Shown here: positions 1 to 64,000 of the stretch, one piece after another | Layout: each line of letters opens with the position of its first letter | Position numbering within the stretch: the stretch's first letter is position 1 | IMG/VR virus record: IMGVR_UViG_3300032327_000792 | Source: a virus | Lineage: Duplodnaviria > Caudoviricetes | Strand: one strand, 5' to 3' | DNA: 64,000 bases | Translations under genes and position numbers: made by a program | Notes under the pieces: generated by a model | What the model was told of the DNA's origin: nothing | Database searches by the model: none | The model's input: the letters and a program-made list of their open reading frames with translations, nothing else

Positions 1-180
1 ATGACCGTGAGCGTGGCCAGTTTCGCCTTCAGCTGTTGAACGGACCAATGCTGCTGTGTCGTTCTCACCAGCGATATCGCACATGTTCGCGAAATACAAA
101 TAACGGCGATTAGCCATTGACTCACCAGCAAAAGCTTCTTTCAAGCACTCTTCTGTTTTACTACCTTTTAATGTTGGCAT
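1..180 (-). CDS. rbr: Rubrerythrin (N-terminal part, runs off window start)
   Basis: Hand translation MPTLKGSKTEECLKEAFAGESMANRRYLYFA...AEGETGHAHGH shows the rubrerythrin AFAGES and ExxH di-iron motifs; SD AAGGA upstream. Not in the ORF track because it is truncated. Confidence 0.9.
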   Translation of the reverse strand, partial: MPTLKGSKTEECLKEAFAGESMANRRYLYFANMCDIAGENDTAALVRSTAEGETGHAHGH

Positions 181-230
181 TTTATTTCCTTTGATGTTAA
201 AAACGTTCAGGACTTGTGATCCTGTTCTGT

Positions 231-260
231 ATTATATATGCTGATCAAACCTATTGTCAA
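231..260 (-). promoter_or_regulatory. sigma70-type promoter for rubrerythrin
   Basis: Minus strand TTGACA-N18-TATAAT. Confidence 0.7.
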
Positions 261-373
261 TGTATTTTAATAGGTTTTTGCTATTGTATTTTTTAATGAC
301 TATCATTAAAAAAATCTATAATAGCTGTATATAATGGTTGCGGGACCCGGCGGCTCTCGCGGAATTAAAACTT

Positions 374-568
374 TTATTCTGCTACAGCTTCTACTACTGT
401 GGGTACTACATAACCCAGCTTCTTGATTCTGCGCTCAATCTTGGCCTGCTCTTTTTTCTTGCTGGCGTTCTTCAACAGTTTGACCAACTGTGGGCCATTC
501 ATTGACACAATTTTTGCCACGCCGGCTTTGGTATAACCGGGCTTTTTACGCTGTAATGATTTTGACAT
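374..568 (-). CDS. Small basic hypothetical protein
   Basis: 64-aa Lys-rich ORF with AAGGA SD. Confidence 0.7.
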   Translation of the reverse strand: MSKSLQRKKPGYTKAGVAKIVSMNGPQLVKLLKNASKKKEQAKIERRIKKLGYVVPTVVEAVAE

Positions 569-580
569 TGTGTTTCCTTA

Positions 581-802
581 TTATTTGTTTACGTAGTCAA
601 TAGAGACTTCGCCACGTTGAATTTCCAACAATGCTGAGACAGGTGCACCCACATGCTCTTGACGCATACTGGATTGATTTAGACGTTTGATTTCTTTGGC
701 ACGTGCAGCTGCCATCAACACCAAATCATATTGGTTACTGTTGGCATTGACCACACAGCGTTGTGTGTTTATTTGGGTACCACGGCTTTCAATCAACGGC
801 AT
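581..802 (-). CDS. rpoZ: RNA polymerase omega subunit-like protein
   Basis: 73 aa from MPLIESRG (AGGAG SD). NQYDLVLMAAARAKEI...VSALLEIQRG resembles omega's RYxLVLxAAxRARQ...ALxEI. Confidence 0.7.
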   Translation of the reverse strand: MPLIESRGTQINTQRCVVNANSNQYDLVLMAAARAKEIKRLNQSSMRQEHVGAPVSALLEIQRGEVSIDYVNK

Positions 803-859
803 AATGTTCTCCTGGATAAAATTTATTATAACATATTGCACAAACAAATGCAACTGATT

Positions 860-934
860 TGGCGTCCCGTAGGAGAATCGAACTCCTCTTACCTGCGTGA
901 AAGGCGGGTGTCCTAACCGATAGACGAACGGGAC
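860..934 (-). tRNA. tRNA-Glu(UUC)
   Basis: GTCCCGT...anticodon loop CTTTCAC...GTTCGATTC...ACGGGACGCCA; cloverleaf with encoded CCA. Confidence 0.95.
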
Positions 935-959
935 AATTTGTATAACTTGTAAAAGTTGA

Positions 960-1139
960 TCAGCGGTCGGTGTGCCATGCCACAGGCAGTTGTGTGCGTG
1001 CATCAAGCATGGATCGAGCTCGATTGATTTTGTTCTGCACGAGTTGCTGTGTCTGCTCTTTGGTTAAAAAAGCGGAAGTAGCATCAAACGCCTTTTGGAC
1101 GATTGCTTCGTGCAATTTTGTATGGTCTACTGATTGCAT
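960..1139 (-). CDS. Hypothetical protein (59 aa)
   Basis: Hand-translated MQSVDHTKLHEAIVQKAF...WHTDR with AGGAAG SD. Confidence 0.6.
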   Translation of the reverse strand: MQSVDHTKLHEAIVQKAFDATSAFLTKEQTQQLVQNKINRARSMLDARTQLPVAWHTDR

Positions 1140-1174
1140 GTGTTCTTCCTTTTTGAGATTATAGTTGTGTTACA

Positions 1175-1458
1175 AACATGCCAGCTTATTCTGTTACGAG
1201 GAAAACTGGCCAAACCCTAAGCAGTGTTTAGGCTGCTAAAGCGAACTGTGCGTCGTTTGCATTTACGTGTTTTGCTTCTACAACCGGGTATCCCCAGTCC
1301 TAAGGAGTTTCACATTCCCCTGTTGTCCACTCATTTACTCTTTGTCCAATCGATTACCGGAGCACCCCCACCTAAATATACCTTATACACTTAGGTGGAG
1401 GTGATGGGATTCGAACCCATGTCTTGAACACTTTTCTCTTTGCTTCATACAACAATAA
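1175..1458 (-). ncRNA. ssrA: Circularly permuted (two-piece) tmRNA
   Basis: Acceptor piece (T-arm GGGTTCGAATCCC, CACCTCCACC ending near 1394) lies upstream of the coding piece starting GGGGGTG at 1369. The acceptor stem has G3:U70. Tag ORF 1260-1228 is ANDAQFALAA*. Terminal hairpin GCCAG...CTGGC at 1180-1210. Outer ends are approximate. Confidence 0.92.
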
Positions 1459-1462
1459 CTTA

Positions 1463-1493
1463 TATTTATAACACAAATGTCGAATGTTGTCAA
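1463..1493 (-). promoter_or_regulatory. tmRNA promoter (sigma70 with overlapping T4 late-type TATAAATA)
   Basis: TTGACA-N17-TATAAA; the -10 element is also TATAAATA. Confidence 0.75.
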
Positions 1494-1521
1494 ATATTAC
1501 GGTTTCGACATAAATAATATT

Positions 1522-2004
1522 ATGAAACATAAACATCATATCATTCCGCGCCACATGGGCGGAACCGATGATCCTACTAACTTAGTCGAGCTTACAGTCG
1601 AAGAACACGCCAATGCTCATAAGACACTTTACGAAGAAAACGGCCGCTGGCAAGATTATGTTGCTTGGCAAGGGTTGTCTCAACTATCTACTAAGCAAGA
1701 TTTGGTACCAATACGATTAAGCGAGGCCGGAAAAGCTGGAGCCGCAAAGTCTAACTTACGATGGAAAGATCCTGCCGAAAAAGTCAAGCAAAGCAAGCAA
1801 ATGAAAGAATCGTATTCTAAAAATAATAGAACAAAAAGTTGGAATGGCAAGTTGTATGAAATTACTACACCCGACGGTCTAATAGAGGTTGTTACTGGAT
1901 TAAAACAATGGTGTGAAGATCACAGGTTTAATCCTAATACTTTTGCAAATGCTTGTTTACGAGGAACAAAAACGCACGGTGGTTTCACCGTGCGTAAGTT
2001 GTAA
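1522..2004 (+). mobile_element. Free-standing HNH homing endonuclease
   Basis: HHIIPRHMGGTDDPTNLVELTVEEHANAH HNH motif plus a C-terminal DNA-binding tail. Start chosen at ATG 1522, just after ATAAATA. Confidence 0.85.
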
Positions 2005-2046
2005 AGCCCGACCCACCATGCATTTTTTCTAAAATGCAAAACTATA

Positions 2047-2202
2047 CTAATTATAGCCTTTTATCACATTGTTGTCAATCTTGGGATTGCCTTTTGCAAT
2101 GATTTGTTCTTTTTGTTTGGGAGTAAAATCAGGATGTTTGTCTTGATTTAACTCTGTTAATCTTGTGTTGTTTGGTTGAGGCTGTTTTTCTTGTTGTGAC
2201 AT
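2047..2202 (-). CDS. Hypothetical protein (51 aa)
   Basis: Hand-translated MSQQEKQPQPNNTRL...KGYN with GGAG SD. Confidence 0.6.
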   Translation of the reverse strand: MSQQEKQPQPNNTRLTELNQDKHPDFTPKQKEQIIAKGNPKIDNNVIKGYN

Positions 2203-2224
2203 GAAAAAATCTCCTGTGTATTAC

Positions 2225-2599
2225 TTATTCCGTTGCAATCACAATCCAGCCCAACTTCAGTAGATCTGCACGAATTTCGTCAGTGACTTCGCTTTCTTTT
2301 ACATAGCCGGTTTCTTCATAGTATTTTTCGGGGTCTGTTTGGTCGTCTGCAAATCCTCCCATGCCCGAACAGTACCAATCCATGTAGTCACCTTGTTCAC
2401 ACAATGTAGCAACTACTCCGCCTGCGGCACGCCAACTACATGACCAGCGATTGTCTGTTAAAACTTCCCAGGTATCTTGCTTTTGAAATTCATTGTTGCA
2501 CATGGCTGCGTACAGATTTTGAGCATAGGGCTTTGACAGTTTCACTTTGTTGCGAAACCATTCTGAGTCCATCATGTCAGTTTGCATGTTGTATTTCAT
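2225..2599 (-). CDS. Hypothetical phage protein
   Basis: 124-aa ORF, phage-like composition. Confidence 0.75.
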   Translation of the reverse strand: MKYNMQTDMMDSEWFRNKVKLSKPYAQNLYAAMCNNEFQKQDTWEVLTDNRWSCSWRAAGGVVATLCEQGDYMDWYCSGMGGFADDQTDPEKYYEETGYVKESEVTDEIRADLLKLGWIVIATE

Positions 2600-2607
2600 A
2601 TCATCCT

Positions 2608-2700
2608 TGGCGGAGAGTTAGGGATTCGAACCCTAGATGGACTGTTTAGATCCATGTCCGCTTAGTAGGCGGATGCCTTCGACCGCTCGGCCAACTCTCC
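2608..2700 (-). tRNA. tRNA-Ser(ACU), type II
   Basis: GGAGAGT acceptor stem, G73 discriminator, long variable arm (ATGGA/TCCAT), anticodon arm TCCGC-CTACTAA-GCGGA, encoded CCA. Confidence 0.9.
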
Positions 2701-2711
2701 TGTCGTTAACT

Positions 2712-2788
2712 TGGTGGGCCGAGAGTGATTCGAACACTCCACCAAAGGATTATGAGTCCTCTGCTCTAACCTAATGAGCTACCGGCCC
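2712..2788 (-). tRNA. tRNA-Ile2(CAU)
   Basis: GGGCCGG/TCGGCCC acceptor stem with C4-G69 and C5-G68, A73, anticodon loop CTCATAA. No C1:A72 mismatch, so it is not an initiator tRNA. Confidence 0.85.
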
Positions 2789-2800
2789 GACTAAGTTAGT

Positions 2801-2829
2801 AGTATAACTGAATCAGTTATAGTTGTCAA
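2801..2829 (-). promoter_or_regulatory. sigma70 promoter of the tRNA cluster with an embedded 19-bp palindrome
   Basis: TTGACA-N17-TATACT; TATAACTGA-A-TCAGTTATA at 2803-2821. Confidence 0.75.
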
Positions 2830-3178
2830 GAAATTTATCCAATGATCCGTATAATCGGGCCAACATGGCTTCTCGACTGCCAAACATTACAATGGTAACT
2901 GGTAGTTTTTTCTTGACCACAATGTAGTAAGGCATTTGTAGTTTGCGATCTAGGTCCAGCAACATCCGGCGGTCAAACTTTTCAATGTCTATTGCCATAT
3001 TGTAGCTTTCAATCTCCAACATGTTCTTTAACACAAAATAGCCAATGTCAGTTAGACGCAGTCCACCTTCTTTGCGTATGTTGTACCACCAGAGCTTCAT
3101 GCCACGTTCTACTGTTTCTTCGTGACCATCCGGCAGTTCAGAGATTAATGTTTCTACAAGTTTGAGTTTGTCTCGCAC
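2813..3178 (-). CDS. Hypothetical phage protein
   Basis: Start reassigned to the GTG next to the stop of the upstream gene (MRDKLKLVETL...). Confidence 0.65.
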   Translation of the reverse strand: MRDKLKLVETLISELPDGHEETVERGMKLWWYNIRKEGGLRLTDIGYFVLKNMLEIESYNMAIDIEKFDRRMLLDLDRKLQMPYYIVVKKKLPVTIVMFGSREAMLARLYGSLDKFLDNYN

Positions 3179-3179
3179 A

Positions 3180-3467
3180 TCAAGGATAGATTGGATTGCC
3201 GGCCTGTAACAATACCACTGAAAATTTGTCAGTTCGAAATTGTGTGTTGAGTTTTTTAGCCAAGTTAATGGCATGCCCCGGATTTGAAAAGCTGACTTTT
3301 TTGTACTTGGGTCCCGGATACTGCACCAACATGTTTGATGTTTTGAGATTAATAGGCTTGCAGTCGTAGAACACTGCCCAGATACCTTCGCTGGCCAACA
3401 CCTGTTCGGTTTTGTAAGTGCTTCGGTTGGTTTGCTCAACCAACACATTGGGTTTTGGTCTACTCAT
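3180..3467 (-). CDS. Hypothetical phage protein
   Basis: 95-aa ORF, AGGAG SD, CATAAATA late-type motif upstream. Confidence 0.75.
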   Translation of the reverse strand: MSRPKPNVLVEQTNRSTYKTEQVLASEGIWAVFYDCKPINLKTSNMLVQYPGPKYKKVSFSNPGHAINLAKKLNTQFRTDKFSVVLLQAGNPIYP

Positions 3468-3510
3468 CTTAATACTCCTATATTTTATTTATGCCAAAAT
3501 ATAGGTATTT

Positions 3511-3720
3511 TTAGAATGAGCCGCCGCCAACTTCTACAGCAATGACTTCTTCACGAGCTTGGGTGGCTATAACCTCACGTAAAGTCTGAAGTTCAATCAG
3601 CAGTCTGGTTAGATCAGCATGTAGGGCCTTGGCGTCAGACATGCTCATGGTAAAGTCTCGAAGTCCGCGACTTTCATTGCCTTGCACACGGTCCACAAAC
3701 TTTTGTAGATGTATACTCAT
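3511..3720 (-). CDS. Hypothetical protein
   Basis: 69-aa ORF in operon context. Confidence 0.65.
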   Translation of the reverse strand: MSIHLQKFVDRVQGNESRGLRDFTMSMSDAKALHADLTRLLIELQTLREVIATQAREEVIAVEVGGGSF

Positions 3721-3753
3721 TTGTTGCCAGACATCTTGGTAAATGGCGCTGGT

Positions 3754-4206
3754 TTAGACATGTAAATTACTTTCCGCTGAATGTTTGGAATAAAATGGTC
3801 CATGAAATGCATAACGTTCTAGTGCAATTAGTTTGGGGTCTTGTATGATTTTCCACTTGCGGCCACGTTTGACAGTGTACCATCCAGCAGCAAACCAAGA
3901 CTTGGATTTTTTTGTTTTGGTGTACAATGGTAACTGATGCGGAACATCCCATACAGGATTGTGTACTCTACCACTGGCTGGATAACCATGCACCAAGTGT
4001 GTGTCTGGTTTACTGGTCTTGACTTCTGTTTCAAAATGTATGTTGGTTCGTTGCTGAACCATTCGAATAGTTTTGTATTTTTCTACGTTGTTGTTTATGG
4101 TAACTTGATACCCACCAGGACATGCTTCAACGTTGCCAACCTTTTCGTTGTCTTTTTGCAATATCCAAAACTTTTTGTCTATCACAGGTTTAGCTATGAT
4201 TGTCAT
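3754..4206 (-). CDS. Hypothetical phage protein
   Basis: 150-aa ORF overlapping the end of rnh, AAGGAG SD. Confidence 0.7.
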   Translation of the reverse strand: MTIIAKPVIDKKFWILQKDNEKVGNVEACPGGYQVTINNNVEKYKTIRMVQQRTNIHFETEVKTSKPDTHLVHGYPASGRVHNPVWDVPHQLPLYTKTKKSKSWFAAGWYTVKRGRKWKIIQDPKLIALERYAFHGPFYSKHSAESNLHV

Positions 4207-5200
4207 TTAATACTCCTTTGTATGTCTCGTTCATCCATCGACCAAACGAGTCTGCTGATTCGCTACACTTGATCAAATCATATTTGCCACAAAACTGCAT
4301 GAATCTCACGCCCACTTGCCCTACATCTTTGTGGGACATCTGTTCACGGATGGCACCGTCCACGGATTGTTTGATGTTGTCAGGTTGTGCTGTTAAATCA
4401 ATCAGGGCCACATTGCGATTGTAGTCATCCAACACTCTGTGTTCCGCACCGTTATGATCCGTCCATCGTTGTAACATCATGTTGTTCCAGTTATATCCTT
4501 GACGATCCCGATCCTCAAACGCTTCTTGAAGTCCAACTTTGTTTTTGGTGCCTTTGGTTCTTACTCCAGGAAATGCAGAGAACACGTTGTCACTGGTATC
4601 ACCGCGCATACACTTTTCAAACAACAGCCATTTGGGATCTGGAATAGTTTTTGGTTCTTGCTTTTTCTTGTCAATAACTGCTTTGCCTTTGGCATCAAAA
4701 TAACCTTCCAGTGTGATGTGCTCGTCGCTGATGCCGTTGTACTGAGTAACATTGGGAGCAATCAATTGCACAAAGTCAGTGTCGCTGGAAATAATAATGT
4801 GTTCGTCTTGGGGGTGTAGCGCAATCCAACGAGCAATGATATCATCACCTTCTGCTGTTGGACATTGAATTACTGAGCAATTGGTTCTCTCAGCCAAGTA
4901 TTTAGTCAACGCATCATAAGTTTCCCAGAACATTTTGTCTTCGTCTTGTTCTGCTTCTGTCAGTGCAGCGCGAGCCACAGCACGGTTCTTTTTGTATGGA
5001 TCATAGAAGTCTTTGCGCCAGCTACGCCCTTCCAGTGCAAATACCACATGATCTGCTTTAAAACGTGTGGCTACTTTGTTGGCACTCATTAAGGTAACGT
5101 GCAGAGCAAAGCCAATTTTCTCCCAGGTGTCACTGGCACGAAAAGCACCATGTCTTGCTCTAAAGAACATGTTTGCTGTGTCTATTAACACATAACGCAT
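4190..5200 (-). CDS. rnh: T4-like RNase H / 5'-3' flap exonuclease
   Basis: LIDTANMFFR, FALEGRSWRK, EGDDII, ISSDTDFVQL, GDTSDNV acidic FEN/5'-nuclease motifs. Confidence 0.9.
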   Translation of the reverse strand: MRYVLIDTANMFFRARHGAFRASDTWEKIGFALHVTLMSANKVATRFKADHVVFALEGRSWRKDFYDPYKKNRAVARAALTEAEQDEDKMFWETYDALTKYLAERTNCSVIQCPTAEGDDIIARWIALHPQDEHIIISSDTDFVQLIAPNVTQYNGISDEHITLEGYFDAKGKAVIDKKKQEPKTIPDPKWLLFEKCMRGDTSDNVFSAFPGVRTKGTKNKVGLQEAFEDRDRQGYNWNNMMLQRWTDHNGAEHRVLDDYNRNVALIDLTAQPDNIKQSVDGAIREQMSHKDVGQVGVRFMQFCGKYDLIKCSESADSFGRWMNETYKGVLNDNHS

Positions 5201-5208
5201 AGGAAGCC

Positions 5209-5910
5209 TTAGACTAATTTGTTGTTGATAATGTATTGTAGCATAAAACGGTGAAAATAGCTATGGCCATCTTTACCAAAATGCCATGAATTGGGTGCTA
5301 CTGTTTGAATACCTTGATCCTGAATCAAGCGGTTAAACGTCAGTTTTGGATCATACGGACCAACATAACTGGTGCCCCAGTCTCGGCGGTCTTTGAGCGG
5401 TCCAAAATCGTTGTTGCCATTGAAAAATATGTGTTTGATATTTTGATTGTTGAGTTCTTGGTGGAATGCCCAAATATCTTCATGTGCTTGCGTGGTTTTT
5501 GCTTGCCAGTCTATGTTGGCCACAAACTGTCGATATTGTTCCTGCAACTCCGGCGGCACTGAATCTATGCCCGAACCATTGACCTGATAGTATACATCGT
5601 TGTGTAACCATTCTTCCCGTTCCCATGTGGACCATTGTATAATCACCAATAGGTCTTGATCGTATCCTTGTGTGGTTAACCATTCACGTGTGGTGCGAAT
5701 AATCCTGGTGTTGGAGCTGGCACTTTCTGCTCCACAATGAAATCCTGCTCTAAGAGTATCGGCCAACAATCTTCCCCAACTTGCCGCAAGATTTGCTGGA
5801 TGAGGTGCACGACCCATATAAAAAAGATTTCCATCATCCATGGCAAATGCATGATTGTTTACGGCTTCTGCTGCCGCAGTATGACTATCGCCGTTTGTGT
5901 ATAGTATCAC
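5209..5910 (-). CDS. SGNH/GDSL-like hydrolase family protein
   Basis: N-terminal NGDSH, SNTRI, WSTWEREE and a C-terminal HxxxxGH; paralogous to 22057 and 57684. Confidence 0.55.
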   Translation of the reverse strand: MILYTNGDSHTAAAEAVNNHAFAMDDGNLFYMGRAPHPANLAASWGRLLADTLRAGFHCGAESASSNTRIIRTTREWLTTQGYDQDLLVIIQWSTWEREEWLHNDVYYQVNGSGIDSVPPELQEQYRQFVANIDWQAKTTQAHEDIWAFHQELNNQNIKHIFFNGNNDFGPLKDRRDWGTSYVGPYDPKLTFNRLIQDQGIQTVAPNSWHFGKDGHSYFHRFMLQYIINNKLV

Positions 5911-6296
5911 GATACCTCTGTGCGGCCGCCGCCTATGTTACGAGTCTGTACCACACGGTTAGCGTCTGGATTTATTGCTTGCTCTTGTTCCCAAGTTTCC
6001 ATGACAACATGCCGACAGATATTTTGGAACCAACGGTCTACTATTTCGGCGTCGGTGTCCTCGGGTTTGCCTTGGTAACCAGCACGTATCAAATTAGCAA
6101 CAAATTTGTCATTCCAATCTAGCTCAAACGCACCTTGGTGCATGTTGTCGGGATCAACGTCCATACTCAGTATGCCAACCCAAGGTTCTCCTTTTTCTGT
6201 AGCAATCTCTTTCTCAGTTTTTTTAGGAGCTCGAGGTTCTCGAGGCAATTCTACCTTTGCAGGTTTTTTCTTTTTGAATATATCAAGTATGCCCAT
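5907..6296 (-). CDS. Hypothetical phage protein
   Basis: 129-aa ORF with ATGA overlap. Confidence 0.75.
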   Translation of the reverse strand: MGILDIFKKKKPAKVELPREPRAPKKTEKEIATEKGEPWVGILSMDVDPDNMHQGAFELDWNDKFVANLIRAGYQGKPEDTDAEIVDRWFQNICRHVVMETWEQEQAINPDANRVVQTRNIGGGRTEVS

Positions 6297-6516
6297 TTTC
6301 TATTCCTTTGATCATCATTATTAATGCTTCGTTTCTGTGATACCAGCGTTGTTCTACCAACGGTTCACCGGGTCCGTGCCACACAGCACTGCCACGTACG
6401 GCCACAGTAAACCATAACCAGCGTCCAGTATTGTAACATCGCCTTGGCCAGATACAGTACTGGTATGTGTATTCGGATCGAAGATGCCAACCGTCCTGCA
6501 TTGCATCCATTGGCAT
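6283..6516 (-). CDS. Hypothetical protein (Trp-rich)
   Basis: 77-aa ORF translationally coupled to nadE. Confidence 0.55.
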   Translation of the reverse strand: MPMDAMQDGWHLRSEYTYQYCIWPRRCYNTGRWLWFTVAVRGSAVWHGPGEPLVEQRWYHRNEALIMMIKGIENGHT

Positions 6517-7298
6517 TATTTTTTAAATACTGGTATAGGCAACATCTTGTGTAAATTTCTAGCACGAATTTCTCGATACAACTCAAGATTTGATAACTGC
6601 TGACTATCAGTAATCTGTATCTGTTGTTCATCTTGTGTCATGGCCAACTCTAACTCAGCATAGGTCAACCCGCCTAGCTGATCTTGATCTACTCTGCCAT
6701 CCTCCCACAATCCATCTGTAGGTGGTGCATCAATGATACGTTGATCCACTCCCAGTTCACGACCCAACTGCCATACTTCTGTTTTCAACAAATCAGCAAT
6801 AGGACTGATATCTACCCCACCGTCACCGTACTTGGTATAGAATCCCACGCCAAAGTCTTCAACTCGGTTGCCTGTACCTACCACAATACCATTGCAACTT
6901 TGTGCTATCTGATACAGAGCCATCATGCGCAATCTTGATCTACTGTTGGCAAAGGCCAATTCGCTGGAATAATTACCCATAATTTCTTCAAAGCGATCAA
7001 AGGCCGAAGTCAAGTTCACAATCTCTGTGCGAACATTGACAAACTTGTTGCCTAACCAAAAACAATGATCCAAACTGAGATTGTGTAGCTCTTCACGTTG
7101 ACGAATAGGTAAGGATACCGCAATAGTGTGTATGCCAGTTTTGGCGCACAAAGTACTTACCACAGCACTATCTATGCCTCCGCTGACGCCAACTACCAAA
7201 CTTTTGATACCGGCTGACTCTGCGTAGTTTTTAATCCATTGAGTGATGCGGTCTGGTAGGTCTGCTGAAATTCTATCTTCTGTTGTAAATGTTGTCAT
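6516..7298 (-). CDS. nadE: NH3-dependent NAD+ synthetase
   Basis: VSGGIDSAV PP-loop, NSRSRLRM, GTGNRVE, FYTKYGDGGVDISPIADL, PTDGLW. Start at 7298 via TAATG coupling to queE. Confidence 0.9.
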   Translation of the reverse strand: MTTFTTEDRISADLPDRITQWIKNYAESAGIKSLVVGVSGGIDSAVVSTLCAKTGIHTIAVSLPIRQREELHNLSLDHCFWLGNKFVNVRTEIVNLTSAFDRFEEIMGNYSSELAFANSRSRLRMMALYQIAQSCNGIVVGTGNRVEDFGVGFYTKYGDGGVDISPIADLLKTEVWQLGRELGVDQRIIDAPPTDGLWEDGRVDQDQLGGLTYAELELAMTQDEQQIQITDSQQLSNLELYREIRARNLHKMLPIPVFKK

Positions 7299-8182
7299 TA
7301 TTTGCCCCATCCATTGCCCCACAGGTCCACATGCAACCTTGGACTGTAGTTCCATCCTTCTGCACAACAAATGTCGGCAATGCGAACTTTGTTTGCTTGG
7401 TATGGTTCAACTACACCACCTTGTGGCATTAAGAAAATTTGTCCTTTAAATCCTGCGTTGCGGAATTCCTTAGTAGCACGTCTAGCATCTTCAATGTGTT
7501 CATCTGTCTCGACCACAAACTTGAGATAGGTTGTGCCAATGTTGGCATAGCTCATAACAATATCCGGACAAATAGCATCCGCCCACGGTTCTCCTGAAGC
7601 ACTTAGTTTGACACTCACACTGAATGTCAATGCATCTTTGTTGCGTGGGCCAATGCCGCCTCGCGGATTGAGTGTCCAGTCCAACAAGAAATGCTCAAAG
7701 TCTGCGTGCAACTTTTGAGTACCGTTGGTTTCAAATGTCAAGTTCTTCAAATCGGCCATGTCGGCATTGCTCAACAATTCTGCATAGGCACGTTGCCAAC
7801 CCAACAATGGTTCGCCACCTGTGATCACAAGATGTACGTCATTGCCGTTGGACTGTTGCCAGTGGTTGTTGGGAGTTAACTTCAACATATTGGACACAAG
7901 TTCTTCTGTGGTCTGTGTTGGACTCAAATGTTTAAATGCAGGATGCCATGACGCATAGCTGTCGCAACCAGTTTCTACCAAAGGCAATTCTGTAAATTTA
8001 TTATATAAATGTACTACTTCAGACACATCATCTGCGCCTGTGCTCTTCTCACCGGGTTTACACCCAAATCCTGCACAGGTAAAGTTACAGCCATAAGTGC
8101 GTAAGAACACACTAGGAACGCCCACAAAGCGACCTTCGCCTTGTAAGCTGTAAAATAATTCTGATACTTTAATTTTTGCCAT
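7298..8182 (-). CDS. queE: 7-carboxy-7-deazaguanine synthase (radical SAM)
   Basis: KVSELFYSLQGEG, FLRTYGCNFTC...CDS, ITGGEP, ETNGT, SPRLHVDLWG. Confidence 0.93.
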   Translation of the reverse strand: MAKIKVSELFYSLQGEGRFVGVPSVFLRTYGCNFTCAGFGCKPGEKSTGADDVSEVVHLYNKFTELPLVETGCDSYASWHPAFKHLSPTQTTEELVSNMLKLTPNNHWQQSNGNDVHLVITGGEPLLGWQRAYAELLSNADMADLKNLTFETNGTQKLHADFEHFLLDWTLNPRGGIGPRNKDALTFSVSVKLSASGEPWADAICPDIVMSYANIGTTYLKFVVETDEHIEDARRATKEFRNAGFKGQIFLMPQGGVVEPYQANKVRIADICCAEGWNYSPRLHVDLWGNGWGK

Positions 8183-8697
8183 TATCTCTGCCACCAATCT
8201 TCCCAAGGAAATACTATCCAACAATCATCTTCTGCTTTGTTGATAGTTTGCGCTGTATAGTTAATATCTAATTTGCTCTTGCTTGCTTCGTTGTCCAACA
8301 ATGTGGCCACTCTAACATTTTTACCCCAAACATCCGTGATCCATCTGTCGTCATTGGGTAAACAACTATTTTGCCAGTCTTGCTTGATCCAGTTAAGTGT
8401 GGCGCCGGTATCATTCAGGTCGTCCACAATAAGAATATTTTTGCCCCCGGATTCATTGTTGCCAAATGCATCCTCAGCCATCCATAAATTACTTTCAGTA
8501 TCTTCGTGATCACGTAAACTCACTTTAAGAGTATGCATTTTTACGTCTAAGTATTGGCTGATCATGGTAGCTGGAATCAATCCGCCACGTGTTAGCCCCA
8601 CAATGTAATCGGGTTGCCAGTTGTCACGTTGTAATTGACGTAAGATTTCTTGAACATGATTTTCCACATCTTGCCAAGTTAAAAATATTTTTTTCAT
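8182..8697 (-). CDS. Type I phosphoribosyltransferase (purine PRT-like)
   Basis: IVGLTRGGLIPA, PRPP loop ILIVDDLNDTGAT, WIVFPWE. Confidence 0.85.
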   Translation of the reverse strand: MKKIFLTWQDVENHVQEILRQLQRDNWQPDYIVGLTRGGLIPATMISQYLDVKMHTLKVSLRDHEDTESNLWMAEDAFGNNESGGKNILIVDDLNDTGATLNWIKQDWQNSCLPNDDRWITDVWGKNVRVATLLDNEASKSKLDINYTAQTINKAEDDCWIVFPWEDWWQR

Positions 8698-9503
8698 TGT
8701 TTATACTTTTTAAGTGATTGTTCAATTCCTAGCAACGGCAGTTGATACTGATTCAGTCGGGTTCCGTTACCGGTGTATGATCTTACGTCATGTTCGGACA
8801 CTTGTATTAACTCGCTATTCAGATTATGTAATTGTGCATACATTTTTACAATCTCACTAAGATGATATTTTTTATTATACACTATATTTAGATTGTTGTC
8901 ATGTATTTGTTTAGCCAAAACAGCTTCAACTACAGTCAATAGATCTTGAGCACTGACCATATCAAACAAACGGTCTTTGTAAATTAACAGTGGTTCGTTG
9001 AGTTGACATTTTTTAGCAAACAATTTTAACAGGCGATTGTCACTTTCACTGCTGTCAAAACAACCAAAGACTCGTAGGTTGTAAAAATTTGGTATGGTTT
9101 GTGCAAACTTGGCTATGACGTTTTTACTACGCCCATAACTGTGTTTGGGATTCCTAATCCAAATTTCTTCCTCGGATGCCTCGCATATATCAGTATCAAT
9201 ATCAAACTCTGCACCGCTACCAAAGTTAATAAATTTATCGTAGTATTCTCTATTGACAGCCAGATTATAAAACATACGCAGATTATTTTCTTCAATATCG
9301 GGATCTATAGCATACACACTTTCTCTACCTACCACAGCACAGTGTACAACAGCATCAAATTGTTGTGATTTTAAAAACTCAGTAACTGAATTTAAATCTA
9401 AAAGATCAATTTCTTTTGATGTCGGGGCAATAACATTGTGTTTGAGATGTTGTTTAAGGTAGCGACCAATAAATCCAGTGCCACCCGTTAATAATATTCT
9501 CAT
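8694..9503 (-). CDS. NAD-dependent epimerase/dehydratase (NDP-sugar reductase-like)
   Basis: TGGTGFIG Rossmann motif, YGRSK catalytic motif. Confidence 0.85.
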   Translation of the reverse strand: MRILLTGGTGFIGRYLKQHLKHNVIAPTSKEIDLLDLNSVTEFLKSQQFDAVVHCAVVGRESVYAIDPDIEENNLRMFYNLAVNREYYDKFINFGSGAEFDIDTDICEASEEEIWIRNPKHSYGRSKNVIAKFAQTIPNFYNLRVFGCFDSSESDNRLLKLFAKKCQLNEPLLIYKDRLFDMVSAQDLLTVVEAVLAKQIHDNNLNIVYNKKYHLSEIVKMYAQLHNLNSELIQVSEHDVRSYTGNGTRLNQYQLPLLGIEQSLKKYKQ

Positions 9504-10033
9504 TTACCGTAATCTGGAAATTCAACTAAGATTGTACTACGATCGCTGTTGTAGGCTTTTTGATATGCTGGAAGAATATCTTCTGGATGATGCAACTCCA
9601 CAATGTCAATATTTTTACACATTAATCTAAATGCGTCTGCAAAATTGCCCTTGTGCTGATCTTGTGGGTCAACAGGATTTTCACTGCCCTTGGCCACACG
9701 AATAATAACTTTGGGTCTACAACGTCCGTCACTCATTGATTCCATTTTATCAAGGTGATTGACAATTTGATCTGTGGCCGTTAATAAAAAATTCCATCTT
9801 GGAACAACGCTAACAGGCACCATGCCATTGATTGCCATTCCTGTGCTTACACCAATTTGAAAGTTTTCGGCTACAGGAAACTCCATCTTCTTATTGTTGG
9901 GAACTTCTGTTATGCTTTCATAACACCCTGTGCCCGCATAGCAAACAGCCTGCCCAAGGATCATAACACGATCCTGTGCGCCAAGCCAATTCATTGCCGC
10001 TTTAAGTTGTTGATTATACAGTTGTGTGGTCAT
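9500..10033 (-). CDS. ThDP-dependent dehydrogenase/transketolase E1 beta-like subunit (pyrimidine-binding domain only)
   Basis: ILGQAV, MEFPVAENFQIGVSTGMA, DQIVNH. Confidence 0.8.
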   Translation of the reverse strand: MTTQLYNQQLKAAMNWLGAQDRVMILGQAVCYAGTGCYESITEVPNNKKMEFPVAENFQIGVSTGMAINGMVPVSVVPRWNFLLTATDQIVNHLDKMESMSDGRCRPKVIIRVAKGSENPVDPQDQHKGNFADAFRLMCKNIDIVELHHPEDILPAYQKAYNSDRSTILVEFPDYGK

Positions 10034-10653
10034 TAAAATTGTACCCTTACTCCGGCGCCAGCATGTGGATATTTGTGGTTTTTATATTTGTAATAGATTA
10101 AATGTTTACTTTTGTACCAAACTCTATTTTGTGCAGGTAGATACCACTTGTCAGCGCCCCACATCTCCTGAGTAGGAGTTAGTACGCTTAGTTCATTGTC
10201 TTCTACAACAAATGTAATTGGCAAGTCTTGTGCTTGGGCATACTTGTAGGCTTCGGCCCAGGCACCTGTTTCGGCACTCATATCACCAGTCCAACACCAT
10301 ACATGTTCATCTGTGCCACGAAGCTTTGCGGCAAGTGCCAGACCTGTTGCAATGCTAGGAATTCCACCTACAATGCTTGAACATATAAATTTGTATTCTG
10401 GCAAATTCATAACCATGCTTTTACCAGACATGATGCGTTCCTTAATTACTTCAGATGGAATACCTTTCAACAACGCTTGATAATGATTGCGCCAAGTACA
10501 ACAGATCCAATCTTTTTCGACGTCAATATGTTCAAACACTTGCATGATCTGATCTTCGTTGCCAGCATATAAATGTATAGGAGCACGAATTTCTCCACGA
10601 TTAAATGTTTCGCCTATATCTGTTTCAAAGTCAATTAGATCTTGTTTGTTCAT
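10033..10653 (-). CDS. ThDP-dependent dehydrogenase E1 alpha-like subunit
   Basis: APIHLYAGNE, WRNHY, GDMSAETG...VVEDN ThDP-binding motif. Confidence 0.85.
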   Translation of the reverse strand: MNKQDLIDFETDIGETFNRGEIRAPIHLYAGNEDQIMQVFEHIDVEKDWICCTWRNHYQALLKGIPSEVIKERIMSGKSMVMNLPEYKFICSSIVGGIPSIATGLALAAKLRGTDEHVWCWTGDMSAETGAWAEAYKYAQAQDLPITFVVEDNELSVLTPTQEMWGADKWYLPAQNRVWYKSKHLIYYKYKNHKYPHAGAGVRVQF

Positions 10654-11969
10654 AGATATAAACTCATAAACCCGTCGACCTTTTGCCCAATGTACTCAAT
10701 CTGTTCGGGAGTGATAACTGGACTACATCCATGGAAGTAAGTGTTCTTCATGGTAAAGGTGGCCACTGGATAGTTGTCACGTGCATCCACTGGATTCATT
10801 AAATGACTATACGCAGGTTGCAACATGATGTTACCAGCAAAGTATGGACGTGTCTGTATCAAGTTTTCTTCTAAGTAGTCAACAATGTCCATGCGAGAAA
10901 AAGGAGCATCCTTACGGATAGTCAAAGGAAAAGCAAACCAACTCACATCAGCCTTATCTCTGGCACGTGGCAAGTGGAAGAACTGTTCATACTTTTCATA
11001 GATGGCAAACAATAGATTGTAGTTACGTTGGCGTAAGGTATGTATTTCTGGCAACTTTTTAATTTGTTCAAGCCCCATAGCCGCCTGTAGTTCAATGGGT
11101 TTTAAATTGTAACCAATTTCATCATACACATATTTGTGGTCAAAGATCTCCCCGGGCATTTCTGGAATCCACTCATTGAATCGCTTGCCACAGGTGCCAC
11201 ATTTTAATTTGTTGGCCTCGGGTCCCACACAATAACAACCACGTCCCCATTCACGCAGGCTACGCACAATAATTTCTTGTTGTGGATTATTCATGGCCAC
11301 AAAGCCACCTTCGCCCATGGTCATGTGATGTGCCGGATAAAAACTACAGCTGGCCATCTCGCCAAAACTGCCTAGAGGTTTGCCATCATAGGTTGTGCCC
11401 AATCCATCACAACAATCTTCTAATAGTATTAGATTGTGTTTATCGACCAATTCCATCACACGATCCATGTTAGGTGGGTTACCCAATACATGTGCAAAGG
11501 TTATAATTTTAATGTCCGGATCATTAGCAAGTATCTGTTCTGCTTGATCTAGATCAATGTTTAAGGTATCAATTTCAATATCGCAGAACACTGGCGTAAA
11601 TCCATTTTGTATAGTTGGATTAAGTGTGGTTGGGAAACCGGCAATGGGCATCAATACTTTAGTGCCCGGTGGAAAGTTGTAGCCACGTTTGGATTTCATT
11701 GCTGCCATCATTAGTAAATTTGCACTGCTACCCGAGTTAGTCAATACGCCGCGTGTTTTACCAAATTCCTTTGGAAATTCTTGTTCAAACCGTAGGCTCT
11801 TGTTGCCCATAACCAGCCAACCATTGAGCAAGGCTTCGGCCGCCGCCACATATTCGTCTGACGTAAAATGCGGACCTGCATAGTTAACAAAGTCCTTGCC
11901 AGCTACCCAGGTCTTGTCTGAGTGTTTGGTATCAATGTATTTTTTAATGTCTTCTAATATTTGTTTCAT
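10650..11969 (-). CDS. rfbH: CDP-4-keto-6-deoxyglucose-3-dehydrase (RfbH/DdhC family)
   Basis: SFYPAHHMTMGEGG (His in place of the PLP Lys), RxWGRGCYC...CGxRF Fe-S cysteines, HKYVYDEIGYNLK. Confidence 0.85.
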   Translation of the reverse strand: MKQILEDIKKYIDTKHSDKTWVAGKDFVNYAGPHFTSDEYVAAAEALLNGWLVMGNKSLRFEQEFPKEFGKTRGVLTNSGSSANLLMMAAMKSKRGYNFPPGTKVLMPIAGFPTTLNPTIQNGFTPVFCDIEIDTLNIDLDQAEQILANDPDIKIITFAHVLGNPPNMDRVMELVDKHNLILLEDCCDGLGTTYDGKPLGSFGEMASCSFYPAHHMTMGEGGFVAMNNPQQEIIVRSLREWGRGCYCVGPEANKLKCGTCGKRFNEWIPEMPGEIFDHKYVYDEIGYNLKPIELQAAMGLEQIKKLPEIHTLRQRNYNLLFAIYEKYEQFFHLPRARDKADVSWFAFPLTIRKDAPFSRMDIVDYLEENLIQTRPYFAGNIMLQPAYSHLMNPVDARDNYPVATFTMKNTYFHGCSPVITPEQIEYIGQKVDGFMSLYL

Positions 11970-12691
11970 GTTTGAATACCCAGTTGATTACAAATTTCTT
12001 TCATGATGTTTATTACTGCTTGACTTCCACGGCTACCATGAAAATGTAGCATGTGTGCTTGATTTATATCTATACCGTTCCAATCATTGTGCCAATCTAT
12101 TATCTGTTGGTCCAGGATTCTTAAATTCATTGCTTGATAGGCCATCTTTGGATGCAGACGGTCCGAGTTTGGAATATCTTGACTCCAAAACATGGCGTTG
12201 TGTCTTAGCTGATCAAACCCCCAATTACGGTCTGGATGTGTTTCTCTTTGAGCCAACCACTCTTCACCCAATTTCCATACATTGGTTGACATGGTGTGTG
12301 GATAATATTGTATGTCGTCATTGAAATAGTGTGCAAAATCTCCATAACTTTTTGGATCAGTATTATTGAACAATCGATATTCAGTAAATTTATCTGAAAA
12401 TAATTCTGTAGGCTGAATCATAAGTGTGTCGGCACCGGCCCAGAATATATTACAGGGTTCACGATTCCATAATTCTTTAATGTCCAACCAATTTTGGTAA
12501 GTGCAGGTATCGGTGTTGGTAGCAGGGTCGGTCCATAATATTTCTTCAAACGGTTCCTTGACAAACTTACAAAAACTTGCTAATCTTAGATCATACATCC
12601 GACGATACTGAGCATGCAAGTCTTGATTTTTTTCAAGATGCCAGCCATCTTTGATTGGACGAACAGCACACACTAGATAATTTTTTACCAT
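11966..12691 (-). CDS. Putative glycosyltransferase (GT-A-like)
   Basis: IFWAGADTL DxD-like motif, DQ and LHFHG; sugar-gene context. Confidence 0.5.
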   Translation of the reverse strand: MVKNYLVCAVRPIKDGWHLEKNQDLHAQYRRMYDLRLASFCKFVKEPFEEILWTDPATNTDTCTYQNWLDIKELWNREPCNIFWAGADTLMIQPTELFSDKFTEYRLFNNTDPKSYGDFAHYFNDDIQYYPHTMSTNVWKLGEEWLAQRETHPDRNWGFDQLRHNAMFWSQDIPNSDRLHPKMAYQAMNLRILDQQIIDWHNDWNGIDINQAHMLHFHGSRGSQAVINIMKEICNQLGIQT

Positions 12692-13635
12692 ACAAAATTA
12701 TTCCTATAGTGATTGACTATCTGTTCTAGTTCTTGATCAAACTTAGCTACGGGCATCCATCCTAATTTTTTTAATTTGCTGTCGTCAATTGCATAGCGAA
12801 CATCTTGTCCTTGTCTGGTACTAGGTGTGATAAATGTTTCCCAATTGTCGTCGTGGTTAACGCCGTGGTATAAATGTAGTATTTTTTTAATTACTTCGCG
12901 ATTGGGCAATTCTGTGTTGCCACTGATATTAAATATTTCATTGATACACCCAGCATCAACAATAGACATTACAGCACTAGCAGTGTCTTTGGCATGCAAC
13001 CAAGTACGCACAGGCCTTCCATGATCGTGCAAATCAATTTTTCTGCCGAGCTCAAGATACTTGATTGATTTTGGAATAAGTTTTTCAACATATTGTCCAA
13101 TTCCATAGTTGTTGGTTGGACGTATAATAACATACTTAAGACCGTAGGTGCGAGCCCATGCCAATATCAACATATCGGCAGATGCTTTGGATGCACTGTA
13201 AGGATTGCTGGGTTTTAGTAAATCAGTTTCGGTATGGCTTCCTTGTTCGATATCGCCGTATACTTCGTCCGTTGAAAAATGCAACAACACAGGGGCTTTG
13301 TACTGTGGTTGTTGTTTGATTAGTTCCAGTAGTCTATGAACACCATTAATATTGCTACGTAAAAACACATCACTGCTCATAATCGAATTGTCTACATGTG
13401 TTTCGGCTGCGGTGTTAATTATATAATCGCAATCTACCAGTCTGTCAATATCGTTTATATCTTTGTGCAAGAAAGTAAAGGTGTTATAGGATTCAAACTC
13501 TTTTAAAAATGTCCAGTTACTAGCATAAGTGCCTTTGTCTATACCAAGCACATACCATCCTTGTTCTAAACATTGTCGAGTAACATGGACTCCTATAAAT
13601 CCCAAACATCCGGTTACATATGCAATTTTTTTCAT
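12685..13635 (-). CDS. rfbB: dTDP/NDP-glucose 4,6-dehydratase
   Basis: AAETHVDNSI, STDEVYG, PSNPYSASK, RPTNNYG, EKLIPK, RYAID. Confidence 0.9.
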   Translation of the reverse strand: MKKIAYVTGCLGFIGVHVTRQCLEQGWYVLGIDKGTYASNWTFLKEFESYNTFTFLHKDINDIDRLVDCDYIINTAAETHVDNSIMSSDVFLRSNINGVHRLLELIKQQPQYKAPVLLHFSTDEVYGDIEQGSHTETDLLKPSNPYSASKASADMLILAWARTYGLKYVIIRPTNNYGIGQYVEKLIPKSIKYLELGRKIDLHDHGRPVRTWLHAKDTASAVMSIVDAGCINEIFNISGNTELPNREVIKKILHLYHGVNHDDNWETFITPSTRQGQDVRYAIDDSKLKKLGWMPVAKFDQELEQIVNHYRNNFVW

Positions 13636-14471
13636 TGGTTTTTAAAATTTAATTTAAACTGTTTCATATGATTATTGACGTCATTGGCAGTAAGTTTTTC
13701 CCATGGATCTTGAGTACCTGCTTTGATGTTTTGCCACCAGGCAGTATCTAGTCCCTGTTCTTGCATCCATTGACTTAACTTTTCAGTTTCTTCCATACGT
13801 AATGCAACCCATTTTAGATTGTGAAAATCTCGGGGGTTGCCAGGGTTTCCTTCTAACTCATGCATATTTCTAGCTTTAAATGTTTCGTCTTGGTTGTTGC
13901 CAGTTAAATCGTGACGGTCGTGGGTGACGTGTACAGGAATACGTTCCCAGATATCTAATTTGTAAGCAACCTGACTCAACCATGCATCTGTCAGTGGATG
14001 CGGACTGAGATAACCCAAGGTATCCAACCAAGCCCGGGGCACAATTGGAAATATACTGTAAGGATGATCTCTGTGAGTATGTACTGCCAACAGTTTGAAT
14101 TGATCTGTATAGCTGGCAATAATTTTATCCCAACCAGAACTATCCATGAGAGCATCATCGTTCCAAAAGAACAACCAATCTGCACTGGATTCTCGAGCCA
14201 AAGCGTTGATGTACTCGTTGAGTCGGCTGTAACCCAAGGGTTCAAACTCCATGGCAGTATAGTCCACACCTTTTTGATCTAACCAAGGTTGCAGATGTTC
14301 AACAAAGTGTGTGCGGCCAACATCATCGTCGTTGTCAAATGCAAACATCAATTGAATACGATCAAGCATTACCGCTCGATTGACCAGGCCAATCACACTA
14401 CGACTCAACGCATCGGTGCGGCCACGTGTGGGTAATAACACTGCTATGCTATATTGATTTTTCTTTTTCAT
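13632..14471 (-). CDS. Glycosyltransferase family 2
   Basis: VLLPTRGR, FDNDD, FFWNDDA. Confidence 0.75.
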   Translation of the reverse strand: MKKKNQYSIAVLLPTRGRTDALSRSVIGLVNRAVMLDRIQLMFAFDNDDDVGRTHFVEHLQPWLDQKGVDYTAMEFEPLGYSRLNEYINALARESSADWLFFWNDDALMDSSGWDKIIASYTDQFKLLAVHTHRDHPYSIFPIVPRAWLDTLGYLSPHPLTDAWLSQVAYKLDIWERIPVHVTHDRHDLTGNNQDETFKARNMHELEGNPGNPRDFHNLKWVALRMEETEKLSQWMQEQGLDTAWWQNIKAGTQDPWEKLTANDVNNHMKQFKLNFKNQ

Positions 14472-14473
14472 AT

Positions 14474-14632
14474 TCACCAATGTCTAATAACTCCAGCAAT
14501 AATAAACATGTTAGTAATTATGTAACATGCTACTATCGCTGTACGAATCCAGGCAATTCGATCTGCTTCTGCATCCGAACTGCCTGCTTTTTCGCCTAGG
14601 GCTTTTGCCCATATATGCCATAGTCTACGCAC
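14474..14632 (-). CDS. Small membrane protein (52 aa)
   Basis: Hand-translated MRRLWHIWAKALGEKA...IVACYIITNMFIIAGVIRHW; one TM helix; abuts the queD stop. Confidence 0.65.
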   Translation of the reverse strand: MRRLWHIWAKALGEKAGSSDAEADRIAWIRTAIVACYIITNMFIIAGVIRHW

Positions 14633-15082
14633 TTAACCCTCGTAGATAGCCGAGTTAGCACCGTGTTCTGCACATTCTACCCTTACGCAATAGCAACGGT
14701 TGTTGGTTTTTTCTCGAATCAACCGATCAGCAAAGTTAAAAGCATGTTCGGCAAACTTCTCTGCACCTACACCATCAAACATTCTGATCTCTGCCAGATT
14801 CAATGCTTCTAGTTCTTGGAACTTGGCTAGATGTGGATCTTGATAATCCAATGCCAATTTGTGATCAAAGTGATCTTCCAGCCATGCTTTGAGCGGTTTG
14901 AGTCCGCCAAAGTCTACTGCCCAGTTCTTGTTGTCTAATGAATCACAGCCAAACGTGAATGTGAATGCTAGACTATAGCCATGTAGCAAGTGACAATGTG
15001 AATGATCGGCGTTGGGTTGACGAAACACCGCACTCAATCCAATGTTGTGTCCGTAGTGTTTTGTTGAGTAATACGTTGCCAT
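14633..15082 (-). CDS. queD: 6-carboxy-5,6,7,8-tetrahydropterin synthase
   Basis: HSHCHLLHGY, WAVDFGGLK, FDH, C-terminal EHGANSAIY. Confidence 0.9.
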   Translation of the reverse strand: MATYYSTKHYGHNIGLSAVFRQPNADHSHCHLLHGYSLAFTFTFGCDSLDNKNWAVDFGGLKPLKAWLEDHFDHKLALDYQDPHLAKFQELEALNLAEIRMFDGVGAEKFAEHAFNFADRLIREKTNNRCYCVRVECAEHGANSAIYEG

Positions 15083-15101
15083 TTATAGTCTCCTATGTTA
15101 A

Positions 15102-15130
15102 ATTATAGCATAGGCGGCAGAGTTTGTAAA
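15102..15130 (-). promoter_or_regulatory. Possible sigma70 promoter upstream of queD
   Basis: TTTACA-N17-TATAAT with extended -10 TG; overlaps a candidate RNA structure. Confidence 0.6.
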
Positions 15131-15165
15131 GCGGGAATGACGCCAAAAGACCGCTGTTGAAGATG

Positions 15166-15558
15166 TTATTTATTCTTGTAATTACCCATGCCAGGAATTG
15201 TGTTGCGTACTCCGCCCACTGGATCAGCAACATCACCTTTCCTCCGCGGAATCAAATGTATGTGTGGCCATTCCACAGTCTGTCCAGCGGCTTCCCCATA
15301 GTTTAATCCAATATTGAACCCGTCCCATTGCCCCGACTCAACCATTTTTTTACCATAGCGGGCAGCATCTTCAAATGCGTCAGCAAGAACACCCAAGGTG
15401 TTGTATCGAGGAACAAACAACAAGTGGCCTGCAGTACATGGATATCGGTCTAGGAATACTCTGACATGAAAGTCTTCGCTGATCACTTGATCCCATGGTG
15501 CAGAACTATCTTCGACCAAGTCTGGTTGATTTTCAACTATACATTCTTTACGTGGCAT
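15166..15558 (-). CDS. HIT family nucleotide hydrolase
   Basis: GHLLFVP, FNIGLNYGEAAGQTV, HIHLIPR histidine triad. Confidence 0.92.
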   Translation of the reverse strand: MPRKECIVENQPDLVEDSSAPWDQVISEDFHVRVFLDRYPCTAGHLLFVPRYNTLGVLADAFEDAARYGKKMVESGQWDGFNIGLNYGEAAGQTVEWPHIHLIPRRKGDVADPVGGVRNTIPGMGNYKNK

Positions 15559-15567
15559 ACAATTCCT

Positions 15568-17907
15568 TTAAAAACTAATTTGAACATTGCCAATAATGCT
15601 GTGTTGTTGTTGACTGGTCACTATACCGTTGATTCGGTATGAAACTTTTTTGTTGACACGATCGCTGTAGCTAAATCTAGCATAAGCCACAGTTGGACTA
15701 TACACATCGGCAGTTGTGTTAGTATATTGTATTTGTCCTTGATTGTCAACGCCTGTTGGCAAAGTAATATTGGCAGTGCCGCTGATTACTTTGGGTAACA
15801 TACCGGCATAGGTCTGAAAGTGTTTCCACTCGTACCCGGCTTCGGCCCATATACTACTGATTGGATTGATACGGTTTACCAAACCTTGCTCAATTTCGGT
15901 ACTGGAATACATTAAACCTAGCTTGCTGACAAATGCTCCTTGTCGGTTGGTCAATGTAGATTCCAATGTACTTGAGCTTTTTACCAATCCCCAACTGCCG
16001 TTGAGCTGCACAAAGGGACTAAATGGCATACGAGTGTATTGTACACTAAGACTGGTATCCTTGTCTATATTGATACCAGTCATACCTACCACCATGTTTC
16101 GATTATCTTCGGAACCGCCAAATTTAAATCCGTTGTGTTTGAAAGCCTGAATACCGGATACTTGTGCTCCTCTTGTGTCATCGTCGATGTTTTCTACAAA
16201 ACGTCCCCATAAATTCATAATACCCGGAGTGTTAGTTGATGAGTAATTCATTGTAAAATCACGGCCGACGCTGTCAACAACACTGACTCTGTTGGCAACA
16301 CCATTTAGATTGATACCTCCAATGTGGCCACTGAGATTCATCAGTCGTCCATTCACTGGCAAACTTAAAGTACCTATAGGATTCAGTGCTTTGTCGGAAT
16401 CAAGTACATTGAGACCAAACCAGGTAGTTGAACTTCGAGACAACACAGTGTTTACTTGAGCGTCACTCATCCAGGGCCATTGTTGTTTAATTGCGGTTGC
16501 TGTGGCTTGAGCACTGGGTGTATTGGTTCCTAGTTTGCTGAGATAAATGGCTTTTTGATGTTGTCCCCCAGAACTGTAACTAATAGCTGTGGCCAAATAA
16601 GTTGAACCATCAGGCCCTTGCACAAATACAATACCGTTGGCTCCGTTGCTGGCGCTGGCATTGATGGCCTGTTCAATATTGATTGATTGATCTTGGAATG
16701 CCTTGAGCACTGTGGCATGACTGGCCACATATTTGTGATCGGCAGTATGAATCAACACCTGACTAGAACCAGTACCGTTCCAGTCTGGGCTGCTCAACAC
16801 AATATCGATCAACCCATCGTTGTTGACGTCAGCAAGTTTGGGATTGTAACTGGCAGACGTATTATGGTTGTAACCAATCAATGTAGTGTCTGTTACATCA
16901 ATAAAAACACCACCACCTTGATTTTTCAAGAACTGTACTTCACTATAGTTTGGCCATTGTCCACCGGATATCCACGGTCGACCAATAACAACAGCACTGG
17001 TCCTACCGCTGTTGTCAAAGTCAAATGCCAATGCTCTAATGTCATGAGATCCGCTGAATCCGTAACTGGCCCACTTAGGTAATAGAAATCTTGACGTTGG
17101 CAACAAACTTTCCTGGGTCAACACAAGATTACCACCAGTAATTGACCAACTGACCAGTCTGTTTGCACCAAACGAGTCAGTCATGATCATGGTACTGGTT
17201 CCGTTGCCCAAAAAGTCTGCGACCGCAATGCCCGATCCGCCTCCCACTGAACTGGTATTGGTATAGTTTGTAAATGTACGATCGGCATTGCCAAAACTAA
17301 ATCGCACATCGTGACCAAAACTCATGGTAACAATATCACTACGACCGTCATTGTTTAGATCATACACAGCACTATCATGACTCAATATGTTACCAAAGTT
17401 AATATTGCTTCGTGTGAAGTTTGATCCGTTGTTAAAAAACACAGCACCAGGACCATAAACACTGGTATCAGTGTATGGAGGAGCATACATATCCTTGCGA
17501 CCATCACCGTCAAAGTCACCAAACTTTACTTGAGCTTCTGTACCAATGATTTGATTGTCTGTGCCCGAAAACCATTGCGATGTTTGATTGACCAACGTTC
17601 CGTTTGACCATCCAAAAATAGAAAGATTGTAGGTAGAGTATGTGCCAGCATCGGGATTCATGCGTCCGGTTACAATTAGTTCCTGCCCTGTCCCACCAGA
17701 AATATTTTCTGCGTACAATGCAGTGTGATCGTATTTGTAAGAAGCACTGTTGATCGGAGTAACTGATCCTACTCTTGTGGGTGTAGAAAATGGCACCTGT
17801 CGATCAATATAGGTTTGATTACTGGCACCCCCTCCTCCTCCACAGGCAGAAAGAGTAGCAATTGCTGAGGATACAGAAACAGCTAAAACAGTTCGACGAA
17901 ACTTCAT
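15568..17907 (-). CDS. Lipoprotein with FG-GAP/VCBS repeats and a predicted C-terminal beta-barrel
   Basis: Signal peptide MKFRRTVLAVSVSSAIATLSAC with a lipobox; DFDGDGRKD, DLNNDGRSD, DFDNSG and DVNNDGLID repeats; ends VQISF. Confidence 0.7.
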   Translation of the reverse strand: MKFRRTVLAVSVSSAIATLSACGGGGGASNQTYIDRQVPFSTPTRVGSVTPINSASYKYDHTALYAENISGGTGQELIVTGRMNPDAGTYSTYNLSIFGWSNGTLVNQTSQWFSGTDNQIIGTEAQVKFGDFDGDGRKDMYAPPYTDTSVYGPGAVFFNNGSNFTRSNINFGNILSHDSAVYDLNNDGRSDIVTMSFGHDVRFSFGNADRTFTNYTNTSSVGGGSGIAVADFLGNGTSTMIMTDSFGANRLVSWSITGGNLVLTQESLLPTSRFLLPKWASYGFSGSHDIRALAFDFDNSGRTSAVVIGRPWISGGQWPNYSEVQFLKNQGGGVFIDVTDTTLIGYNHNTSASYNPKLADVNNDGLIDIVLSSPDWNGTGSSQVLIHTADHKYVASHATVLKAFQDQSINIEQAINASASNGANGIVFVQGPDGSTYLATAISYSSGGQHQKAIYLSKLGTNTPSAQATATAIKQQWPWMSDAQVNTVLSRSSTTWFGLNVLDSDKALNPIGTLSLPVNGRLMNLSGHIGGINLNGVANRVSVVDSVGRDFTMNYSSTNTPGIMNLWGRFVENIDDDTRGAQVSGIQAFKHNGFKFGGSEDNRNMVVGMTGINIDKDTSLSVQYTRMPFSPFVQLNGSWGLVKSSSTLESTLTNRQGAFVSKLGLMYSSTEIEQGLVNRINPISSIWAEAGYEWKHFQTYAGMLPKVISGTANITLPTGVDNQGQIQYTNTTADVYSPTVAYARFSYSDRVNKKVSYRINGIVTSQQQHSIIGNVQISF

Positions 17908-17937
17908 AAGAAAACTCACAGTAGTTACAATATAAAC

Positions 17938-17966
17938 ATTGTAGCTGAATGTGAGTTTCTGGTCAA
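17938..17966 (-). promoter_or_regulatory. sigma70 promoter
   Basis: TTGACC-N17-TACAAT. Confidence 0.7.
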
Positions 17967-18004
17967 CTATAGCCAAGATAGCTAAGTTATTGATTTATAA
18001 GACT

Positions 18005-18703
18005 TTATCTTGGAGCAAACTCTTGTTGTAGCTTGATGTTATCAAAAAACTCTTTCTTTGTTCCTGAGTCTGTATTAAAAGCACCTTTAAGTACAGTGGT
18101 CTGTGTTAGACTAGAGTGTGCCATTATTCCTCTGTTTTCGCAACAGCCATGTGTAGCCTGGATGTATACACCAATGTTGCGGGAGTCAGTTGCGCGAGAT
18201 ATTTCTCTAGCAATGTCATTGGCTAGTTCTTCCTGCAAAGTGCCACGGCGAGCACACCACTGAGCAATTCGAGTATACTTAGACAAACCAATAAGTTTGT
18301 TTGCTGCAATAATTCCAATGTATGCGACACCGCTGACAGGCTGATGGTGGTGACTGCACATACTACGCAACTCACTCCGCACAACCAACATGCCTTCGTA
18401 TCTATCGTCAGAATCATTTGGAAAAGCTGTTGCATCTGGTGCAGGTTCGTATCTACCTGCCATAATTTCTGTAAAGTACATTTTAGCAAGACGTCTTGCT
18501 GTGCCTTTTGAGTTGGGATCATTTTCACGATCAATCAATAGAGTGTCTAATACTGTTTCAAATGCTTCCGTGGCTTCATCTATCAACACAGGCAAATCTA
18601 CTTCTGGATTAATGTATTCACTGATATTGTCGCCTGCCCAGAATCTTTTTTTGTCTGCGTGCATTGTTTCACGTAATACTTGTGCTAAGTTTTTTTCTGC
18701 CAT
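18005..18703 (-). CDS. folE: GTP cyclohydrolase I
   Basis: SMCSHHHQP, GLSKYTRIA, LQEEL, ATHGCCENRG, KKEF. Confidence 0.95.
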   Translation of the reverse strand: MAEKNLAQVLRETMHADKKRFWAGDNISEYINPEVDLPVLIDEATEAFETVLDTLLIDRENDPNSKGTARRLAKMYFTEIMAGRYEPAPDATAFPNDSDDRYEGMLVVRSELRSMCSHHHQPVSGVAYIGIIAANKLIGLSKYTRIAQWCARRGTLQEELANDIAREISRATDSRNIGVYIQATHGCCENRGIMAHSSLTQTTVLKGAFNTDSGTKKEFFDNIKLQQEFAPR

Positions 18704-18748
18704 TTTATCTCCGAGTTATCAAGGTCGTGGATGACCAGTCTTGTTACT

Positions 18749-18777
18749 ATTGTAAAGGTTATTTAGATCAATGTCAA
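18749..18777 (-). promoter_or_regulatory. sigma70 promoter for folE with embedded CTAAATA
   Basis: TTGACA-N17-TACAAT. Confidence 0.75.
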
Positions 18778-19355
18778 GATTTAATTAAAATTTCTCTGCA
18801 GTCTGGATAAGTTACTGACTGACATTGAGGTGTTACGGTTGCTAGTTTTTCTATACCTAGCGCACATGTATCTAAAGTTGGGCAATAATGGTAGCCTTGC
18901 CCGAACGTGATTTGATCTTGCCAAGGGATAATTCGCAAGTTTCTACCATCCGAACGCATCATGGACAGTTGATCATATACTTCTACATCATCTGTTAAGA
19001 TGGCCCCGGACTTGCCTAGCTGTAGTGGTTTACCGTGACCAAAACTTAGACATTGTAATTGACCTGGCTGATACATACCGGGTTCCAATCTGCGGGCACT
19101 GTCCCAGATGCGAGTGCCGTTGAACTGATATTCCCCAGTCCAGTGATTGTTTGTTAATTCGTATTTGATGCCTAGTTGGTGCATCAACATTGGTATTGAT
19201 AGATAGGTGTGTGCTGTAAATGAAGTAGAGGTTACTTGGTCGTATCTCATACAAAGTTCAATGGCATGGGTGCAACCATCAGTGACTACTGCATATGGAG
19301 CTCCTGTGTATTGAGCCAGAGCTTGTTCAAAATCAAACAACGTTTTAAAACTCAC
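18774..19355 (-). CDS. Short DegT/DnrJ/EryC1/StrS-type PLP aminotransferase
   Basis: FEQALAQYTGAPYAV, WDSA, CLSFGHGKPL (PLP Lys), GAILTDD; GTG start assumed. Confidence 0.7.
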   Translation of the reverse strand: MSFKTLFDFEQALAQYTGAPYAVVTDGCTHAIELCMRYDQVTSTSFTAHTYLSIPMLMHQLGIKYELTNNHWTGEYQFNGTRIWDSARRLEPGMYQPGQLQCLSFGHGKPLQLGKSGAILTDDVEVYDQLSMMRSDGRNLRIIPWQDQITFGQGYHYCPTLDTCALGIEKLATVTPQCQSVTYPDCREILIKS

Positions 19356-20307
19356 GATTATACCATGCCCAAGCGTGCTGGACAACATCCTTTAGATTGT
19401 ATTGTGGTCGCCAGCCAGCATGACTGATAAATTTGCCAGCATCGGCTGTAAGTACAGCAGGATCACCTTCTCGGTTTGGGCCGTAACTCCAAGACAACTC
19501 GTCGTCGATTACACTGTTTGCAGTTCCTATGACTTCAAGATTGCTTGCTCCGGTAGTTGTACCAAGATTATAAACATCAGACACTACCAGCAACTTATTC
19601 AATGCCAAGACGTGTGCATCAGCAATATCGGCTACGTGAACATAGTCGCGAACACAAGTACCATCAGGTGTTCCATAATCACGGCCGTTACACACAAAGT
19701 CTTTGCCGTCTCGATAGTTTTCCAGTATTCTGGCAACAATGTGTGTAGCACCCGGTGCTTGACCATGCCTTGCTTGATGGTCAGCACCGCAGGCATTGAA
19801 ATATCTAAATGCCACAAAATCTAACCCATAAGCTCGTTGATATGATTTCAACAACCATTCAATCATCAGCTTGCTTTCACCGTAAGGGCTAATCGGCTCT
19901 GTGGGATCAACTTCATTGCATGGAGTGATTATAGGATTGCCATAGGTTGCAGCACTGCTAGAAAATATAAAGCGACCCAGCCATTTGATTTCTTTTAAAA
20001 AATCCAACAGATTTTTTGTTTTAACAAAATTGTTGTTGTAATAGTCTTCTGGATCCATTATGCTAGGACCAACAAGACTGGTGCCAGCACAGTGAATAAT
20101 TGCATCAGGCTGAATGGCGTTGATCCATTGATGGGATTCAACGCTATCAATATCCGATTGTAAAAATCCATCGAACAAATTCAACAAACGTAGATGTTCC
20201 GGTAACCTTGCCCGATCAACACCATACACTTCGTGTCCTTGATCTCGCAATTGAATAGCAGTTTGTCCGCCAATATAGCCACTGGCTCCGGTTACTAATA
20301 CCTTCAT
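19345..20307 (-). CDS. galE: UDP-glucose 4-epimerase
   Basis: TGASGYIG, FSSSAATYG, PYGESK, FRYFNACGAD, DGTCVRDYVHV, REGDP. Confidence 0.92.
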   Translation of the reverse strand: MKVLVTGASGYIGGQTAIQLRDQGHEVYGVDRARLPEHLRLLNLFDGFLQSDIDSVESHQWINAIQPDAIIHCAGTSLVGPSIMDPEDYYNNNFVKTKNLLDFLKEIKWLGRFIFSSSAATYGNPIITPCNEVDPTEPISPYGESKLMIEWLLKSYQRAYGLDFVAFRYFNACGADHQARHGQAPGATHIVARILENYRDGKDFVCNGRDYGTPDGTCVRDYVHVADIADAHVLALNKLLVVSDVYNLGTTTGASNLEVIGTANSVIDDELSWSYGPNREGDPAVLTADAGKFISHAGWRPQYNLKDVVQHAWAWYNREF

Positions 20308-20885
20308 GTATAATCCGTTAGTTTTTGTTTAATAGCATTTGTTAATGCTAGATGATTAGATGGTTTTTGATATATTCTATATTGTGAGTCAATGTTGTTG
20401 ATATCTTCGTAGTATAATTTTAAATGATATTGATAGTCAAGTTTGTTGAGATTTTTATTATTGTTTAATATGTATTTAATTAGGTAATCAAAATTTTCTG
20501 GTTTAATCTCGACTGTATATTCTTGCATGTTGTTGAATTTTGTAAAATGCCAATTTCCAGTTTCACAACATAAGTAAAAACTGGTAATTTGTTCTATGAT
20601 ATTTTTTCTTTCTAATTTGATAAGAAAACTATCAGTTACCAATTGATTTATAAATTCAATGTTAGAATTAGTAATTTGATCCGGCATTATCTTAATAACA
20701 AATTTGTTATGAGAGGTTAAAAATGCTTTAAAATTTTCTAACCTTTTAGAAAAATCTACATGTAATACTTCATCAAAATTAACTAATTTATATTTTTTAC
20801 TAATATAGTCGCATAACGCTGTAGAACCAGTTCTGTAAGATGTAAAAATAACAACTGATTTGTTTTCCGGAATTACTAAATTCAT
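20304..20885 (-). CDS. Putative sulfotransferase (Stf0-like)
   Basis: TSYRTGST 5'-PSB-like loop, LER...S 3'-PB, LYYED; AT-rich. Confidence 0.55.
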   Translation of the reverse strand: MNLVIPENKSVVIFTSYRTGSTALCDYISKKYKLVNFDEVLHVDFSKRLENFKAFLTSHNKFVIKIMPDQITNSNIEFINQLVTDSFLIKLERKNIIEQITSFYLCCETGNWHFTKFNNMQEYTVEIKPENFDYLIKYILNNNKNLNKLDYQYHLKLYYEDINNIDSQYRIYQKPSNHLALTNAIKQKLTDYT

Positions 20886-22060
20886 TAGTGTTTGGCCTCT
20901 GCTACATAGTCACGATACCTATTGCCAGCTCTGTTCCATTGCTCACCTTCGCCTTTGATAATATCACAAATGCGATCAATGGTGCCATTGTTCCAATCGC
21001 TGATTTGACCTTGACGGGCGTGTGGTGCTTGCATTAGTTTCTGTAACTTGGCAACAGCATCATCCATTGACCAAGGAATGTACAAACGATCGGCATCGTT
21101 GGCAAAGGTTTCTGGAAAACTTCTGTATGCAGGATACAGAACATTACAACCTAGTGTGTCTGCTTCGCTGACAGTGTTTGACACCCAGTCTTGCAACGCA
21201 CAGTTGAACAGTACTTTGCTGTCATTAACAATATTGTAATAGTCATTCTTCTGCAAATCTTTGTAGATCTTTAGCGTGCCTTCAGCTTCTAATTTGTAAG
21301 CACGATCCAAGTAACGTTGATTGTTACTGCGCAACGGCCCGCCACTTAACACAGCAAACTCATAGTCCTTGCCCCACTCAGTGGACTTAACTTGTTCAAT
21401 CAAGTCCATGTAAAAGTCTGGTTGTTTCTCTTGATCAAAGCGTGCAGCAAACACAACACGGTTACTGCGTTCTGCCCATGGTTTAACCAAGTTATTAACG
21501 CGGCCTAGAACTTCTTGTTTGCCAAATGCCAAGCCACTGATATTGTAGATAGGAGCAGTCCAGTTAGCAATACGCATGTGAGCCACCATCTCTTCGTTGG
21601 TGGCCAGCACAGTGGCAAACTCATTGACCATCTGTTCATACAAGCTCATCCACTTGCTCATACCCCATACGTGTACAAAGTCATCGGGGTCAATGGCCTG
21701 TGCCAAACAACGTACATAAATTTGTGGTCTTTGCTCTGCTGGAATTTGATCCATGATGTATGGCAATGATTCAATGCCAGGTTGGAACATGTCTTCGAAG
21801 TATACTACATCTTCACCGCTACATTCACCACTGCGCATCAGTTGAACCAAGTTCATCATTTGACTCATACCAAAGAAACTGCGACCATGTGCATCTAACA
21901 CTTGGCCAACAGAGATTGCTCGGGTATTGTCGATGGTTGAACCTGGAACTACAACATAATTGATTTTGCGCTTCTTAAACACAGCTTCGTTCCATTGTTG
22001 CAACTGAAGTGTATAACGGCCTTCGTAGGGTTCAAGGCCCATGTAAAAAAGTTTTCTCAT
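20885..22060 (-). CDS. GT-B fold glycosyltransferase
   Basis: FAARFDQEKQP and LFNCALQDWVSNTVSEADTLG donor-binding region. Confidence 0.7.
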   Translation of the reverse strand: MRKLFYMGLEPYEGRYTLQLQQWNEAVFKKRKINYVVVPGSTIDNTRAISVGQVLDAHGRSFFGMSQMMNLVQLMRSGECSGEDVVYFEDMFQPGIESLPYIMDQIPAEQRPQIYVRCLAQAIDPDDFVHVWGMSKWMSLYEQMVNEFATVLATNEEMVAHMRIANWTAPIYNISGLAFGKQEVLGRVNNLVKPWAERSNRVVFAARFDQEKQPDFYMDLIEQVKSTEWGKDYEFAVLSGGPLRSNNQRYLDRAYKLEAEGTLKIYKDLQKNDYYNIVNDSKVLFNCALQDWVSNTVSEADTLGCNVLYPAYRSFPETFANDADRLYIPWSMDDAVAKLQKLMQAPHARQGQISDWNNGTIDRICDIIKGEGEQWNRAGNRYRDYVAEAKH

Positions 22061-22767
22061 ATTACGTTAAGTCTTTCAAGGTGGTCTAACACTACATTTG
22101 TTAGTTTTTTGTGTCCTAATTTATTAGGGTGTTTGGTAGCATCAAAATCTGTTGCTATCAAATTTGTTGATGCTGGCTTCTCAATATAGTTCCATTGCAA
22201 TTTTAGTTGTTTTAATTTTTCAAACAATAGCATATACTGTTCCGCATATATATCCTGTTCCGGGTAATGCTTGATAACATAATTATAAATGTTTTCACTG
22301 GACGAAAGCAAATTTAATTCGTCCAATTGAGAATCCCACATTTGAAAAATCAAATACTTACTGTTGAACTTTTTACAATAATTATGTATTGTCCAGATAT
22401 TTTTATAATAGCGATATATTGAATCAATTTCTTTATAACACTTAGAATAGAAAAAATTAGAAAGGTTGTTGTTAACTTCGTTAGTATGTTCATTATGAGC
22501 ACTCTTGAAGTTTAAAACCCAACTTCCTAAATCTGGCGCCGGAAGATGATACCGTTGGTGCGTAGTGAGACCAAAAATCATTATCGATGGGTTCATTCCT
22601 GACAACCATTGATTGCTTAAACAATCAATAATACGAGAGTTACTGCCGCATCCGAGACTTTGATTACATAGTTCCAGGCCCAGATGTTCCGCAACTAATT
22701 CTGGCCAAATTGGAAAAGTATATTCTTTGTGCCGAAATGACCAACTGTCGCCATTTACATACAGCAT
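22057..22767 (-). CDS. SGNH/GDSL-like hydrolase family protein
   Basis: NGDSWS, WPELVA, GSNSRI, HPNKLGH. Confidence 0.55.
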   Translation of the reverse strand: MLYVNGDSWSFRHKEYTFPIWPELVAEHLGLELCNQSLGCGSNSRIIDCLSNQWLSGMNPSIMIFGLTTHQRYHLPAPDLGSWVLNFKSAHNEHTNEVNNNLSNFFYSKCYKEIDSIYRYYKNIWTIHNYCKKFNSKYLIFQMWDSQLDELNLLSSSENIYNYVIKHYPEQDIYAEQYMLLFEKLKQLKLQWNYIEKPASTNLIATDFDATKHPNKLGHKKLTNVVLDHLERLNVI

Positions 22768-22773
22768 GGAAAG

Positions 22774-22995
22774 TTATCTGTATCCTGCGAATCGGCGACC
22801 GTCTTCAAACCACATGTTTTTGGCATTTTTGCCTTGTGTGAATTTGTTGTACTGTTGCCAGGCATAGCTCTTGAAGTTGTAAAGATCACCTTCGTTGAAA
22901 CGATAGCCGTACTCTACACAGAAGTCTAAGAACTTTTCCAAGTCGCCATGAATGGCTAGAGCTCTAGCACTAGGACGATATACTTGCTTACCCAT
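22774..22995 (-). CDS. Hypothetical phage protein
   Basis: 73-aa ORF, AAGG SD. Confidence 0.7.
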   Translation of the reverse strand: MGKQVYRPSARALAIHGDLEKFLDFCVEYGYRFNEGDLYNFKSYAWQQYNKFTQGKNAKNMWFEDGRRFAGYR

Positions 22996-23005
22996 GGTGT
23001 TTCCT

Positions 23006-23449
23006 TTAGATTTTGATTGAAAGGTTAGGACGAGATAATTCGTATTTGATCAAACAGCCGTTCTCGCCATCTTCGGCCACTTCGATCCACACAGCACGAT
23101 TGGGGTATCGTTCTGCGATCTTAATATATATGTCATCAGCAATCATCTCGCAACTTTTGTAGTCTAGTTTAAGAGTGCCTGTAGAGTATAAGTTTTCCAG
23201 CCAGCGTTTGAATTGAATGAACTCAATGTCTCGATCATTGTGGAATACATCAATCCACACACGGAAGTGAAATATGTGACGATGTGGATTGGCCAAGAAA
23301 CTAACGTCATATTCATCTCCGGTGGCCAACAAGGGATTTGTGGCTGCATCTGGATAACGATGAATTCCTTCTTTTTTAAACGTTACCCAAATCTTTCGTT
23401 CAGCTTCGTTGATAATACGCATGGCCTGTACTCGTTCTTCGTTGATCAT
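23006..23449 (-). CDS. QueD-like T-fold protein (DpdL-like)
   Basis: LANPHRHIF matches LxxxHRHxF; RDIEFIQFKR and SCEMIA resemble the QueD core. Confidence 0.7.
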   Translation of the reverse strand: MINEERVQAMRIINEAERKIWVTFKKEGIHRYPDAATNPLLATGDEYDVSFLANPHRHIFHFRVWIDVFHNDRDIEFIQFKRWLENLYSTGTLKLDYKSCEMIADDIYIKIAERYPNRAVWIEVAEDGENGCLIKYELSRPNLSIKI

Positions 23450-23712
23450 GTTTTCAAACCTTCAATAGTGATAATTTTACCAATCTCTGTTCCAAGATCC
23501 TGCGTGTCAAGTATAACATACAATCCTGAGTTTGTGTGATCTTTTCGGATATTGTAGCTAGAGGTTTCGACAATAGTACCTCCATTGGCTTTATAGACTT
23601 TTAGTTGAAATCCATGAGCGTCAATTCGATCTGAATGGTGGTAGTCGTCTAACTGAATCAAATCATCATTGTTGTTGACCCAATTGCGTAGACGTTTTTT
23701 AATCCATCTCAT
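23446..23712 (-). CDS. Hypothetical protein
   Basis: 88-aa ORF with ATGA overlap. Confidence 0.65.
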   Translation of the reverse strand: MRWIKKRLRNWVNNNDDLIQLDDYHHSDRIDAHGFQLKVYKANGGTIVETSSYNIRKDHTNSGLYVILDTQDLGTEIGKIITIEGLKT

Positions 23713-23714
23713 AA

Positions 23715-24296
23715 TTATTGTTTCTCAAAATGTTTCATGAATGTATCTCTGGCACCAGAAATGTTATGTATTTGTTTCATAGCTTTATCAGTAATACGCA
23801 TTCTGTAAGAATTATGATGACCGTATCCATCTAAAATTACCCAACCATTTTTTGACTTGATAGTTTTGTCTCGGCAATTTGACATAATTTGATCTCGGCA
23901 ATCATAATACCCAGCAGCTAATTTTTCCTGTGTGGTGTCTATTGCCATATCAACTAACTTAACCGACGAAACTTCAAGAAAGTCTGTATCATAAGTGATT
24001 TGATTTTGATTTTGAGTTTTATGATAGTAACGGGTATCTTCCCACTTGTCCGCAACTTTGATTGCGTCAATGGTCATTGATCCAACAGTGTGGGCTGCTT
24101 TACTACCTTTGCGCCGAGTTTTATTGTCAATGCCATACTGAGGGTGATCTACTAAACCGTTTTTGTCAATGGCATGACCTTTGTTTTCCATCAGGTTGTC
24201 GGCCCACTGACCAATATCACAATCATTTGTAAAACTAGGAATACTAGTTCCTTGGGTAATATTATCTTTGATAACGCTTACTCTGGCTTTTTTCAT
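23715..24296 (-). CDS. Hypothetical protein, possible PD-(D/E)XK nuclease
   Basis: VD-x6-DNK pattern only; weak functional evidence. Confidence 0.5.
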   Translation of the reverse strand: MKKARVSVIKDNITQGTSIPSFTNDCDIGQWADNLMENKGHAIDKNGLVDHPQYGIDNKTRRKGSKAAHTVGSMTIDAIKVADKWEDTRYYHKTQNQNQITYDTDFLEVSSVKLVDMAIDTTQEKLAAGYYDCRDQIMSNCRDKTIKSKNGWVILDGYGHHNSYRMRITDKAMKQIHNISGARDTFMKHFEKQ

Positions 24297-24823
24297 TTTA
24301 GTGTTTCATCCTTGGTATATCTAGACCAGTCTGTGAATACTGATCGATCTTGTAAATCGTGTATGTTATGACACCACACGCCGGGATTTGTTGCTCTAAA
24401 GTCTTTGTCGTCTAACTTCAATGTAGCGTTGTAGCCTAGTTGTTTGATATATGGTAGCTTGACACTGATCATTGGAATAAAGTTATTGTATTCAACCAAT
24501 GGACCCTCTATCAATCCTTCTGAGCAACTAACATCAATATCTAGTGTACACATATAATAGTGATCGCCACCGTGACCACTACGTAACAATAGTCCTACCA
24601 TGTCTTCCCAAGGCTTCCATTTGTTGCTGTCAATGTCTAACTTTGGAAAACTTTGATTGGCACCAAAATAGATATGATCACATTTGTGTGCCAGTGCTGT
24701 AGCATGTATTTTGGCTGGATCTTGTACACCTACAACAAACAAAGTCTTCATGCCAAACGCTGGCGTATGTTCTACTTCTGTGCCAATAAAGAAACGGGTA
24801 TCTTCGTGTCCTGGTCTATCCAT
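24293..24823 (-). CDS. Hypothetical protein linked to the DpdA-like gene
   Basis: 176 aa, overlaps the dpdA-like stop codon; HIYFGANQSF motif. Confidence 0.75.
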   Translation of the reverse strand: MDRPGHEDTRFFIGTEVEHTPAFGMKTLFVVGVQDPAKIHATALAHKCDHIYFGANQSFPKLDIDSNKWKPWEDMVGLLLRSGHGGDHYYMCTLDIDVSCSEGLIEGPLVEYNNFIPMISVKLPYIKQLGYNATLKLDDKDFRATNPGVWCHNIHDLQDRSVFTDWSRYTKDETLK

Positions 24824-26618
24824 TTTTCTCTAACTGATCTAATTTGGCAACTTCATCTTGGGAAAAGTCTTCACCATGCTCTAATTGTACACTATCCGCT
24901 TCTTCAATGTCAAATAAATCGGTAAATGTAGACTCAGTTGGCTTCTCTGGTTCCGTTGGTTTCTCTTTGGTCAGGTTTGCCTCAATGACAAAATGCTTGT
25001 TGGCGTTGGTGTGAGGATTAATGGTTTTGTCACCTTTGAATCCACGTGTGCCAGGAATGTCCATCCAGTATCTGCTGTAGTGTTTAATTATGGCTTCGGA
25101 TTCTTCTCTACTGCCTGTGGCAAAAATAGCATCTACAATGTCCTTGAACATACTGTTGTCGCCTAGTTTCTTTTTGGTTCCTGTAAATCTCATCATGTGC
25201 GGCCATTTGCCAGCATCGTATTCTCGATTGGCTCGTTGAACTGCTTCAATGTGCATCCAAACATTATGACCCATCAGCAGGGCATAACTGAAACTGTCCC
25301 AACTGGTGGTACCTTCTTTGCCAACTTTGTTTAAATCACCAGGTTTATAGATACAAATATCTTTCATTTGTAACAACTTGGAAATCGGTGATTCGTCAAA
25401 ATGATCAATCAGTCCATCTGCTACCACTGCTTGACCATATGGTCGTGTATCAGAGCTATACTTCTTATCATCAACAATTGGACTCATTCTATAACACCAT
25501 TTGTCGTTGTGTGGCAAGTCAATGTGATGATATACCTGTCCGTTGGCTGTGGCCAAGAAAGGTGACGCACAGTCAAAGCTGATGGTGAAATTTGGATTTA
25601 CATACCGGCGTACAGCACGTTGAATGTCTGTCAACAATACTGCCCACTCTAGCTTACTTGTACCCAAAAAGTGCATCCAATCGTGTACGCCTTCTTGTAA
25701 CAATCCATCGTGACGAAGAGCCACAAGACGCTGGAGAATTAAGTGTACATCGCACATGTTCTGACCACCCATGGACCAGCCATTGAAATGCGTATCGGGA
25801 TATTTTTTAGGATCGCAATAATCCTTCATCAATTGATACCAATCTTCGGCCTCTTCGTGATTGGATCCTTGTAACACGTTTAAGAATTTGGCACCGCCAT
25901 TTTTAACGCCTTTACGATGTTTCATAAAGTATTCGTTGTTGTATTTGGTAGCTTCCACAGCTTCTTGATATTCGGTAATACCGCAGGCCGCTGACGCTTT
26001 TTTGTCGTGTATGACCCAGGTTGGGATATCAAGAATCATGCCATAGTCGCTGACACCATCTAGCCATTTAAGCACCGCTTCTCGTTTGGTCTGGGCAGCG
26101 TTGATTAACTTTTGATAATTTTTAGCATGATCAATTGTGACGGTTTTAGGGTTACCTTTTTTGTCTGCAACAGGTTTGCCATTTTTGTCCAATACCGGGC
26201 GTACCTCAACACCAGCTTTTACCAAATCTGCCATCTTTTGGGTGACTTCTGCACTAGTAGGATCGCGCCACTCTCCTTCCCATAGACCTTTGGCAATCTG
26301 GAATCCACCAGAGTCACCTAGAATCAAGGTACTAGGATCGCGATTGCGAACCATGTCTTCTGACCAATCTTGTTTGGTTAAATCTAAGTTGGCATGTCCA
26401 CCGGAGTACAATGACCATTTATAAGGAAACAGAGCCTTTTGATCATTGAGCCAGTTCATCATTTCCATATCTAATCCTGCTGGCATACGTGCAGGATCTA
26501 CATATGGCGGACTTGCTGGATCTCGTTGTTTGCCTATAAACGTGGCATAGAAACCTGAGATAGCCGGCAAGAACACAGCATAGTCATTTTGCTTTGCGGT
26601 TAGGTTGTCTTGAGACAT
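24816..26618 (-). CDS. dpdA: tRNA-guanine transglycosylase-like protein (DpdA-type DNA deazaguanine transglycosylase)
   Basis: ILGDSGGFQI, MILDIP, VLQG, GWSMGG, HFLG and SFDCASP TGT barrel motifs; no CxCxxC Zn site seen. Confidence 0.75.
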   Translation of the reverse strand: MSQDNLTAKQNDYAVFLPAISGFYATFIGKQRDPASPPYVDPARMPAGLDMEMMNWLNDQKALFPYKWSLYSGGHANLDLTKQDWSEDMVRNRDPSTLILGDSGGFQIAKGLWEGEWRDPTSAEVTQKMADLVKAGVEVRPVLDKNGKPVADKKGNPKTVTIDHAKNYQKLINAAQTKREAVLKWLDGVSDYGMILDIPTWVIHDKKASAACGITEYQEAVEATKYNNEYFMKHRKGVKNGGAKFLNVLQGSNHEEAEDWYQLMKDYCDPKKYPDTHFNGWSMGGQNMCDVHLILQRLVALRHDGLLQEGVHDWMHFLGTSKLEWAVLLTDIQRAVRRYVNPNFTISFDCASPFLATANGQVYHHIDLPHNDKWCYRMSPIVDDKKYSSDTRPYGQAVVADGLIDHFDESPISKLLQMKDICIYKPGDLNKVGKEGTTSWDSFSYALLMGHNVWMHIEAVQRANREYDAGKWPHMMRFTGTKKKLGDNSMFKDIVDAIFATGSREESEAIIKHYSRYWMDIPGTRGFKGDKTINPHTNANKHFVIEANLTKEKPTEPEKPTESTFTDLFDIEEADSVQLEHGEDFSQDEVAKLDQLEKNG

Positions 26619-27340
26619 TACTTGCTTTGTGCTGGAAGAATATAGTTATAAGTTGCCATGCCTGAATCTACAGTGATCATTGCTGCACCATCATCGCTGA
26701 TCTTGACCACTTTGTCGCCTGTTAGATCCATAATGCTGATAAAAGTTTTAATTGGCCATGCCCATGAACGTTTTAATTGTCCTGTAACATCCGGCTGGAA
26801 CACAAAGTTACCTGCGTGTGTTGAATGATCGCCAAAGAAGAACTTTAGGTTGCCATCTTCTGTTTTGGCTTGAAAGTTTACTTCTTCTGCGTTGGCACTG
26901 GCCTGCATTTTTAGTCGCTGAATACTGGCCACCGTTGGTTCAAACTCAATATGCCAGTTTACACCTTTGAACTTGACTGTTTTGAGTTTTTCGTTAACAA
27001 TTTCTGATGCCATAAAACGATAGTTGTTTTTAAAGTCACCAGTGGCATTTTCAAAGTTGATGCCATCTGGCGCACCAGTATCCTTGCGTGTCACTGATAA
27101 CTTGGCATTTTCTTTGTACTCTTGAATGTTCAACAAGATGTTTAGTTTGGTCAAGTTTGGCATACCGAATGTGCCCACAAACTCTGCCACTGGTGCTGAA
27201 TATTTGCCTTCCACTACCACGCTACGATCTTCGGCCATGCCTGCAATCAATGTCTCGTTGGCATCGCCTGTGATTTTCACTAGGTCAATGCAACCCAATT
27301 TCAATGTGTGTTCTACTAAGTCTAATAAATGATCTCTCAT
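26618..27340 (-). CDS. DNA polymerase sliding clamp (gp45/PCNA-like)
   Basis: 240 aa with a beta-rich pattern; C-terminus MITVDSGMATYNYILP; lies between polB and dpdA. Confidence 0.65.
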   Translation of the reverse strand: MRDHLLDLVEHTLKLGCIDLVKITGDANETLIAGMAEDRSVVVEGKYSAPVAEFVGTFGMPNLTKLNILLNIQEYKENAKLSVTRKDTGAPDGINFENATGDFKNNYRFMASEIVNEKLKTVKFKGVNWHIEFEPTVASIQRLKMQASANAEEVNFQAKTEDGNLKFFFGDHSTHAGNFVFQPDVTGQLKRSWAWPIKTFISIMDLTGDKVVKISDDGAAMITVDSGMATYNYILPAQSK

Positions 27341-27361
27341 GTGTTTCTCCTATTGTGTTTA

Positions 27362-27390
27362 AGTATAACTGGTTTATTTAGATTCTGCAA
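27362..27390 (-). promoter_or_regulatory. sigma70 promoter with embedded CTAAATA upstream of the clamp gene
   Basis: TTGCAG-N17-TATACT. Confidence 0.6.
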
Positions 27391-28330
27391 CTGATTTGTG
27401 AATAATTTTTGCCAAAGTTTGACCACCGCGTAGACTGGACAGTTCGCCAGGTTTGCGTATTTCTAAAAAGGTACTGGGTCCATTATTGTGCCACGTATGC
27501 AATCTGTCAAATCCAATGTGCTCGGTCAAATCAGTGATCAATCTTCCGGGGGTATAACACGCAAAATGTTTCTCTGCCAATAGTACTCCGGGCACTCGAC
27601 TGCAATCATTGTAGGTCATAATTAAAACACCACCGGGTTTTAATTTTTGATAGATTTCGTTGAGATATTTACGAACATATTCTAAAGGGCGGAAATTAAA
27701 AAAGTTGTAAACCAGACACAGTCCAAATTGGTTATTGGGGATCTTTTCTAATATTTCAGAATCCAGAGTTTCTTGTATAACAATGTTTCTTAATCTGGCT
27801 TGATACTCGTCGGAAAAATTATTGATTGACGAAACTTTGCCTAATAAATCAGGACTGGTGTCAATCAAATATAATGGGTCAAATCCAACCATTTCGCTTG
27901 CCAACGTCTCGAGACCAGGGCGAATAATCATTCCTGGATATTTCCAATCACAATACATCCTTAATCGAGAACGCAATATTGTTTCTGGAGTAATTTGGGG
28001 TCGTCGATTAAGGATGTAATCGTGGTGTTCGCTCCTCATCTCATTTTCGAACAACCTGTAACTTTCCTGCAACCAGTACTTTTCTTGAATTTCAATTTGT
28101 TGCTGTACCTGTAGGCTTAACTGATCAACTGTGTCGGAAAGTTTTTTAAATTCTTGATTTATTATATTGTTATGTTGACACAGTTGTTGTTGAAACGTAC
28201 CCATTTGTTCTGGTTGTGAATCCACTAAGTGTGCAATTTTTTTTATGGCAAGATCGGCGGGAACTTGAATTGAGTCCACAGACACTTGATCTAACGCAGA
28301 TTTATACGCAACAAGATCACTAAGTTTCAT
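27374..28330 (-). CDS. Coiled-coil plus class I SAM-dependent methyltransferase-like protein
   Basis: LYLID, IYQKLKPGGVLIMTY methyltransferase C-terminal motifs; motif I is degenerate. Confidence 0.55.
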   Translation of the reverse strand: MKLSDLVAYKSALDQVSVDSIQVPADLAIKKIAHLVDSQPEQMGTFQQQLCQHNNIINQEFKKLSDTVDQLSLQVQQQIEIQEKYWLQESYRLFENEMRSEHHDYILNRRPQITPETILRSRLRMYCDWKYPGMIIRPGLETLASEMVGFDPLYLIDTSPDLLGKVSSINNFSDEYQARLRNIVIQETLDSEILEKIPNNQFGLCLVYNFFNFRPLEYVRKYLNEIYQKLKPGGVLIMTYNDCSRVPGVLLAEKHFACYTPGRLITDLTEHIGFDRLHTWHNNGPSTFLEIRKPGELSSLRGGQTLAKIIHKSVAESK

Positions 28331-28331
28331 A

Positions 28332-30989
28332 TCACCACTCGAACAAAGTTTGGAAGGTGTTGTCTGTGTTGGTAGCCGACGCTAAATCCCAATCCAGTAC
28401 ACCCAATAAGTTGTCAACCTTGCCGTCAATCACAGTGGCTTCCATCTCAGCATCGTCGAACGGTAGTTCTTTGAACCATGCCGGCAGGTGTAACTCATCT
28501 GTGGGGTATCCGATTGAAGTCCACCCAAGTGCATTTGATTTCAACTTACACACAATGGTTTTCATACCATCCACAATCTGCAATGAATAATTATCGCTGT
28601 TCATTCTGCGCAAGTTATTCCAGTTAAGTGCAGCACGAACGTGTCCGGGCATATTGGTCTTGCCTTCACGTTCTTCTTTCTTGCCATACATGGTCAAGTT
28701 GTTCACACGTTTAGGACTACCTTTTTCCCAGCCCGGTCGTTCTTTGAACAAGTATTTAAACTCTCGAATCTTTTCCACCACTTGTTCTTTGCCAGCACCT
28801 GTTAGAACACTGTGCAAAACATCACTCAAGAAGTTTTGAATAACCACTGGAGTATCCGATCGTTTTAGATCTAGCCCCATGGCTTTTACTTTGCCGGGCT
28901 TGCCGTCGGTATCTAGACGTCGACCTTCTTTGTCTATGATCATCACAGCATAGCGTTTCTTGGTAATAAACAAACCTTTGGAAGCTACGACTTCTCGACC
29001 ACCCATGATTACTTCGCCCATTTCTCTTGGACAATGAAATGCCTGTTCCATAAAGCCTGGAAAACTTTGGTTAACTTGATCAGCAATTGAATCATACAAC
29101 GCAATGCAGGTTTCTTTGGACCACTCCAGTCGGCCTTCTTCTACTTCTTTTTTCAACACTGGCCAAGCTGAAAAGTAGCAAGAGTCTGTGTCACCGTAGA
29201 TAATAGTTTCGCCTGTGTGATCGTATTTGCCTGTGACGCATTCATTTACATAAGCATCCATGTGCTTGGCAATGGCACGTCCAGTAAGTGTTGTTGATTG
29301 TCCAATACGCTTGTCAAAAAACCTGCAACCAGGATTAAGAATAGCGCCATACAAACTGTTAAGATTGATCTTTTTAACCAACTGTCTTTTGTCCCAGTAT
29401 TCTTCATCTTCTTTGTTCTCACATAGTTTTAATCGGGCCTGCATGTCTTTACGTTCGGCATACCAACGCTTTAACAAACCAGGAATGATACCTTCTTTCT
29501 CAAAGGTAAAGATAGTGCCATTGGCCGAAATGATCCAGGGCTGGTTTGAGTCAAACACAATCTTCCACACTTCGGCGGCACTGTGTACCGACTCGTCACC
29601 ATCTTGCCAGTCGATAGTAATCTCTGTGCCACGTTGTTGATCCATCACAGCAGTATATTCTAGACTGGCAAACAAACCTTCCCAGGCTGCTGCAAAACTG
29701 GCACCTCCACGCATTTTGTCGGAGATGTAACGATCAGTCATTGTGGGTCTGAGTTGACCAACAATTGTTTCTGGCCCCATGTTGAGAGCACGGATTGCCG
29801 ACGGATACAGTGAGTTGATGTCAATTGATCCAATGTATTCGTGGATACCTTTTTTAGGGTAAGCAACGTAGGCACCTGCAGCCTGAGTATCTTCATCGGT
29901 AAGTCTTTCTTTGCGATTAGGTACAACCATACCACGTTCGTGTGCTTCATTGATAATGGCTTGTTCTGTTACGGCCACAGCTCCCATTGTTGTTTGTAGC
30001 AACACAGTGTTTTCATGTGCTAGAGTATTGGCCAGATCCAAAAACTTCAGCTTGGCATCCAGCTTGGCCAACAACAAGGTATCTTGTCTGTTGTACTCAA
30101 TAAACGTTTTGAAGTTTTGATTGTACAACTGATCTAGTGTGCCTTCGAATGCTGTTTTTCGTTCGTCTAGTTCATATTCGCCGATGGCATCCAAACTGTA
30201 ACTGTGGCGTTCTTCGTATGTGTACTTGCGATACAGTTGCATATAGTCCATATGCACACGACCAATCAAGTCATAAGTTTCTTGTTCAGCACCAAAGCGT
30301 TCAAACACACGCTTTTTGGGATACTGATTCCACAGGCACATTCTACGAGTGTCGTCCTTGCTTAGAACTCTAGTGATACGATTGATAGTGTAAGGTATAT
30401 CAAAGCCTTCTGAGTTCCACCCTGAAAGGGCATCAGCATCCTCGATTAGGTCCAAAAATACTTTAAGCATGTCTGCTTCGTTGTCAAACAACATAGTGTT
30501 GGAGAACTCTCCGGTAATTTCTTCAGCAGTGGTCCGACTCATGTGCTTGGGAGGAATGACTAGAGTGACCATTTGTTCCAACCAGCCCAAGTACACTGAG
30601 ATAGCAGTAATTGGATTGAATGGATCATCGGGCCGACTAAAACCACGTTCTGGATCAAAGTCTACTTCAATATCAAAAAATGCTGTGTGTAATTTTGGAC
30701 CGTCTTGTCCTTTGTAGTTTTCTTCTAGGCAACGAAAGATAGGGTTAATATCAGACTCATACAATTGCGTGCCTGACTGGATACGCATCTCTTTTCGAAA
30801 CTCTTTGTTGTTGCGTGTTGAGAATCGACTCACAGGTGTTCCATAGATTGATTGGAACTTGCCTCGGGGGTCGTCATAATAGAAAATGTAGTTGGCCGGA
30901 TATTCGCGATACTCTCTGCGTCCATCCCGGCGCTCAACTACATGTATGCGATCGTGTTCACGATCAAATAGTGCATCAATATAACTCAT
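28332..30989 (-). CDS. Family B DNA polymerase (gp43-like)
   Basis: FDIEVD, GWNSEGFD and YNRQD exonuclease motifs; DINSLYPS, KINLNSLYG, YGDTDS and KKRY polymerase motifs. Confidence 0.97.
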   Translation of the reverse strand: MSYIDALFDREHDRIHVVERRDGRREYREYPANYIFYYDDPRGKFQSIYGTPVSRFSTRNNKEFRKEMRIQSGTQLYESDINPIFRCLEENYKGQDGPKLHTAFFDIEVDFDPERGFSRPDDPFNPITAISVYLGWLEQMVTLVIPPKHMSRTTAEEITGEFSNTMLFDNEADMLKVFLDLIEDADALSGWNSEGFDIPYTINRITRVLSKDDTRRMCLWNQYPKKRVFERFGAEQETYDLIGRVHMDYMQLYRKYTYEERHSYSLDAIGEYELDERKTAFEGTLDQLYNQNFKTFIEYNRQDTLLLAKLDAKLKFLDLANTLAHENTVLLQTTMGAVAVTEQAIINEAHERGMVVPNRKERLTDEDTQAAGAYVAYPKKGIHEYIGSIDINSLYPSAIRALNMGPETIVGQLRPTMTDRYISDKMRGGASFAAAWEGLFASLEYTAVMDQQRGTEITIDWQDGDESVHSAAEVWKIVFDSNQPWIISANGTIFTFEKEGIIPGLLKRWYAERKDMQARLKLCENKEDEEYWDKRQLVKKINLNSLYGAILNPGCRFFDKRIGQSTTLTGRAIAKHMDAYVNECVTGKYDHTGETIIYGDTDSCYFSAWPVLKKEVEEGRLEWSKETCIALYDSIADQVNQSFPGFMEQAFHCPREMGEVIMGGREVVASKGLFITKKRYAVMIIDKEGRRLDTDGKPGKVKAMGLDLKRSDTPVVIQNFLSDVLHSVLTGAGKEQVVEKIREFKYLFKERPGWEKGSPKRVNNLTMYGKKEEREGKTNMPGHVRAALNWNNLRRMNSDNYSLQIVDGMKTIVCKLKSNALGWTSIGYPTDELHLPAWFKELPFDDAEMEATVIDGKVDNLLGVLDWDLASATNTDNTFQTLFEW

Positions 30990-31062
30990 CTATCTCCAAT
31001 TATGGCTGGTTGGCCGTGATTCATGTTCGTAACGTGAACGACTCGCTGTTGTAAAACAGTAC

Positions 31063-31323
31063 TTATAGTGTCTTGCCGGTCATGGTCAAAATTTGCTCAA
31101 GCAATTCATAATCTGATTGTTCCTGTCCAAATCCGGCCTTGTGCGCAAGTTTGACTGCTTTCTTGAGAATACCGGGTTTGATTTCCATTTCTTCGGCTAC
31201 TGCTTTGATTGTGTCGTTCAATCCACCTGACAGTGTTTCAATTTCGTGCATGACTTGGCTACCTTCATTGAGAATCTGAGTCAATTTCATAGTCTGTTCT
31301 GCTGTAAATACGCGATTACTCAT
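31063..31323 (-). CDS. T4 DsbA/GapR-like dsDNA-binding protein
   Basis: 86-aa helical protein; IKAVAEEMEIKPGILKKAVKLAHK pattern. Confidence 0.55.
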   Translation of the reverse strand: MSNRVFTAEQTMKLTQILNEGSQVMHEIETLSGGLNDTIKAVAEEMEIKPGILKKAVKLAHKAGFGQEQSDYELLEQILTMTGKTL

Positions 31324-32065
31324 TTTTAATTTCCTTTGTAGTTAATAACTTCTTTTTTGCTTCTCTTAATTTTGCTGCTGCTGATTTTTTTGCTTTTGTT
31401 TCTTCTGAATCTCTTTTACCCATACTGCTTTCGGATATTTTCTTTCTCAATTCTGGATTGCTTGCTCTTATTATAGCAGCTTTCTTATAGTTTTGTCTAG
31501 CAATTTCTGAATGTTTTTTACCTTTAGTATTAGATGGTTTTCCAATCTTTGCTTTGGATAAGTTACGACTATGCTCCGGGCTAGGAGATTTACCAAACAT
31601 AGGATTTTTTTGTCCTTTTTTTGAAGCTGACATTTTTTTCTTAGTTTCTTCTGTATGAGGTTTTCTACCGGTTGTCTTTCGTTGTTCTCGCATCCGTTGT
31701 GCTTGTTCAACTCCATAAATTTCCTCCCATGTTTTTCCTTTTTTAGCAAGAGACCATTTTGCTTTAGTTTTATCTGTGTGGATCGTTCCACTGGCACCCT
31801 CACCACCATTAGCTAAATTACACAAACATCCTGTTCCGTCTGATAATTTGCCATATTGAGATATAAGGCTTATTTCTAAATCCCATGCCTCTTGTTCTGT
31901 TAGATTTTCTGCAAGTCTTTTAGATATAAACCCATGCTTAGAAACTATATTTTTCCAAAACGGATTTCTTTTATTGGATAACTCTCTCTTTGATTTTCCT
32001 TTACCGATATAAAATGGATCTCCGGTAGGATCGTCAGCTTTGTAATGTGCATAAACGTAGAACAT
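31316..32065 (-). mobile_element. GIY-YIG homing endonuclease with NUMOD3 repeats
   Basis: YVYAH...FYIGKG...R...E; HTDKTKAKWS, HTEETKKKMS and HSEIAR repeats; AT-rich. Confidence 0.9.
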
Positions 32066-32119
32066 AAACACCTCTTAGTATGTGTTTATTTAGCTTATTG
32101 ATGTAAAAATCAAATAAAA

Positions 32120-32196
32120 ATCCCCTGTTAATAACAACTTAGGTAGCGAATCTTAGTTGTTAAGGCTCGGGGAACAGCCATTCGGTCCTAAGGCCA
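32120..32196 (-). ncRNA. Candidate structured RNA (hairpins plus possible pseudoknot)
   Basis: GGCT/AGCC stem with a TCCCC loop complementary to downstream GGGGA; inner 11-bp stem TAACAACTAAG/CTAAGTTGTTA. Confidence 0.45.
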
Positions 32197-32211
32197 AATT
32201 CTATAATTCTT

Positions 32212-32352
32212 TTAGACTTCGCTGTAGGGATTTTGAGGCAGGTCGTATTCGGTTGGCTCTGGCACAACAGGATAGCGATCTTGCGATGCTGACTCTGGAT
32301 CATTCCATACATTACGATTGTTTATGATTTGTTGACGTTGTTGATCAGTCAT
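32212..32352 (-). CDS. Hypothetical protein (46 aa)
   Basis: Hand-translated MTDQQRQQIINNR...PQNPYSEV. Confidence 0.55.
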   Translation of the reverse strand: MTDQQRQQIINNRNVWNDPESASQDRYPVVPEPTEYDLPQNPYSEV

Positions 32353-32353
32353 G

Positions 32354-32986
32354 TTATTTTCCAGCCTTTGCTAGGGCTGCTCCTTTGTTGAAACTGGGCG
32401 ACCATGGACTCATTCCATCTACTCCGCCACGTGCTCTTGACCAGTTGTATCCGGCTCTGTGTCCAGAACAATCCTTGGTACATTCACTGCCCAAAAAACT
32501 CAACTCGTCCAACTGATCCTTGAGAAAGGTATCAGCAAATGCCTTGCATAACTCTCGAATCTTGGTGTTGCGTGTATATTGTGTGTGAAACTGTTTGCCT
32601 TCAAATGTCTGAGCAGGATCTTTATAACCGCAATAAACTTTGTGTATACCGTGCTGTTCAATCAGATCCTGACAACTTTTGCCTTCACGTTCGGCCATGA
32701 ACTCGTTGCAAGGACTCAGTGTGGTTATCACAATACTGCCCTCTGGTACGGGTCCAAACCTGGCAGTGTAGTTGTCAATTGCTGCACGTTCGGCATGTGT
32801 TCGACGACCGTCTTGCGCAGGACGATTGATACCCACTACACAGTTGTTGTTGGGATCCAACACTGCAGCGCCAACCATGCCCAAGTTTTGATTTCCGTAC
32901 TGTCCTTGAATCACCAGTTCACACAGTTTTGTCAAGATTGAATCTAACTTATCATGATTGTGAATTTGGAAGTCGGAGATCCTCAT
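32354..32986 (-). CDS. Zn-dependent cytidine/adenosine deaminase-fold protein with C-terminal Cys module
   Basis: VGAAV, THAERAA, TLSPC-x11-C; tail CTKDCSGHRAGYNW. Confidence 0.8.
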   Translation of the reverse strand: MRISDFQIHNHDKLDSILTKLCELVIQGQYGNQNLGMVGAAVLDPNNNCVVGINRPAQDGRRTHAERAAIDNYTARFGPVPEGSIVITTLSPCNEFMAEREGKSCQDLIEQHGIHKVYCGYKDPAQTFEGKQFHTQYTRNTKIRELCKAFADTFLKDQLDELSFLGSECTKDCSGHRAGYNWSRARGGVDGMSPWSPSFNKGAALAKAGK

Positions 32987-33345
32987 TTTTGTTCACGTAC
33001 CTTGGTAGCAACATTCTTTGCCTTGCCCCTACGTTCAGGATTGGGATCTTGTCTACGTTTCTTGGCAGCACTGGCGGCACGACCTTTTTTGCCCAGAGCC
33101 TGTGCTTTTGATTGTGGCAAACATTTGGGTTTGCCTTCTTTGCTGGATCCTCTGGCACAGTCGCCACGAATCTTGCCATCAGGGCCAAAGCGTACCCACT
33201 TTTCTTTGAACCACTTGCGCAGATCTTCTTCTAGTTCCTCGTTGGTATTTTTCACACAGTTAGGATATCGTTTTCCAAACATGGTCTTCATACCCTCTTT
33301 GTGATAACCTTTCCAGCAGGCCTCAAGGATCTCGCGATATCTCAT
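32983..33345 (-). CDS. Putative internal head protein (basic modules)
   Basis: MRYREILE leader followed by two Lys/Cys-rich modules. Confidence 0.65.
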   Translation of the reverse strand: MRYREILEACWKGYHKEGMKTMFGKRYPNCVKNTNEELEEDLRKWFKEKWVRFGPDGKIRGDCARGSSKEGKPKCLPQSKAQALGKKGRAASAAKKRRQDPNPERRGKAKNVATKVREQK

Positions 33346-34943
33346 TTTTTTGCTTTGTTGCCCCAGTTGGCAGCACCTTTTTTACGACACTGAACCAAGG
33401 CACCTGATGCATAGGCTGACGGCCAAACTTTGTAGCGACTTTTTACTTTGTGATAGCAGGCATCTTGTTCTTCGCGTAATTTATCATCTAGATCCTGATA
33501 CCCATATCCACGTCCGGGAATTTTTATAGGGCTTGAACTTGCAACACTGGCTTTGTCGTTGTCACCATAGAGATCATCTTCAAGATTTTCAATACGGTTG
33601 CTGACTGTGCGTTGAAAACTTCTCAAATTAGGAACGCCTTTGAATTGAAAGCGATCCAGCTCTTGGTTGCGTTTGCTGATGGTCGCAGTTCTGGTAGTAG
33701 GATTGTATTCAACCACAAAACTCTGCATCACCATTTTGGCTGGAATTTCTTGTGTTTCTTTTACAGGAGCCTTTGTAGAACCATATTGTGATTTCATCAA
33801 CTCTTCACTTAATTCATCTTCAAATGGCAAATACCAGAACCAGTTTTGAAAACCGCCTGGATTGGTATCATAGTCCATGTGAGCACGATTTCTGGCGCCG
33901 GTCATCATGCGTTTGAGTTCTAATTCAGCACCATGCTCGATAGCAATGGCTTCCAAGGCATCATACAGTTGACCAGCAAGATAACTGTCACGATTGCGTT
34001 CAATTTTAGGTGCCAGTTCTTGATATTTTTCAGCCAACTCAGTGTATAGATCTTTGACAGCACCTTCTGCTACTGGTCGATTCAATAATTTTTCCAAACG
34101 ACTGATAGCACCTGGTACGTCTGTGCGACCTTGTTTGGCCGACTCTCGACGGCGAGCTTCAATTTCATTGTGTTTCTTTTCACGCTGTGCTGATGCTTTG
34201 TTCCAACGTTCTCGAGCTGTGTCTTGCTCATACATGCCCAAGCGTTGCAGACGACCTTGGTTGTCTAACGTGTAGCCCACATCAAACAACTGTTTAATTT
34301 TTTTCTGAGCCAATTTTTCATTGCCGGCGCGGCGAGCATCTTCGATTTCACCAGCAATAATTCTGGCATTACGGTCATTTTGATTTTCTTCGTGAAACAA
34401 GTGTGTGTCTGGTGTTATAGAGAGTCGTTCTTTTTGTTGAGTCCACGCTCGATTCTTCTTGGCCCATTCTGTTCGTGTCATACCATAGGCATCTTGAAAC
34501 TGTTTGTCTGTCATGGCATTGCGGCCGCGGCTGCGTAAAAAGTCTTGATATTCAATATCAATGTCCTTCATGCGACCTTCTTTGATTCTGATATCTTCAA
34601 AAGGAACATCGTCCATGTTATCTTTGCTGAACATGTCTAATTGATAGCCCACTGGTCCCTTATGAGTTCCATATGCACGGTTCATGTTCTTCTGTGTTTG
34701 AGCAGCACGACGTTGAACCTGTGTGTAAGGTGTGTGAGGCTTGCTGACTATTTGATAACCACTGCGTTTTAATTCTGAATAAGCACGGTCAAACCCTGTG
34801 CCACTGGTATTCCACTGTGGTAGATAATAACCACGATTGTCTTTTTTCAATCTATAGTGTTGCACTGTTTGCGGATCGGCACCAACCACATAGTGTTTGG
34901 TCAACAACACAAACTGGTCTTCAAATAAATCATTCAGTATCAT
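33342..34943 (-). CDS. Putative modular internal head protein
   Basis: MILNDLFE leader; Glu-punctuated modules. Confidence 0.65.
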   Translation of the reverse strand: MILNDLFEDQFVLLTKHYVVGADPQTVQHYRLKKDNRGYYLPQWNTSGTGFDRAYSELKRSGYQIVSKPHTPYTQVQRRAAQTQKNMNRAYGTHKGPVGYQLDMFSKDNMDDVPFEDIRIKEGRMKDIDIEYQDFLRSRGRNAMTDKQFQDAYGMTRTEWAKKNRAWTQQKERLSITPDTHLFHEENQNDRNARIIAGEIEDARRAGNEKLAQKKIKQLFDVGYTLDNQGRLQRLGMYEQDTARERWNKASAQREKKHNEIEARRRESAKQGRTDVPGAISRLEKLLNRPVAEGAVKDLYTELAEKYQELAPKIERNRDSYLAGQLYDALEAIAIEHGAELELKRMMTGARNRAHMDYDTNPGGFQNWFWYLPFEDELSEELMKSQYGSTKAPVKETQEIPAKMVMQSFVVEYNPTTRTATISKRNQELDRFQFKGVPNLRSFQRTVSNRIENLEDDLYGDNDKASVASSSPIKIPGRGYGYQDLDDKLREEQDACYHKVKSRYKVWPSAYASGALVQCRKKGAANWGNKAKK

Positions 34944-37852
34944 TCTATGAATCCTTGCATACGTGCTGCTTTTTCTAGTTGCGTCATACGATCTCTAATG
35001 AGTTGTCGATCAGCATAACTATAACCTGGTGTGTCTAATTGTTTTGCCAAATGCTCACGTTTGTCATAGTAATCATTTTTGTCACGTAACTTGTTGTTTC
35101 CGCCACGGTTAAATGTGTCAGCCTCGGGTAAACGTTCGCCTGTTCTAGCACTACGAGCTGTGCTGGATCCGGGTTCGTGTGGCTCTGGTTCTGAACCTGT
35201 CTCAGAATCTGTGCCAAATCCATAATCAAATTTCTTCACAGTCTTGCCTTTGTTGGCATAGTGCTTGCGAACCAGCGCCGGATCAGTTTCATCGCTGGGC
35301 ACACGTAGTCTTGTGGTTGTACCATCTGTAAAATGCACAGTCCAAGTTTCTGGGCCGCTTTCTTTTAGTTCTAATTCTTTCTTAGAGTACATTTGTCTAG
35401 CTAGATCAACTGCCGCGGCATTGTGAAATTTTTCAACATCAATGCCAAACTCATCAGCATACTTTTGAGCAAGTGCATCACGTATTTTAGCAAACTTTGG
35501 AAAACTATATTTTAATGCTTTCATTGGAGCACCATTTGGATCTCTTAAATCTTGTACATATTGATTTAAAACATTTTCTTCATCGGCGTTCAGTTCTTTT
35601 GCTTTTATTTCGTGTACATCTTTCCGGGGTGACCATAGGGCTTTACGCATGCCCAGGTACTGTTGCAATGCGCCTAACTGCCGTTGATACTTGGCCATCA
35701 TGTCATCATAGGCAGTGTCAATGTCGGCTGTGGTAAAATAATCTTCCAAGTCGGCTGCCAATCCACGTGGTAACATACGTCCACCACGTGTGGCACGAGC
35801 TTGTAGTCGTTCTATGTCTTGTTTGATACTGGCCAAGTTATCAATACGTTGTTTTTTGCTTTGTAAATCACTCAGGCGGGTTGGAATGGGTTGTGGTTCT
35901 ACAGAAACAACTTCTGTTGATGCTGTGGGTTGGGTCTGTTGATTTTTCCAACGATGCAACTCTTTTGCAGCCTTGTCCGGTAATGCTTCAGCCACTCGCC
36001 GCATTGGCAGTGCTACATCTCTGTCGTCAATGTCCTCAGGATACTTGTCTTCTTCTTCACTGTTGATAATTCGGTTGATCAATGTGGAGTGATATTTTGG
36101 ATTGCCAGCTTTGTTGGTTCCTGTGCCAATAATTCGACCACCGCGGCTCACAGTGACACGACCTGTGTCGGGACTGTAGTCCACTGTGTAACCTTGAATC
36201 ACACTTTTGACAGGAATATTTTCAAGCAACGACTGATCAGGTGTGGAAAGAGGTTCAACATACGCACCTTTTTGTATGATGTATTCATAGATGAATTGAC
36301 TCAAGAAAGTTGGATCACTGAACAGGTTGAATACTAAATTTCTTTTACTTTCTCCTTCTGGCAAAGTGTTGAGAATACTATACAATTCTTTAATGTGTTT
36401 TTTCTTGATAAACAATGGACGCATACCGCCAATGCCGTCGATCTCTACGGTGTTCAATCCTTTCATATAGGCATCAACAAATCTCAGTAGATTGGCTTTG
36501 GCCAATGTGCTTTTTGGATCAACTGCACGTGGCACGGCATTTTCTTCCAGCCCAGAGGCCATTTGGCCCAATGTATCGTTGGCAGCATTGTCGGCAGCAG
36601 TTGCGGTTGTTTGTCTGGTTTTCTTTGTGTCAGTGCCTGCGGTTGCTTTATTTGTCTGAACCAGACTCAAAGGAACAGGTCGTTGAACTTTTCGAGCTTT
36701 TTCTCCACTGGCCGGTTCAGGTATTTCTGCAGCAGATTGTTCTGCATCAGGAGTTTCTGCAGGAGCCCGACCGGCGGCCTGAGCAATTGCTGACATAGCA
36801 GCACGTCCAGCTTGAGCAGACTGTTTTTCTTTGCGAGTTTGCAACTGCTTCATTACACTGGATGATTTTTCAAGTTTTTTAACTTGTGCTTGTAATTCTT
36901 CAATTGACTTGTTGAGTTCTTTGACCTGCGCTGGATCAACCTTTTCGCCTTGATTCAGAAGAGCGTCCCACATAGATTTTTGACTCTTGAGTGTGTCAAT
37001 TTCTTTCTTGAGGCCAGCCACTTGTGCTCTTGCACCAACATCCAACGGAGTAAAATCTGGAGCACTGGTCTGCGGCGTACTGGGTTCAACATACAATGGA
37101 ATTTTGTCTGTGGCCACACTCACACCCGGTTGTGCCGGCGTTGGTTCTGTACGACGTTGACTCATTGAAGTCAGACGTTGGGCTAACACAGCATTGGCCT
37201 GACGCAACTGTTGAACAGTCTGTTGCAAGCTACGTTCTTCACCTTCTAGGTTGTCAATTTCTGTGTCTTGTTGTTGATTGATTGCAGTGATCTGTTTCAA
37301 CAACTCATCCTGTTGACGGTTGACTCCTTTGAGATCAGAAATATTTTTTTCAGTTTTTTCTTGATTTGCAAACTCGTCTTTGACCAAAGCTTCAATGTCA
37401 CTGTTGGCCGATGGATATTTTGCACGAATTTTTTGTAGTTCTCTTGCTACCTGTGCATCTGAAGCAGTTTTTCCACTGAGTTCTTTGTTTTTCTTCTCAA
37501 ACAATTTCATTTGTGCTATGTGATTCAACATTTTTATTGTTTGATTATAGCTGGTCAATACCCGATACATAAAATTAAATTTGCCCATGTCTGGCAAGCT
37601 GTCGTAGTAGGCAATGATGTCAGGGAAATATTTTGGATCAATGCTGTATGTGCGATCATCTAAAAATGTCAGCTGGGCTGGTTTGCCTTTGGGTTCATAA
37701 TTGATAGCATTGATCAATGCTCCCATGTTGGCATTGCCCAATGCACGATGTTGGCTTCCTGCTTTTTCTGGATTGACCGGCATATAGCTAGATTTTGGTC
37801 TTGGATCTCCTTCGGGAGTGCCGGGAGTTTCAAATAGGTCAAATACAATCAT
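34940..37852 (-). CDS. Putative modular internal head protein with coiled coils
   Basis: MIVFDLFE leader; 970 aa. Confidence 0.65.
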   Translation of the reverse strand: MIVFDLFETPGTPEGDPRPKSSYMPVNPEKAGSQHRALGNANMGALINAINYEPKGKPAQLTFLDDRTYSIDPKYFPDIIAYYDSLPDMGKFNFMYRVLTSYNQTIKMLNHIAQMKLFEKKNKELSGKTASDAQVARELQKIRAKYPSANSDIEALVKDEFANQEKTEKNISDLKGVNRQQDELLKQITAINQQQDTEIDNLEGEERSLQQTVQQLRQANAVLAQRLTSMSQRRTEPTPAQPGVSVATDKIPLYVEPSTPQTSAPDFTPLDVGARAQVAGLKKEIDTLKSQKSMWDALLNQGEKVDPAQVKELNKSIEELQAQVKKLEKSSSVMKQLQTRKEKQSAQAGRAAMSAIAQAAGRAPAETPDAEQSAAEIPEPASGEKARKVQRPVPLSLVQTNKATAGTDTKKTRQTTATAADNAANDTLGQMASGLEENAVPRAVDPKSTLAKANLLRFVDAYMKGLNTVEIDGIGGMRPLFIKKKHIKELYSILNTLPEGESKRNLVFNLFSDPTFLSQFIYEYIIQKGAYVEPLSTPDQSLLENIPVKSVIQGYTVDYSPDTGRVTVSRGGRIIGTGTNKAGNPKYHSTLINRIINSEEEDKYPEDIDDRDVALPMRRVAEALPDKAAKELHRWKNQQTQPTASTEVVSVEPQPIPTRLSDLQSKKQRIDNLASIKQDIERLQARATRGGRMLPRGLAADLEDYFTTADIDTAYDDMMAKYQRQLGALQQYLGMRKALWSPRKDVHEIKAKELNADEENVLNQYVQDLRDPNGAPMKALKYSFPKFAKIRDALAQKYADEFGIDVEKFHNAAAVDLARQMYSKKELELKESGPETWTVHFTDGTTTRLRVPSDETDPALVRKHYANKGKTVKKFDYGFGTDSETGSEPEPHEPGSSTARSARTGERLPEADTFNRGGNNKLRDKNDYYDKREHLAKQLDTPGYSYADRQLIRDRMTQLEKAARMQGFIE

Positions 37853-37854
37853 AA

Positions 37855-38565
37855 TTACGCTTCTTCAATATAGTCTTGTGACTGGTTGTTCTTTTTTTGT
37901 CTTGCACGGAACATCTCAATGGCCATGGCAGCTTCGTCAATGTTTTTGAATCTGGACTTCATGGTGCGATTGCCGTGACGTATTTCAAATCCTGTGCGTT
38001 CATTGCCGTGTATTTCAAACATAGCGCCATTTTCCAACATCATGGATTTGACACAGGCTGATTCAGCATAGGTAGGATTTTGCATTAGGGGCGTTGGGTC
38101 CTGAATCACCGGATCTTCTTCTGTGGGGTCTTCTGCAATTTCTTTTGCCTTGGCCACAAGATCCCGGTTGTTTTTGTCTTTTTTGCCAATGCCTCGATCC
38201 ACTGGCTTTTGACCTAGGTCACGATCTATTTTCTTTTCCAATGTCTCTTCAACACTTTCTAAATAATCTATCAAACTCTTTTTGACTTTGTCTAGAAGTT
38301 TTTCTTCTTCGACTTGAGCTTCTTCAACAACTTCTTTGTCCGCCTCTTCATCATGTTCAACACTGTCGCCTACCATGTAGCCGCTCATGGGGTTCTTGGC
38401 GTTGGGATTGCCGCCCAGTATCTTCTGTGTTTTTGGTTTGAACAGTGCCGGCAACTGCTTGACACTTTTTTGGTCCGCATTCAATCCGTGCGTGACATCC
38501 ACAGGAGTGATACGTCCTTCCAACTTGGCCAAACGTTCAATGATATCGCGAATGTCATTGCTCAT
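37855..38565 (-). CDS. Putative head/scaffold-associated protein
   Basis: MSNDIRDIIERLAKLE leader; acidic segments. Confidence 0.55.
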   Translation of the reverse strand: MSNDIRDIIERLAKLEGRITPVDVTHGLNADQKSVKQLPALFKPKTQKILGGNPNAKNPMSGYMVGDSVEHDEEADKEVVEEAQVEEEKLLDKVKKSLIDYLESVEETLEKKIDRDLGQKPVDRGIGKKDKNNRDLVAKAKEIAEDPTEEDPVIQDPTPLMQNPTYAESACVKSMMLENGAMFEIHGNERTGFEIRHGNRTMKSRFKNIDEAAMAIEMFRARQKKNNQSQDYIEEA

Positions 38566-38566
38566 A

Positions 38567-39007
38567 TTATGCTCTTGCGTCCTTTAGATAGCTGCTGAGT
38601 TGCCAATAATATTTGCCGTGTGCAGACTGACGTTCGGCCATGAAGTTGGCGATGTCCTCACGTTTTTCGGACTGTGCAACAGCAAACACTTGCATGACCA
38701 AATCTTTCATGGTCTGTGTGTCTGCCAACAATTCTTCCAACATAAGTCTGGCACGTGGAACTTTGGTCTGTGGTGGTATGATTGATAGTTCTTGAAAACG
38801 CTCAAAACTTCCAGGAGCATATTCTTCCAAGGTACGGATATATTCAGCTATGGCATCTGTTGCACCGTAGGCATCTTGATAGATTTCAGCAAAGAATTCG
38901 TGCAACTGTCCAAAATCTGGCCCTTCCACGTTCCAATGAAACATGTGTGCCTTTAAATAATAAGCAAAATTGCTGGCCAATAACTGTTTTAATAAATCAC
39001 TTAGCAT
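38567..39007 (-). CDS. dps: Dps/ferritin-like DNA-protecting protein
   Basis: HMFHWNVEGPDFGQLHEFF...D..AE ferroxidase signature. Confidence 0.92.
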   Translation of the reverse strand: MLSDLLKQLLASNFAYYLKAHMFHWNVEGPDFGQLHEFFAEIYQDAYGATDAIAEYIRTLEEYAPGSFERFQELSIIPPQTKVPRARLMLEELLADTQTMKDLVMQVFAVAQSEKREDIANFMAERQSAHGKYYWQLSSYLKDARA

Positions 39008-39200
39008 TCTTTTTTCCCTGTTTCTTTTTGTATTCTTTAGGCGTGTTTGGTGTTGGATCTGAGCCTGTTGAGTATTTACCTGTAAAGAAGTTTCCACCAT
39101 TTCTTGTGATCATGCCGCCCATGGGTGCAGCCACTGTGGCTATGGCACCGGATCCAGTGGATCCCGCCGAAGCATTTTCCATTATTTCACGAATTTTCAT
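38997..39200 (-). CDS. Small putative internal head protein
   Basis: MKIREIME leader, Ala/Gly-rich core, Lys-rich tail. Confidence 0.6.
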   Translation of the reverse strand: MKIREIMENASAGSTGSGAIATVAAPMGGMITRNGGNFFTGKYSTGSDPTPNTPKEYKKKQGKKNAK

Positions 39201-39483
39201 TGTAGATCCTCAGTAAATTTTCGCCTTTGATATTGGCATCGCCCAACTCTACACGCATGTTCGCCACTGTAAGTTGTGCTAAATGTGGGGGCACAAGTTC
39301 GTGACGGATTTGGTATTGGCCAGGTTCGGCATTGATCTGGATCAGTTCTTCAAGATATTCATTGTTCCAAATCCAAGTGCGTTCTGTGAACAACTCGTCA
39401 TTGACATACACACGATAAACCGGGGGCAATCCCTCCCAATCGCAATGCACATCACACAGCACTCGCACGAATTTCTTGTCCAT
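39187..39483 (-). CDS. Hypothetical late protein
   Basis: 98 aa; CTAAATA 4 nt before the ATG. Confidence 0.7.
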   Translation of the reverse strand: MDKKFVRVLCDVHCDWEGLPPVYRVYVNDELFTERTWIWNNEYLEELIQINAEPGQYQIRHELVPPHLAQLTVANMRVELGDANIKGENLLRIYNENS

Positions 39484-39514
39484 GCTGTATTTAGCGGTTT
39501 TGAATTTTAAGAGT

Positions 39515-40480
39515 TTAAAGACTAAATGGATCTATGATCACAATTTGGCCGTCTTTTCTACGACCCAAGTTTTCAATTGAACGCAAATCCAACGGTGCTA
39601 GTCCGCCAACGGCATCTTCGAGATCCTGTGTGGCCATGACCAATCCGTCTACTTGTTCTTCTGACAATCCCAGCGGTCTTTTTTTGTTTTGGTAGAATGC
39701 TGCCAGGGCTTGTTCACCACGAGGTAGGGCACTCATTAGATCTTCAATGTATTCCAGTACCTGGTCTTCGCCTGACACAGGGCCAAGATATTCCATTTCG
39801 TACACAAAGTAGGTTTCGCCATCCACCTCAAAATCACCAGCGTTGTAAATTCTTGGATAGTGTGGATTGCGTTGATTACGCAGAAAAAAGCCCACATAAG
39901 TTTTTACTATGTCTTCACGTTCGTCTTCGCCAATGCCCACAACTTTGAGCACTGTGCCACGTGGGCTTAGAAATGCTATTTGATCACGGCCTTCACCAAG
40001 ATAACCATAGCCACGATCAACAAAGTAATCTTGTATGCGCTGACTAACTGACAATTCATCTTCGTCGTTGATTTCGTTGATTGGTTGCCAAGTCATTGCT
40101 TTGGCACCTTTGGTGATAGGGTTGAATCCGTGGCGCTGGTATAGTTTGGTCAATGATTTTTGACTTATTTTTCCTTTGGCCCAAGGGTACAATGTTAATG
40201 TAATGCCCGCCGACTGTGCTTGACGTTGCAGTTCTTTGATGGCACGACTGCCTATGCCCTTGCGTTGCTCAGGACCGGCCATTAGCCAATCTATTTCCAC
40301 TGTGTTAGAATCAATGCCGGGTTTGAGTTTGAATGCAGCAAACTGTTGATCTTGACCTGTGCCCCAAACCATGACTCGATCAGCTTGACCATAGGGCCAT
40401 TCTGGGTACTGACTGTAGACCTGATCTATCCAGGCCTGTGCTGTACCTGTGTTTTCAACTAAGAATTCACAAGCTCGCAT
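39515..40480 (-). CDS. GNAT acetyltransferase + protein-kinase-like fusion
   Basis: QRKGIGSRAI acetyl-CoA loop; after INEINDE come LGEGRDQIAF, VLKV, DLRSIEN and IIDP. Confidence 0.7.
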   Translation of the reverse strand: MRACEFLVENTGTAQAWIDQVYSQYPEWPYGQADRVMVWGTGQDQQFAAFKLKPGIDSNTVEIDWLMAGPEQRKGIGSRAIKELQRQAQSAGITLTLYPWAKGKISQKSLTKLYQRHGFNPITKGAKAMTWQPINEINDEDELSVSQRIQDYFVDRGYGYLGEGRDQIAFLSPRGTVLKVVGIGEDEREDIVKTYVGFFLRNQRNPHYPRIYNAGDFEVDGETYFVYEMEYLGPVSGEDQVLEYIEDLMSALPRGEQALAAFYQNKKRPLGLSEEQVDGLVMATQDLEDAVGGLAPLDLRSIENLGRRKDGQIVIIDPFSL

Positions 40481-40708
40481 TTATTCAAAGTCCACTGACT
40501 CTTGTACTAACTGTTTTGTTTTTAATTCTTTTACTGATCCCACATGGTGGTCTTGTATTTGATACTGTTGTTTGAGTATGGTTCTTGCAATTTGTGCGTT
40601 GGGTGCCCAGACCTGTGCGTCAACATAGCCCACATAGTTGGGTTGATTGACACGAACTTTGGCTGTCCAAAGTCGGGCGGATTCTGTTACGAACTCACGT
40701 AATCTCAT
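40481..40708 (-). CDS. Small putative internal head protein
   Basis: MRLREFVTE leader. Confidence 0.65.
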   Translation of the reverse strand: MRLREFVTESARLWTAKVRVNQPNYVGYVDAQVWAPNAQIARTILKQQYQIQDHHVGSVKELKTKQLVQESVDFE

Positions 40709-40714
40709 AATATA

Positions 40715-41533
40715 TTACTTATTCTTCTTTTTTCCAGACTTCATATTGGCACACCAATGATACATCTTGGCTTTTTCTCCCGATGCATTTTTAGCCTTGC
40801 GACGTAGATCAGTTACTGATCCTGCACAACTGGCACCTGCACGTTTCACACGTCCTGGACGGCTTTTGCCTTTAACTTTACCGTCAGCAAAGTTTTCGTT
40901 GGTGGTCTTGCCCTGTATTAGATTTCTCACTCGATCAATCACATGATTCACACTGCTCAAGGTGGCATGTGAAAAACCCTTCATCACTGTTCGATCCTGT
41001 TGAACCATCGCATACTGATATATCTTGGAGCTGGTACCGCGTTGTATGCTGAAAATCTTGTTGTCTCTGTTGAAGAAGTGTGCAGAGTTGGCACCCAATT
41101 CCTGATCCCAACCTTGACTGTCAAAAAACACACGATATATGTTGAGTATGTCATTCCAACTTAGATTGTAGTCGTTGCCTCCCCACGGGTCATGTTCAGG
41201 TGGCACAAATTCATTGAGAGTTTCTTGATCTTCCCAAACTCTTTGATCACCACGGTGTTTGTCCCAAAATCCCCGGCCTGCATCGGTTTGATCCCAACTT
41301 CTAACAATGGTATAGCCATTGTCTTTTAGGTAATCGTACATATTGGCCGCAATGCCCTGACCGTGATAACGTTCATCAACCCATACAGTTTGTGGATCCA
41401 ATCGACCCTCTTGGTCAAAGAAAAATTCTGCATGGCCTAAATTTTTACCACCGGCAGTAGCTTTGACAGCTACACCGTCTGCATTCCGACTGATCAACAG
41501 TTTGTATTCTAATAGGAATTCTCGAGCTCTCAT
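40715..41533 (-). CDS. GNAT-containing modular protein
   Basis: MRAREFLLE leader; VWVDERYHGQGIAANMY GNAT motif A; basic Cys tail. Confidence 0.7.
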   Translation of the reverse strand: MRAREFLLEYKLLISRNADGVAVKATAGGKNLGHAEFFFDQEGRLDPQTVWVDERYHGQGIAANMYDYLKDNGYTIVRSWDQTDAGRGFWDKHRGDQRVWEDQETLNEFVPPEHDPWGGNDYNLSWNDILNIYRVFFDSQGWDQELGANSAHFFNRDNKIFSIQRGTSSKIYQYAMVQQDRTVMKGFSHATLSSVNHVIDRVRNLIQGKTTNENFADGKVKGKSRPGRVKRAGASCAGSVTDLRRKAKNASGEKAKMYHWCANMKSGKKKNK

Positions 41534-42618
41534 CGGGCACTCGCTACAAAACGTAAGTCTCTACTGATAGATCCCAACTCTTTTTTCATTTTGGGGCCAG
41601 CACGTTTGACGTCTGCACGTGACACATGAGTGTCGGGTTCGTCCTGGGTTGTTACATTAACAGGCTCATCGGTGCGTGTGTCAAAGCCGTGTATGTTCAA
41701 CTTACGACCATAACGCTGTTCTAGTTCTTGCCACACACGATAGCCACCTTCACTTTGCTTGTTGTCGCTGATCAGTGTGAGTCCCTGGTCCAGTATCAAA
41801 AAAGCATACAAATCTGCAGCACGGTATTGATTTCGAGGACCTGAATAAACACCCTGAATGACAAAGCTGTTGGGGTTTGATCGATAAGGACGACCTGTGG
41901 TGCCCAATTGACTGGTGCGTGTGTTGGTGTTAAACACATAGTATGTGACTGTGCCACGATTGTTCCATGACCATAGTTCGAACCCGTCACCAAGATCAGC
42001 AACTAAATTGCCTAAGTATTCAGACTCTTTGCCTGAGGGAATAGGTTTGCCATCATTGGGCATGAGATCCAAATGTTCTCTTTTGCTTTTGGATTGTGTG
42101 TTGACCATGGTCACTTCCATTATACCAGTGGCTCTACGCAATCTCAAATCATAGTCTCGATCGCTTTCGTATTTGGTAATAAAATCGTCGTAATAGCGTT
42201 TGGCGTCAGCAGGAGTGTCAGCTTCAAAACTGTGAACTATTTTATCAGGTGTTTCGGCATGATAGATTTCATAGCTTCGGTTGAGTCTGTCACGTACACG
42301 AGCCATGCGTTCTTGTCTAGCGTCAACCTGACGGCCAGCACGATCAAGATAGCGTTCCAACTTATCTCTACTGATTTCATTTACTTTATCGTTCATTGGG
42401 CGTTTAATGCGTACCAATCTGTTGGTACTGGGTTCTATGGTATAGCCCAGCATGATCAACTGTTTCATAATTTGTCTGGCCTGATCCATATTGGGCACAT
42501 GACCGTCACTGTTGTCCAGAGCATCCATCATGAGATTGTACAAAATCATAGCTTTTTGCGATGTGCCAGACTCAAATTCGTTAGCACGAATCTCAGTTAC
42601 GAACTCTTGAGCTCTCAT
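41530..42618 (-). CDS. Modular protein with C-terminal GNAT-like domain
   Basis: MRAQEFVTE leader; RAADLYAFLI...LISDNKQSEGGYRVWQEL. Confidence 0.65.
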   Translation of the reverse strand: MRAQEFVTEIRANEFESGTSQKAMILYNLMMDALDNSDGHVPNMDQARQIMKQLIMLGYTIEPSTNRLVRIKRPMNDKVNEISRDKLERYLDRAGRQVDARQERMARVRDRLNRSYEIYHAETPDKIVHSFEADTPADAKRYYDDFITKYESDRDYDLRLRRATGIMEVTMVNTQSKSKREHLDLMPNDGKPIPSGKESEYLGNLVADLGDGFELWSWNNRGTVTYYVFNTNTRTSQLGTTGRPYRSNPNSFVIQGVYSGPRNQYRAADLYAFLILDQGLTLISDNKQSEGGYRVWQELEQRYGRKLNIHGFDTRTDEPVNVTTQDEPDTHVSRADVKRAGPKMKKELGSISRDLRFVASAR

Positions 42619-45600
42619 TTTTTCTTCCGGTCCAACATGTTGTAAGGATGTCTTTTGTCGTTCATGTATTCCACAGCTAACAGCATCACAGAATTCTTGG
42701 CTGACTGTGGCACACTGGCCCAACTGCTGTAGCCATTCTTTTGGGCAGCCATGTTCATGAATTTTCTGGCTCGTTCAGCATCACTTTCTGTGCTTTCGCC
42801 TAATTCGGGTCTTGGATCTACGCTACGCAAATATATGTCTGCCGCAGGATTCTGTTGCTCCAGGTTAGTCTGCACTACATTGGCTTGGTTATAACTGGCA
42901 TTGGTCATTGAATGAATAACCCGTCCGGTTATGCGATCCACAAATTCCCAATTGCGGCGAACTTCTGTGGCATCTTGAGGTCGGTCAAAGTTTTGTGCTA
43001 TATCTGGCTCAATATCATTCACTGCTTGCGCTACTCGCCAGCCATAGTTTTCTGTGTCTGCAGGCATGCCTTGATTGCGTAGCCAATTGCTAAACTTGTC
43101 ACCAGCATCCGCCGCATCATCTGCTCGGTACCGTAGTATCACACGATTGTTTCTGCGATCCACAATTTCGTACTGATCTGTGGCCTGAACACGTTGTTGT
43201 AGGCGTTGGCTGTCTACAGCGTTGTCCACTGCTTGTTTAACACCGGTGGCTCGTTGCACTGTGAAGTTGCCTGTGTCCAAATTCTTGTCCTGCAAGTATG
43301 TGATCGCAAAGTCCACAGCCTGAGCCTGACTGGATGCCTGGAATGTGTAGAATGGTAGGCCACTGTGTTTGTTCAATACCACATAGTCTTTGGGTTGAGC
43401 AATTTGTTTGGCCAATTTGGCTCTGCGACTGAGTTTGGGTTCGGGTTCAGTTTTTCCTCCGCCGTAGGGCTCAATGTAGAATGGTATGACATCAGTGTAC
43501 TTTTCACGAGCCTGATCAGCGGCTTCGCCACGTGTGGCAGCATCAATGATTTCCAATGTTTCGTTGTTGTCTTTGCGCATAACACGCCATTGACCTGTGT
43601 TGGTACCCACATCACGCAGTTCGTAGGCCTGCTTGAAATCCATCATGGAACTGGCCGGACTCACACGAGCTTTGGCACGTTCCAGTGCGTCCAGTTCTGT
43701 GTAGTTTGAAAACTCTAGGCCTTCAACTGGTTTGTTGGTGGATCTGTTGTAGAGCCTCCACGAACTCTTGCCTCCTGTGCCATCAGGAACTTCCTTGTTG
43801 ATTACTTTTTCGGCCCATTGTTTTTTGAGTTGTTCAGCAGTGAGTTCACCAGCACTGAACTTGCTGAACAGTTCCAGGTCCCGGTTGCCTTCAGGAGCAA
43901 TTAGCTTGTATAGTTTTTTGTAGTATTCAGGACGCTCTAAGTCAGGACGACCAGCTAGATACATGGCATAGGCAAAGCGACGCATGGTTGATGCCAACAC
44001 GTCTGCTTCACCCTGATCGCCTATGCTTAGGTAATCGCCGCCAGGTGATCTAAATTCAATATAGCCAGGCTTGATATGTGCTGATGTATATTTGGAACCA
44101 CCCACGCCTTGCTGTACATATTTCTGTGCTAACTCAAGCAAATTGCTCTTCATCAACTCTACAGCAGAGGCAATCTTAGGACTGCCACTGGCCACGTTTT
44201 GTTTGATCTTTTTCATGGCCGAAGCAGTGTAGGTATTGGCAGCACGTCCAAACTTGTCCAGCACATACTCGTCACCCATGAACAAGATCAATTTCAAGTA
44301 GTCAACATCACCACCTTTGAATGGTATTGATATGCCCATGTGCAAACCTGTTGAATCGTTGGTGTAAGCATAACCGTCGGAATTGGCCCATGCAATCACT
44401 TTTTCCATCTGTTCAATGGCCTGATTCAATGGCAGTGGTGGACTCACAAGTTCCAATCCAGCATCATCTCGATTATCTGGGCTCAAACTTGAGTCTGGCT
44501 CCAGCACATATTCGTTAGGCACACGACGGGCGGAGTGATAACCTGATCCCACAACCACACGTTTGCCCAGTACTGTTTCAAGTTCGGCAGCAATTTGAGA
44601 CCAGTCACGAGATCCTTCGTTTCTGCTGCTGGTGTTGGTGTAGTAAGGCCAATCCAAATTGTACTCGTTCATGACATCGCTCATCCAGCGTAGACCTATG
44701 TCTGAAAAGAAGCCAGAATCATCCGCATCGTAGCCATTGCGGAATTCATCCAGTGCAGCGTCCCAGTTTGCACCTTGTTTGCGAACTTCATCTTCAACTA
44801 GAGCATCCAATAGATCTTCTGCTGCGCTCTGGGCATCCATGTATTTTTGATACAGGGGATTTTCTTTGGCGTATTCTTGTTGATCGCTGTATTTGGTAAA
44901 GCGAGGAGCCCGTTCGCCAGCTTGAATAATCTCATTCATTTCATCATCAGTTAAATCCAACAACTCCAACTGTTTTTGTATTTCAGTGTCTTTGTCCCAA
45001 TCGCCTTCGTCAACAAGCACCTTACGAATCAAGTCTTCGGCCTCTTGTTCAAAGTCACGCATGATTTGTTCATCACGCCACTCAAAGTAGGCTTCATCCA
45101 GTCTGTCTCTCAATCGATCGGCTTGACGTTCACTCATGCCATATCCACTGTAGTCGTTGGAGAAAAATTCAACAACTTGTTCAATACTGTAGGCACGTTC
45201 GTCCATGTCCATGTCGGCTTCCATGTCATCATCGCTGTCGTCATCTTCACTGCTGGTGTCACGGAATATCAATTCTGCTTCAAAGCCGGCCAAAATACCT
45301 TCGGCTTCGGGTGAATCAGCAAACTTACGCAGAGCTGAAGGACTCATCTTGACTTCGTCTAGCTGTACACTTTCAAACAAGTCAGGATCAAAATCATCAG
45401 CTGAAATAAAGTGAGTGGTGCCATCTCTGTGCTGCAGTTGAACAGCATCATCTTCGGATTCTACTTGACGTATGCTCCAGCCCAGGCTGTTTAACACAGA
45501 TTCAATTTGCGGTTGACGGTCTGTGGCATTCCACCAACGATTGGCCAGCACAAAAATAGGATCTGGAACATCATCGTTGCGGTCACGCCCAGGGCCGGGT

Positions 45601-47861
45601 GCAAATTCATTCACATTGTATGTGGGGTCAGTTTTGATCTTTGGACCGGGACGTTTTACAGGATCCACAGGATCAATGTCAGTGACATCCAGCCCTGTGG
45701 CTTTTATGTCACCAATGAACTTGTGTTCTGTATCTTCGTCACCAAAGCTGATGATGGTACTAGGAGGACCCTGTCCAAAATCGTGTTGCCCTAGACCTTT
45801 CATGTTTGGAATATGTTGACCCAGTTTGTACCAGTCGTACACATCTGAAACATCCACACGTAGCGTGCCAGCTGGCATTGTGGGTTTGAATTCTGGACCA
45901 GGCGGTCGTTGGTTGCCTAGAGCATCTAGTTTAGAGCTCACACGGCCAGTTTCTTTGAACTCGCGTAGGGCATTCTTAAGACCTTTGATCAGTAACTCAG
46001 GATGTCCTTGACTGTCTGTGTTCAAACTCAACTTGTTGGCTTCTTTGCCCACTGCTCCGGGCTGAACATCCACACTCAACGCATTGCTGAACTGTGGTAG
46101 CTTTGCTTGTTTACGTGTGGGAATATAACCCGAAGATTCTTTTACATCATCTTTGTTTTGCATCTGTTTCTGTAGCTGATACAAACGACTTTGATTCTTT
46201 GCGTTAGCTGATCCAGGACCTTGACCCTGTGCTCTTAAAAAATTCTGTAGTTCTTGATCCAGTTCGGCCTTGACACCGGCCCGGTTCATGTTTTTCACTG
46301 TTTGTGCTGTGCGTGCCGCTGTTTGTGCATCTCGAACAGTGCCAGCAGTTGTAGTAGCACAGCCAGGAGTACCTGCTATGCATGCGGCTGCTGCTATTGC
46401 ACCTAACTTTTCTTTTACACCCTCTTGTGTGGGCTTTCGGCGAGGTTTGAAAGGTACCAGCATGTTGGCCGGCAATCTCACAGTTTCACCTGTGTCAGCG
46501 TCTGTGATGGTGACCATGTGACCAACCTGTTGAATCACAGTTCCGCCCTTGGGCAACATTTTGAGACCATAGTTATCAATTACACCGTCGCCGCGTTGGA
46601 ACATCTTGCTTGAGCCCAAACTGTAAGTGGCTTCCATGGTGTGCTCAGTATCAAACAATTCAGGGTGCAGTTGTCCGTATTCACGCATCAGCACACCAGC
46701 TTGAGCATTGGCTTCGTTTTCGTATTCACTGCCTGTGACACCTGCATCGTCAGGTATGTCAGCAACTTCACCTTGACGCTGATGTGTGAGCTCGTGTGCT
46801 ACTGTGCGCAATATGTCCATGACATGGCGATTGGCCAAGCTCACAATCAATTCATTGGTGTCATGATTGTAGCTGCCAAATGTTCGGTTGCGTTTGCTCC
46901 ACACAGGATCACGTTTGAAACGTATCCGGGGCGTGTTTTCAATACCTAATTTTTCAACACAAAAGTTCACAAAGTCTGTGACAGTGTCTTCTGTGGTGGG
47001 TGCAGATTCCTGTATGCTTTCTCCACCACCACCATCGCCTCCTCCACCGTCGGCAGGAGCTTCACCGGAACCGGCAAATCCAAATCCGGGATACCAATAT
47101 CCACCAAAGCCGTATTTTACTTTTTTCTTTTTGGCTTTCTTTTTGCGGCGTTCATTCAAACTCAACTCTGCATCTTTGGCTGCTGCTCTGGCACTGTATA
47201 ATTTTTTAATTGCGCCTTGATTGCGCAACATCTTGAAGGCCAGGTTTTCAGCACCCAGTTCACCGTGTGCATCAAGTCCAGCTTGACGCATGTTTCGGAT
47301 TTTGTTTGCCAACTCTGCAATGGCGTCGCCATCCTGAGAAGCCACAGCAGATTCAATTCTGTGTCCAATGTCTTCATACTTTGACTTCACTGCTTCGTCG
47401 TTGACAGTGGCACGTTGCTTGAGTGGAATTTTTACCCAGTCATTGTTCAGCACACTGTATATGCCCTGGCTCACAGGTTGCTTGCGGGCATCTTCTACAT
47501 AGAGCTCTACATCATAGCCGCCAATGGTGATGTTGTGTTGATCATTGTACTGATACTTTTTGGCATCAAACAGTTCGCGATATACATCATCGGCATCTGC
47601 CTGAGGAATATCTACCACTAGATGTAGATCAATGTCTGAATAGGGTGTGTAAGTGTATCCGGCATTGCTACCTGACACAGTAATGTCTTTTACTTCTATG
47701 TCACTGAGTCCTAGAAATTCTTTAAAATCCTCGGCAATTGCCAACAGGCGCTCACGCACCTCGGGTTTCATTTTTTGCCCGGACCAAACCACTGGATTTA
47801 AAGTGTTGTTGAATTTAACAGCATCTGCTAAATTATAGGAATCTAATTCTGTGATGTTCAT
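42615..47861 (-). CDS. 1748-aa polyprotein: Pol-beta-type nucleotidyltransferase, zincin-like domain, amidoligase, C-terminal repeats
   Basis: GSNAGY...SDIDLH plus DVELY; AHELTH; GFEAE...DSSL...LELVSPPL...TGLHM...IEFR. Confidence 0.75.
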   Translation of the reverse strand: MNITELDSYNLADAVKFNNTLNPVVWSGQKMKPEVRERLLAIAEDFKEFLGLSDIEVKDITVSGSNAGYTYTPYSDIDLHLVVDIPQADADDVYRELFDAKKYQYNDQHNITIGGYDVELYVEDARKQPVSQGIYSVLNNDWVKIPLKQRATVNDEAVKSKYEDIGHRIESAVASQDGDAIAELANKIRNMRQAGLDAHGELGAENLAFKMLRNQGAIKKLYSARAAAKDAELSLNERRKKKAKKKKVKYGFGGYWYPGFGFAGSGEAPADGGGGDGGGGESIQESAPTTEDTVTDFVNFCVEKLGIENTPRIRFKRDPVWSKRNRTFGSYNHDTNELIVSLANRHVMDILRTVAHELTHQRQGEVADIPDDAGVTGSEYENEANAQAGVLMREYGQLHPELFDTEHTMEATYSLGSSKMFQRGDGVIDNYGLKMLPKGGTVIQQVGHMVTITDADTGETVRLPANMLVPFKPRRKPTQEGVKEKLGAIAAAACIAGTPGCATTTAGTVRDAQTAARTAQTVKNMNRAGVKAELDQELQNFLRAQGQGPGSANAKNQSRLYQLQKQMQNKDDVKESSGYIPTRKQAKLPQFSNALSVDVQPGAVGKEANKLSLNTDSQGHPELLIKGLKNALREFKETGRVSSKLDALGNQRPPGPEFKPTMPAGTLRVDVSDVYDWYKLGQHIPNMKGLGQHDFGQGPPSTIISFGDEDTEHKFIGDIKATGLDVTDIDPVDPVKRPGPKIKTDPTYNVNEFAPGPGRDRNDDVPDPIFVLANRWWNATDRQPQIESVLNSLGWSIRQVESEDDAVQLQHRDGTTHFISADDFDPDLFESVQLDEVKMSPSALRKFADSPEAEGILAGFEAELIFRDTSSEDDDSDDDMEADMDMDERAYSIEQVVEFFSNDYSGYGMSERQADRLRDRLDEAYFEWRDEQIMRDFEQEAEDLIRKVLVDEGDWDKDTEIQKQLELLDLTDDEMNEIIQAGERAPRFTKYSDQQEYAKENPLYQKYMDAQSAAEDLLDALVEDEVRKQGANWDAALDEFRNGYDADDSGFFSDIGLRWMSDVMNEYNLDWPYYTNTSSRNEGSRDWSQIAAELETVLGKRVVVGSGYHSARRVPNEYVLEPDSSLSPDNRDDAGLELVSPPLPLNQAIEQMEKVIAWANSDGYAYTNDSTGLHMGISIPFKGGDVDYLKLILFMGDEYVLDKFGRAANTYTASAMKKIKQNVASGSPKIASAVELMKSNLLELAQKYVQQGVGGSKYTSAHIKPGYIEFRSPGGDYLSIGDQGEADVLASTMRRFAYAMYLAGRPDLERPEYYKKLYKLIAPEGNRDLELFSKFSAGELTAEQLKKQWAEKVINKEVPDGTGGKSSWRLYNRSTNKPVEGLEFSNYTELDALERAKARVSPASSMMDFKQAYELRDVGTNTGQWRVMRKDNNETLEIIDAATRGEAADQAREKYTDVIPFYIEPYGGGKTEPEPKLSRRAKLAKQIAQPKDYVVLNKHSGLPFYTFQASSQAQAVDFAITYLQDKNLDTGNFTVQRATGVKQAVDNAVDSQRLQQRVQATDQYEIVDRRNNRVILRYRADDAADAGDKFSNWLRNQGMPADTENYGWRVAQAVNDIEPDIAQNFDRPQDATEVRRNWEFVDRITGRVIHSMTNASYNQANVVQTNLEQQNPAADIYLRSVDPRPELGESTESDAERARKFMNMAAQKNGYSSWASVPQSAKNSVMLLAVEYMNDKRHPYNMLDRKKK

Positions 47862-47895
47862 AGTGTATTTATTGGATCTTTTGTTATAACATCTT

Positions 47896-47927
47896 AAAGA
47901 AAAAGCCGCTGATTAGGCGGCTCTTTT
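47896..47927 (-). terminator. Rho-independent terminator
   Basis: AGCCGC-7nt-GCGGCT hairpin followed by a T-rich tract on the minus strand (and TTTT on the plus strand). Confidence 0.75.
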
Positions 47928-47944
47928 GATCAATCAAAAAAGAA

Positions 47945-48823
47945 TTACTTCTTTTTCTTTTTGCTGGCCATTACTTTGCCTGTGACCGGCGCCGGGGGTT
48001 CAGCAGCTGTCACGGGTTCGGTCATTGTTGGCACAATCTGTGTAGTCTGTGCAGCCGATTGATTGGCCAATGCCATTGCATGTAGATCTCTATAGGCCTG
48101 CTCTTGATTTTCATTGCTGAACACATAGGTTCCTGAGTGACGTAACAACACACGCTTGTCTACCCATACTTCTCCACCTAGATCACGCCAGTTTTCGCAA
48201 AATGCCCAGTCTTCGGAGTAGTAGCGATTTTCACGCACACCTGTGTCAAAGTAGGTCTTCATGTGAGCGTCTAGCTCCTGAGGCAAGCCAATGTCGTTCT
48301 TGAATGGAATTACGTGTGGATGCTTGTTTAGCTTTTCAAACACATGACGCTTGATCAGTAGGAATCCTGTGCCTGTTTTTGATACTTCTTGCAGTGCGCC
48401 ATCTTCCTTTGCACCGTCAAATCCGTTGACACACCATTTGATTGGCAAGGATTTCATTGGGTACAATCCACCAATTACGTCTTTGTCTGCATTCAACATC
48501 ACCAACAAATGCCATGGCTCCCAGCCAATGTCAGCATCAATAAACATCAAGTGTGTGGATTCGGGGTTGGTCAAAAACTTGGCTGTGAGTGTGTTTCTGG
48601 CACGAGTAATTAGAGACTCATTGGTCATGGTTTCCATGGTCCAATCAATGCCCAACTGACGTGCAGTATTGGACCATTTGATAAAACTCATAAATGTTGA
48701 CTCAGTTAAATTACCGCCATAGCATGGCATACAGATATGTACTTTGGTAGTTTTTAAAAAATCAACATTGACTTGTATGGTGTTTTGTGGTGGTAATGGA
48801 GATTGTGTGATTGCGTCTGACAT
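47945..48823 (-). CDS. Glycosyltransferase (GT-A/GT2-like)
   Basis: ICMPCYGG, ESLITRARN, HLMFIDADI, SEDWAFC, RHSG. Confidence 0.75.
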   Translation of the reverse strand: MSDAITQSPLPPQNTIQVNVDFLKTTKVHICMPCYGGNLTESTFMSFIKWSNTARQLGIDWTMETMTNESLITRARNTLTAKFLTNPESTHLMFIDADIGWEPWHLLVMLNADKDVIGGLYPMKSLPIKWCVNGFDGAKEDGALQEVSKTGTGFLLIKRHVFEKLNKHPHVIPFKNDIGLPQELDAHMKTYFDTGVRENRYYSEDWAFCENWRDLGGEVWVDKRVLLRHSGTYVFSNENQEQAYRDLHAMALANQSAAQTTQIVPTMTEPVTAAEPPAPVTGKVMASKKKKK

Positions 48824-48876
48824 CGTTTCCTCTTTGTTAAAATGTGTGTATATTTACAAGAGTACAGCAGGTGGGG

Positions 48877-49677
48877 CTATTTTTTACGACCGGCGCAGTG
48901 TGCTCGTTGACTGAAACCTTTGGGGTTTGAACAATTGATTGAGCTCTTGTATTTCTTACTCCATTTTTCTTCCAAATAGTCGTCAGATTCTTTTTCTTTT
49001 AATTGTGCTATGCGTTGTCGTAATTGGGTTATTTTTTCAGCAATTCTAGCACGGCTTTCGCTGACTATTTCCACTGGACGACCAGTGCCTAATTTAAGAT
49101 CAAATATATCTCGGATTCCTGGGTCCACATCACCATAAAGATCAGCAATGATTTGATCACGGTCTGAATCATTTCCGGCAATATATTGTTTTCTTATCTG
49201 ACTGGCTGAATTGGCATCAGCACCACGTACTCGGAAGTTTACAGTGGGTGTCACTGCCACATAGGCGTGTTGTGTCATATTCTGCAGATCCTTGCTGTCT
49301 AGGGGCAGGGGTTGCATGTAACTGGGTGTGCCGTCTTTTTTGGTGCCAAATGTAAATCTAGCATCTTCACCGGTCATGTCTTTTTCACTCACAGCAAATA
49401 TCAACACAGTATTTTCAGGATCGTCTATTTCGGATCGGATTTCTTGTGCTTGATAAGGATTACGTACCTGCGCAATTTGCCCGGGACTGATGCCCAATTT
49501 GGTCATCATTGCCATTTTGTCTGCAAAAGAAAATGGGCTGGTTTCTGGATCTTGTTTGTCGCTGCTCACAACAAATACATTGCGATCGCCGTAACGCTTG
49601 GTCAGATAATCATAGCTGGCTTTGTGCCCACGATGAAAAGGATGAAAACGGCCGGGATATATCACTACTGTACGCAT
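48877..49677 (-). CDS. HIGH-family nucleotidyltransferase (cytidylyltransferase/NMNAT-like) with basic C-terminal module
   Basis: YPGRFHPFHRGH, SASQIR; tail after YLEE: KWSKKYKSSINCSNPKGFSQRAHCAGRKK. Confidence 0.75.
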   Translation of the reverse strand: MRTVVIYPGRFHPFHRGHKASYDYLTKRYGDRNVFVVSSDKQDPETSPFSFADKMAMMTKLGISPGQIAQVRNPYQAQEIRSEIDDPENTVLIFAVSEKDMTGEDARFTFGTKKDGTPSYMQPLPLDSKDLQNMTQHAYVAVTPTVNFRVRGADANSASQIRKQYIAGNDSDRDQIIADLYGDVDPGIRDIFDLKLGTGRPVEIVSESRARIAEKITQLRQRIAQLKEKESDDYLEEKWSKKYKSSINCSNPKGFSQRAHCAGRKK

Positions 49678-49690
49678 CTAGTATTTAGCG

Positions 49691-50134
49691 TTACATGTTT
49701 TCCAGGAGCCAGAGATAAATCGGCGTGGTGAATTTCAATGCCACTGTGCCATTGCAACCAATAGTTCCAAAAAATTGCTCTTTTGTTACAGGTTGTGTGC
49801 CATTGAAATCGTGTTCATACACAGCAAGCTCGTTGACCATTTGCCCTAACTCAATATCATCAAATGTCAAATTGGCAATTTCCAAACACGCATCATGCAG
49901 TATCTCCCCAGATTCAGATATTGCTGTGTGCTCTGGCAGTTTGTTTTTTAACACTATTTTTAATGTGTGATCTGTTTCGACATTGTCGTCGGGCAAATTA
50001 CCTGATACTATTACAGAGTCTGCAACATGTTCCGTGTCAAACACACACTGATCATTGATCCAGCATTCAAATCCCAGGGCCACTGCAGGATTAGTAGGAG
50101 TTAATTGGAAACTAAATGTTGATTGTTGCATCAA
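49691..50134 (-). CDS. Hypothetical protein
   Basis: 147-aa ORF coupled to neighbours. Confidence 0.7.
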   Translation of the reverse strand: MMQQSTFSFQLTPTNPAVALGFECWINDQCVFDTEHVADSVIVSGNLPDDNVETDHTLKIVLKNKLPEHTAISESGEILHDACLEIANLTFDDIELGQMVNELAVYEHDFNGTQPVTKEQFFGTIGCNGTVALKFTTPIYLWLLENM

Positions 50135-50514
50135 TAAACAATGTTTACAAAGTTAATGGTGCCAGAGTCAAAGCCAGTGATTCTAGCACGTACCCAGACA
50201 TAATTGCCAGTGGCTGTAAACACACGATGATCAGTTATGGCACTACTGCCGTCGTTGATGGTGCTATCGTCGCCATATTCATAGATATCAAACCAGTCAG
50301 CTGTTTGCCACTCGTTGTCTATTGTGGCCTGCAAGGTAATGGTGCCTGTGAAATTGGTAGTTCGAATGCCCAGGGTTTGTATACCACCCTGTCCTTGATA
50401 ATAGCCCACTGCTTTGACACCGTCAGAGTCAAAATCAGCAGAGCTGCCGTCGTAGTTGCCGGACGGTGTGCCTGACACCACATTGTCCAATAAAAATATA
50501 CTGGTCAACGCCAT
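50131..50514 (-). CDS. Putative virion structural protein (beta-rich)
   Basis: 127 aa, Gly/Thr/aromatic-rich, late context. Confidence 0.55.
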   Translation of the reverse strand: MALTSIFLLDNVVSGTPSGNYDGSSADFDSDGVKAVGYYQGQGGIQTLGIRTTNFTGTITLQATIDNEWQTADWFDIYEYGDDSTINDGSSAITDHRVFTATGNYVWVRARITGFDSGTINFVNIVY

Positions 50515-50690
50515 TATGCCTGTTGCACTTCCACAATAACAGCACTGCCTGCAGCTTCCGACGCTAGTTGTTGCACAACTGCTTCCAGTTGAGAAACCAT
50601 TTCAGGAGTCAACAACACATGAGCTGTATCTGTGTCACGTACCATTTCTGATACAGTAATAACTAAAGAGGTTGAATTGATTTTTGCCAT
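50514..50690 (-). CDS. Hypothetical protein (58 aa)
   Basis: Hand-translated MAKINSTSLVITVSEMVRD...VEVQQA, downstream of CTAAATA. Confidence 0.65.
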   Translation of the reverse strand: MAKINSTSLVITVSEMVRDTDTAHVLLTPEMVSQLEAVVQQLASEAAGSAVIVEVQQA

Positions 50691-50696
50691 AGTGTT

Positions 50697-51404
50697 TTAT
50701 TTAGCCACCAATTGTGAGGTCTTGCGAATTAATCCCGGTCGGATCAATGCCAGCATGGTCAACCAAGTGCGGTTGTTGTAGTCCACAAAGAAATAATCCT
50801 GTGTGCGTACAAAAGGCAGTGATAACCATGCTTTTAATGCAGGGCTAATTCTAATGTCAGGCTGATTGTTAAAGAAATTCAATAGTTGATCTTTTTCTCC
50901 AGCAGTCAGCTTGACATTGCGGAAATAGCTTCTGTATTCATGTCGAGGATTGAGCAATGCAATGGTATTTTTGGCACGCACAACCACAGCCTCGGTGTAC
51001 TTTGCCTCACGCACAAAAGGCAAACGTCCAATGCGTTCCAGCAATACAGAATTGTTGCTGTAAATCCAACATTGATTCACCGAAATTACTATTTTGTAGG
51101 GTTCAGTTACCTGTTGTAAAAAGTCAACAAACGCATACAATTCGTCACGAGTTTGATCAGTAATAGGCTGATGTTGGCGCACAAAGTTATTTTGTGGCCA
51201 GCGAGTACGCACACGTTCACGCCACTGTTTTCGGTGGTTCAGTATATCAGTGATTTTTTCAATGTCCAAGGTGTTACGCAACGCAGTGGCTTCATTCAGC
51301 CGCAAGCGTATGCAGTATTGCCAGTGATCGTAAAACAATTGATCACTGTCAATGGACTTAAAGTTTGGGCTTTGTTGGGTCAAGGACAATGTATCCATCC
51401 GCAT
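50697..51404 (-). CDS. Hypothetical protein
   Basis: 235-aa ORF; start uncertain (overlaps the clpA end). Confidence 0.65.
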   Translation of the reverse strand: MRMDTLSLTQQSPNFKSIDSDQLFYDHWQYCIRLRLNEATALRNTLDIEKITDILNHRKQWRERVRTRWPQNNFVRQHQPITDQTRDELYAFVDFLQQVTEPYKIVISVNQCWIYSNNSVLLERIGRLPFVREAKYTEAVVVRAKNTIALLNPRHEYRSYFRNVKLTAGEKDQLLNFFNNQPDIRISPALKAWLSLPFVRTQDYFFVDYNNRTWLTMLALIRPGLIRKTSQLVAK

Positions 51405-53634
51405 CTACCACCGGAACGGGTATAGGTTCTTGTATCACAAATGTCACTGCGTCACCGTCAAGTTCGGCATGCAACACACAGTCACTCAATCGGTCAAACA
51501 AAATACGTTTACTCAGTGGCACGCGAATTAATTCATCAATTTTGCGTGACAATGGTCTGGCACCCATTTTGGGATCGTAGCCTTTTTCCGCCAACAAATC
51601 AATCACTGCTTCGCTGAGCGTTAATCGGATGCCTTTGACACTCAAACTTGTTTGCAATTGATCCACAAATTTGATCACAATCTTTTTGATGGCCAATTGG
51701 TCTAATTTCACAAACTTGCACACTTGATCAATACGATTGCGTAATTCAGGTTTGAAGAACTCTTTCATGGCCCGGTCTTCTGATCCTGTCTTTTCCAGGC
51801 TCTGTCCAAAACCAATGTTGTTTTGTTCATTGTCACGGGCACCCAAATTTGACGTCATAACAATAATGCAGTTCTTTAGATTCACAGTTTTACCATTGGC
51901 ACTGGACAATCTACCTTCGTCCAACATCTGCAACATGATATTGATCACGTCCGGATGAGCCTTTTCAATTTCGTCAAAAAGAATGATCGAAAATGGATTT
52001 TTTGAAATGTCTGAAATCAGCTTGCCGCCACCTATGTTGCCGTCTTCAAAGCCCACATATCCTGGAGGAGCACCAATCAAACTGGATACAGTATGCTTTT
52101 CTTGATATTCGCTCATGTCGTATTTCAGCAACTGCATGTCTAAATTTGCACTTAATAATTTGGCCAATTCTGTTTTGCCAGTGCCTGTTGGACCCATGAA
52201 CAAGAACGACGCAATGGGTCTGTTTTCATTGCCGATGCCTGAGAAGTTGATATACACACGCTCTAGCACAGAATCAACAGCGGCATCTTGCCCGTACAAC
52301 TTTTGCTTGATATTGGATTCCAAATCCACAATCTTGGCTGAACGTTCATTTTGCAATCTATCCAAGGGAATATTAGCAACTCGGGACAACTGTGCCATAA
52401 TCATTTCTTTTGTAATGGTCACATTGCCCTGATCTTTTACACGTTGTCCAGCACAGGCTCCATCAATCAAATCAATTGATTTGTCGGGATTTTTACGATC
52501 ATGAATATAACGTCCTGATAATTCCACAGCAGCAGTCATGGCTTCTGTGTCAATCATCACATTGTGGAAAGTTTCCAAGCGTGGGCTCAATCCAATGAGA
52601 ATTTGCTCAGTGACTTCTGCTGTGGGTTCATCCACAGACACTCTATGGAAACGACGCATCAGGGCACGATCTTTTTCAAATGATTCGTAGTATTCTTCCC
52701 ATGTGGTTGACGCCACCACTTTTAAACTACCTTTGGTAATGGCTGGCTTCAACATATTGGCAAAGTCCAGGCTTGAATTATTGCCAGCACCTGCACCTTT
52801 CATGGTGTGCGCTTCGTCAATGAACAAAATACAATTGCCTTTGCTTTCCAATGCGCCAATTACTTGCTTGAATTTCTCTTCAAATTCACCGCGATATTTT
52901 GAGCCTGCCAACAAAGATCCAATTTCCAATCCCCATACTTCGTGGCCTCGAAGAAACTCCGGCACACGTCCTGCTATAATTTCCTGTGCTAGGCCATCCA
53001 CAATGGCAGTTTTGCCCACACCAGGATCGCCTACCATCAGCACATTGGCCTTGAATCGACGGGCCAACACAGTGATCATTTCATCCAATTCTGAACTGCG
53101 TCCAATCATGGGTTCCAGCTTGTTTTCTTGAGCCAATCTTGTGAGGTTGGTACAGTGTTCTTCCAACACTTCTGTGGCCTGCTGAGTGTTTAGCTTGACA
53201 TCCTTTTGGTTGTAGTTCTTGCCGTAGAAGTCCACGAACTCAGCTTTCTTTACACCGTACTTCAACAAGAAGTAATGAGCATGACTGTTGGTCTCGGACA
53301 TCATGGCCAAATAAAGATCCACTGTGGTAACACTGCGACGCCCTGTGAACAACACCTGTGTGAGAGCACGATTAAAACAACGTTCCAGTGCATTGGTCTT
53401 TTTGGGTTGTATGTCGCCTTGTTTGATTAGATTGACCAGGCTGTTTAAGTATGCCTCTAATTCTTCTTCAAACATGACCACATCCGTGCCGTATTTTTCC
53501 AACACTTTGCGAAAGGCAACATGACGAATCATGGCCAACAACACATGTTCTGTCAGCACATATTCATGTTGCTTGGTTCGAGCAATTTTGACTGCTTCGT
53601 CAACAATTTGTTCAATTTCAGGATTGTTTTGCAT
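51358..53634 (-). CDS. clpA: ATP-dependent Clp protease ATP-binding subunit ClpA
   Basis: Clp N-domain, two AAA+ modules (GDPGVGKT, GPTGTGKT), IGF ClpP-docking loop (NNIGFG), MGARPL. Confidence 0.93.
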   Translation of the reverse strand: MQNNPEIEQIVDEAVKIARTKQHEYVLTEHVLLAMIRHVAFRKVLEKYGTDVVMFEEELEAYLNSLVNLIKQGDIQPKKTNALERCFNRALTQVLFTGRRSVTTVDLYLAMMSETNSHAHYFLLKYGVKKAEFVDFYGKNYNQKDVKLNTQQATEVLEEHCTNLTRLAQENKLEPMIGRSSELDEMITVLARRFKANVLMVGDPGVGKTAIVDGLAQEIIAGRVPEFLRGHEVWGLEIGSLLAGSKYRGEFEEKFKQVIGALESKGNCILFIDEAHTMKGAGAGNNSSLDFANMLKPAITKGSLKVVASTTWEEYYESFEKDRALMRRFHRVSVDEPTAEVTEQILIGLSPRLETFHNVMIDTEAMTAAVELSGRYIHDRKNPDKSIDLIDGACAGQRVKDQGNVTITKEMIMAQLSRVANIPLDRLQNERSAKIVDLESNIKQKLYGQDAAVDSVLERVYINFSGIGNENRPIASFLFMGPTGTGKTELAKLLSANLDMQLLKYDMSEYQEKHTVSSLIGAPPGYVGFEDGNIGGGKLISDISKNPFSIILFDEIEKAHPDVINIMLQMLDEGRLSSANGKTVNLKNCIIVMTSNLGARDNEQNNIGFGQSLEKTGSEDRAMKEFFKPELRNRIDQVCKFVKLDQLAIKKIVIKFVDQLQTSLSVKGIRLTLSEAVIDLLAEKGYDPKMGARPLSRKIDELIRVPLSKRILFDRLSDCVLHAELDGDAVTFVIQEPIPVPVVDADGYIVLDPTKPKL

Positions 53635-53701
53635 ACGGCCCTTTGTTGTTATTGATGTATGTATATATTATTATACACTGAAATTTCGTTATAACGCAAT
53701 C

Positions 53702-54487
53702 TTATTGGGTGTGTTTGATTCGAATCAGATCCAGCAATTCTGAGTCAATCTTCGGGGGCAAACTGCCTTGTATCCGGATCAGTATATCGCCTTGCTGACC
53801 TGATCTATGGCGTAGTCCACGTCCTCGTAGTCGCAGCGTGGTTCCGGGCTGACACATGGGCGGAATAGTGAAAACTATTTCGGTGCCCAACACGTCTCTA
53901 ATTCTGGCATTGGTGCCCAAGATCAAATCCCACACCGTGGCAGTGTGTTCTGCTGTCAAATTAAGACCTGACCTAAACCAACGCGGATCAGGATGAATTC
54001 TAAATGAAACAATTAAATCCATACCACCCGGCGCCAGTCCTGGGTACTGTACAGAATCGCCATCATCAATGCCTAGAGGAATTTCAATGTCTACTGCCTG
54101 TGTGCCTGTTTGGGTGCCCACGGATACAGTTCTACGACCGCCCTGTGCTACATCACGCAACTGTATCCATAGGCTCATTCTGGCCTGCTGTGGCCTGCGT
54201 TGTCCTTGTCCAAAGCGTGCACCAAATATGTCAAATATTGTGTCAAAGTCAAAGCCCTGCGGTCCACCGTGTTGTCCAAACGAGCCAAAGTTAGGCTGTG
54301 GATTGTCGTACTGCGCTCGTGCTTGTGGATCGCTCAGTGTGCGGTATGCTTCCTCTATTTCTTGAAACTTCTTTACATCTCCACCCTTGTCCGGATGATG
54401 TTGGCTGGCCAGCTTTCTATAAGCACGTTTGATTTCGTCGGCATCAGCAGAGGTTTTTACACCTAGAGTTTCGTAATGGTTTTTCAT
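53702..54487 (-). CDS. DnaJ-class (CbpA-like) co-chaperone
   Basis: J-domain with HPD, G/F-rich linker, C-terminal domain, no Zn finger. Confidence 0.9.
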   Translation of the reverse strand: MKNHYETLGVKTSADADEIKRAYRKLASQHHPDKGGDVKKFQEIEEAYRTLSDPQARAQYDNPQPNFGSFGQHGGPQGFDFDTIFDIFGARFGQGQRRPQQARMSLWIQLRDVAQGGRRTVSVGTQTGTQAVDIEIPLGIDDGDSVQYPGLAPGGMDLIVSFRIHPDPRWFRSGLNLTAEHTATVWDLILGTNARIRDVLGTEIVFTIPPMCQPGTTLRLRGRGLRHRSGQQGDILIRIQGSLPPKIDSELLDLIRIKHTQ

Positions 54488-54545
54488 TGAATAAAAAAAG
54501 ACAGTATACTTTAATTATACTGTCTTTTCAGGTACATGTCAATAA

Positions 54546-54746
54546 TTACTTTTTGTCAGGAACTTTGGTGCCTTCGTGCTTTTTGTGTATCTTGATTGTT
54601 TTGCATACTTGCACAGGCTTGCCATCTTTGCCTTTTACCACTTGGCCATTGGCATTTTTTTTGTCTTTGCATACTTCTTTTGTGTGTGGTTCTGCAAATG
54701 CAACAGAAGTAAAGGCTACTAATAATACAGCTAATAAATGTTTCAT
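54546..54746 (-). CDS. Small secreted protein (66 aa)
   Basis: Signal peptide MKHLLAVLLVAFTSVAFA; two Cys; Lys-rich. Confidence 0.7.
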   Translation of the reverse strand: MKHLLAVLLVAFTSVAFAEPHTKEVCKDKKNANGQVVKGKDGKPVQVCKTIKIHKKHEGTKVPDKK

Positions 54747-54747
54747 A

Positions 54748-55212
54748 TTATAACTCCGGATGTGGTGGTTGTGCTGGGCCTGGCTTGCCGCCAAAGGTAG
54801 GTGTTGCTGTGAACTGTGAACTATTGCCACCAAAACTTGTTGTTGGTGCTGGTGCACTAAAACTTGGTGCTGGTGTGCTCACAGGTGCAGGTGGTGTATA
54901 TGTGGTTCCTGCGGCAGGCAATCCGCCGTTGTTGGCACCGCCCAGCTTTTCCTGGGTACGTCCATAGGCCGCGATACCCAACACAGCACCCATGGCAATG
55001 TGATACAGTCCTGCACCCTGTAGCGTGATAGGTTGCCATTGTGTTTCGACACGGCCGCCTCCGATAACCTGTACCAAGCTCCATAGGATAGGGAATAACA
55101 CAAAATCTGCTACACAGGTCAGCATGTATGACCAACCCATCATTGGACGCCATTTTGAATTCATCCAATCTTCATTTTTCTTTGCGCTCTCGCTTTTAAC
55201 TGCTTCTGTCAT
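54748..55212 (-). CDS. Holin (GTA 3TM-like family)
   Basis: WRPMMGW, TM helices, MGAVLGIAAYGRTQEK; next to spanin and endolysin genes. Confidence 0.7.
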   Translation of the reverse strand: MTEAVKSESAKKNEDWMNSKWRPMMGWSYMLTCVADFVLFPILWSLVQVIGGGRVETQWQPITLQGAGLYHIAMGAVLGIAAYGRTQEKLGGANNGGLPAAGTTYTPPAPVSTPAPSFSAPAPTTSFGGNSSQFTATPTFGGKPGPAQPPHPEL

Positions 55213-55231
55213 ACTAGCTCCTATTTGTCTG

Positions 55232-55348
55232 TTATTTTTTGGAAATCATTGTTTGAATTTTTGCTTGAATAATTTTAGCCCAAAATGGCTGTGGAAAATT
55301 CCAACCCACAAATGCTCCTACTGCTACCCAAAATAATGTGTCTAACAT
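55232..55348 (-). CDS. Small membrane protein (38 aa)
   Basis: Hand-translated MLDTLFWVAVGAFVGWNFPQPFWAKIIQAKIQTMISKK; AGGAG SD. Confidence 0.65.
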   Translation of the reverse strand: MLDTLFWVAVGAFVGWNFPQPFWAKIIQAKIQTMISKK

Positions 55349-55374
55349 GTCAATGCTCCTTGTTGTTTGTGTTA

Positions 55375-55983
55375 TTATTTAATGCTTTCGAAGATTTTCT
55401 TCTGTGTCTGATACCATTCTTGCCAGCCGCGTAGCTTTTCTGCTGTTTCGTGACAGGTGCCGTAGTTGTCCACTACTGTTTCGAGGAGCTCACTGGCTTT
55501 AACTGTGCTGGGGGTTCCATCAGCGGCGTCGGCGCCTCGGGAAACTTGATTAGCACTGGCACTGTCGTGCAGGCCGACAGCACTGCGAGGCAACACGCAC
55601 TGGCTGTCAATTTGACGACCAGCAGTTTCTTTGATAATTGTTTTGTTGACATACACTGTTTCCTTTATTACTTGAACTTTTTCTCGGGTTTTCTTTTCCA
55701 ATGCTACATTGGCATCTTTACTTTGTTTTTCTGCCACAACCACTCGCTGTTTTAACTCTGTGATCATTTGACGATATTCAATACCGCCATAGAAATAAGC
55801 CGAAATAATCAACACAGCAACACCGGCCAATTCTGCTATCAGTCGGTATTGCCCAACAAATGGCAGAATAGATACCAGTTTACTGGCAATGTACAGCACT
55901 ATGCCTGTTAAAAATAATGCATAGGTAATCCAGACAAATATTGAATCTGGAATTAACTGCAACAGCCATTGTATCTGCCACAT
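55375..55983 (-). CDS. Rz-like spanin
   Basis: N-terminal TM helices, coiled coil, C..P...LHD and NYGTCHETAEKL..WQEW. Confidence 0.65.
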   Translation of the reverse strand: MWQIQWLLQLIPDSIFVWITYALFLTGIVLYIASKLVSILPFVGQYRLIAELAGVAVLIISAYFYGGIEYRQMITELKQRVVVAEKQSKDANVALEKKTREKVQVIKETVYVNKTIIKETAGRQIDSQCVLPRSAVGLHDSASANQVSRGADAADGTPSTVKASELLETVVDNYGTCHETAEKLRGWQEWYQTQKKIFESIK

Positions 55984-55986
55984 CAG

Positions 55987-56601
55987 TTAGGCTCCAAACA
56001 CATGCTTGGCGTGCTCATAATGCTTGATTCTGTCTTCAAGACCAATGTAACCACCGTTGATCTTTTTGGTCATTGTTCTGATATCGTCTGCATCTGCGTA
56101 TTGATTTAGATTGGTGGTTTCCCAAAACCAGCAGGCTGATTGTACAGCACCTTCAAATGTACCCAGGTACTCGCTTACTTCCTCTGCAGTGGATTCAATG
56201 GAGTCGGCAAAACTTTCATAGTTGTTGCGGCCGGTAAGCTGGATAAGGCCTCGGCCACAATACCTAAACCCGTCTCCTGTTTCTTCGGGGCCATTGCCCA
56301 TGCGGCCACCATAAATTCTGTTGGCAATCTTTTCTGGTTTCTTTTCATATTGTTGTGCCAATTCATCTGTGGGGAAATACTTGCTGAACAACTTGCGTAA
56401 GGTTACAGCACGATAATTTAAATTTTCTGTTAGGAATCGAAAGTTACCGGATTCGTGTGCGCATTGTGCTATGAAAGCAGACACACGTTGCGGAGTGTCG
56501 ATGCTGTAGTCGGGTAATATAGCGTTCAATGCTCCACACCATTGTTCTATGTAAGGATTGTTACCAATACATGATTGTAGCTGTTGTTGGGTGATTTCCA
56601 T
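55987..56601 (-). CDS. Glycoside hydrolase family 19 endolysin
   Basis: AFIAQCAHESG, ENLNY, DGFRYCGRGLIQLTGRNNY, INGG. Confidence 0.9.
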   Translation of the reverse strand: MEITQQQLQSCIGNNPYIEQWCGALNAILPDYSIDTPQRVSAFIAQCAHESGNFRFLTENLNYRAVTLRKLFSKYFPTDELAQQYEKKPEKIANRIYGGRMGNGPEETGDGFRYCGRGLIQLTGRNNYESFADSIESTAEEVSEYLGTFEGAVQSACWFWETTNLNQYADADDIRTMTKKINGGYIGLEDRIKHYEHAKHVFGA

Positions 56602-56624
56602 AGTAGTCCTTTAACTACTACTAT

Positions 56625-56888
56625 TTAGTTTCGTCCCCAATTAACTCTACTCCACACACGTTCGTGACACCAATAAATGAATGGCTTTACAATCATTTCT
56701 GTGGCTCCTATGCCTAAGCTCATAATGAAATGTCCTGTGATAGCATAGCTGATGGCAATAGTGGTCAATGTACCGCAACAGCGATAACTGTAGGCTTTGA
56801 CAAGACTGCGTACAGCAGTCTCGCCGTTATTTAAGGCCCAGCTCTTGACGAATTTTTGTAGCACTGATTGAATGTATTGCTTCATCAA
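56625..56888 (-). CDS. DUF2061-like membrane protein
   Basis: ETAVRSLVKAYSYR...YWCHERVW; start uncertain. Confidence 0.65.
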   Translation of the reverse strand: MMKQYIQSVLQKFVKSWALNNGETAVRSLVKAYSYRCCGTLTTIAISYAITGHFIMSLGIGATEMIVKPFIYWCHERVWSRVNWGRN

Positions 56889-57687
56889 ACACTTCCTGTT
56901 CTATTCGATAACCCACATCACGTCCGTAAGTGATATTCACAATGTTGGGCACGACCTGTATTTCATACTGTCCTTGATAGATAGGATCTAGATCTCTGCG
57001 TATGTAACTCTTTACTTGTTCTATAGCAAATGGGTTAGATCCTTGCCACCCTTGACAGTCACGTATTTGTATGACTACCTGTCCTGTCTTGGCAATGGCA
57101 CGTTCAAACAAAGCTCTGTGACCAGCATGCCAAGGTTGCCAGCGGCCCAACATCTGTACAGTTTCTTGTTGCCAATCAAAGGTGGGTCTACGACGATTTT
57201 CTAATATATGCTCGCCCACAAATTCAGCCCATTTTTCTGCATTTTGTTCTGTAATTCGGAAGTCATAGACAGCTGGTTCTACAAACAGTTTGTTGGTATC
57301 TTCAAAACGCCCAGCATCAATAGTGTCCATCCATATGGTCCAGTCTGCTTTGAAGTTGTTGCGCATTTCAACCAAGGGTGCCACAAAGTCACAGATCACA
57401 AATTCTCCCGAACACTCTACTGCAAATTGCAACATACGTAGACTTTGACGAATACGACCTTCGTTTGAGAAATCCCAATCATTGAATTTTCTACGAACAT
57501 CGTCGGCATTGAACCAATTTACTCTTACCTTCATGAAATTGGAGTCTGGAATTCCTTCGTAATTTAGTATTCGTTGAGGGTTGATTTTTTCTAAATCACC
57601 ATTGTCTTCTAGATACTTCTTCAATGCGCCTGCTAGATAGGTTTTTCCTGAACCAGGCAAGCCCATTATCAATATACGTTGTGTCAT
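56827..57687 (-). CDS. Adenylylsulfate-kinase-like P-loop domain fused to a HIGH nucleotidyltransferase domain
   Basis: GLPGSGKT, NADDVR, DFVAP; C-terminal MLGRWQPWHAGH...SATKIR. Confidence 0.75.
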   Translation of the reverse strand: MTQRILIMGLPGSGKTYLAGALKKYLEDNGDLEKINPQRILNYEGIPDSNFMKVRVNWFNADDVRRKFNDWDFSNEGRIRQSLRMLQFAVECSGEFVICDFVAPLVEMRNNFKADWTIWMDTIDAGRFEDTNKLFVEPAVYDFRITEQNAEKWAEFVGEHILENRRRPTFDWQQETVQMLGRWQPWHAGHRALFERAIAKTGQVVIQIRDCQGWQGSNPFAIEQVKSYIRRDLDPIYQGQYEIQVVPNIVNITYGRDVGYRIEQEVFDEAIHSISATKIRQELGLK

Positions 57688-58355
57688 AATACTCCTTTGT
57701 ATTGTTTAATCATATAATTACCAGCAGCAACATGGGCTGCTTCCAGTGGGTGCCATGATGCTGTTTCTGGATAACCATGCATACGACTCCAATCTAGGAA
57801 ACTGAGCCCTTCAAACGTAGTCATATGTGGTTTTACATATTCTTGTAAATCTATCACCGCCGGTGTAGTGTGCCACTGTTGATCAAAAAGTAAATTGTCC
57901 ATGTAGGTCATAATAAACGGAATGTTTTTTTGATTAAGAGTATCAATGGTCAATTTAATATAACTTAAACAAGTAAATTTATCGCGATACTCAGAATGTA
58001 AATCACGATAATATGTTTTAGCTAAAGAATCAGTGTCAACTGGCATAATAGTGCGCCACGGGCTTCGGCTAGGCGTAATTGGATTGGCAGGATAATAATC
58101 AAAACGATCAATCCACGTCCATCCTATAACAAACAAATCAACATTATTGTTGTCAGCAGCCTGATTTAAAATTTGTTCTAGTATTTGTAAATTTCCAGCG
58201 CCTGGTCTGGCATAGCACTGGTAATCTTTATCTAAATATTGAGCTAAATGTGAAGGCCAAGTCAATTGACTAGGCATAGCATATGGACCATCTCTGCCAT
58301 CGTCGGCTAGTTCACTGCCAAAAATAAAGCTACATCCAAAACTTTTTAATCGCAT
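57684..58355 (-). CDS. SGNH/GDSL-like hydrolase family protein
   Basis: FGCSFIFG, WPSHLA, GNLQI, WTWIDRFD, HPLEAAH. Confidence 0.5.
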   Translation of the reverse strand: MRLKSFGCSFIFGSELADDGRDGPYAMPSQLTWPSHLAQYLDKDYQCYARPGAGNLQILEQILNQAADNNNVDLFVIGWTWIDRFDYYPANPITPSRSPWRTIMPVDTDSLAKTYYRDLHSEYRDKFTCLSYIKLTIDTLNQKNIPFIMTYMDNLLFDQQWHTTPAVIDLQEYVKPHMTTFEGLSFLDWSRMHGYPETASWHPLEAAHVAAGNYMIKQYKGVL

Positions 58356-58392
58356 AGGTAATTATATACCTAGTTTATGTCGCTATGGAAAA

Positions 58393-58944
58393 TTAAAGGA
58401 TACCAGCAGCGCTTTGAATTGCTTGAAGTGCTTTGTCTTCGGGATCGTAGATACGCTTAGTGGGTAGACCAGCCACTGAACGCATTTCGTTAAGGTCTTT
58501 TTCGTATCGTTCACGATAAGCTCTAGGAGTTAACGGAACCAACTCATCAAATTCATCGCGAGAGAATGGAACTTCCTTGCCTTTGTAGTGCATGGTCCAG
58601 TCGGCAACATCAAACTCTGTGAGAGTATTTAGGTCACTCAACAGTGTTTCAACATTGCCACCGGCTGTGCTACGTCTGCGTAATTCTACATAGACCAAGT
58701 AGCGGTTGGGCTTTATTTCACCCGGTGATCGATCTGCATCCAGCACAAAGTCGTAGCCTTTTTCAAACCATTGCATCAGATCTTTGGCAGCTTGCGCATT
58801 GCGTAGGAAAAAACTCACCACAATGATATCGTCATCGTCGCCCATTTTTGAACTGAATTCATCCACATGAATAGTAGGCTTGATCAAGCCTTCCATGTCT
58901 TTAAATTCTAGGCTTTCAAATAGTGGGGGTTGGTTGTTGTGCAT
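58393..58944 (-). CDS. Hypothetical phage protein
   Basis: Start reassigned to MHNNQPPLFE. Confidence 0.7.
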   Translation of the reverse strand: MHNNQPPLFESLEFKDMEGLIKPTIHVDEFSSKMGDDDDIIVVSFFLRNAQAAKDLMQWFEKGYDFVLDADRSPGEIKPNRYLVYVELRRRSTAGGNVETLLSDLNTLTEFDVADWTMHYKGKEVPFSRDEFDELVPLTPRAYRERYEKDLNEMRSVAGLPTKRIYDPEDKALQAIQSAAGIL

Positions 58945-59491
58945 TGTTGTCATCTGTTTGATATTCTTGTTTGTCCAGATCCTGCTCATAGGCATCGTCT
59001 AGGTCCTGTAGATTAATGTCTTGATCTTCCAATTCTACTGAGCCTGTGCGTATATCGCTCATCAAGCTCTTGGGCATGGTTATTTCTACCAACCATACTT
59101 TCTTTTCAATGATCTTTGCTTTGTGTGTGCCCGGACGGTAATCCGAAGGATCTTCAATTTTCACAGGCACTTTCATCATGGTTTTTTTGTATTTTACATC
59201 ACAGTCAAACGGTAGCAATCTACGAGCACCACGTGGATCTGGCATCAGTTTCTCAGGCCATAAAAATGTACATGTCACACGATATTTGGAAATCTCTGGC
59301 CCCGCTACCAACTCACCAATTTCCCAGTTGGCAAAAGCATATAGATCAAGTTCATCCAACACACGCTCGTAGTCCAACAAAGTAAGCAAACTGCCCTCAC
59401 TCATGTAGATATTTTTGATGTTGTCAGCCACTTGCCAATAGTCTGAACCGTCTTTGAATATTGGTTGGTCAAATTTTGTTTTGTTGCGCAT
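58916..59491 (-). CDS. Hypothetical late phage protein
   Basis: 191 aa; CATAAATA 5 nt before the ATG. Confidence 0.75.
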   Translation of the reverse strand: MRNKTKFDQPIFKDGSDYWQVADNIKNIYMSEGSLLTLLDYERVLDELDLYAFANWEIGELVAGPEISKYRVTCTFLWPEKLMPDPRGARRLLPFDCDVKYKKTMMKVPVKIEDPSDYRPGTHKAKIIEKKVWLVEITMPKSLMSDIRTGSVELEDQDINLQDLDDAYEQDLDKQEYQTDDNNAQQPTPTI

Positions 59492-59677
59492 GTAGTTATT
59501 TATGGTTTTGGTATTACCGTAGCTGTTTTAGAAGTTGGATTAGTTGACATCCAAGTCTAATACTTAGTCCACAGATTTACAATATCTACACCCATAAAAC
59601 TTTTTAAAATAGTACCTAAATATGTTATCAACTGTAATCCCTGCAGTTGATTACACTTAACTACAACGGAGTTCACT

Positions 59678-60418
59678 TTGAGTAGACAGAGAGCAGCAAA
59701 AGCACAACGTCGTAACAACACTATGACAAACCAAGAAAATACCATAAGATTTGATCAGGTCAAACCAATAAAGCAAAAGCCCATTGATATCGTGCCACGC
59801 ACAAGGAATCAAGAGCGTTTGGTATTGGCTTTGCAATCCGAAGATCAGTCTATAGTGGTCACAGCCGGGCCAGCAGGAACAGGAAAAACATATTTGGCTA
59901 TGCTGGCCGCAGTAAAAGCCTTTAGACAAGGCGATTGCAAACGTATTGTGTTAACTCGCCCAGCAGTGGGTGTTGAAGATGAAAAGCATGGATTTTTACC
60001 CGGCGACTTAAATGCCAAGATGGATCCATGGGTTCGGCCATTGACAGATATCTTGCGTGAGTATTACAGACAACAGGATATTGCCGAAATGATGGAAGAA
60101 CAAACTATAGAAATTGCTCCCTTGGCATTTATGCGTGGACGTACTTTCAAAGATAGTTTTATCATTGCTGACGAGATGCAGAACGCAACTCCCAATCAAG
60201 TAAAAATGCTGATGACCCGTATCGGCGAAGGCTCAAAAATAGTAATCACGGGCGACGTAGAACAGGCCGATCGTAATCGCGGCAACAATGGTTTGATGGA
60301 CCTTTGTTCACGATTAGAGAAAGGAGGTGTAAAGGGTATAGCTGTGTGTCATTTAGACAATCGAGACATTCAGCGACATAGAATCATTGATTCTGTGTTA
60401 CACCTTTACGCCGACTGA
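59678..60418 (+). CDS. phoH: PhoH-like ATPase
   Basis: GPAGTGKT, TRPAV, GFLPG, AFMRGRTF, DEMQN, GDVEQAD. Confidence 0.93.
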   Translation: MSRQRAAKAQRRNNTMTNQENTIRFDQVKPIKQKPIDIVPRTRNQERLVLALQSEDQSIVVTAGPAGTGKTYLAMLAAVKAFRQGDCKRIVLTRPAVGVEDEKHGFLPGDLNAKMDPWVRPLTDILREYYRQQDIAEMMEEQTIEIAPLAFMRGRTFKDSFIIADEMQNATPNQVKMLMTRIGEGSKIVITGDVEQADRNRGNNGLMDLCSRLEKGGVKGIAVCHLDNRDIQRHRIIDSVLHLYAD

Positions 60419-61017
60419 GAAGAAATTAATTCGTAGATTTCTTTCCAGTTTTTGACAATTTGGATGCCTTCGTGGTAGTAGTGCATGTTATGACCGTGCT
60501 CTATCAGAAGGCATTTCAGTCCTGCGTGGTATCCAGCTTCGGCATTTTCCGGCTTGTCTTCGATCCACCAGCAACCAGTGCCTTCGTATTCTTCCAAGGC
60601 TTCATCTTTGTGAGCACCCGTGTCCAAACACACAATTCGTTCAAACGCAGTGGGTCCAAACAACTTGTGCAAGTTCATCTCACGTAGCTTTTGAGCATTG
60701 GGATCCAAACTCAAACTGGTGATAGCATGAAAACGGAATCCTAGTTCTTCATGTAGACGTTTGATGTAAAACATGGCATCACGTTGTGCTGGCAAGAATC
60801 CAATTGCTGCCGATTCGTTGAAAATTTTGATCAGTTTTCGAACTTGTTCTTTGGGAATATTGTAGCGTATGCTCATATCGTAGTTGAGTTTGCTACCTTC
60901 TACTTCGGTAAATCCGTGTTCTTGCATCCAGATAGTGAACGCATATTCCCAATCCAAACAAACTCCGTCACAGTCTGTGAGGATCAGTCGATCTAGATTT
61001 TTGAATTTTTTACGCAT
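60406..61017 (-). CDS. HAD-family phosphatase (5'-deoxyribonucleotidase-like)
   Basis: LTDCDGV motif I, K..WIEDKPEN motif IV. Confidence 0.8.
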   Translation of the reverse strand: MRKKFKNLDRLILTDCDGVCLDWEYAFTIWMQEHGFTEVEGSKLNYDMSIRYNIPKEQVRKLIKIFNESAAIGFLPAQRDAMFYIKRLHEELGFRFHAITSLSLDPNAQKLREMNLHKLFGPTAFERIVCLDTGAHKDEALEEYEGTGCWWIEDKPENAEAGYHAGLKCLLIEHGHNMHYYHEGIQIVKNWKEIYELISSQSA

Positions 61018-61048
61018 CTTGCTCCTGCTGTTTTATTTTGATACTACT

Positions 61049-61077
61049 ATTATAGCAGATCAGAAGTTTCTGGTCAA
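61049..61077 (-). promoter_or_regulatory. sigma70 promoter
   Basis: TTGACC-N17-TATAAT with extended -10 TG. Confidence 0.75.
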
Positions 61078-61985
61078 CCGGGACAATTAAACTGGCATCC
61101 GTGTTCGGGTGCAGTAAGTATGGAATCATAAAATTGTATAGTCTTCTGCTGGGACAATACTTCAGTGATAGTGGTATTTTTTATATTATAGTCGGACCGA
61201 TTTTTACCAAAATGTGATTTATAATAAAAATTATAATCGGTTATTCTGCAACAACCACTGTAGTATCCACCGGCAGAAATATAATGACTTTTATTGTTGT
61301 AACATTCGGGATTAACTGTAAAATTTTTACTTGATGCTGTTTTCCAGTCCGCCTGCGGCTGATATGTATTTCTTAGATATTGAGGATCTGTAATTTTTAA
61401 ATGTGATAAAGTATCTTGGTCAAATCTATTGCTAGGTTTCACAACAAATCGGTCAACTTTCATTTGTTCGGCCAATAACCGAGTTTTTTCCATAGAATCA
61501 ACATTGTATCCAAAAGGTATATATTTCCACTCAGTTTGACATGGCGATTCCACACATGCTTTTATACCTACTTCGATAGATTCCCAATCTCCGTTGACTC
61601 GATATTGAGTAAAATTTTCTGGGGATCCATCAATACTAAATTGCACAATATCTTGATCGGACAACAAACTACATAATTCTTTCCACCAACTATCTTTTTT
61701 GTAACTTCCGTTGGTCACAATACAAAGCACCGCACCTTTTTCTTTGAGTTTTGCAACAAAATCAATAAACTCCGGATGATAGATTGGATCTCCATAGTTG
61801 CCGCAAAGAAGTATTGGAACTCGGGCAAGATCAATGTCTAAGAATTTTAATAGATCATCAATATCCAGGGATTGATTTTTCCAGTGATCTGGCCATTGGT
61901 TTAAAAATTTTGTTCGACTGCACTCAGAACATTTTAATGTGCAGATATTGGTAGGTTCAATATGAAACCCTTGGGGTAAAATCAT
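61074..61985 (-). CDS. Radical SAM protein with C-terminal Cys (SPASM-like) domain
   Basis: CTLKCSEC CxxxCxxC, GNYGDP, TNGS, SIDG; C-terminal Cys residues. Confidence 0.85.
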   Translation of the reverse strand: MILPQGFHIEPTNICTLKCSECSRTKFLNQWPDHWKNQSLDIDDLLKFLDIDLARVPILLCGNYGDPIYHPEFIDFVAKLKEKGAVLCIVTNGSYKKDSWWKELCSLLSDQDIVQFSIDGSPENFTQYRVNGDWESIEVGIKACVESPCQTEWKYIPFGYNVDSMEKTRLLAEQMKVDRFVVKPSNRFDQDTLSHLKITDPQYLRNTYQPQADWKTASSKNFTVNPECYNNKSHYISAGGYYSGCCRITDYNFYYKSHFGKNRSDYNIKNTTITEVLSQQKTIQFYDSILTAPEHGCQFNCPG

Positions 61986-62272
61986 TTGACTTTGTTAATT
62001 TCTTCCCCATTGATATTCAACGGATGTCCATTTTCTTCAAACAGGCGTTCAATGGTATGAGCATAGTGTTGGTAATAATAAGCAACAATTCGGTCCCAAT
62101 CCTTGGGCACTTGTGCATCGCCCATGCTGGCCAATATCACTTGTTGATCCTTAAAGTCCAAGATCACATTGGCTGTTTGTAGATCACGGCGTTTAAGATT
62201 TTTACTCACAGCCATGACTTCGTCAATTTGGCCAGTAGGTTTACGATAGTAAGTTAAAATTAAATATCTCAT
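61982..62272 (-). CDS. Hypothetical protein
   Basis: 96-aa ORF with ATGA overlaps. Confidence 0.7.
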   Translation of the reverse strand: MRYLILTYYRKPTGQIDEVMAVSKNLKRRDLQTANVILDFKDQQVILASMGDAQVPKDWDRIVAYYYQHYAHTIERLFEENGHPLNINGEEINKVK

Positions 62273-63189
62273 TTGAGTCCTGCAAGTTCGATTAATGTTG
62301 CTGATAAATTAATTTCTTGATCTGCTACCATGGGCACATTGATCAAGCCATTGCGTATAATAACAATGGCCTGATCCTGACGTTCAGGCGCTTTTGACCA
62401 TAGTTCTAAGTTGTCGTACATCCAACGGAATACATCTTCCATTTCTTCTGGACGCACACTGGCACACATCAGTTTGCGTGCTTCTGTAATCTTGCCGGCC
62501 TTGAACAAGTTTACTGCATCCAGTTTCCAATCTTTGGCACCGCCTTCGTCACCATTGGGTGGAGACAAACGTCCTTCTTGGCTGTTCATTTGGCACATAT
62601 TCAAGCATTTACGCAAGTCCGGATAAGTTGCTTTAACATAACTGTCCAAGGTATCTAAATCAAATTCAATGCTTTCAGTGACCAACACAGTGGCCATTCT
62701 AGCAGTGAACTCAGTGACGTCTACACGTTCAATATGAAAACCTTGACACCTGCTGTGGAGAGCTGGTATGATACGATTAGGATAATTACAAGTAAGAATA
62801 AACCTAGCACTGGCGTGATAGGTCTCCATGACGCCACGTAGCGCCGCTTGCCCGTTGGGCGAAATATAGTCCGCTTCATCCAACAACACCACCTTAAATT
62901 CGCCAAATGGCATAGTTTGTACAAATCCTGTAATCTTGTCACGGATTGTGTCCACCGAGTTTTCACGCGATGCATTGATCTCCAACACATCGTAGCTGTC
63001 AATACCCAACTGATTGATCAAGATTTTTGCCAAGGTAGTCTTGCCCACACCTGGCGCTCCCGAAAACAACAAGTGCGGTATTGATCCAGCTTTGATCCAG
63101 CCAGCTACTTGATCTTTTTGTGCTTGATCTCTAAACACATAACCATCTATGTCTCGAGGTCTGTATTTTTCAGTCCAGAGTTCTTTCAT
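62269..63189 (-). CDS. Clamp loader AAA+ subunit (gp44/RFC-like)
   Basis: WTEKYRP, GAPGVGKT, EINAS, LLDEAD, SRC motif. Confidence 0.93.
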   Translation of the reverse strand: MKELWTEKYRPRDIDGYVFRDQAQKDQVAGWIKAGSIPHLLFSGAPGVGKTTLAKILINQLGIDSYDVLEINASRENSVDTIRDKITGFVQTMPFGEFKVVLLDEADYISPNGQAALRGVMETYHASARFILTCNYPNRIIPALHSRCQGFHIERVDVTEFTARMATVLVTESIEFDLDTLDSYVKATYPDLRKCLNMCQMNSQEGRLSPPNGDEGGAKDWKLDAVNLFKAGKITEARKLMCASVRPEEMEDVFRWMYDNLELWSKAPERQDQAIVIIRNGLINVPMVADQEINLSATLIELAGLK

Positions 63190-63340
63190 TGTTGTCCTTG
63201 TCTGTTTGTGCCTGTTGGGCAATCCATAAATTTAATCGGTCCATATAACCCTCTTCGGTCAATCCGTGCCATCCTATGCACCGGCCTGTGGGGCTACGAC
63301 CGCATCCGCACTGTCCTACTACTTGTGGCAATGGCATCAT
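63170..63340 (-). CDS. Small CDGSH-like iron-sulfur protein (56 aa)
   Basis: Hand-translated MMPLPQVVGQCGCGRSPTGRCIGWHGLTEE...; ATGA-coupled to the upstream gene. Confidence 0.6.
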   Translation of the reverse strand: MMPLPQVVGQCGCGRSPTGRCIGWHGLTEEGYMDRLNLWIAQQAQTDKDNNERTLD

Positions 63341-63819
63341 TGCGTTGTTTCCTTAGAATTTCGAAAAGTTTCTGCTTCTACTACACGCCTACGCAAACTG
63401 CTGGAACTGAATGAGTGATCACGACCATTGAAGATTGGACGAATACCACGTATGTGTCCTTCGTTTTTACCTGTGTAATTTTGATTTTCATACTCTACTC
63501 CCAGTATACGCACATCCACAGGAAGAATCAACAACAAGTCAACCAAATCCTGTTCTGTTTGGTACACAACAATTTCATCTACATAACGTACTGCGGCCAA
63601 TTGTATCTGTCGTTCTACCACACTTTGAATAGGTGCGTTCTTGGAATCAGGCCGATCAATTGATGCGTCCGTTTGTAGGCCAGCAATCAAGTAATCACAA
63701 TGATTCTTGGCTTCGGCCAACATTGCAATATGTCCGGCGTGCAACATATCAAATTGGCTGAATGTAATGCCAATTACCTTGCCTTGTTCTTTGAGTTCTC
63801 TAACTTTGTTGAATATCAT
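63337..63819 (-). CDS. Glycerol-3-phosphate cytidylyltransferase-like (TagD family)
   Basis: FDMLHAGH, LIAGLQTD, ER..QL.AVRYVDEI, SSSSLR. Confidence 0.85.
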   Translation of the reverse strand: MIFNKVRELKEQGKVIGITFSQFDMLHAGHIAMLAEAKNHCDYLIAGLQTDASIDRPDSKNAPIQSVVERQIQLAAVRYVDEIVVYQTEQDLVDLLLILPVDVRILGVEYENQNYTGKNEGHIRGIRPIFNGRDHSFSSSSLRRRVVEAETFRNSKETTQ

Positions 63820-64000
63820 TTGCGTTTGAGTAGTTCAGCTACTCTTTCCTTTTCCCATTCTTCCTCGCCTTGAAAGACCGGAAGTTTTTGATAAATGTCT
63901 TCTATCAAGCATTTTACTTGATATATTTCTTTTTTGCAACCACTTGCCGTCCAACCATCGTTGCGAGGATCGTTGGCTTCCAATGCCATACGGTGAAGTT
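63816..64000 (-). CDS. Hypothetical protein (C-terminal part, runs off window end)
   Basis: Open frame ...LHRMALEANDPRNDGWTASGCKKEIY...LLKRK*, coupled to 63819. Confidence 0.6.
   Translation of the reverse strand, partial: LHRMALEANDPRNDGWTASGCKKEIYQVKCLIEDIYQKLPVFQGEEEWEKERVAELLKRK

Follow-up and report, generated by a model that had tools for sequence, protein, structure and literature searches.

The window analysed here, a stretch of 64,000 nucleotides from a phage of the Caudoviricetes, carries on its minus strand a reading frame of 1748 codons (P0001), which raises the question of why a nucleotidyltransferase, a zincin and a carboxylate-amine ligase should be linked in one polypeptide chain. 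Since the three enzymes are joined by the motif that the head protease of phage T4 cuts, the chain is probably packaged, cut and injected. The reading favoured here, held with moderate confidence and derived from sequence comparison, is that the polyprotein is made late, would enter the head as cargo, would be matured by the prohead protease and would finally be ejected.

The frame has the extent given in the preliminary description; it is continuous over its full length, with zero internal stops, and has homologs. The family is very large (3864 cluster representatives); its carriers are uncultured phages only, mostly with genomes of ~310–370 kb. The features of the locus are collected in Table 1.

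Table 1. Features of the polyprotein locus (positions in the window; residues of P0001)
Feature	Residues	Position	Strand	Basis
AATAAATA, late-promoter-like element, 4 nt 5' of ATG, without Shine-Dalgarno		47866..47873	-	kept in relatives
GC-rich hairpin and T-run, terminator-like, ending the upstream gene		47896..47923	-	read from sequence; kept in related loci L002 and L005
Polyprotein ORF P0001, 1748 aa	1-1748	42615..47861	-	ORF call and homologs
Pol-beta/MNT-type nucleotidyltransferase with C-terminal helical half	1-237	47151..47861	-	motifs, homologs
Linker peptide, Lys-rich, then Gly/aromatic-rich, then acidic	238-285	47007..47150	-	bounded by LNE237 and IQE285
Minimal zincin metallopeptidase	286-405	46647..47006	-	invariant active site, AF2 fold, structure matches
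Small beta module, weakly SH3-like	406-480	46422..46646	-	optional cassette, few relatives only
Optional cassette	481-575	46137..46421	-	closes at x-x-E575
Conserved module U1	576-752	45606..46136	-	closes at V-N-E752
Variable cassette site	753-836	45354..45605	-	closes at LFE830 and invariant LDE836
GS-like carboxylate-amine ligase (Amidoligase_2)	837-1352	43806..45353	-	Pfam, AF2, invariant residues
Helical subdomain inside the ligase core	893-1068	44658..45185	-	AF2; length constant family-wide
Five divergent beta-beta-alpha-type repeats, ~45-50 aa	1353-1748	42618..43805	-	sequence comparison
T4 IP-like leaders (capsid-targeting type) on four downstream genes		39515..42618	-	leader sequences

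Three enzyme modules and the smaller cassettes

The N-terminal module begins with MNITE/L (the slash marks the bond after Glu) and closes at an invariant SL-x-E237, and solo genes of this nucleotidyltransferase stop just past SLxE. The Pol-beta motif hG[GS]-x9-13-[DE]h[DE]h is matched by G64-S65-x10-D76-I-D78, with the third carboxylate at V118-E119. In a family alignment of 36 sequences S63-G64-S65, D76-I-D78 and E119 are invariant; once distant solo homologs (36-41% identical) join the alignment, G64, D76, D78 and E119 are still invariant and S65 is kept in at least 90%, so that the GS...DxD signature and third acidic residue recognised previously are borne out. Profile PF01909 scores 18.9 bits (E 2e-3) on the module, below the Pfam cut-off of 21, and is precomputed on several homologs; the best Atlas cluster has PF01909 in 45% of its members, and PDB profile matches, all to MNT-type proteins, are weak (E 0.09-1.3). 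The family is virus-specific (PHROG 36119). The poly-Lys/Gly linker described before directly follows this module.

In the zincin the residues H356-E-L-T-H360, Q363, E365 and E381/E383 are invariant in the family alignment, the HELTH stretch lying at 46782-46796 as first reported. The module is predicted by AF2 with pLDDT >90, and the structure matches found with VIA are Wss1 (Z 9.1 over 99 aa, 2.7 Å), SPRTN (Z 8.2), selecase (7.8) and PprI (7.6), while in BFVD it matches IrrE-like phage proteins (E 7e-13). Pfam hits are all sub-threshold and scattered over DUF3920, DUF6782, Peptidase_M78, Tox-MPTase3 and SprT-like. As far as the model goes, the assignment as a minimal zincin of Wss1/SPRTN/IrrE-like fold holds.

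The small beta module that follows closes at the [VIL]-x-E480 junction, and the next cassette consists of a conserved hydrophobic Cys segment (LGAIAAAACIAGTPGC) and then helices. In U1 the motif region SGYIPT..DPRF..ALTVD is modelled with pLDDT 64-76, and residues ~660-745 form an alpha/beta ACT-like domain (pLDDT ~90).

The ligase is recognised by PF12224 with 36.6 bits (E 5.8e-9; cut-off 22), its relatives with 62-68 bits. Across 119 diverse sequences E861/E863, D1123/S1125, E1137, P1141, H1174, R1206, E1269/R1271 and R1295 are invariant, which bears out the GFEAE, DSS, ELVSP (E1137..P1141), His (H1174) and EFR motifs named earlier. The AF2 model (pLDDT 93) has GS-type ligases as all of its top 10 VIA matches (Z 10.0-11.6), in alignments of ~195 aa that run across model residues 5-480 and so take in both halves of a split core; Dop, PafA and YbdK follow with Z ~8, and AFDB 'Amidoligase enzyme' clusters match with E 3e-7. 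On this modelling the GS-like Amidoligase_2 fold holds, and ATP-dependent amide-bond formation is its putative activity. The core is interrupted after its first strand (GFEAE), as seen before, but the "long acidic insert" proposed there has just ~10-15 disordered residues and consists mostly of folded helices (the subdomain of ~175 aa, pLDDT ~97). Repeats do follow the ligase, as five divergent units that detect one another only weakly (i-E 0.015-0.2).

The three enzyme identities are thereby upheld, those of the zincin and the ligase by fold models and that of the probable nucleotidyltransferase by its motif residues. Neither sequence nor fold can assign the AMPylation and the glutamylation or peptide ligation suggested in the preliminary description. 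The zincin may be an effector and not the processing enzyme.

Conserved Glu junctions and module exchange

The polyprotein contains the short motif [LIVM]-x-E 25 times, about the number expected by chance on a rough composition estimate, and their density is in modest excess between domains (2.2 per 100 aa) compared with that within them (1.6). Judged from the alignments, the signal is positional: 11 sites are conserved, 7-8 of them at module junctions (237, 285, 480, 752, 830, 836 and 1689, plus E575). Upstream of the ligase a conserved hydrophobic-x-Glu marks each module junction, in a linker of low model confidence; the AF2 models place the junction sites in coil or low-pLDDT stretches (184-225, 288-292 and 469-475 of model 1) and in the N-terminal coil of model 2, whereas the three conserved sites within the ligase are in parts folded with high confidence. 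P3 and P1 are kept at the junctions and P2 varies. At E575 P3 is non-hydrophobic in about half of the sequences, and it is also non-hydrophobic at the ligase/repeat boundary, E1357. L-x-E precedes V-x-M-S-P in 203-209 of 209 ligase modules, and a conserved [VIL]-x-E1689 lies near the C-terminus, within the repeat region.

Among relatives, cassettes of 2-785 aa (the length range of the variable site before the ligase) are gained or lost precisely at Glu junctions. Nucleotidyltransferase, zincin and ligase are each found as solo genes too, and the breakpoints of swapped or solo modules coincide with hydrophobic-x-Glu junctions. Polyproteins of relatives contain an SLT transglycosylase with LysM, a cytidylyltransferase or a 5'-nucleotidase, and the matches of the Atlas fold search include viral protein clusters with Fe-SOD domains.

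Gene context and the choice between readings

The element ATAAATA was described as lying 4 nt ahead of the ATG, and this is exactly its place; the layout xxTAAATA-N4-8-ATG is kept in 13 relatives though the flanks diverge, and GTAAATAT is present upstream of the head operon. The four downstream genes begin with MRAQEFVTE, MRAREFLLE, MRLREFVTE and MRACEFLVE, to be compared with MKTYQEFIAE, the leader of T4 ipII/ipIII in the T4 record. A polyprotein gene followed by a run of genes with MRAxEF[VL]xE starts was found in the window and in 16/16 related loci; the four leader genes and the polyprotein form one putative cargo locus. Solo ligases start with MR[YF]xx[FIL]...QLDE/V, a T4 IP-like leader closing in LDE. 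Examination of the polyprotein's own N-terminus showed that it is without the canonical MRxxEF leader of its neighbours; MNITE/L resembles T4 Alt MELITE/L, whose propeptide of ~7 residues is removed by gp21 (PMC9026906). The L/I-X-E motif of gp21 and the biology of capsid-targeting sequences (CTS) are described in the same source. Five related genomes were profiled (records of 316-344 kb, with terminal repeats in two and a completeness of at least 90% in four and 89% in the fifth), and 5/5 encode Peptidase_S77 (E 1e-24 to 1e-28) and Gp23 (E 1e-98 to 1e-100), with YLKE/NAS in the capsid protein near the position of FLTE/AEIGG in T4 gp23. The window's own contig, an 85-kb fragment that is 24% complete, lacks a prohead protease gene. 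Ties of the polyprotein to virion modules are indirect: the IP-like leader locus, the TAAATA element, and a ligase homolog in Atu_ph07 two genes away from the portal gene.

Genes for replication and chaperones, and no head genes, adjoin the polyprotein gene, and this neighbourhood (DNA polymerase, ClpA/B-like chaperone, DnaJ, cytidylyltransferase) would suit a cytoplasmic multi-enzyme chain that is neither packaged nor cleaved, its Glu junctions being acidic linkers or recombination joints. The N-terminus without canonical CTS, the motif number not above the chance estimate and the early-type genes around the solo nucleotidyltransferase homologs of cyanophage S-CRM01 agree with such an enzyme. 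It is nevertheless an unlikely explanation, in view of P3 and P1 being conserved at junctions where P2 varies, of the leaders on solo ligases, of the invariable linkage to the run of IP-like leader genes, of the conserved late-promoter-like element and of one relative whose SLT and LysM cassette, cell-wall-lytic, is typical of ejected proteins. Still further from what was observed is a mainly structural or scaffolding head-core protein, comparable to an inner-body protein, whose enzyme domains are relics; we consider it highly improbable, because its modules also occur as solo genes and the catalytic residues of all three enzymes are invariant in ~36-119 diverse sequences, which argues for active enzymes, even if many Glu sites are cut in the T4 core proteins gp22, gp67 and gp68 and in the inner-body proteins of phiKZ (PMC9026906).

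Maturation of a polyvalent protein, delivered or made as one chain, by its own zincin, in cis or in trans, before packaging or after entry and with the prohead protease uninvolved, appears improbable as well. A peptidase within the chain that might itself carry out the processing does weigh against the favoured reading. Polyvalent proteins are proposed to be processed by their zincin-like metallopeptidase domains (PMC5512222), and the module here, its active-site residues invariant, accompanies varied enzymes, having been matched in viral clusters or proteins with NTase, cytidylyltransferase, NT5C, Fe-SOD or AAA. The junction motif, however, is that of T4 gp21 and also ends the leaders of neighbours and of solo ligases that have no zincin; processing is therefore probably by the capsid protease and not by the zincin. 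The zincin also occurs as a solo gene (122-177 aa), as is more readily understood of an effector than of a module that processes in cis. None of the minimal zincins with this fold is, to our knowledge, specific for Glu at P1, and this counts against self-processing. Taken together, all comparative evidence gathered favours a processed, capsid-delivered precursor, in line with the precursor idea of the preliminary description.

Proposed maturation and comparison with known systems

We infer the following course from late expression to ejection, including all substrates. A T4-related jumbo phage of ~340 kb carrying the cargo gene would transcribe it late from a promoter of the TAAATA type, the mRNA being probably leaderless, and the polyprotein would enter the prohead core. 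There a gp21-type prohead serine protease would cleave exposed hydrophobic-x-Glu junctions on the C-terminal side of Glu, near residues 5, 237, 285, 480, 575, 752, 830/836 and 1689. Cleavage would release an MNT-type nucleotidyltransferase (26 kDa), a basic/Gly-rich peptide of 48 residues, the minimal zinc metallopeptidase, the U1 module along with one or two small cassettes, and a GS-like ATP-dependent carboxylate-amine ligase of ~95 kDa that retains its helical insert and C-terminal repeats. Like T4 Alt and IPI-III, the fragments would be ejected along with the DNA, and the released enzymes may target macromolecules or metabolites of the host as soon as the first minutes of infection, in take-over or counter-defence.

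A wider reading, which we judge to have an even chance of being right, is that the capsid maturation protease is used in the manner of the polyprotein proteases of RNA viruses: one late gene would yield a stoichiometric cocktail of ejected enzymes, the cleavage sites doubling as splice points for cassettes. Such a protein-level array would serve host take-over and counter-defence, with SLT lysin, SOD, nucleotidase, sigma-4 and others as exchanged cargo or split off as solo leader genes. If the cargo reading holds, T4-type capsid targeting and prohead proteolysis would not be confined to small, single internal proteins but would take in large enzyme polyproteins, and the loading of many pre-made enzymes into the heads of T4-related jumbo phages would be explained. 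Environmental phages would then provide hundreds to thousands of candidates for injected effectors, and the widespread phage Amidoligase_2 family and the virus-specific NTase family would gain their first functional context. With the junction rule (hydrophobic-x-Glu within a linker) the mature products become predictable and open to direct testing, and these could be used for mining anti-defence activities.

With the T4 cargo proteins IPI-III and Alt the system shares a prohead protease and a capsid protein of T4 type (both seen in the relatives), the L/I/V-x-Glu sites of the polyprotein, leaders close to MKTYQEFIAE on neighbours and solo ligases and, with Alt in particular, an enzyme as the probable cargo and a similar N-terminus. 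Whereas the T4 proteins are single proteins that lose terminal propeptides only, here one 1748-aa chain combines three enzymes and several small modules with ~7-8 internal junction sites; the set of nucleotidyltransferase, zincin and GS-like ligase also differs from the T4 enzymes. The jumbo phages phiKZ, 201phi2-1 and SPN3US have many head-internal proteins, and their ejection and inner-body proteins are substrates of gp175/gp245. These phages belong to another lineage, unlike the present phages with their T4-type gp23/gp21; the phiKZ cleavage motif is S/A/G-x-E, differing from the motif here, and head-internal proteins of the phiKZ group are mostly non-enzymatic or RNAP subunits. Their cleavage follows Glu within short motifs, and one protein often has several such sites (PMC9026906).

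Polyvalent proteins (Iyer, Burroughs, Anand, de Souza and Aravind 2017, PMC5512222) resemble the polyprotein in combining unrelated enzyme domains with a zincin-like metallopeptidase, in their mosaic, fast-shuffled architecture and in their predicted delivery with DNA. The tallies and the cassette turnover show at least two unrelated effector-type domains together with a zincin metallopeptidase in mosaic architectures; a search of the polyprotein for MuF, portal, ART and DarB-type modules found none. The term amidoligase has 0 occurrences in that paper, whereas the polyprotein has one such domain. The nucleotidyltransferase resembles the MNT/KNTase-type enzymes (PF01909) in its G[SG]-x10-DxD motif, in the third carboxylate and in the predicted order of an NTase core and then a helical half, and differs in being below the Pfam cut-off and virus-specific, with no HEPN partner noted. 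The ligase has the GS-like fold and the invariant E-x-E, D-x-S, E, H and E-x-R of Amidoligase_2 (PF12224) and the glutamine synthetase-GCS2-PafA group, to which it adds the helical insert after the first strand and the C-terminal repeat array.

Modules of the polyprotein and their predicted folds

The reading frame of P0001, the polyprotein under study, is uninterrupted by a stop codon (Table), and all motifs listed in the preliminary description lie in it where they had been placed. In the nucleotidyltransferase module (NT) these are G64-S65, D76-I-D78 and E119, which, like the HELTH sequence of the zincin module (ZN), are invariant in 36 close homologues; the reported Lys/Gly linker separates the two modules. 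The amidoligase motifs of the ligase module (AL), namely GFEAE (859-863), DSS (1123-1125), ELVSP (1137-1141), H1174 and EFR (1269-1271), are invariant in the alignments of both 36 close and 119 diverse homologues. The insert said to split the ligase as a long acidic stretch is present, but it consists of some 175 residues that fold as a helical subdomain, constant in length across the family. The C-terminal repeats also stand, as five units of about 45-50 aa within the last 400 residues, although these are weakly related to one another. No usable match to them was obtained in the ESM-Atlas feature search, and a YegP-like identity was dropped because Pfam gave no DUF1508 match in this region.

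Features of P0001 and of its surroundings in the window (residues are those of P0001)
Feature	Residues	Nucleotides	Strand	Length or content
P0001 reading frame		42615-47861	-	1748 codons
NT, nucleotidyltransferase	1-237
Lys/Gly linker	238-285
ZN, zincin	286-405
HELTH motif	356-360	46782-46796	-
Two-Cys segment	486-501	46359-46406	-	LGAIAAAACIAGTPGC
U1	576-752
AL, ligase	837-1352
Four consecutive genes after P0001		39515-42618	-	362, 272, 75, 321 aa
Genes with further leaders		32983-37852	-	970, 533, 120 aa
AAA+ protein and J-protein		51358-54487	-	758, 261 aa
Protein with lipoprotein-type signal		15568-17907	-	779 aa
Gene starts abutted by xxTAAATA		59491, 50690, 49677, 47861, 39483	-	

The NT module belongs to a virus-specific family of Pol-beta nucleotidyltransferases, PHROG 36119 (E 5e-44), of which solo genes encoding 236-243 aa are common. 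Its PF01909 score falls just under the Pfam cut-off, and weak profile matches lead to the MNT-type minimal nucleotidyltransferases, enzymes that adenylylate proteins or small molecules. The ZN module was modelled with confidence as a minimal zincin, the best structural neighbours being Wss1 (Z 9.1), SPRTN, the minigluzincins and IrrE/PprI; phage solo 'IrrE-like' proteins match the model at E 7e-13. The AL module (model pLDDT 93) is a glutamine synthetase-like carboxylate-amine ligase that scores over the Pfam cut-off for Amidoligase_2 and matches AFDB amidoligase clusters at E 3e-7. Its top ten structural matches are all glutamine synthetase-type ligases (Z 10.0-11.6), and Dop, PafA and YbdK come next; ligases of the GS/PafA type form gamma-glutamyl or isopeptide bonds. 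The fold assignments are based on VIA Z-scores, AFDB and BFVD matches and Pfam; profile searches of NT, ZN, U1 and AL against PDB sequences gave no significant match, and Foldseek found only weak PDB matches for the two models (E ~1e-2).

The U1 module is strongly conserved in the family and found no match in Pfam and no usable one in the ESM-Atlas feature search. For residues 664-729 in its second half, an alpha/beta domain, structure comparison gave a weak ACT-like match (Z 5.6); neither this nor the lack of other matches establishes a new fold. The C-terminal 55 residues of two NT-DUF5661 proteins, P0360 and P0379 (364 aa), likewise consist of the SGYIP..DPR..ALTVD motif of U1, again preceded by L-x-E, and this segment may be a separable basic peptide.

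Junction sites and exchange of cassettes

The preliminary description had placed Glu sites between most of the domains. The family alignment contains 52 conserved Glu columns, 11 of which have a conserved L, I, V or M two residues upstream. Seven of these 11 hydrophobic-x-Glu sites are indeed intermodular (residues 237, 285, 480, 752, 830, 836 and 1689), another is near the N-terminus at residue 5, and only three lie inside a folded domain. Residue E575 is also intermodular, with a hydrophobic P3 residue in about half of the sequences. In the predicted models the junction sites are located in coil or low-pLDDT segments. Cassettes of 2-785 aa have been gained or lost exactly at the junctions, every cassette having its own x-x-Glu end, and 203-209 of 209 ligase modules are preceded by L-x-E before V-x-M-S-P. 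The bare [LIVM]-x-E motif is short; its 25 copies in P0001 are close to chance expectation by our own estimate, and its density is only 1.4 times higher between domains than within them. The evidence for the putative junctions therefore lies in the position and conservation of the sites and not in their copy number.

Shortly after a junction Glu follows a conserved hydrophobic segment with two Cys residues, which is predicted to be disordered and resembles a signal peptide or membrane segment. When the segment was compared by hand with the standard lipobox rule, it was rejected as a lipoprotein signal, because its h-region is of insufficient length and is interrupted by charged residues.

Phage lineage, leaders and the proposed delivery of cargo

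At least 811 full-length-type relatives of P0001 were found at 90% clustering, many of them on contigs of 310-370 kb, and 3864 cluster representatives at 50% clustering match residues 286-1352. In freshwater metagenomes the family occurs commonly. One family member is in NCBI and bears only the title 'Putative amidoligase enzyme [uncultured Caudovirales phage]'. Among 50,697 GenBank phage records, megablast of the gene gave zero matches and tblastn found solo NT or ligase pieces only, the whole architecture being absent from all of them. A solo ligase homologue (500 aa; AUZ94978.1, 'hypothetical protein'; MF403008, 155929-157431) is encoded by the cultured 490-kb Agrobacterium phage Atu_ph07, two genes from a T4-like portal gene, and offers a possible experimental entry point.

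The window is part of a viral contig of 85 kb in IMG/VR with an estimated completeness of 24%, and a search of this fragment with PF03420 did not find the T4-type prohead protease gene. On sequence grounds the lineage is nevertheless assigned to the T4-related jumbo phages, because all five near-complete relatives, which are 316-344 kb long and of which two have terminal repeats, encode both a Peptidase_S77 prohead protease and a gp23 capsid protein. This gp23-type protein has only about 400 aa in the relatives, and its propeptide of roughly 40 residues terminates at YLKE|NAS, near the place of FLTE|AEIGG in T4 gp23.

The four consecutive genes after P0001 have overlapping stop and start codons and begin with MRAQEFVTE, MRAREFLLE, MRLREFVTE and MRACEFLVE; a run of genes with such MRAxEF-type leaders lies downstream of the polyprotein in each of the 16 related loci examined. 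These leaders resemble the capsid-targeting leader of the T4 internal proteins, MKTYQEFIAE opening ipII and ipIII and MKTFKEF opening ipI in the T4 record. Targeting by the T4 leader depends on residues 4 and 7 and processing occurs at residues 8 and 10, gp21 cutting after L/I-X-E (PMC9026906). In solo ligase genes an MR[YF]xx[FIL]... start is followed within 10-25 residues by QLDE|V, and the MNITE|L start of P0001 itself recalls MELITE|L of T4 Alt, the propeptide lost from which is about 7 residues (PMC9026906). The 970-aa (MIVFDLFE) and 533-aa (MILNDLFE) genes farther along the window have leaders of another type, with x-F-E at the end, and the 120-aa gene there begins with MRYREILE; these three genes may encode further cargo or polyproteins.

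Most likely, P0001 would be a late product that enters the prohead core, is cleaved at its junctions by the prohead protease and leaves the head together with the DNA, so that the host would receive a nucleotidyltransferase, a zinc protease, the U1 module, the ligase still joined to its repeats, and small peptides of basic or hydrophobic character. Cutting by ZN itself is a conceivable alternative to the prohead protease, self-processing having been proposed for polyvalent proteins (PMC5512222), and ZN is more likely an effector than a maturase. Relatives with the same scaffold as P0001 carry other cassettes, namely an SLT transglycosylase with LysM (P0150), an N-terminal cytidylyltransferase with a C-terminal NT5C 5'-nucleotidase (P0205), and sigma-70 region 4 (P0033, P0070 and P0087). 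A viral cluster that contains Fe-superoxide dismutase domains was among the matches of the Atlas fold search. The transglycosylase, nucleotidase and cytidylyltransferase cassettes and the superoxide dismutase clusters fit a role as ejected cargo. Precedents exist for T4 cargo with a capsid targeting sequence, for Glu-specific cleavage of giant-phage proteins at several sites and for polyvalent proteins; in our literature search, an enzyme polyprotein of a T4-type lineage delimited by prohead-protease sites, with Amidoligase_2 as the constant bead, was apparently undescribed.

Putative expression signal and neighbouring genes

The ATAAATA noted earlier does lie 4 nt 5' of the ATG of P0001, with a GC hairpin and a T-run behind it. 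In 13 relatives xxTAAATA is found 4-8 nt 5' of the ATG despite diverged flanks, and five gene starts of the window, that of P0001 included (Table), have it 3-8 nt before the ATG without a Shine-Dalgarno sequence, whereas most other window genes have AGGAG-type sites. The T4 late promoter is TATAAATA, and by analogy with it the element suggests late, nearly leaderless transcripts; gene starts abutted by xxTAAATA may form a class of such transcripts. The head operon of three relatives (L047, L048 and L050) is preceded by the TAAATA core at a normal leader distance, GTAAATAT lying ~30 nt before the operon.

The genes for a ClpA/B-like double AAA+ protein and a DnaJ-type J-protein are neighbours and lie a few genes upstream of the putative cargo locus. 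Elsewhere in the window, the N-terminus of the 779-aa protein has a lipoprotein-type signal, in which …AIATLSAC precedes a Gly run.
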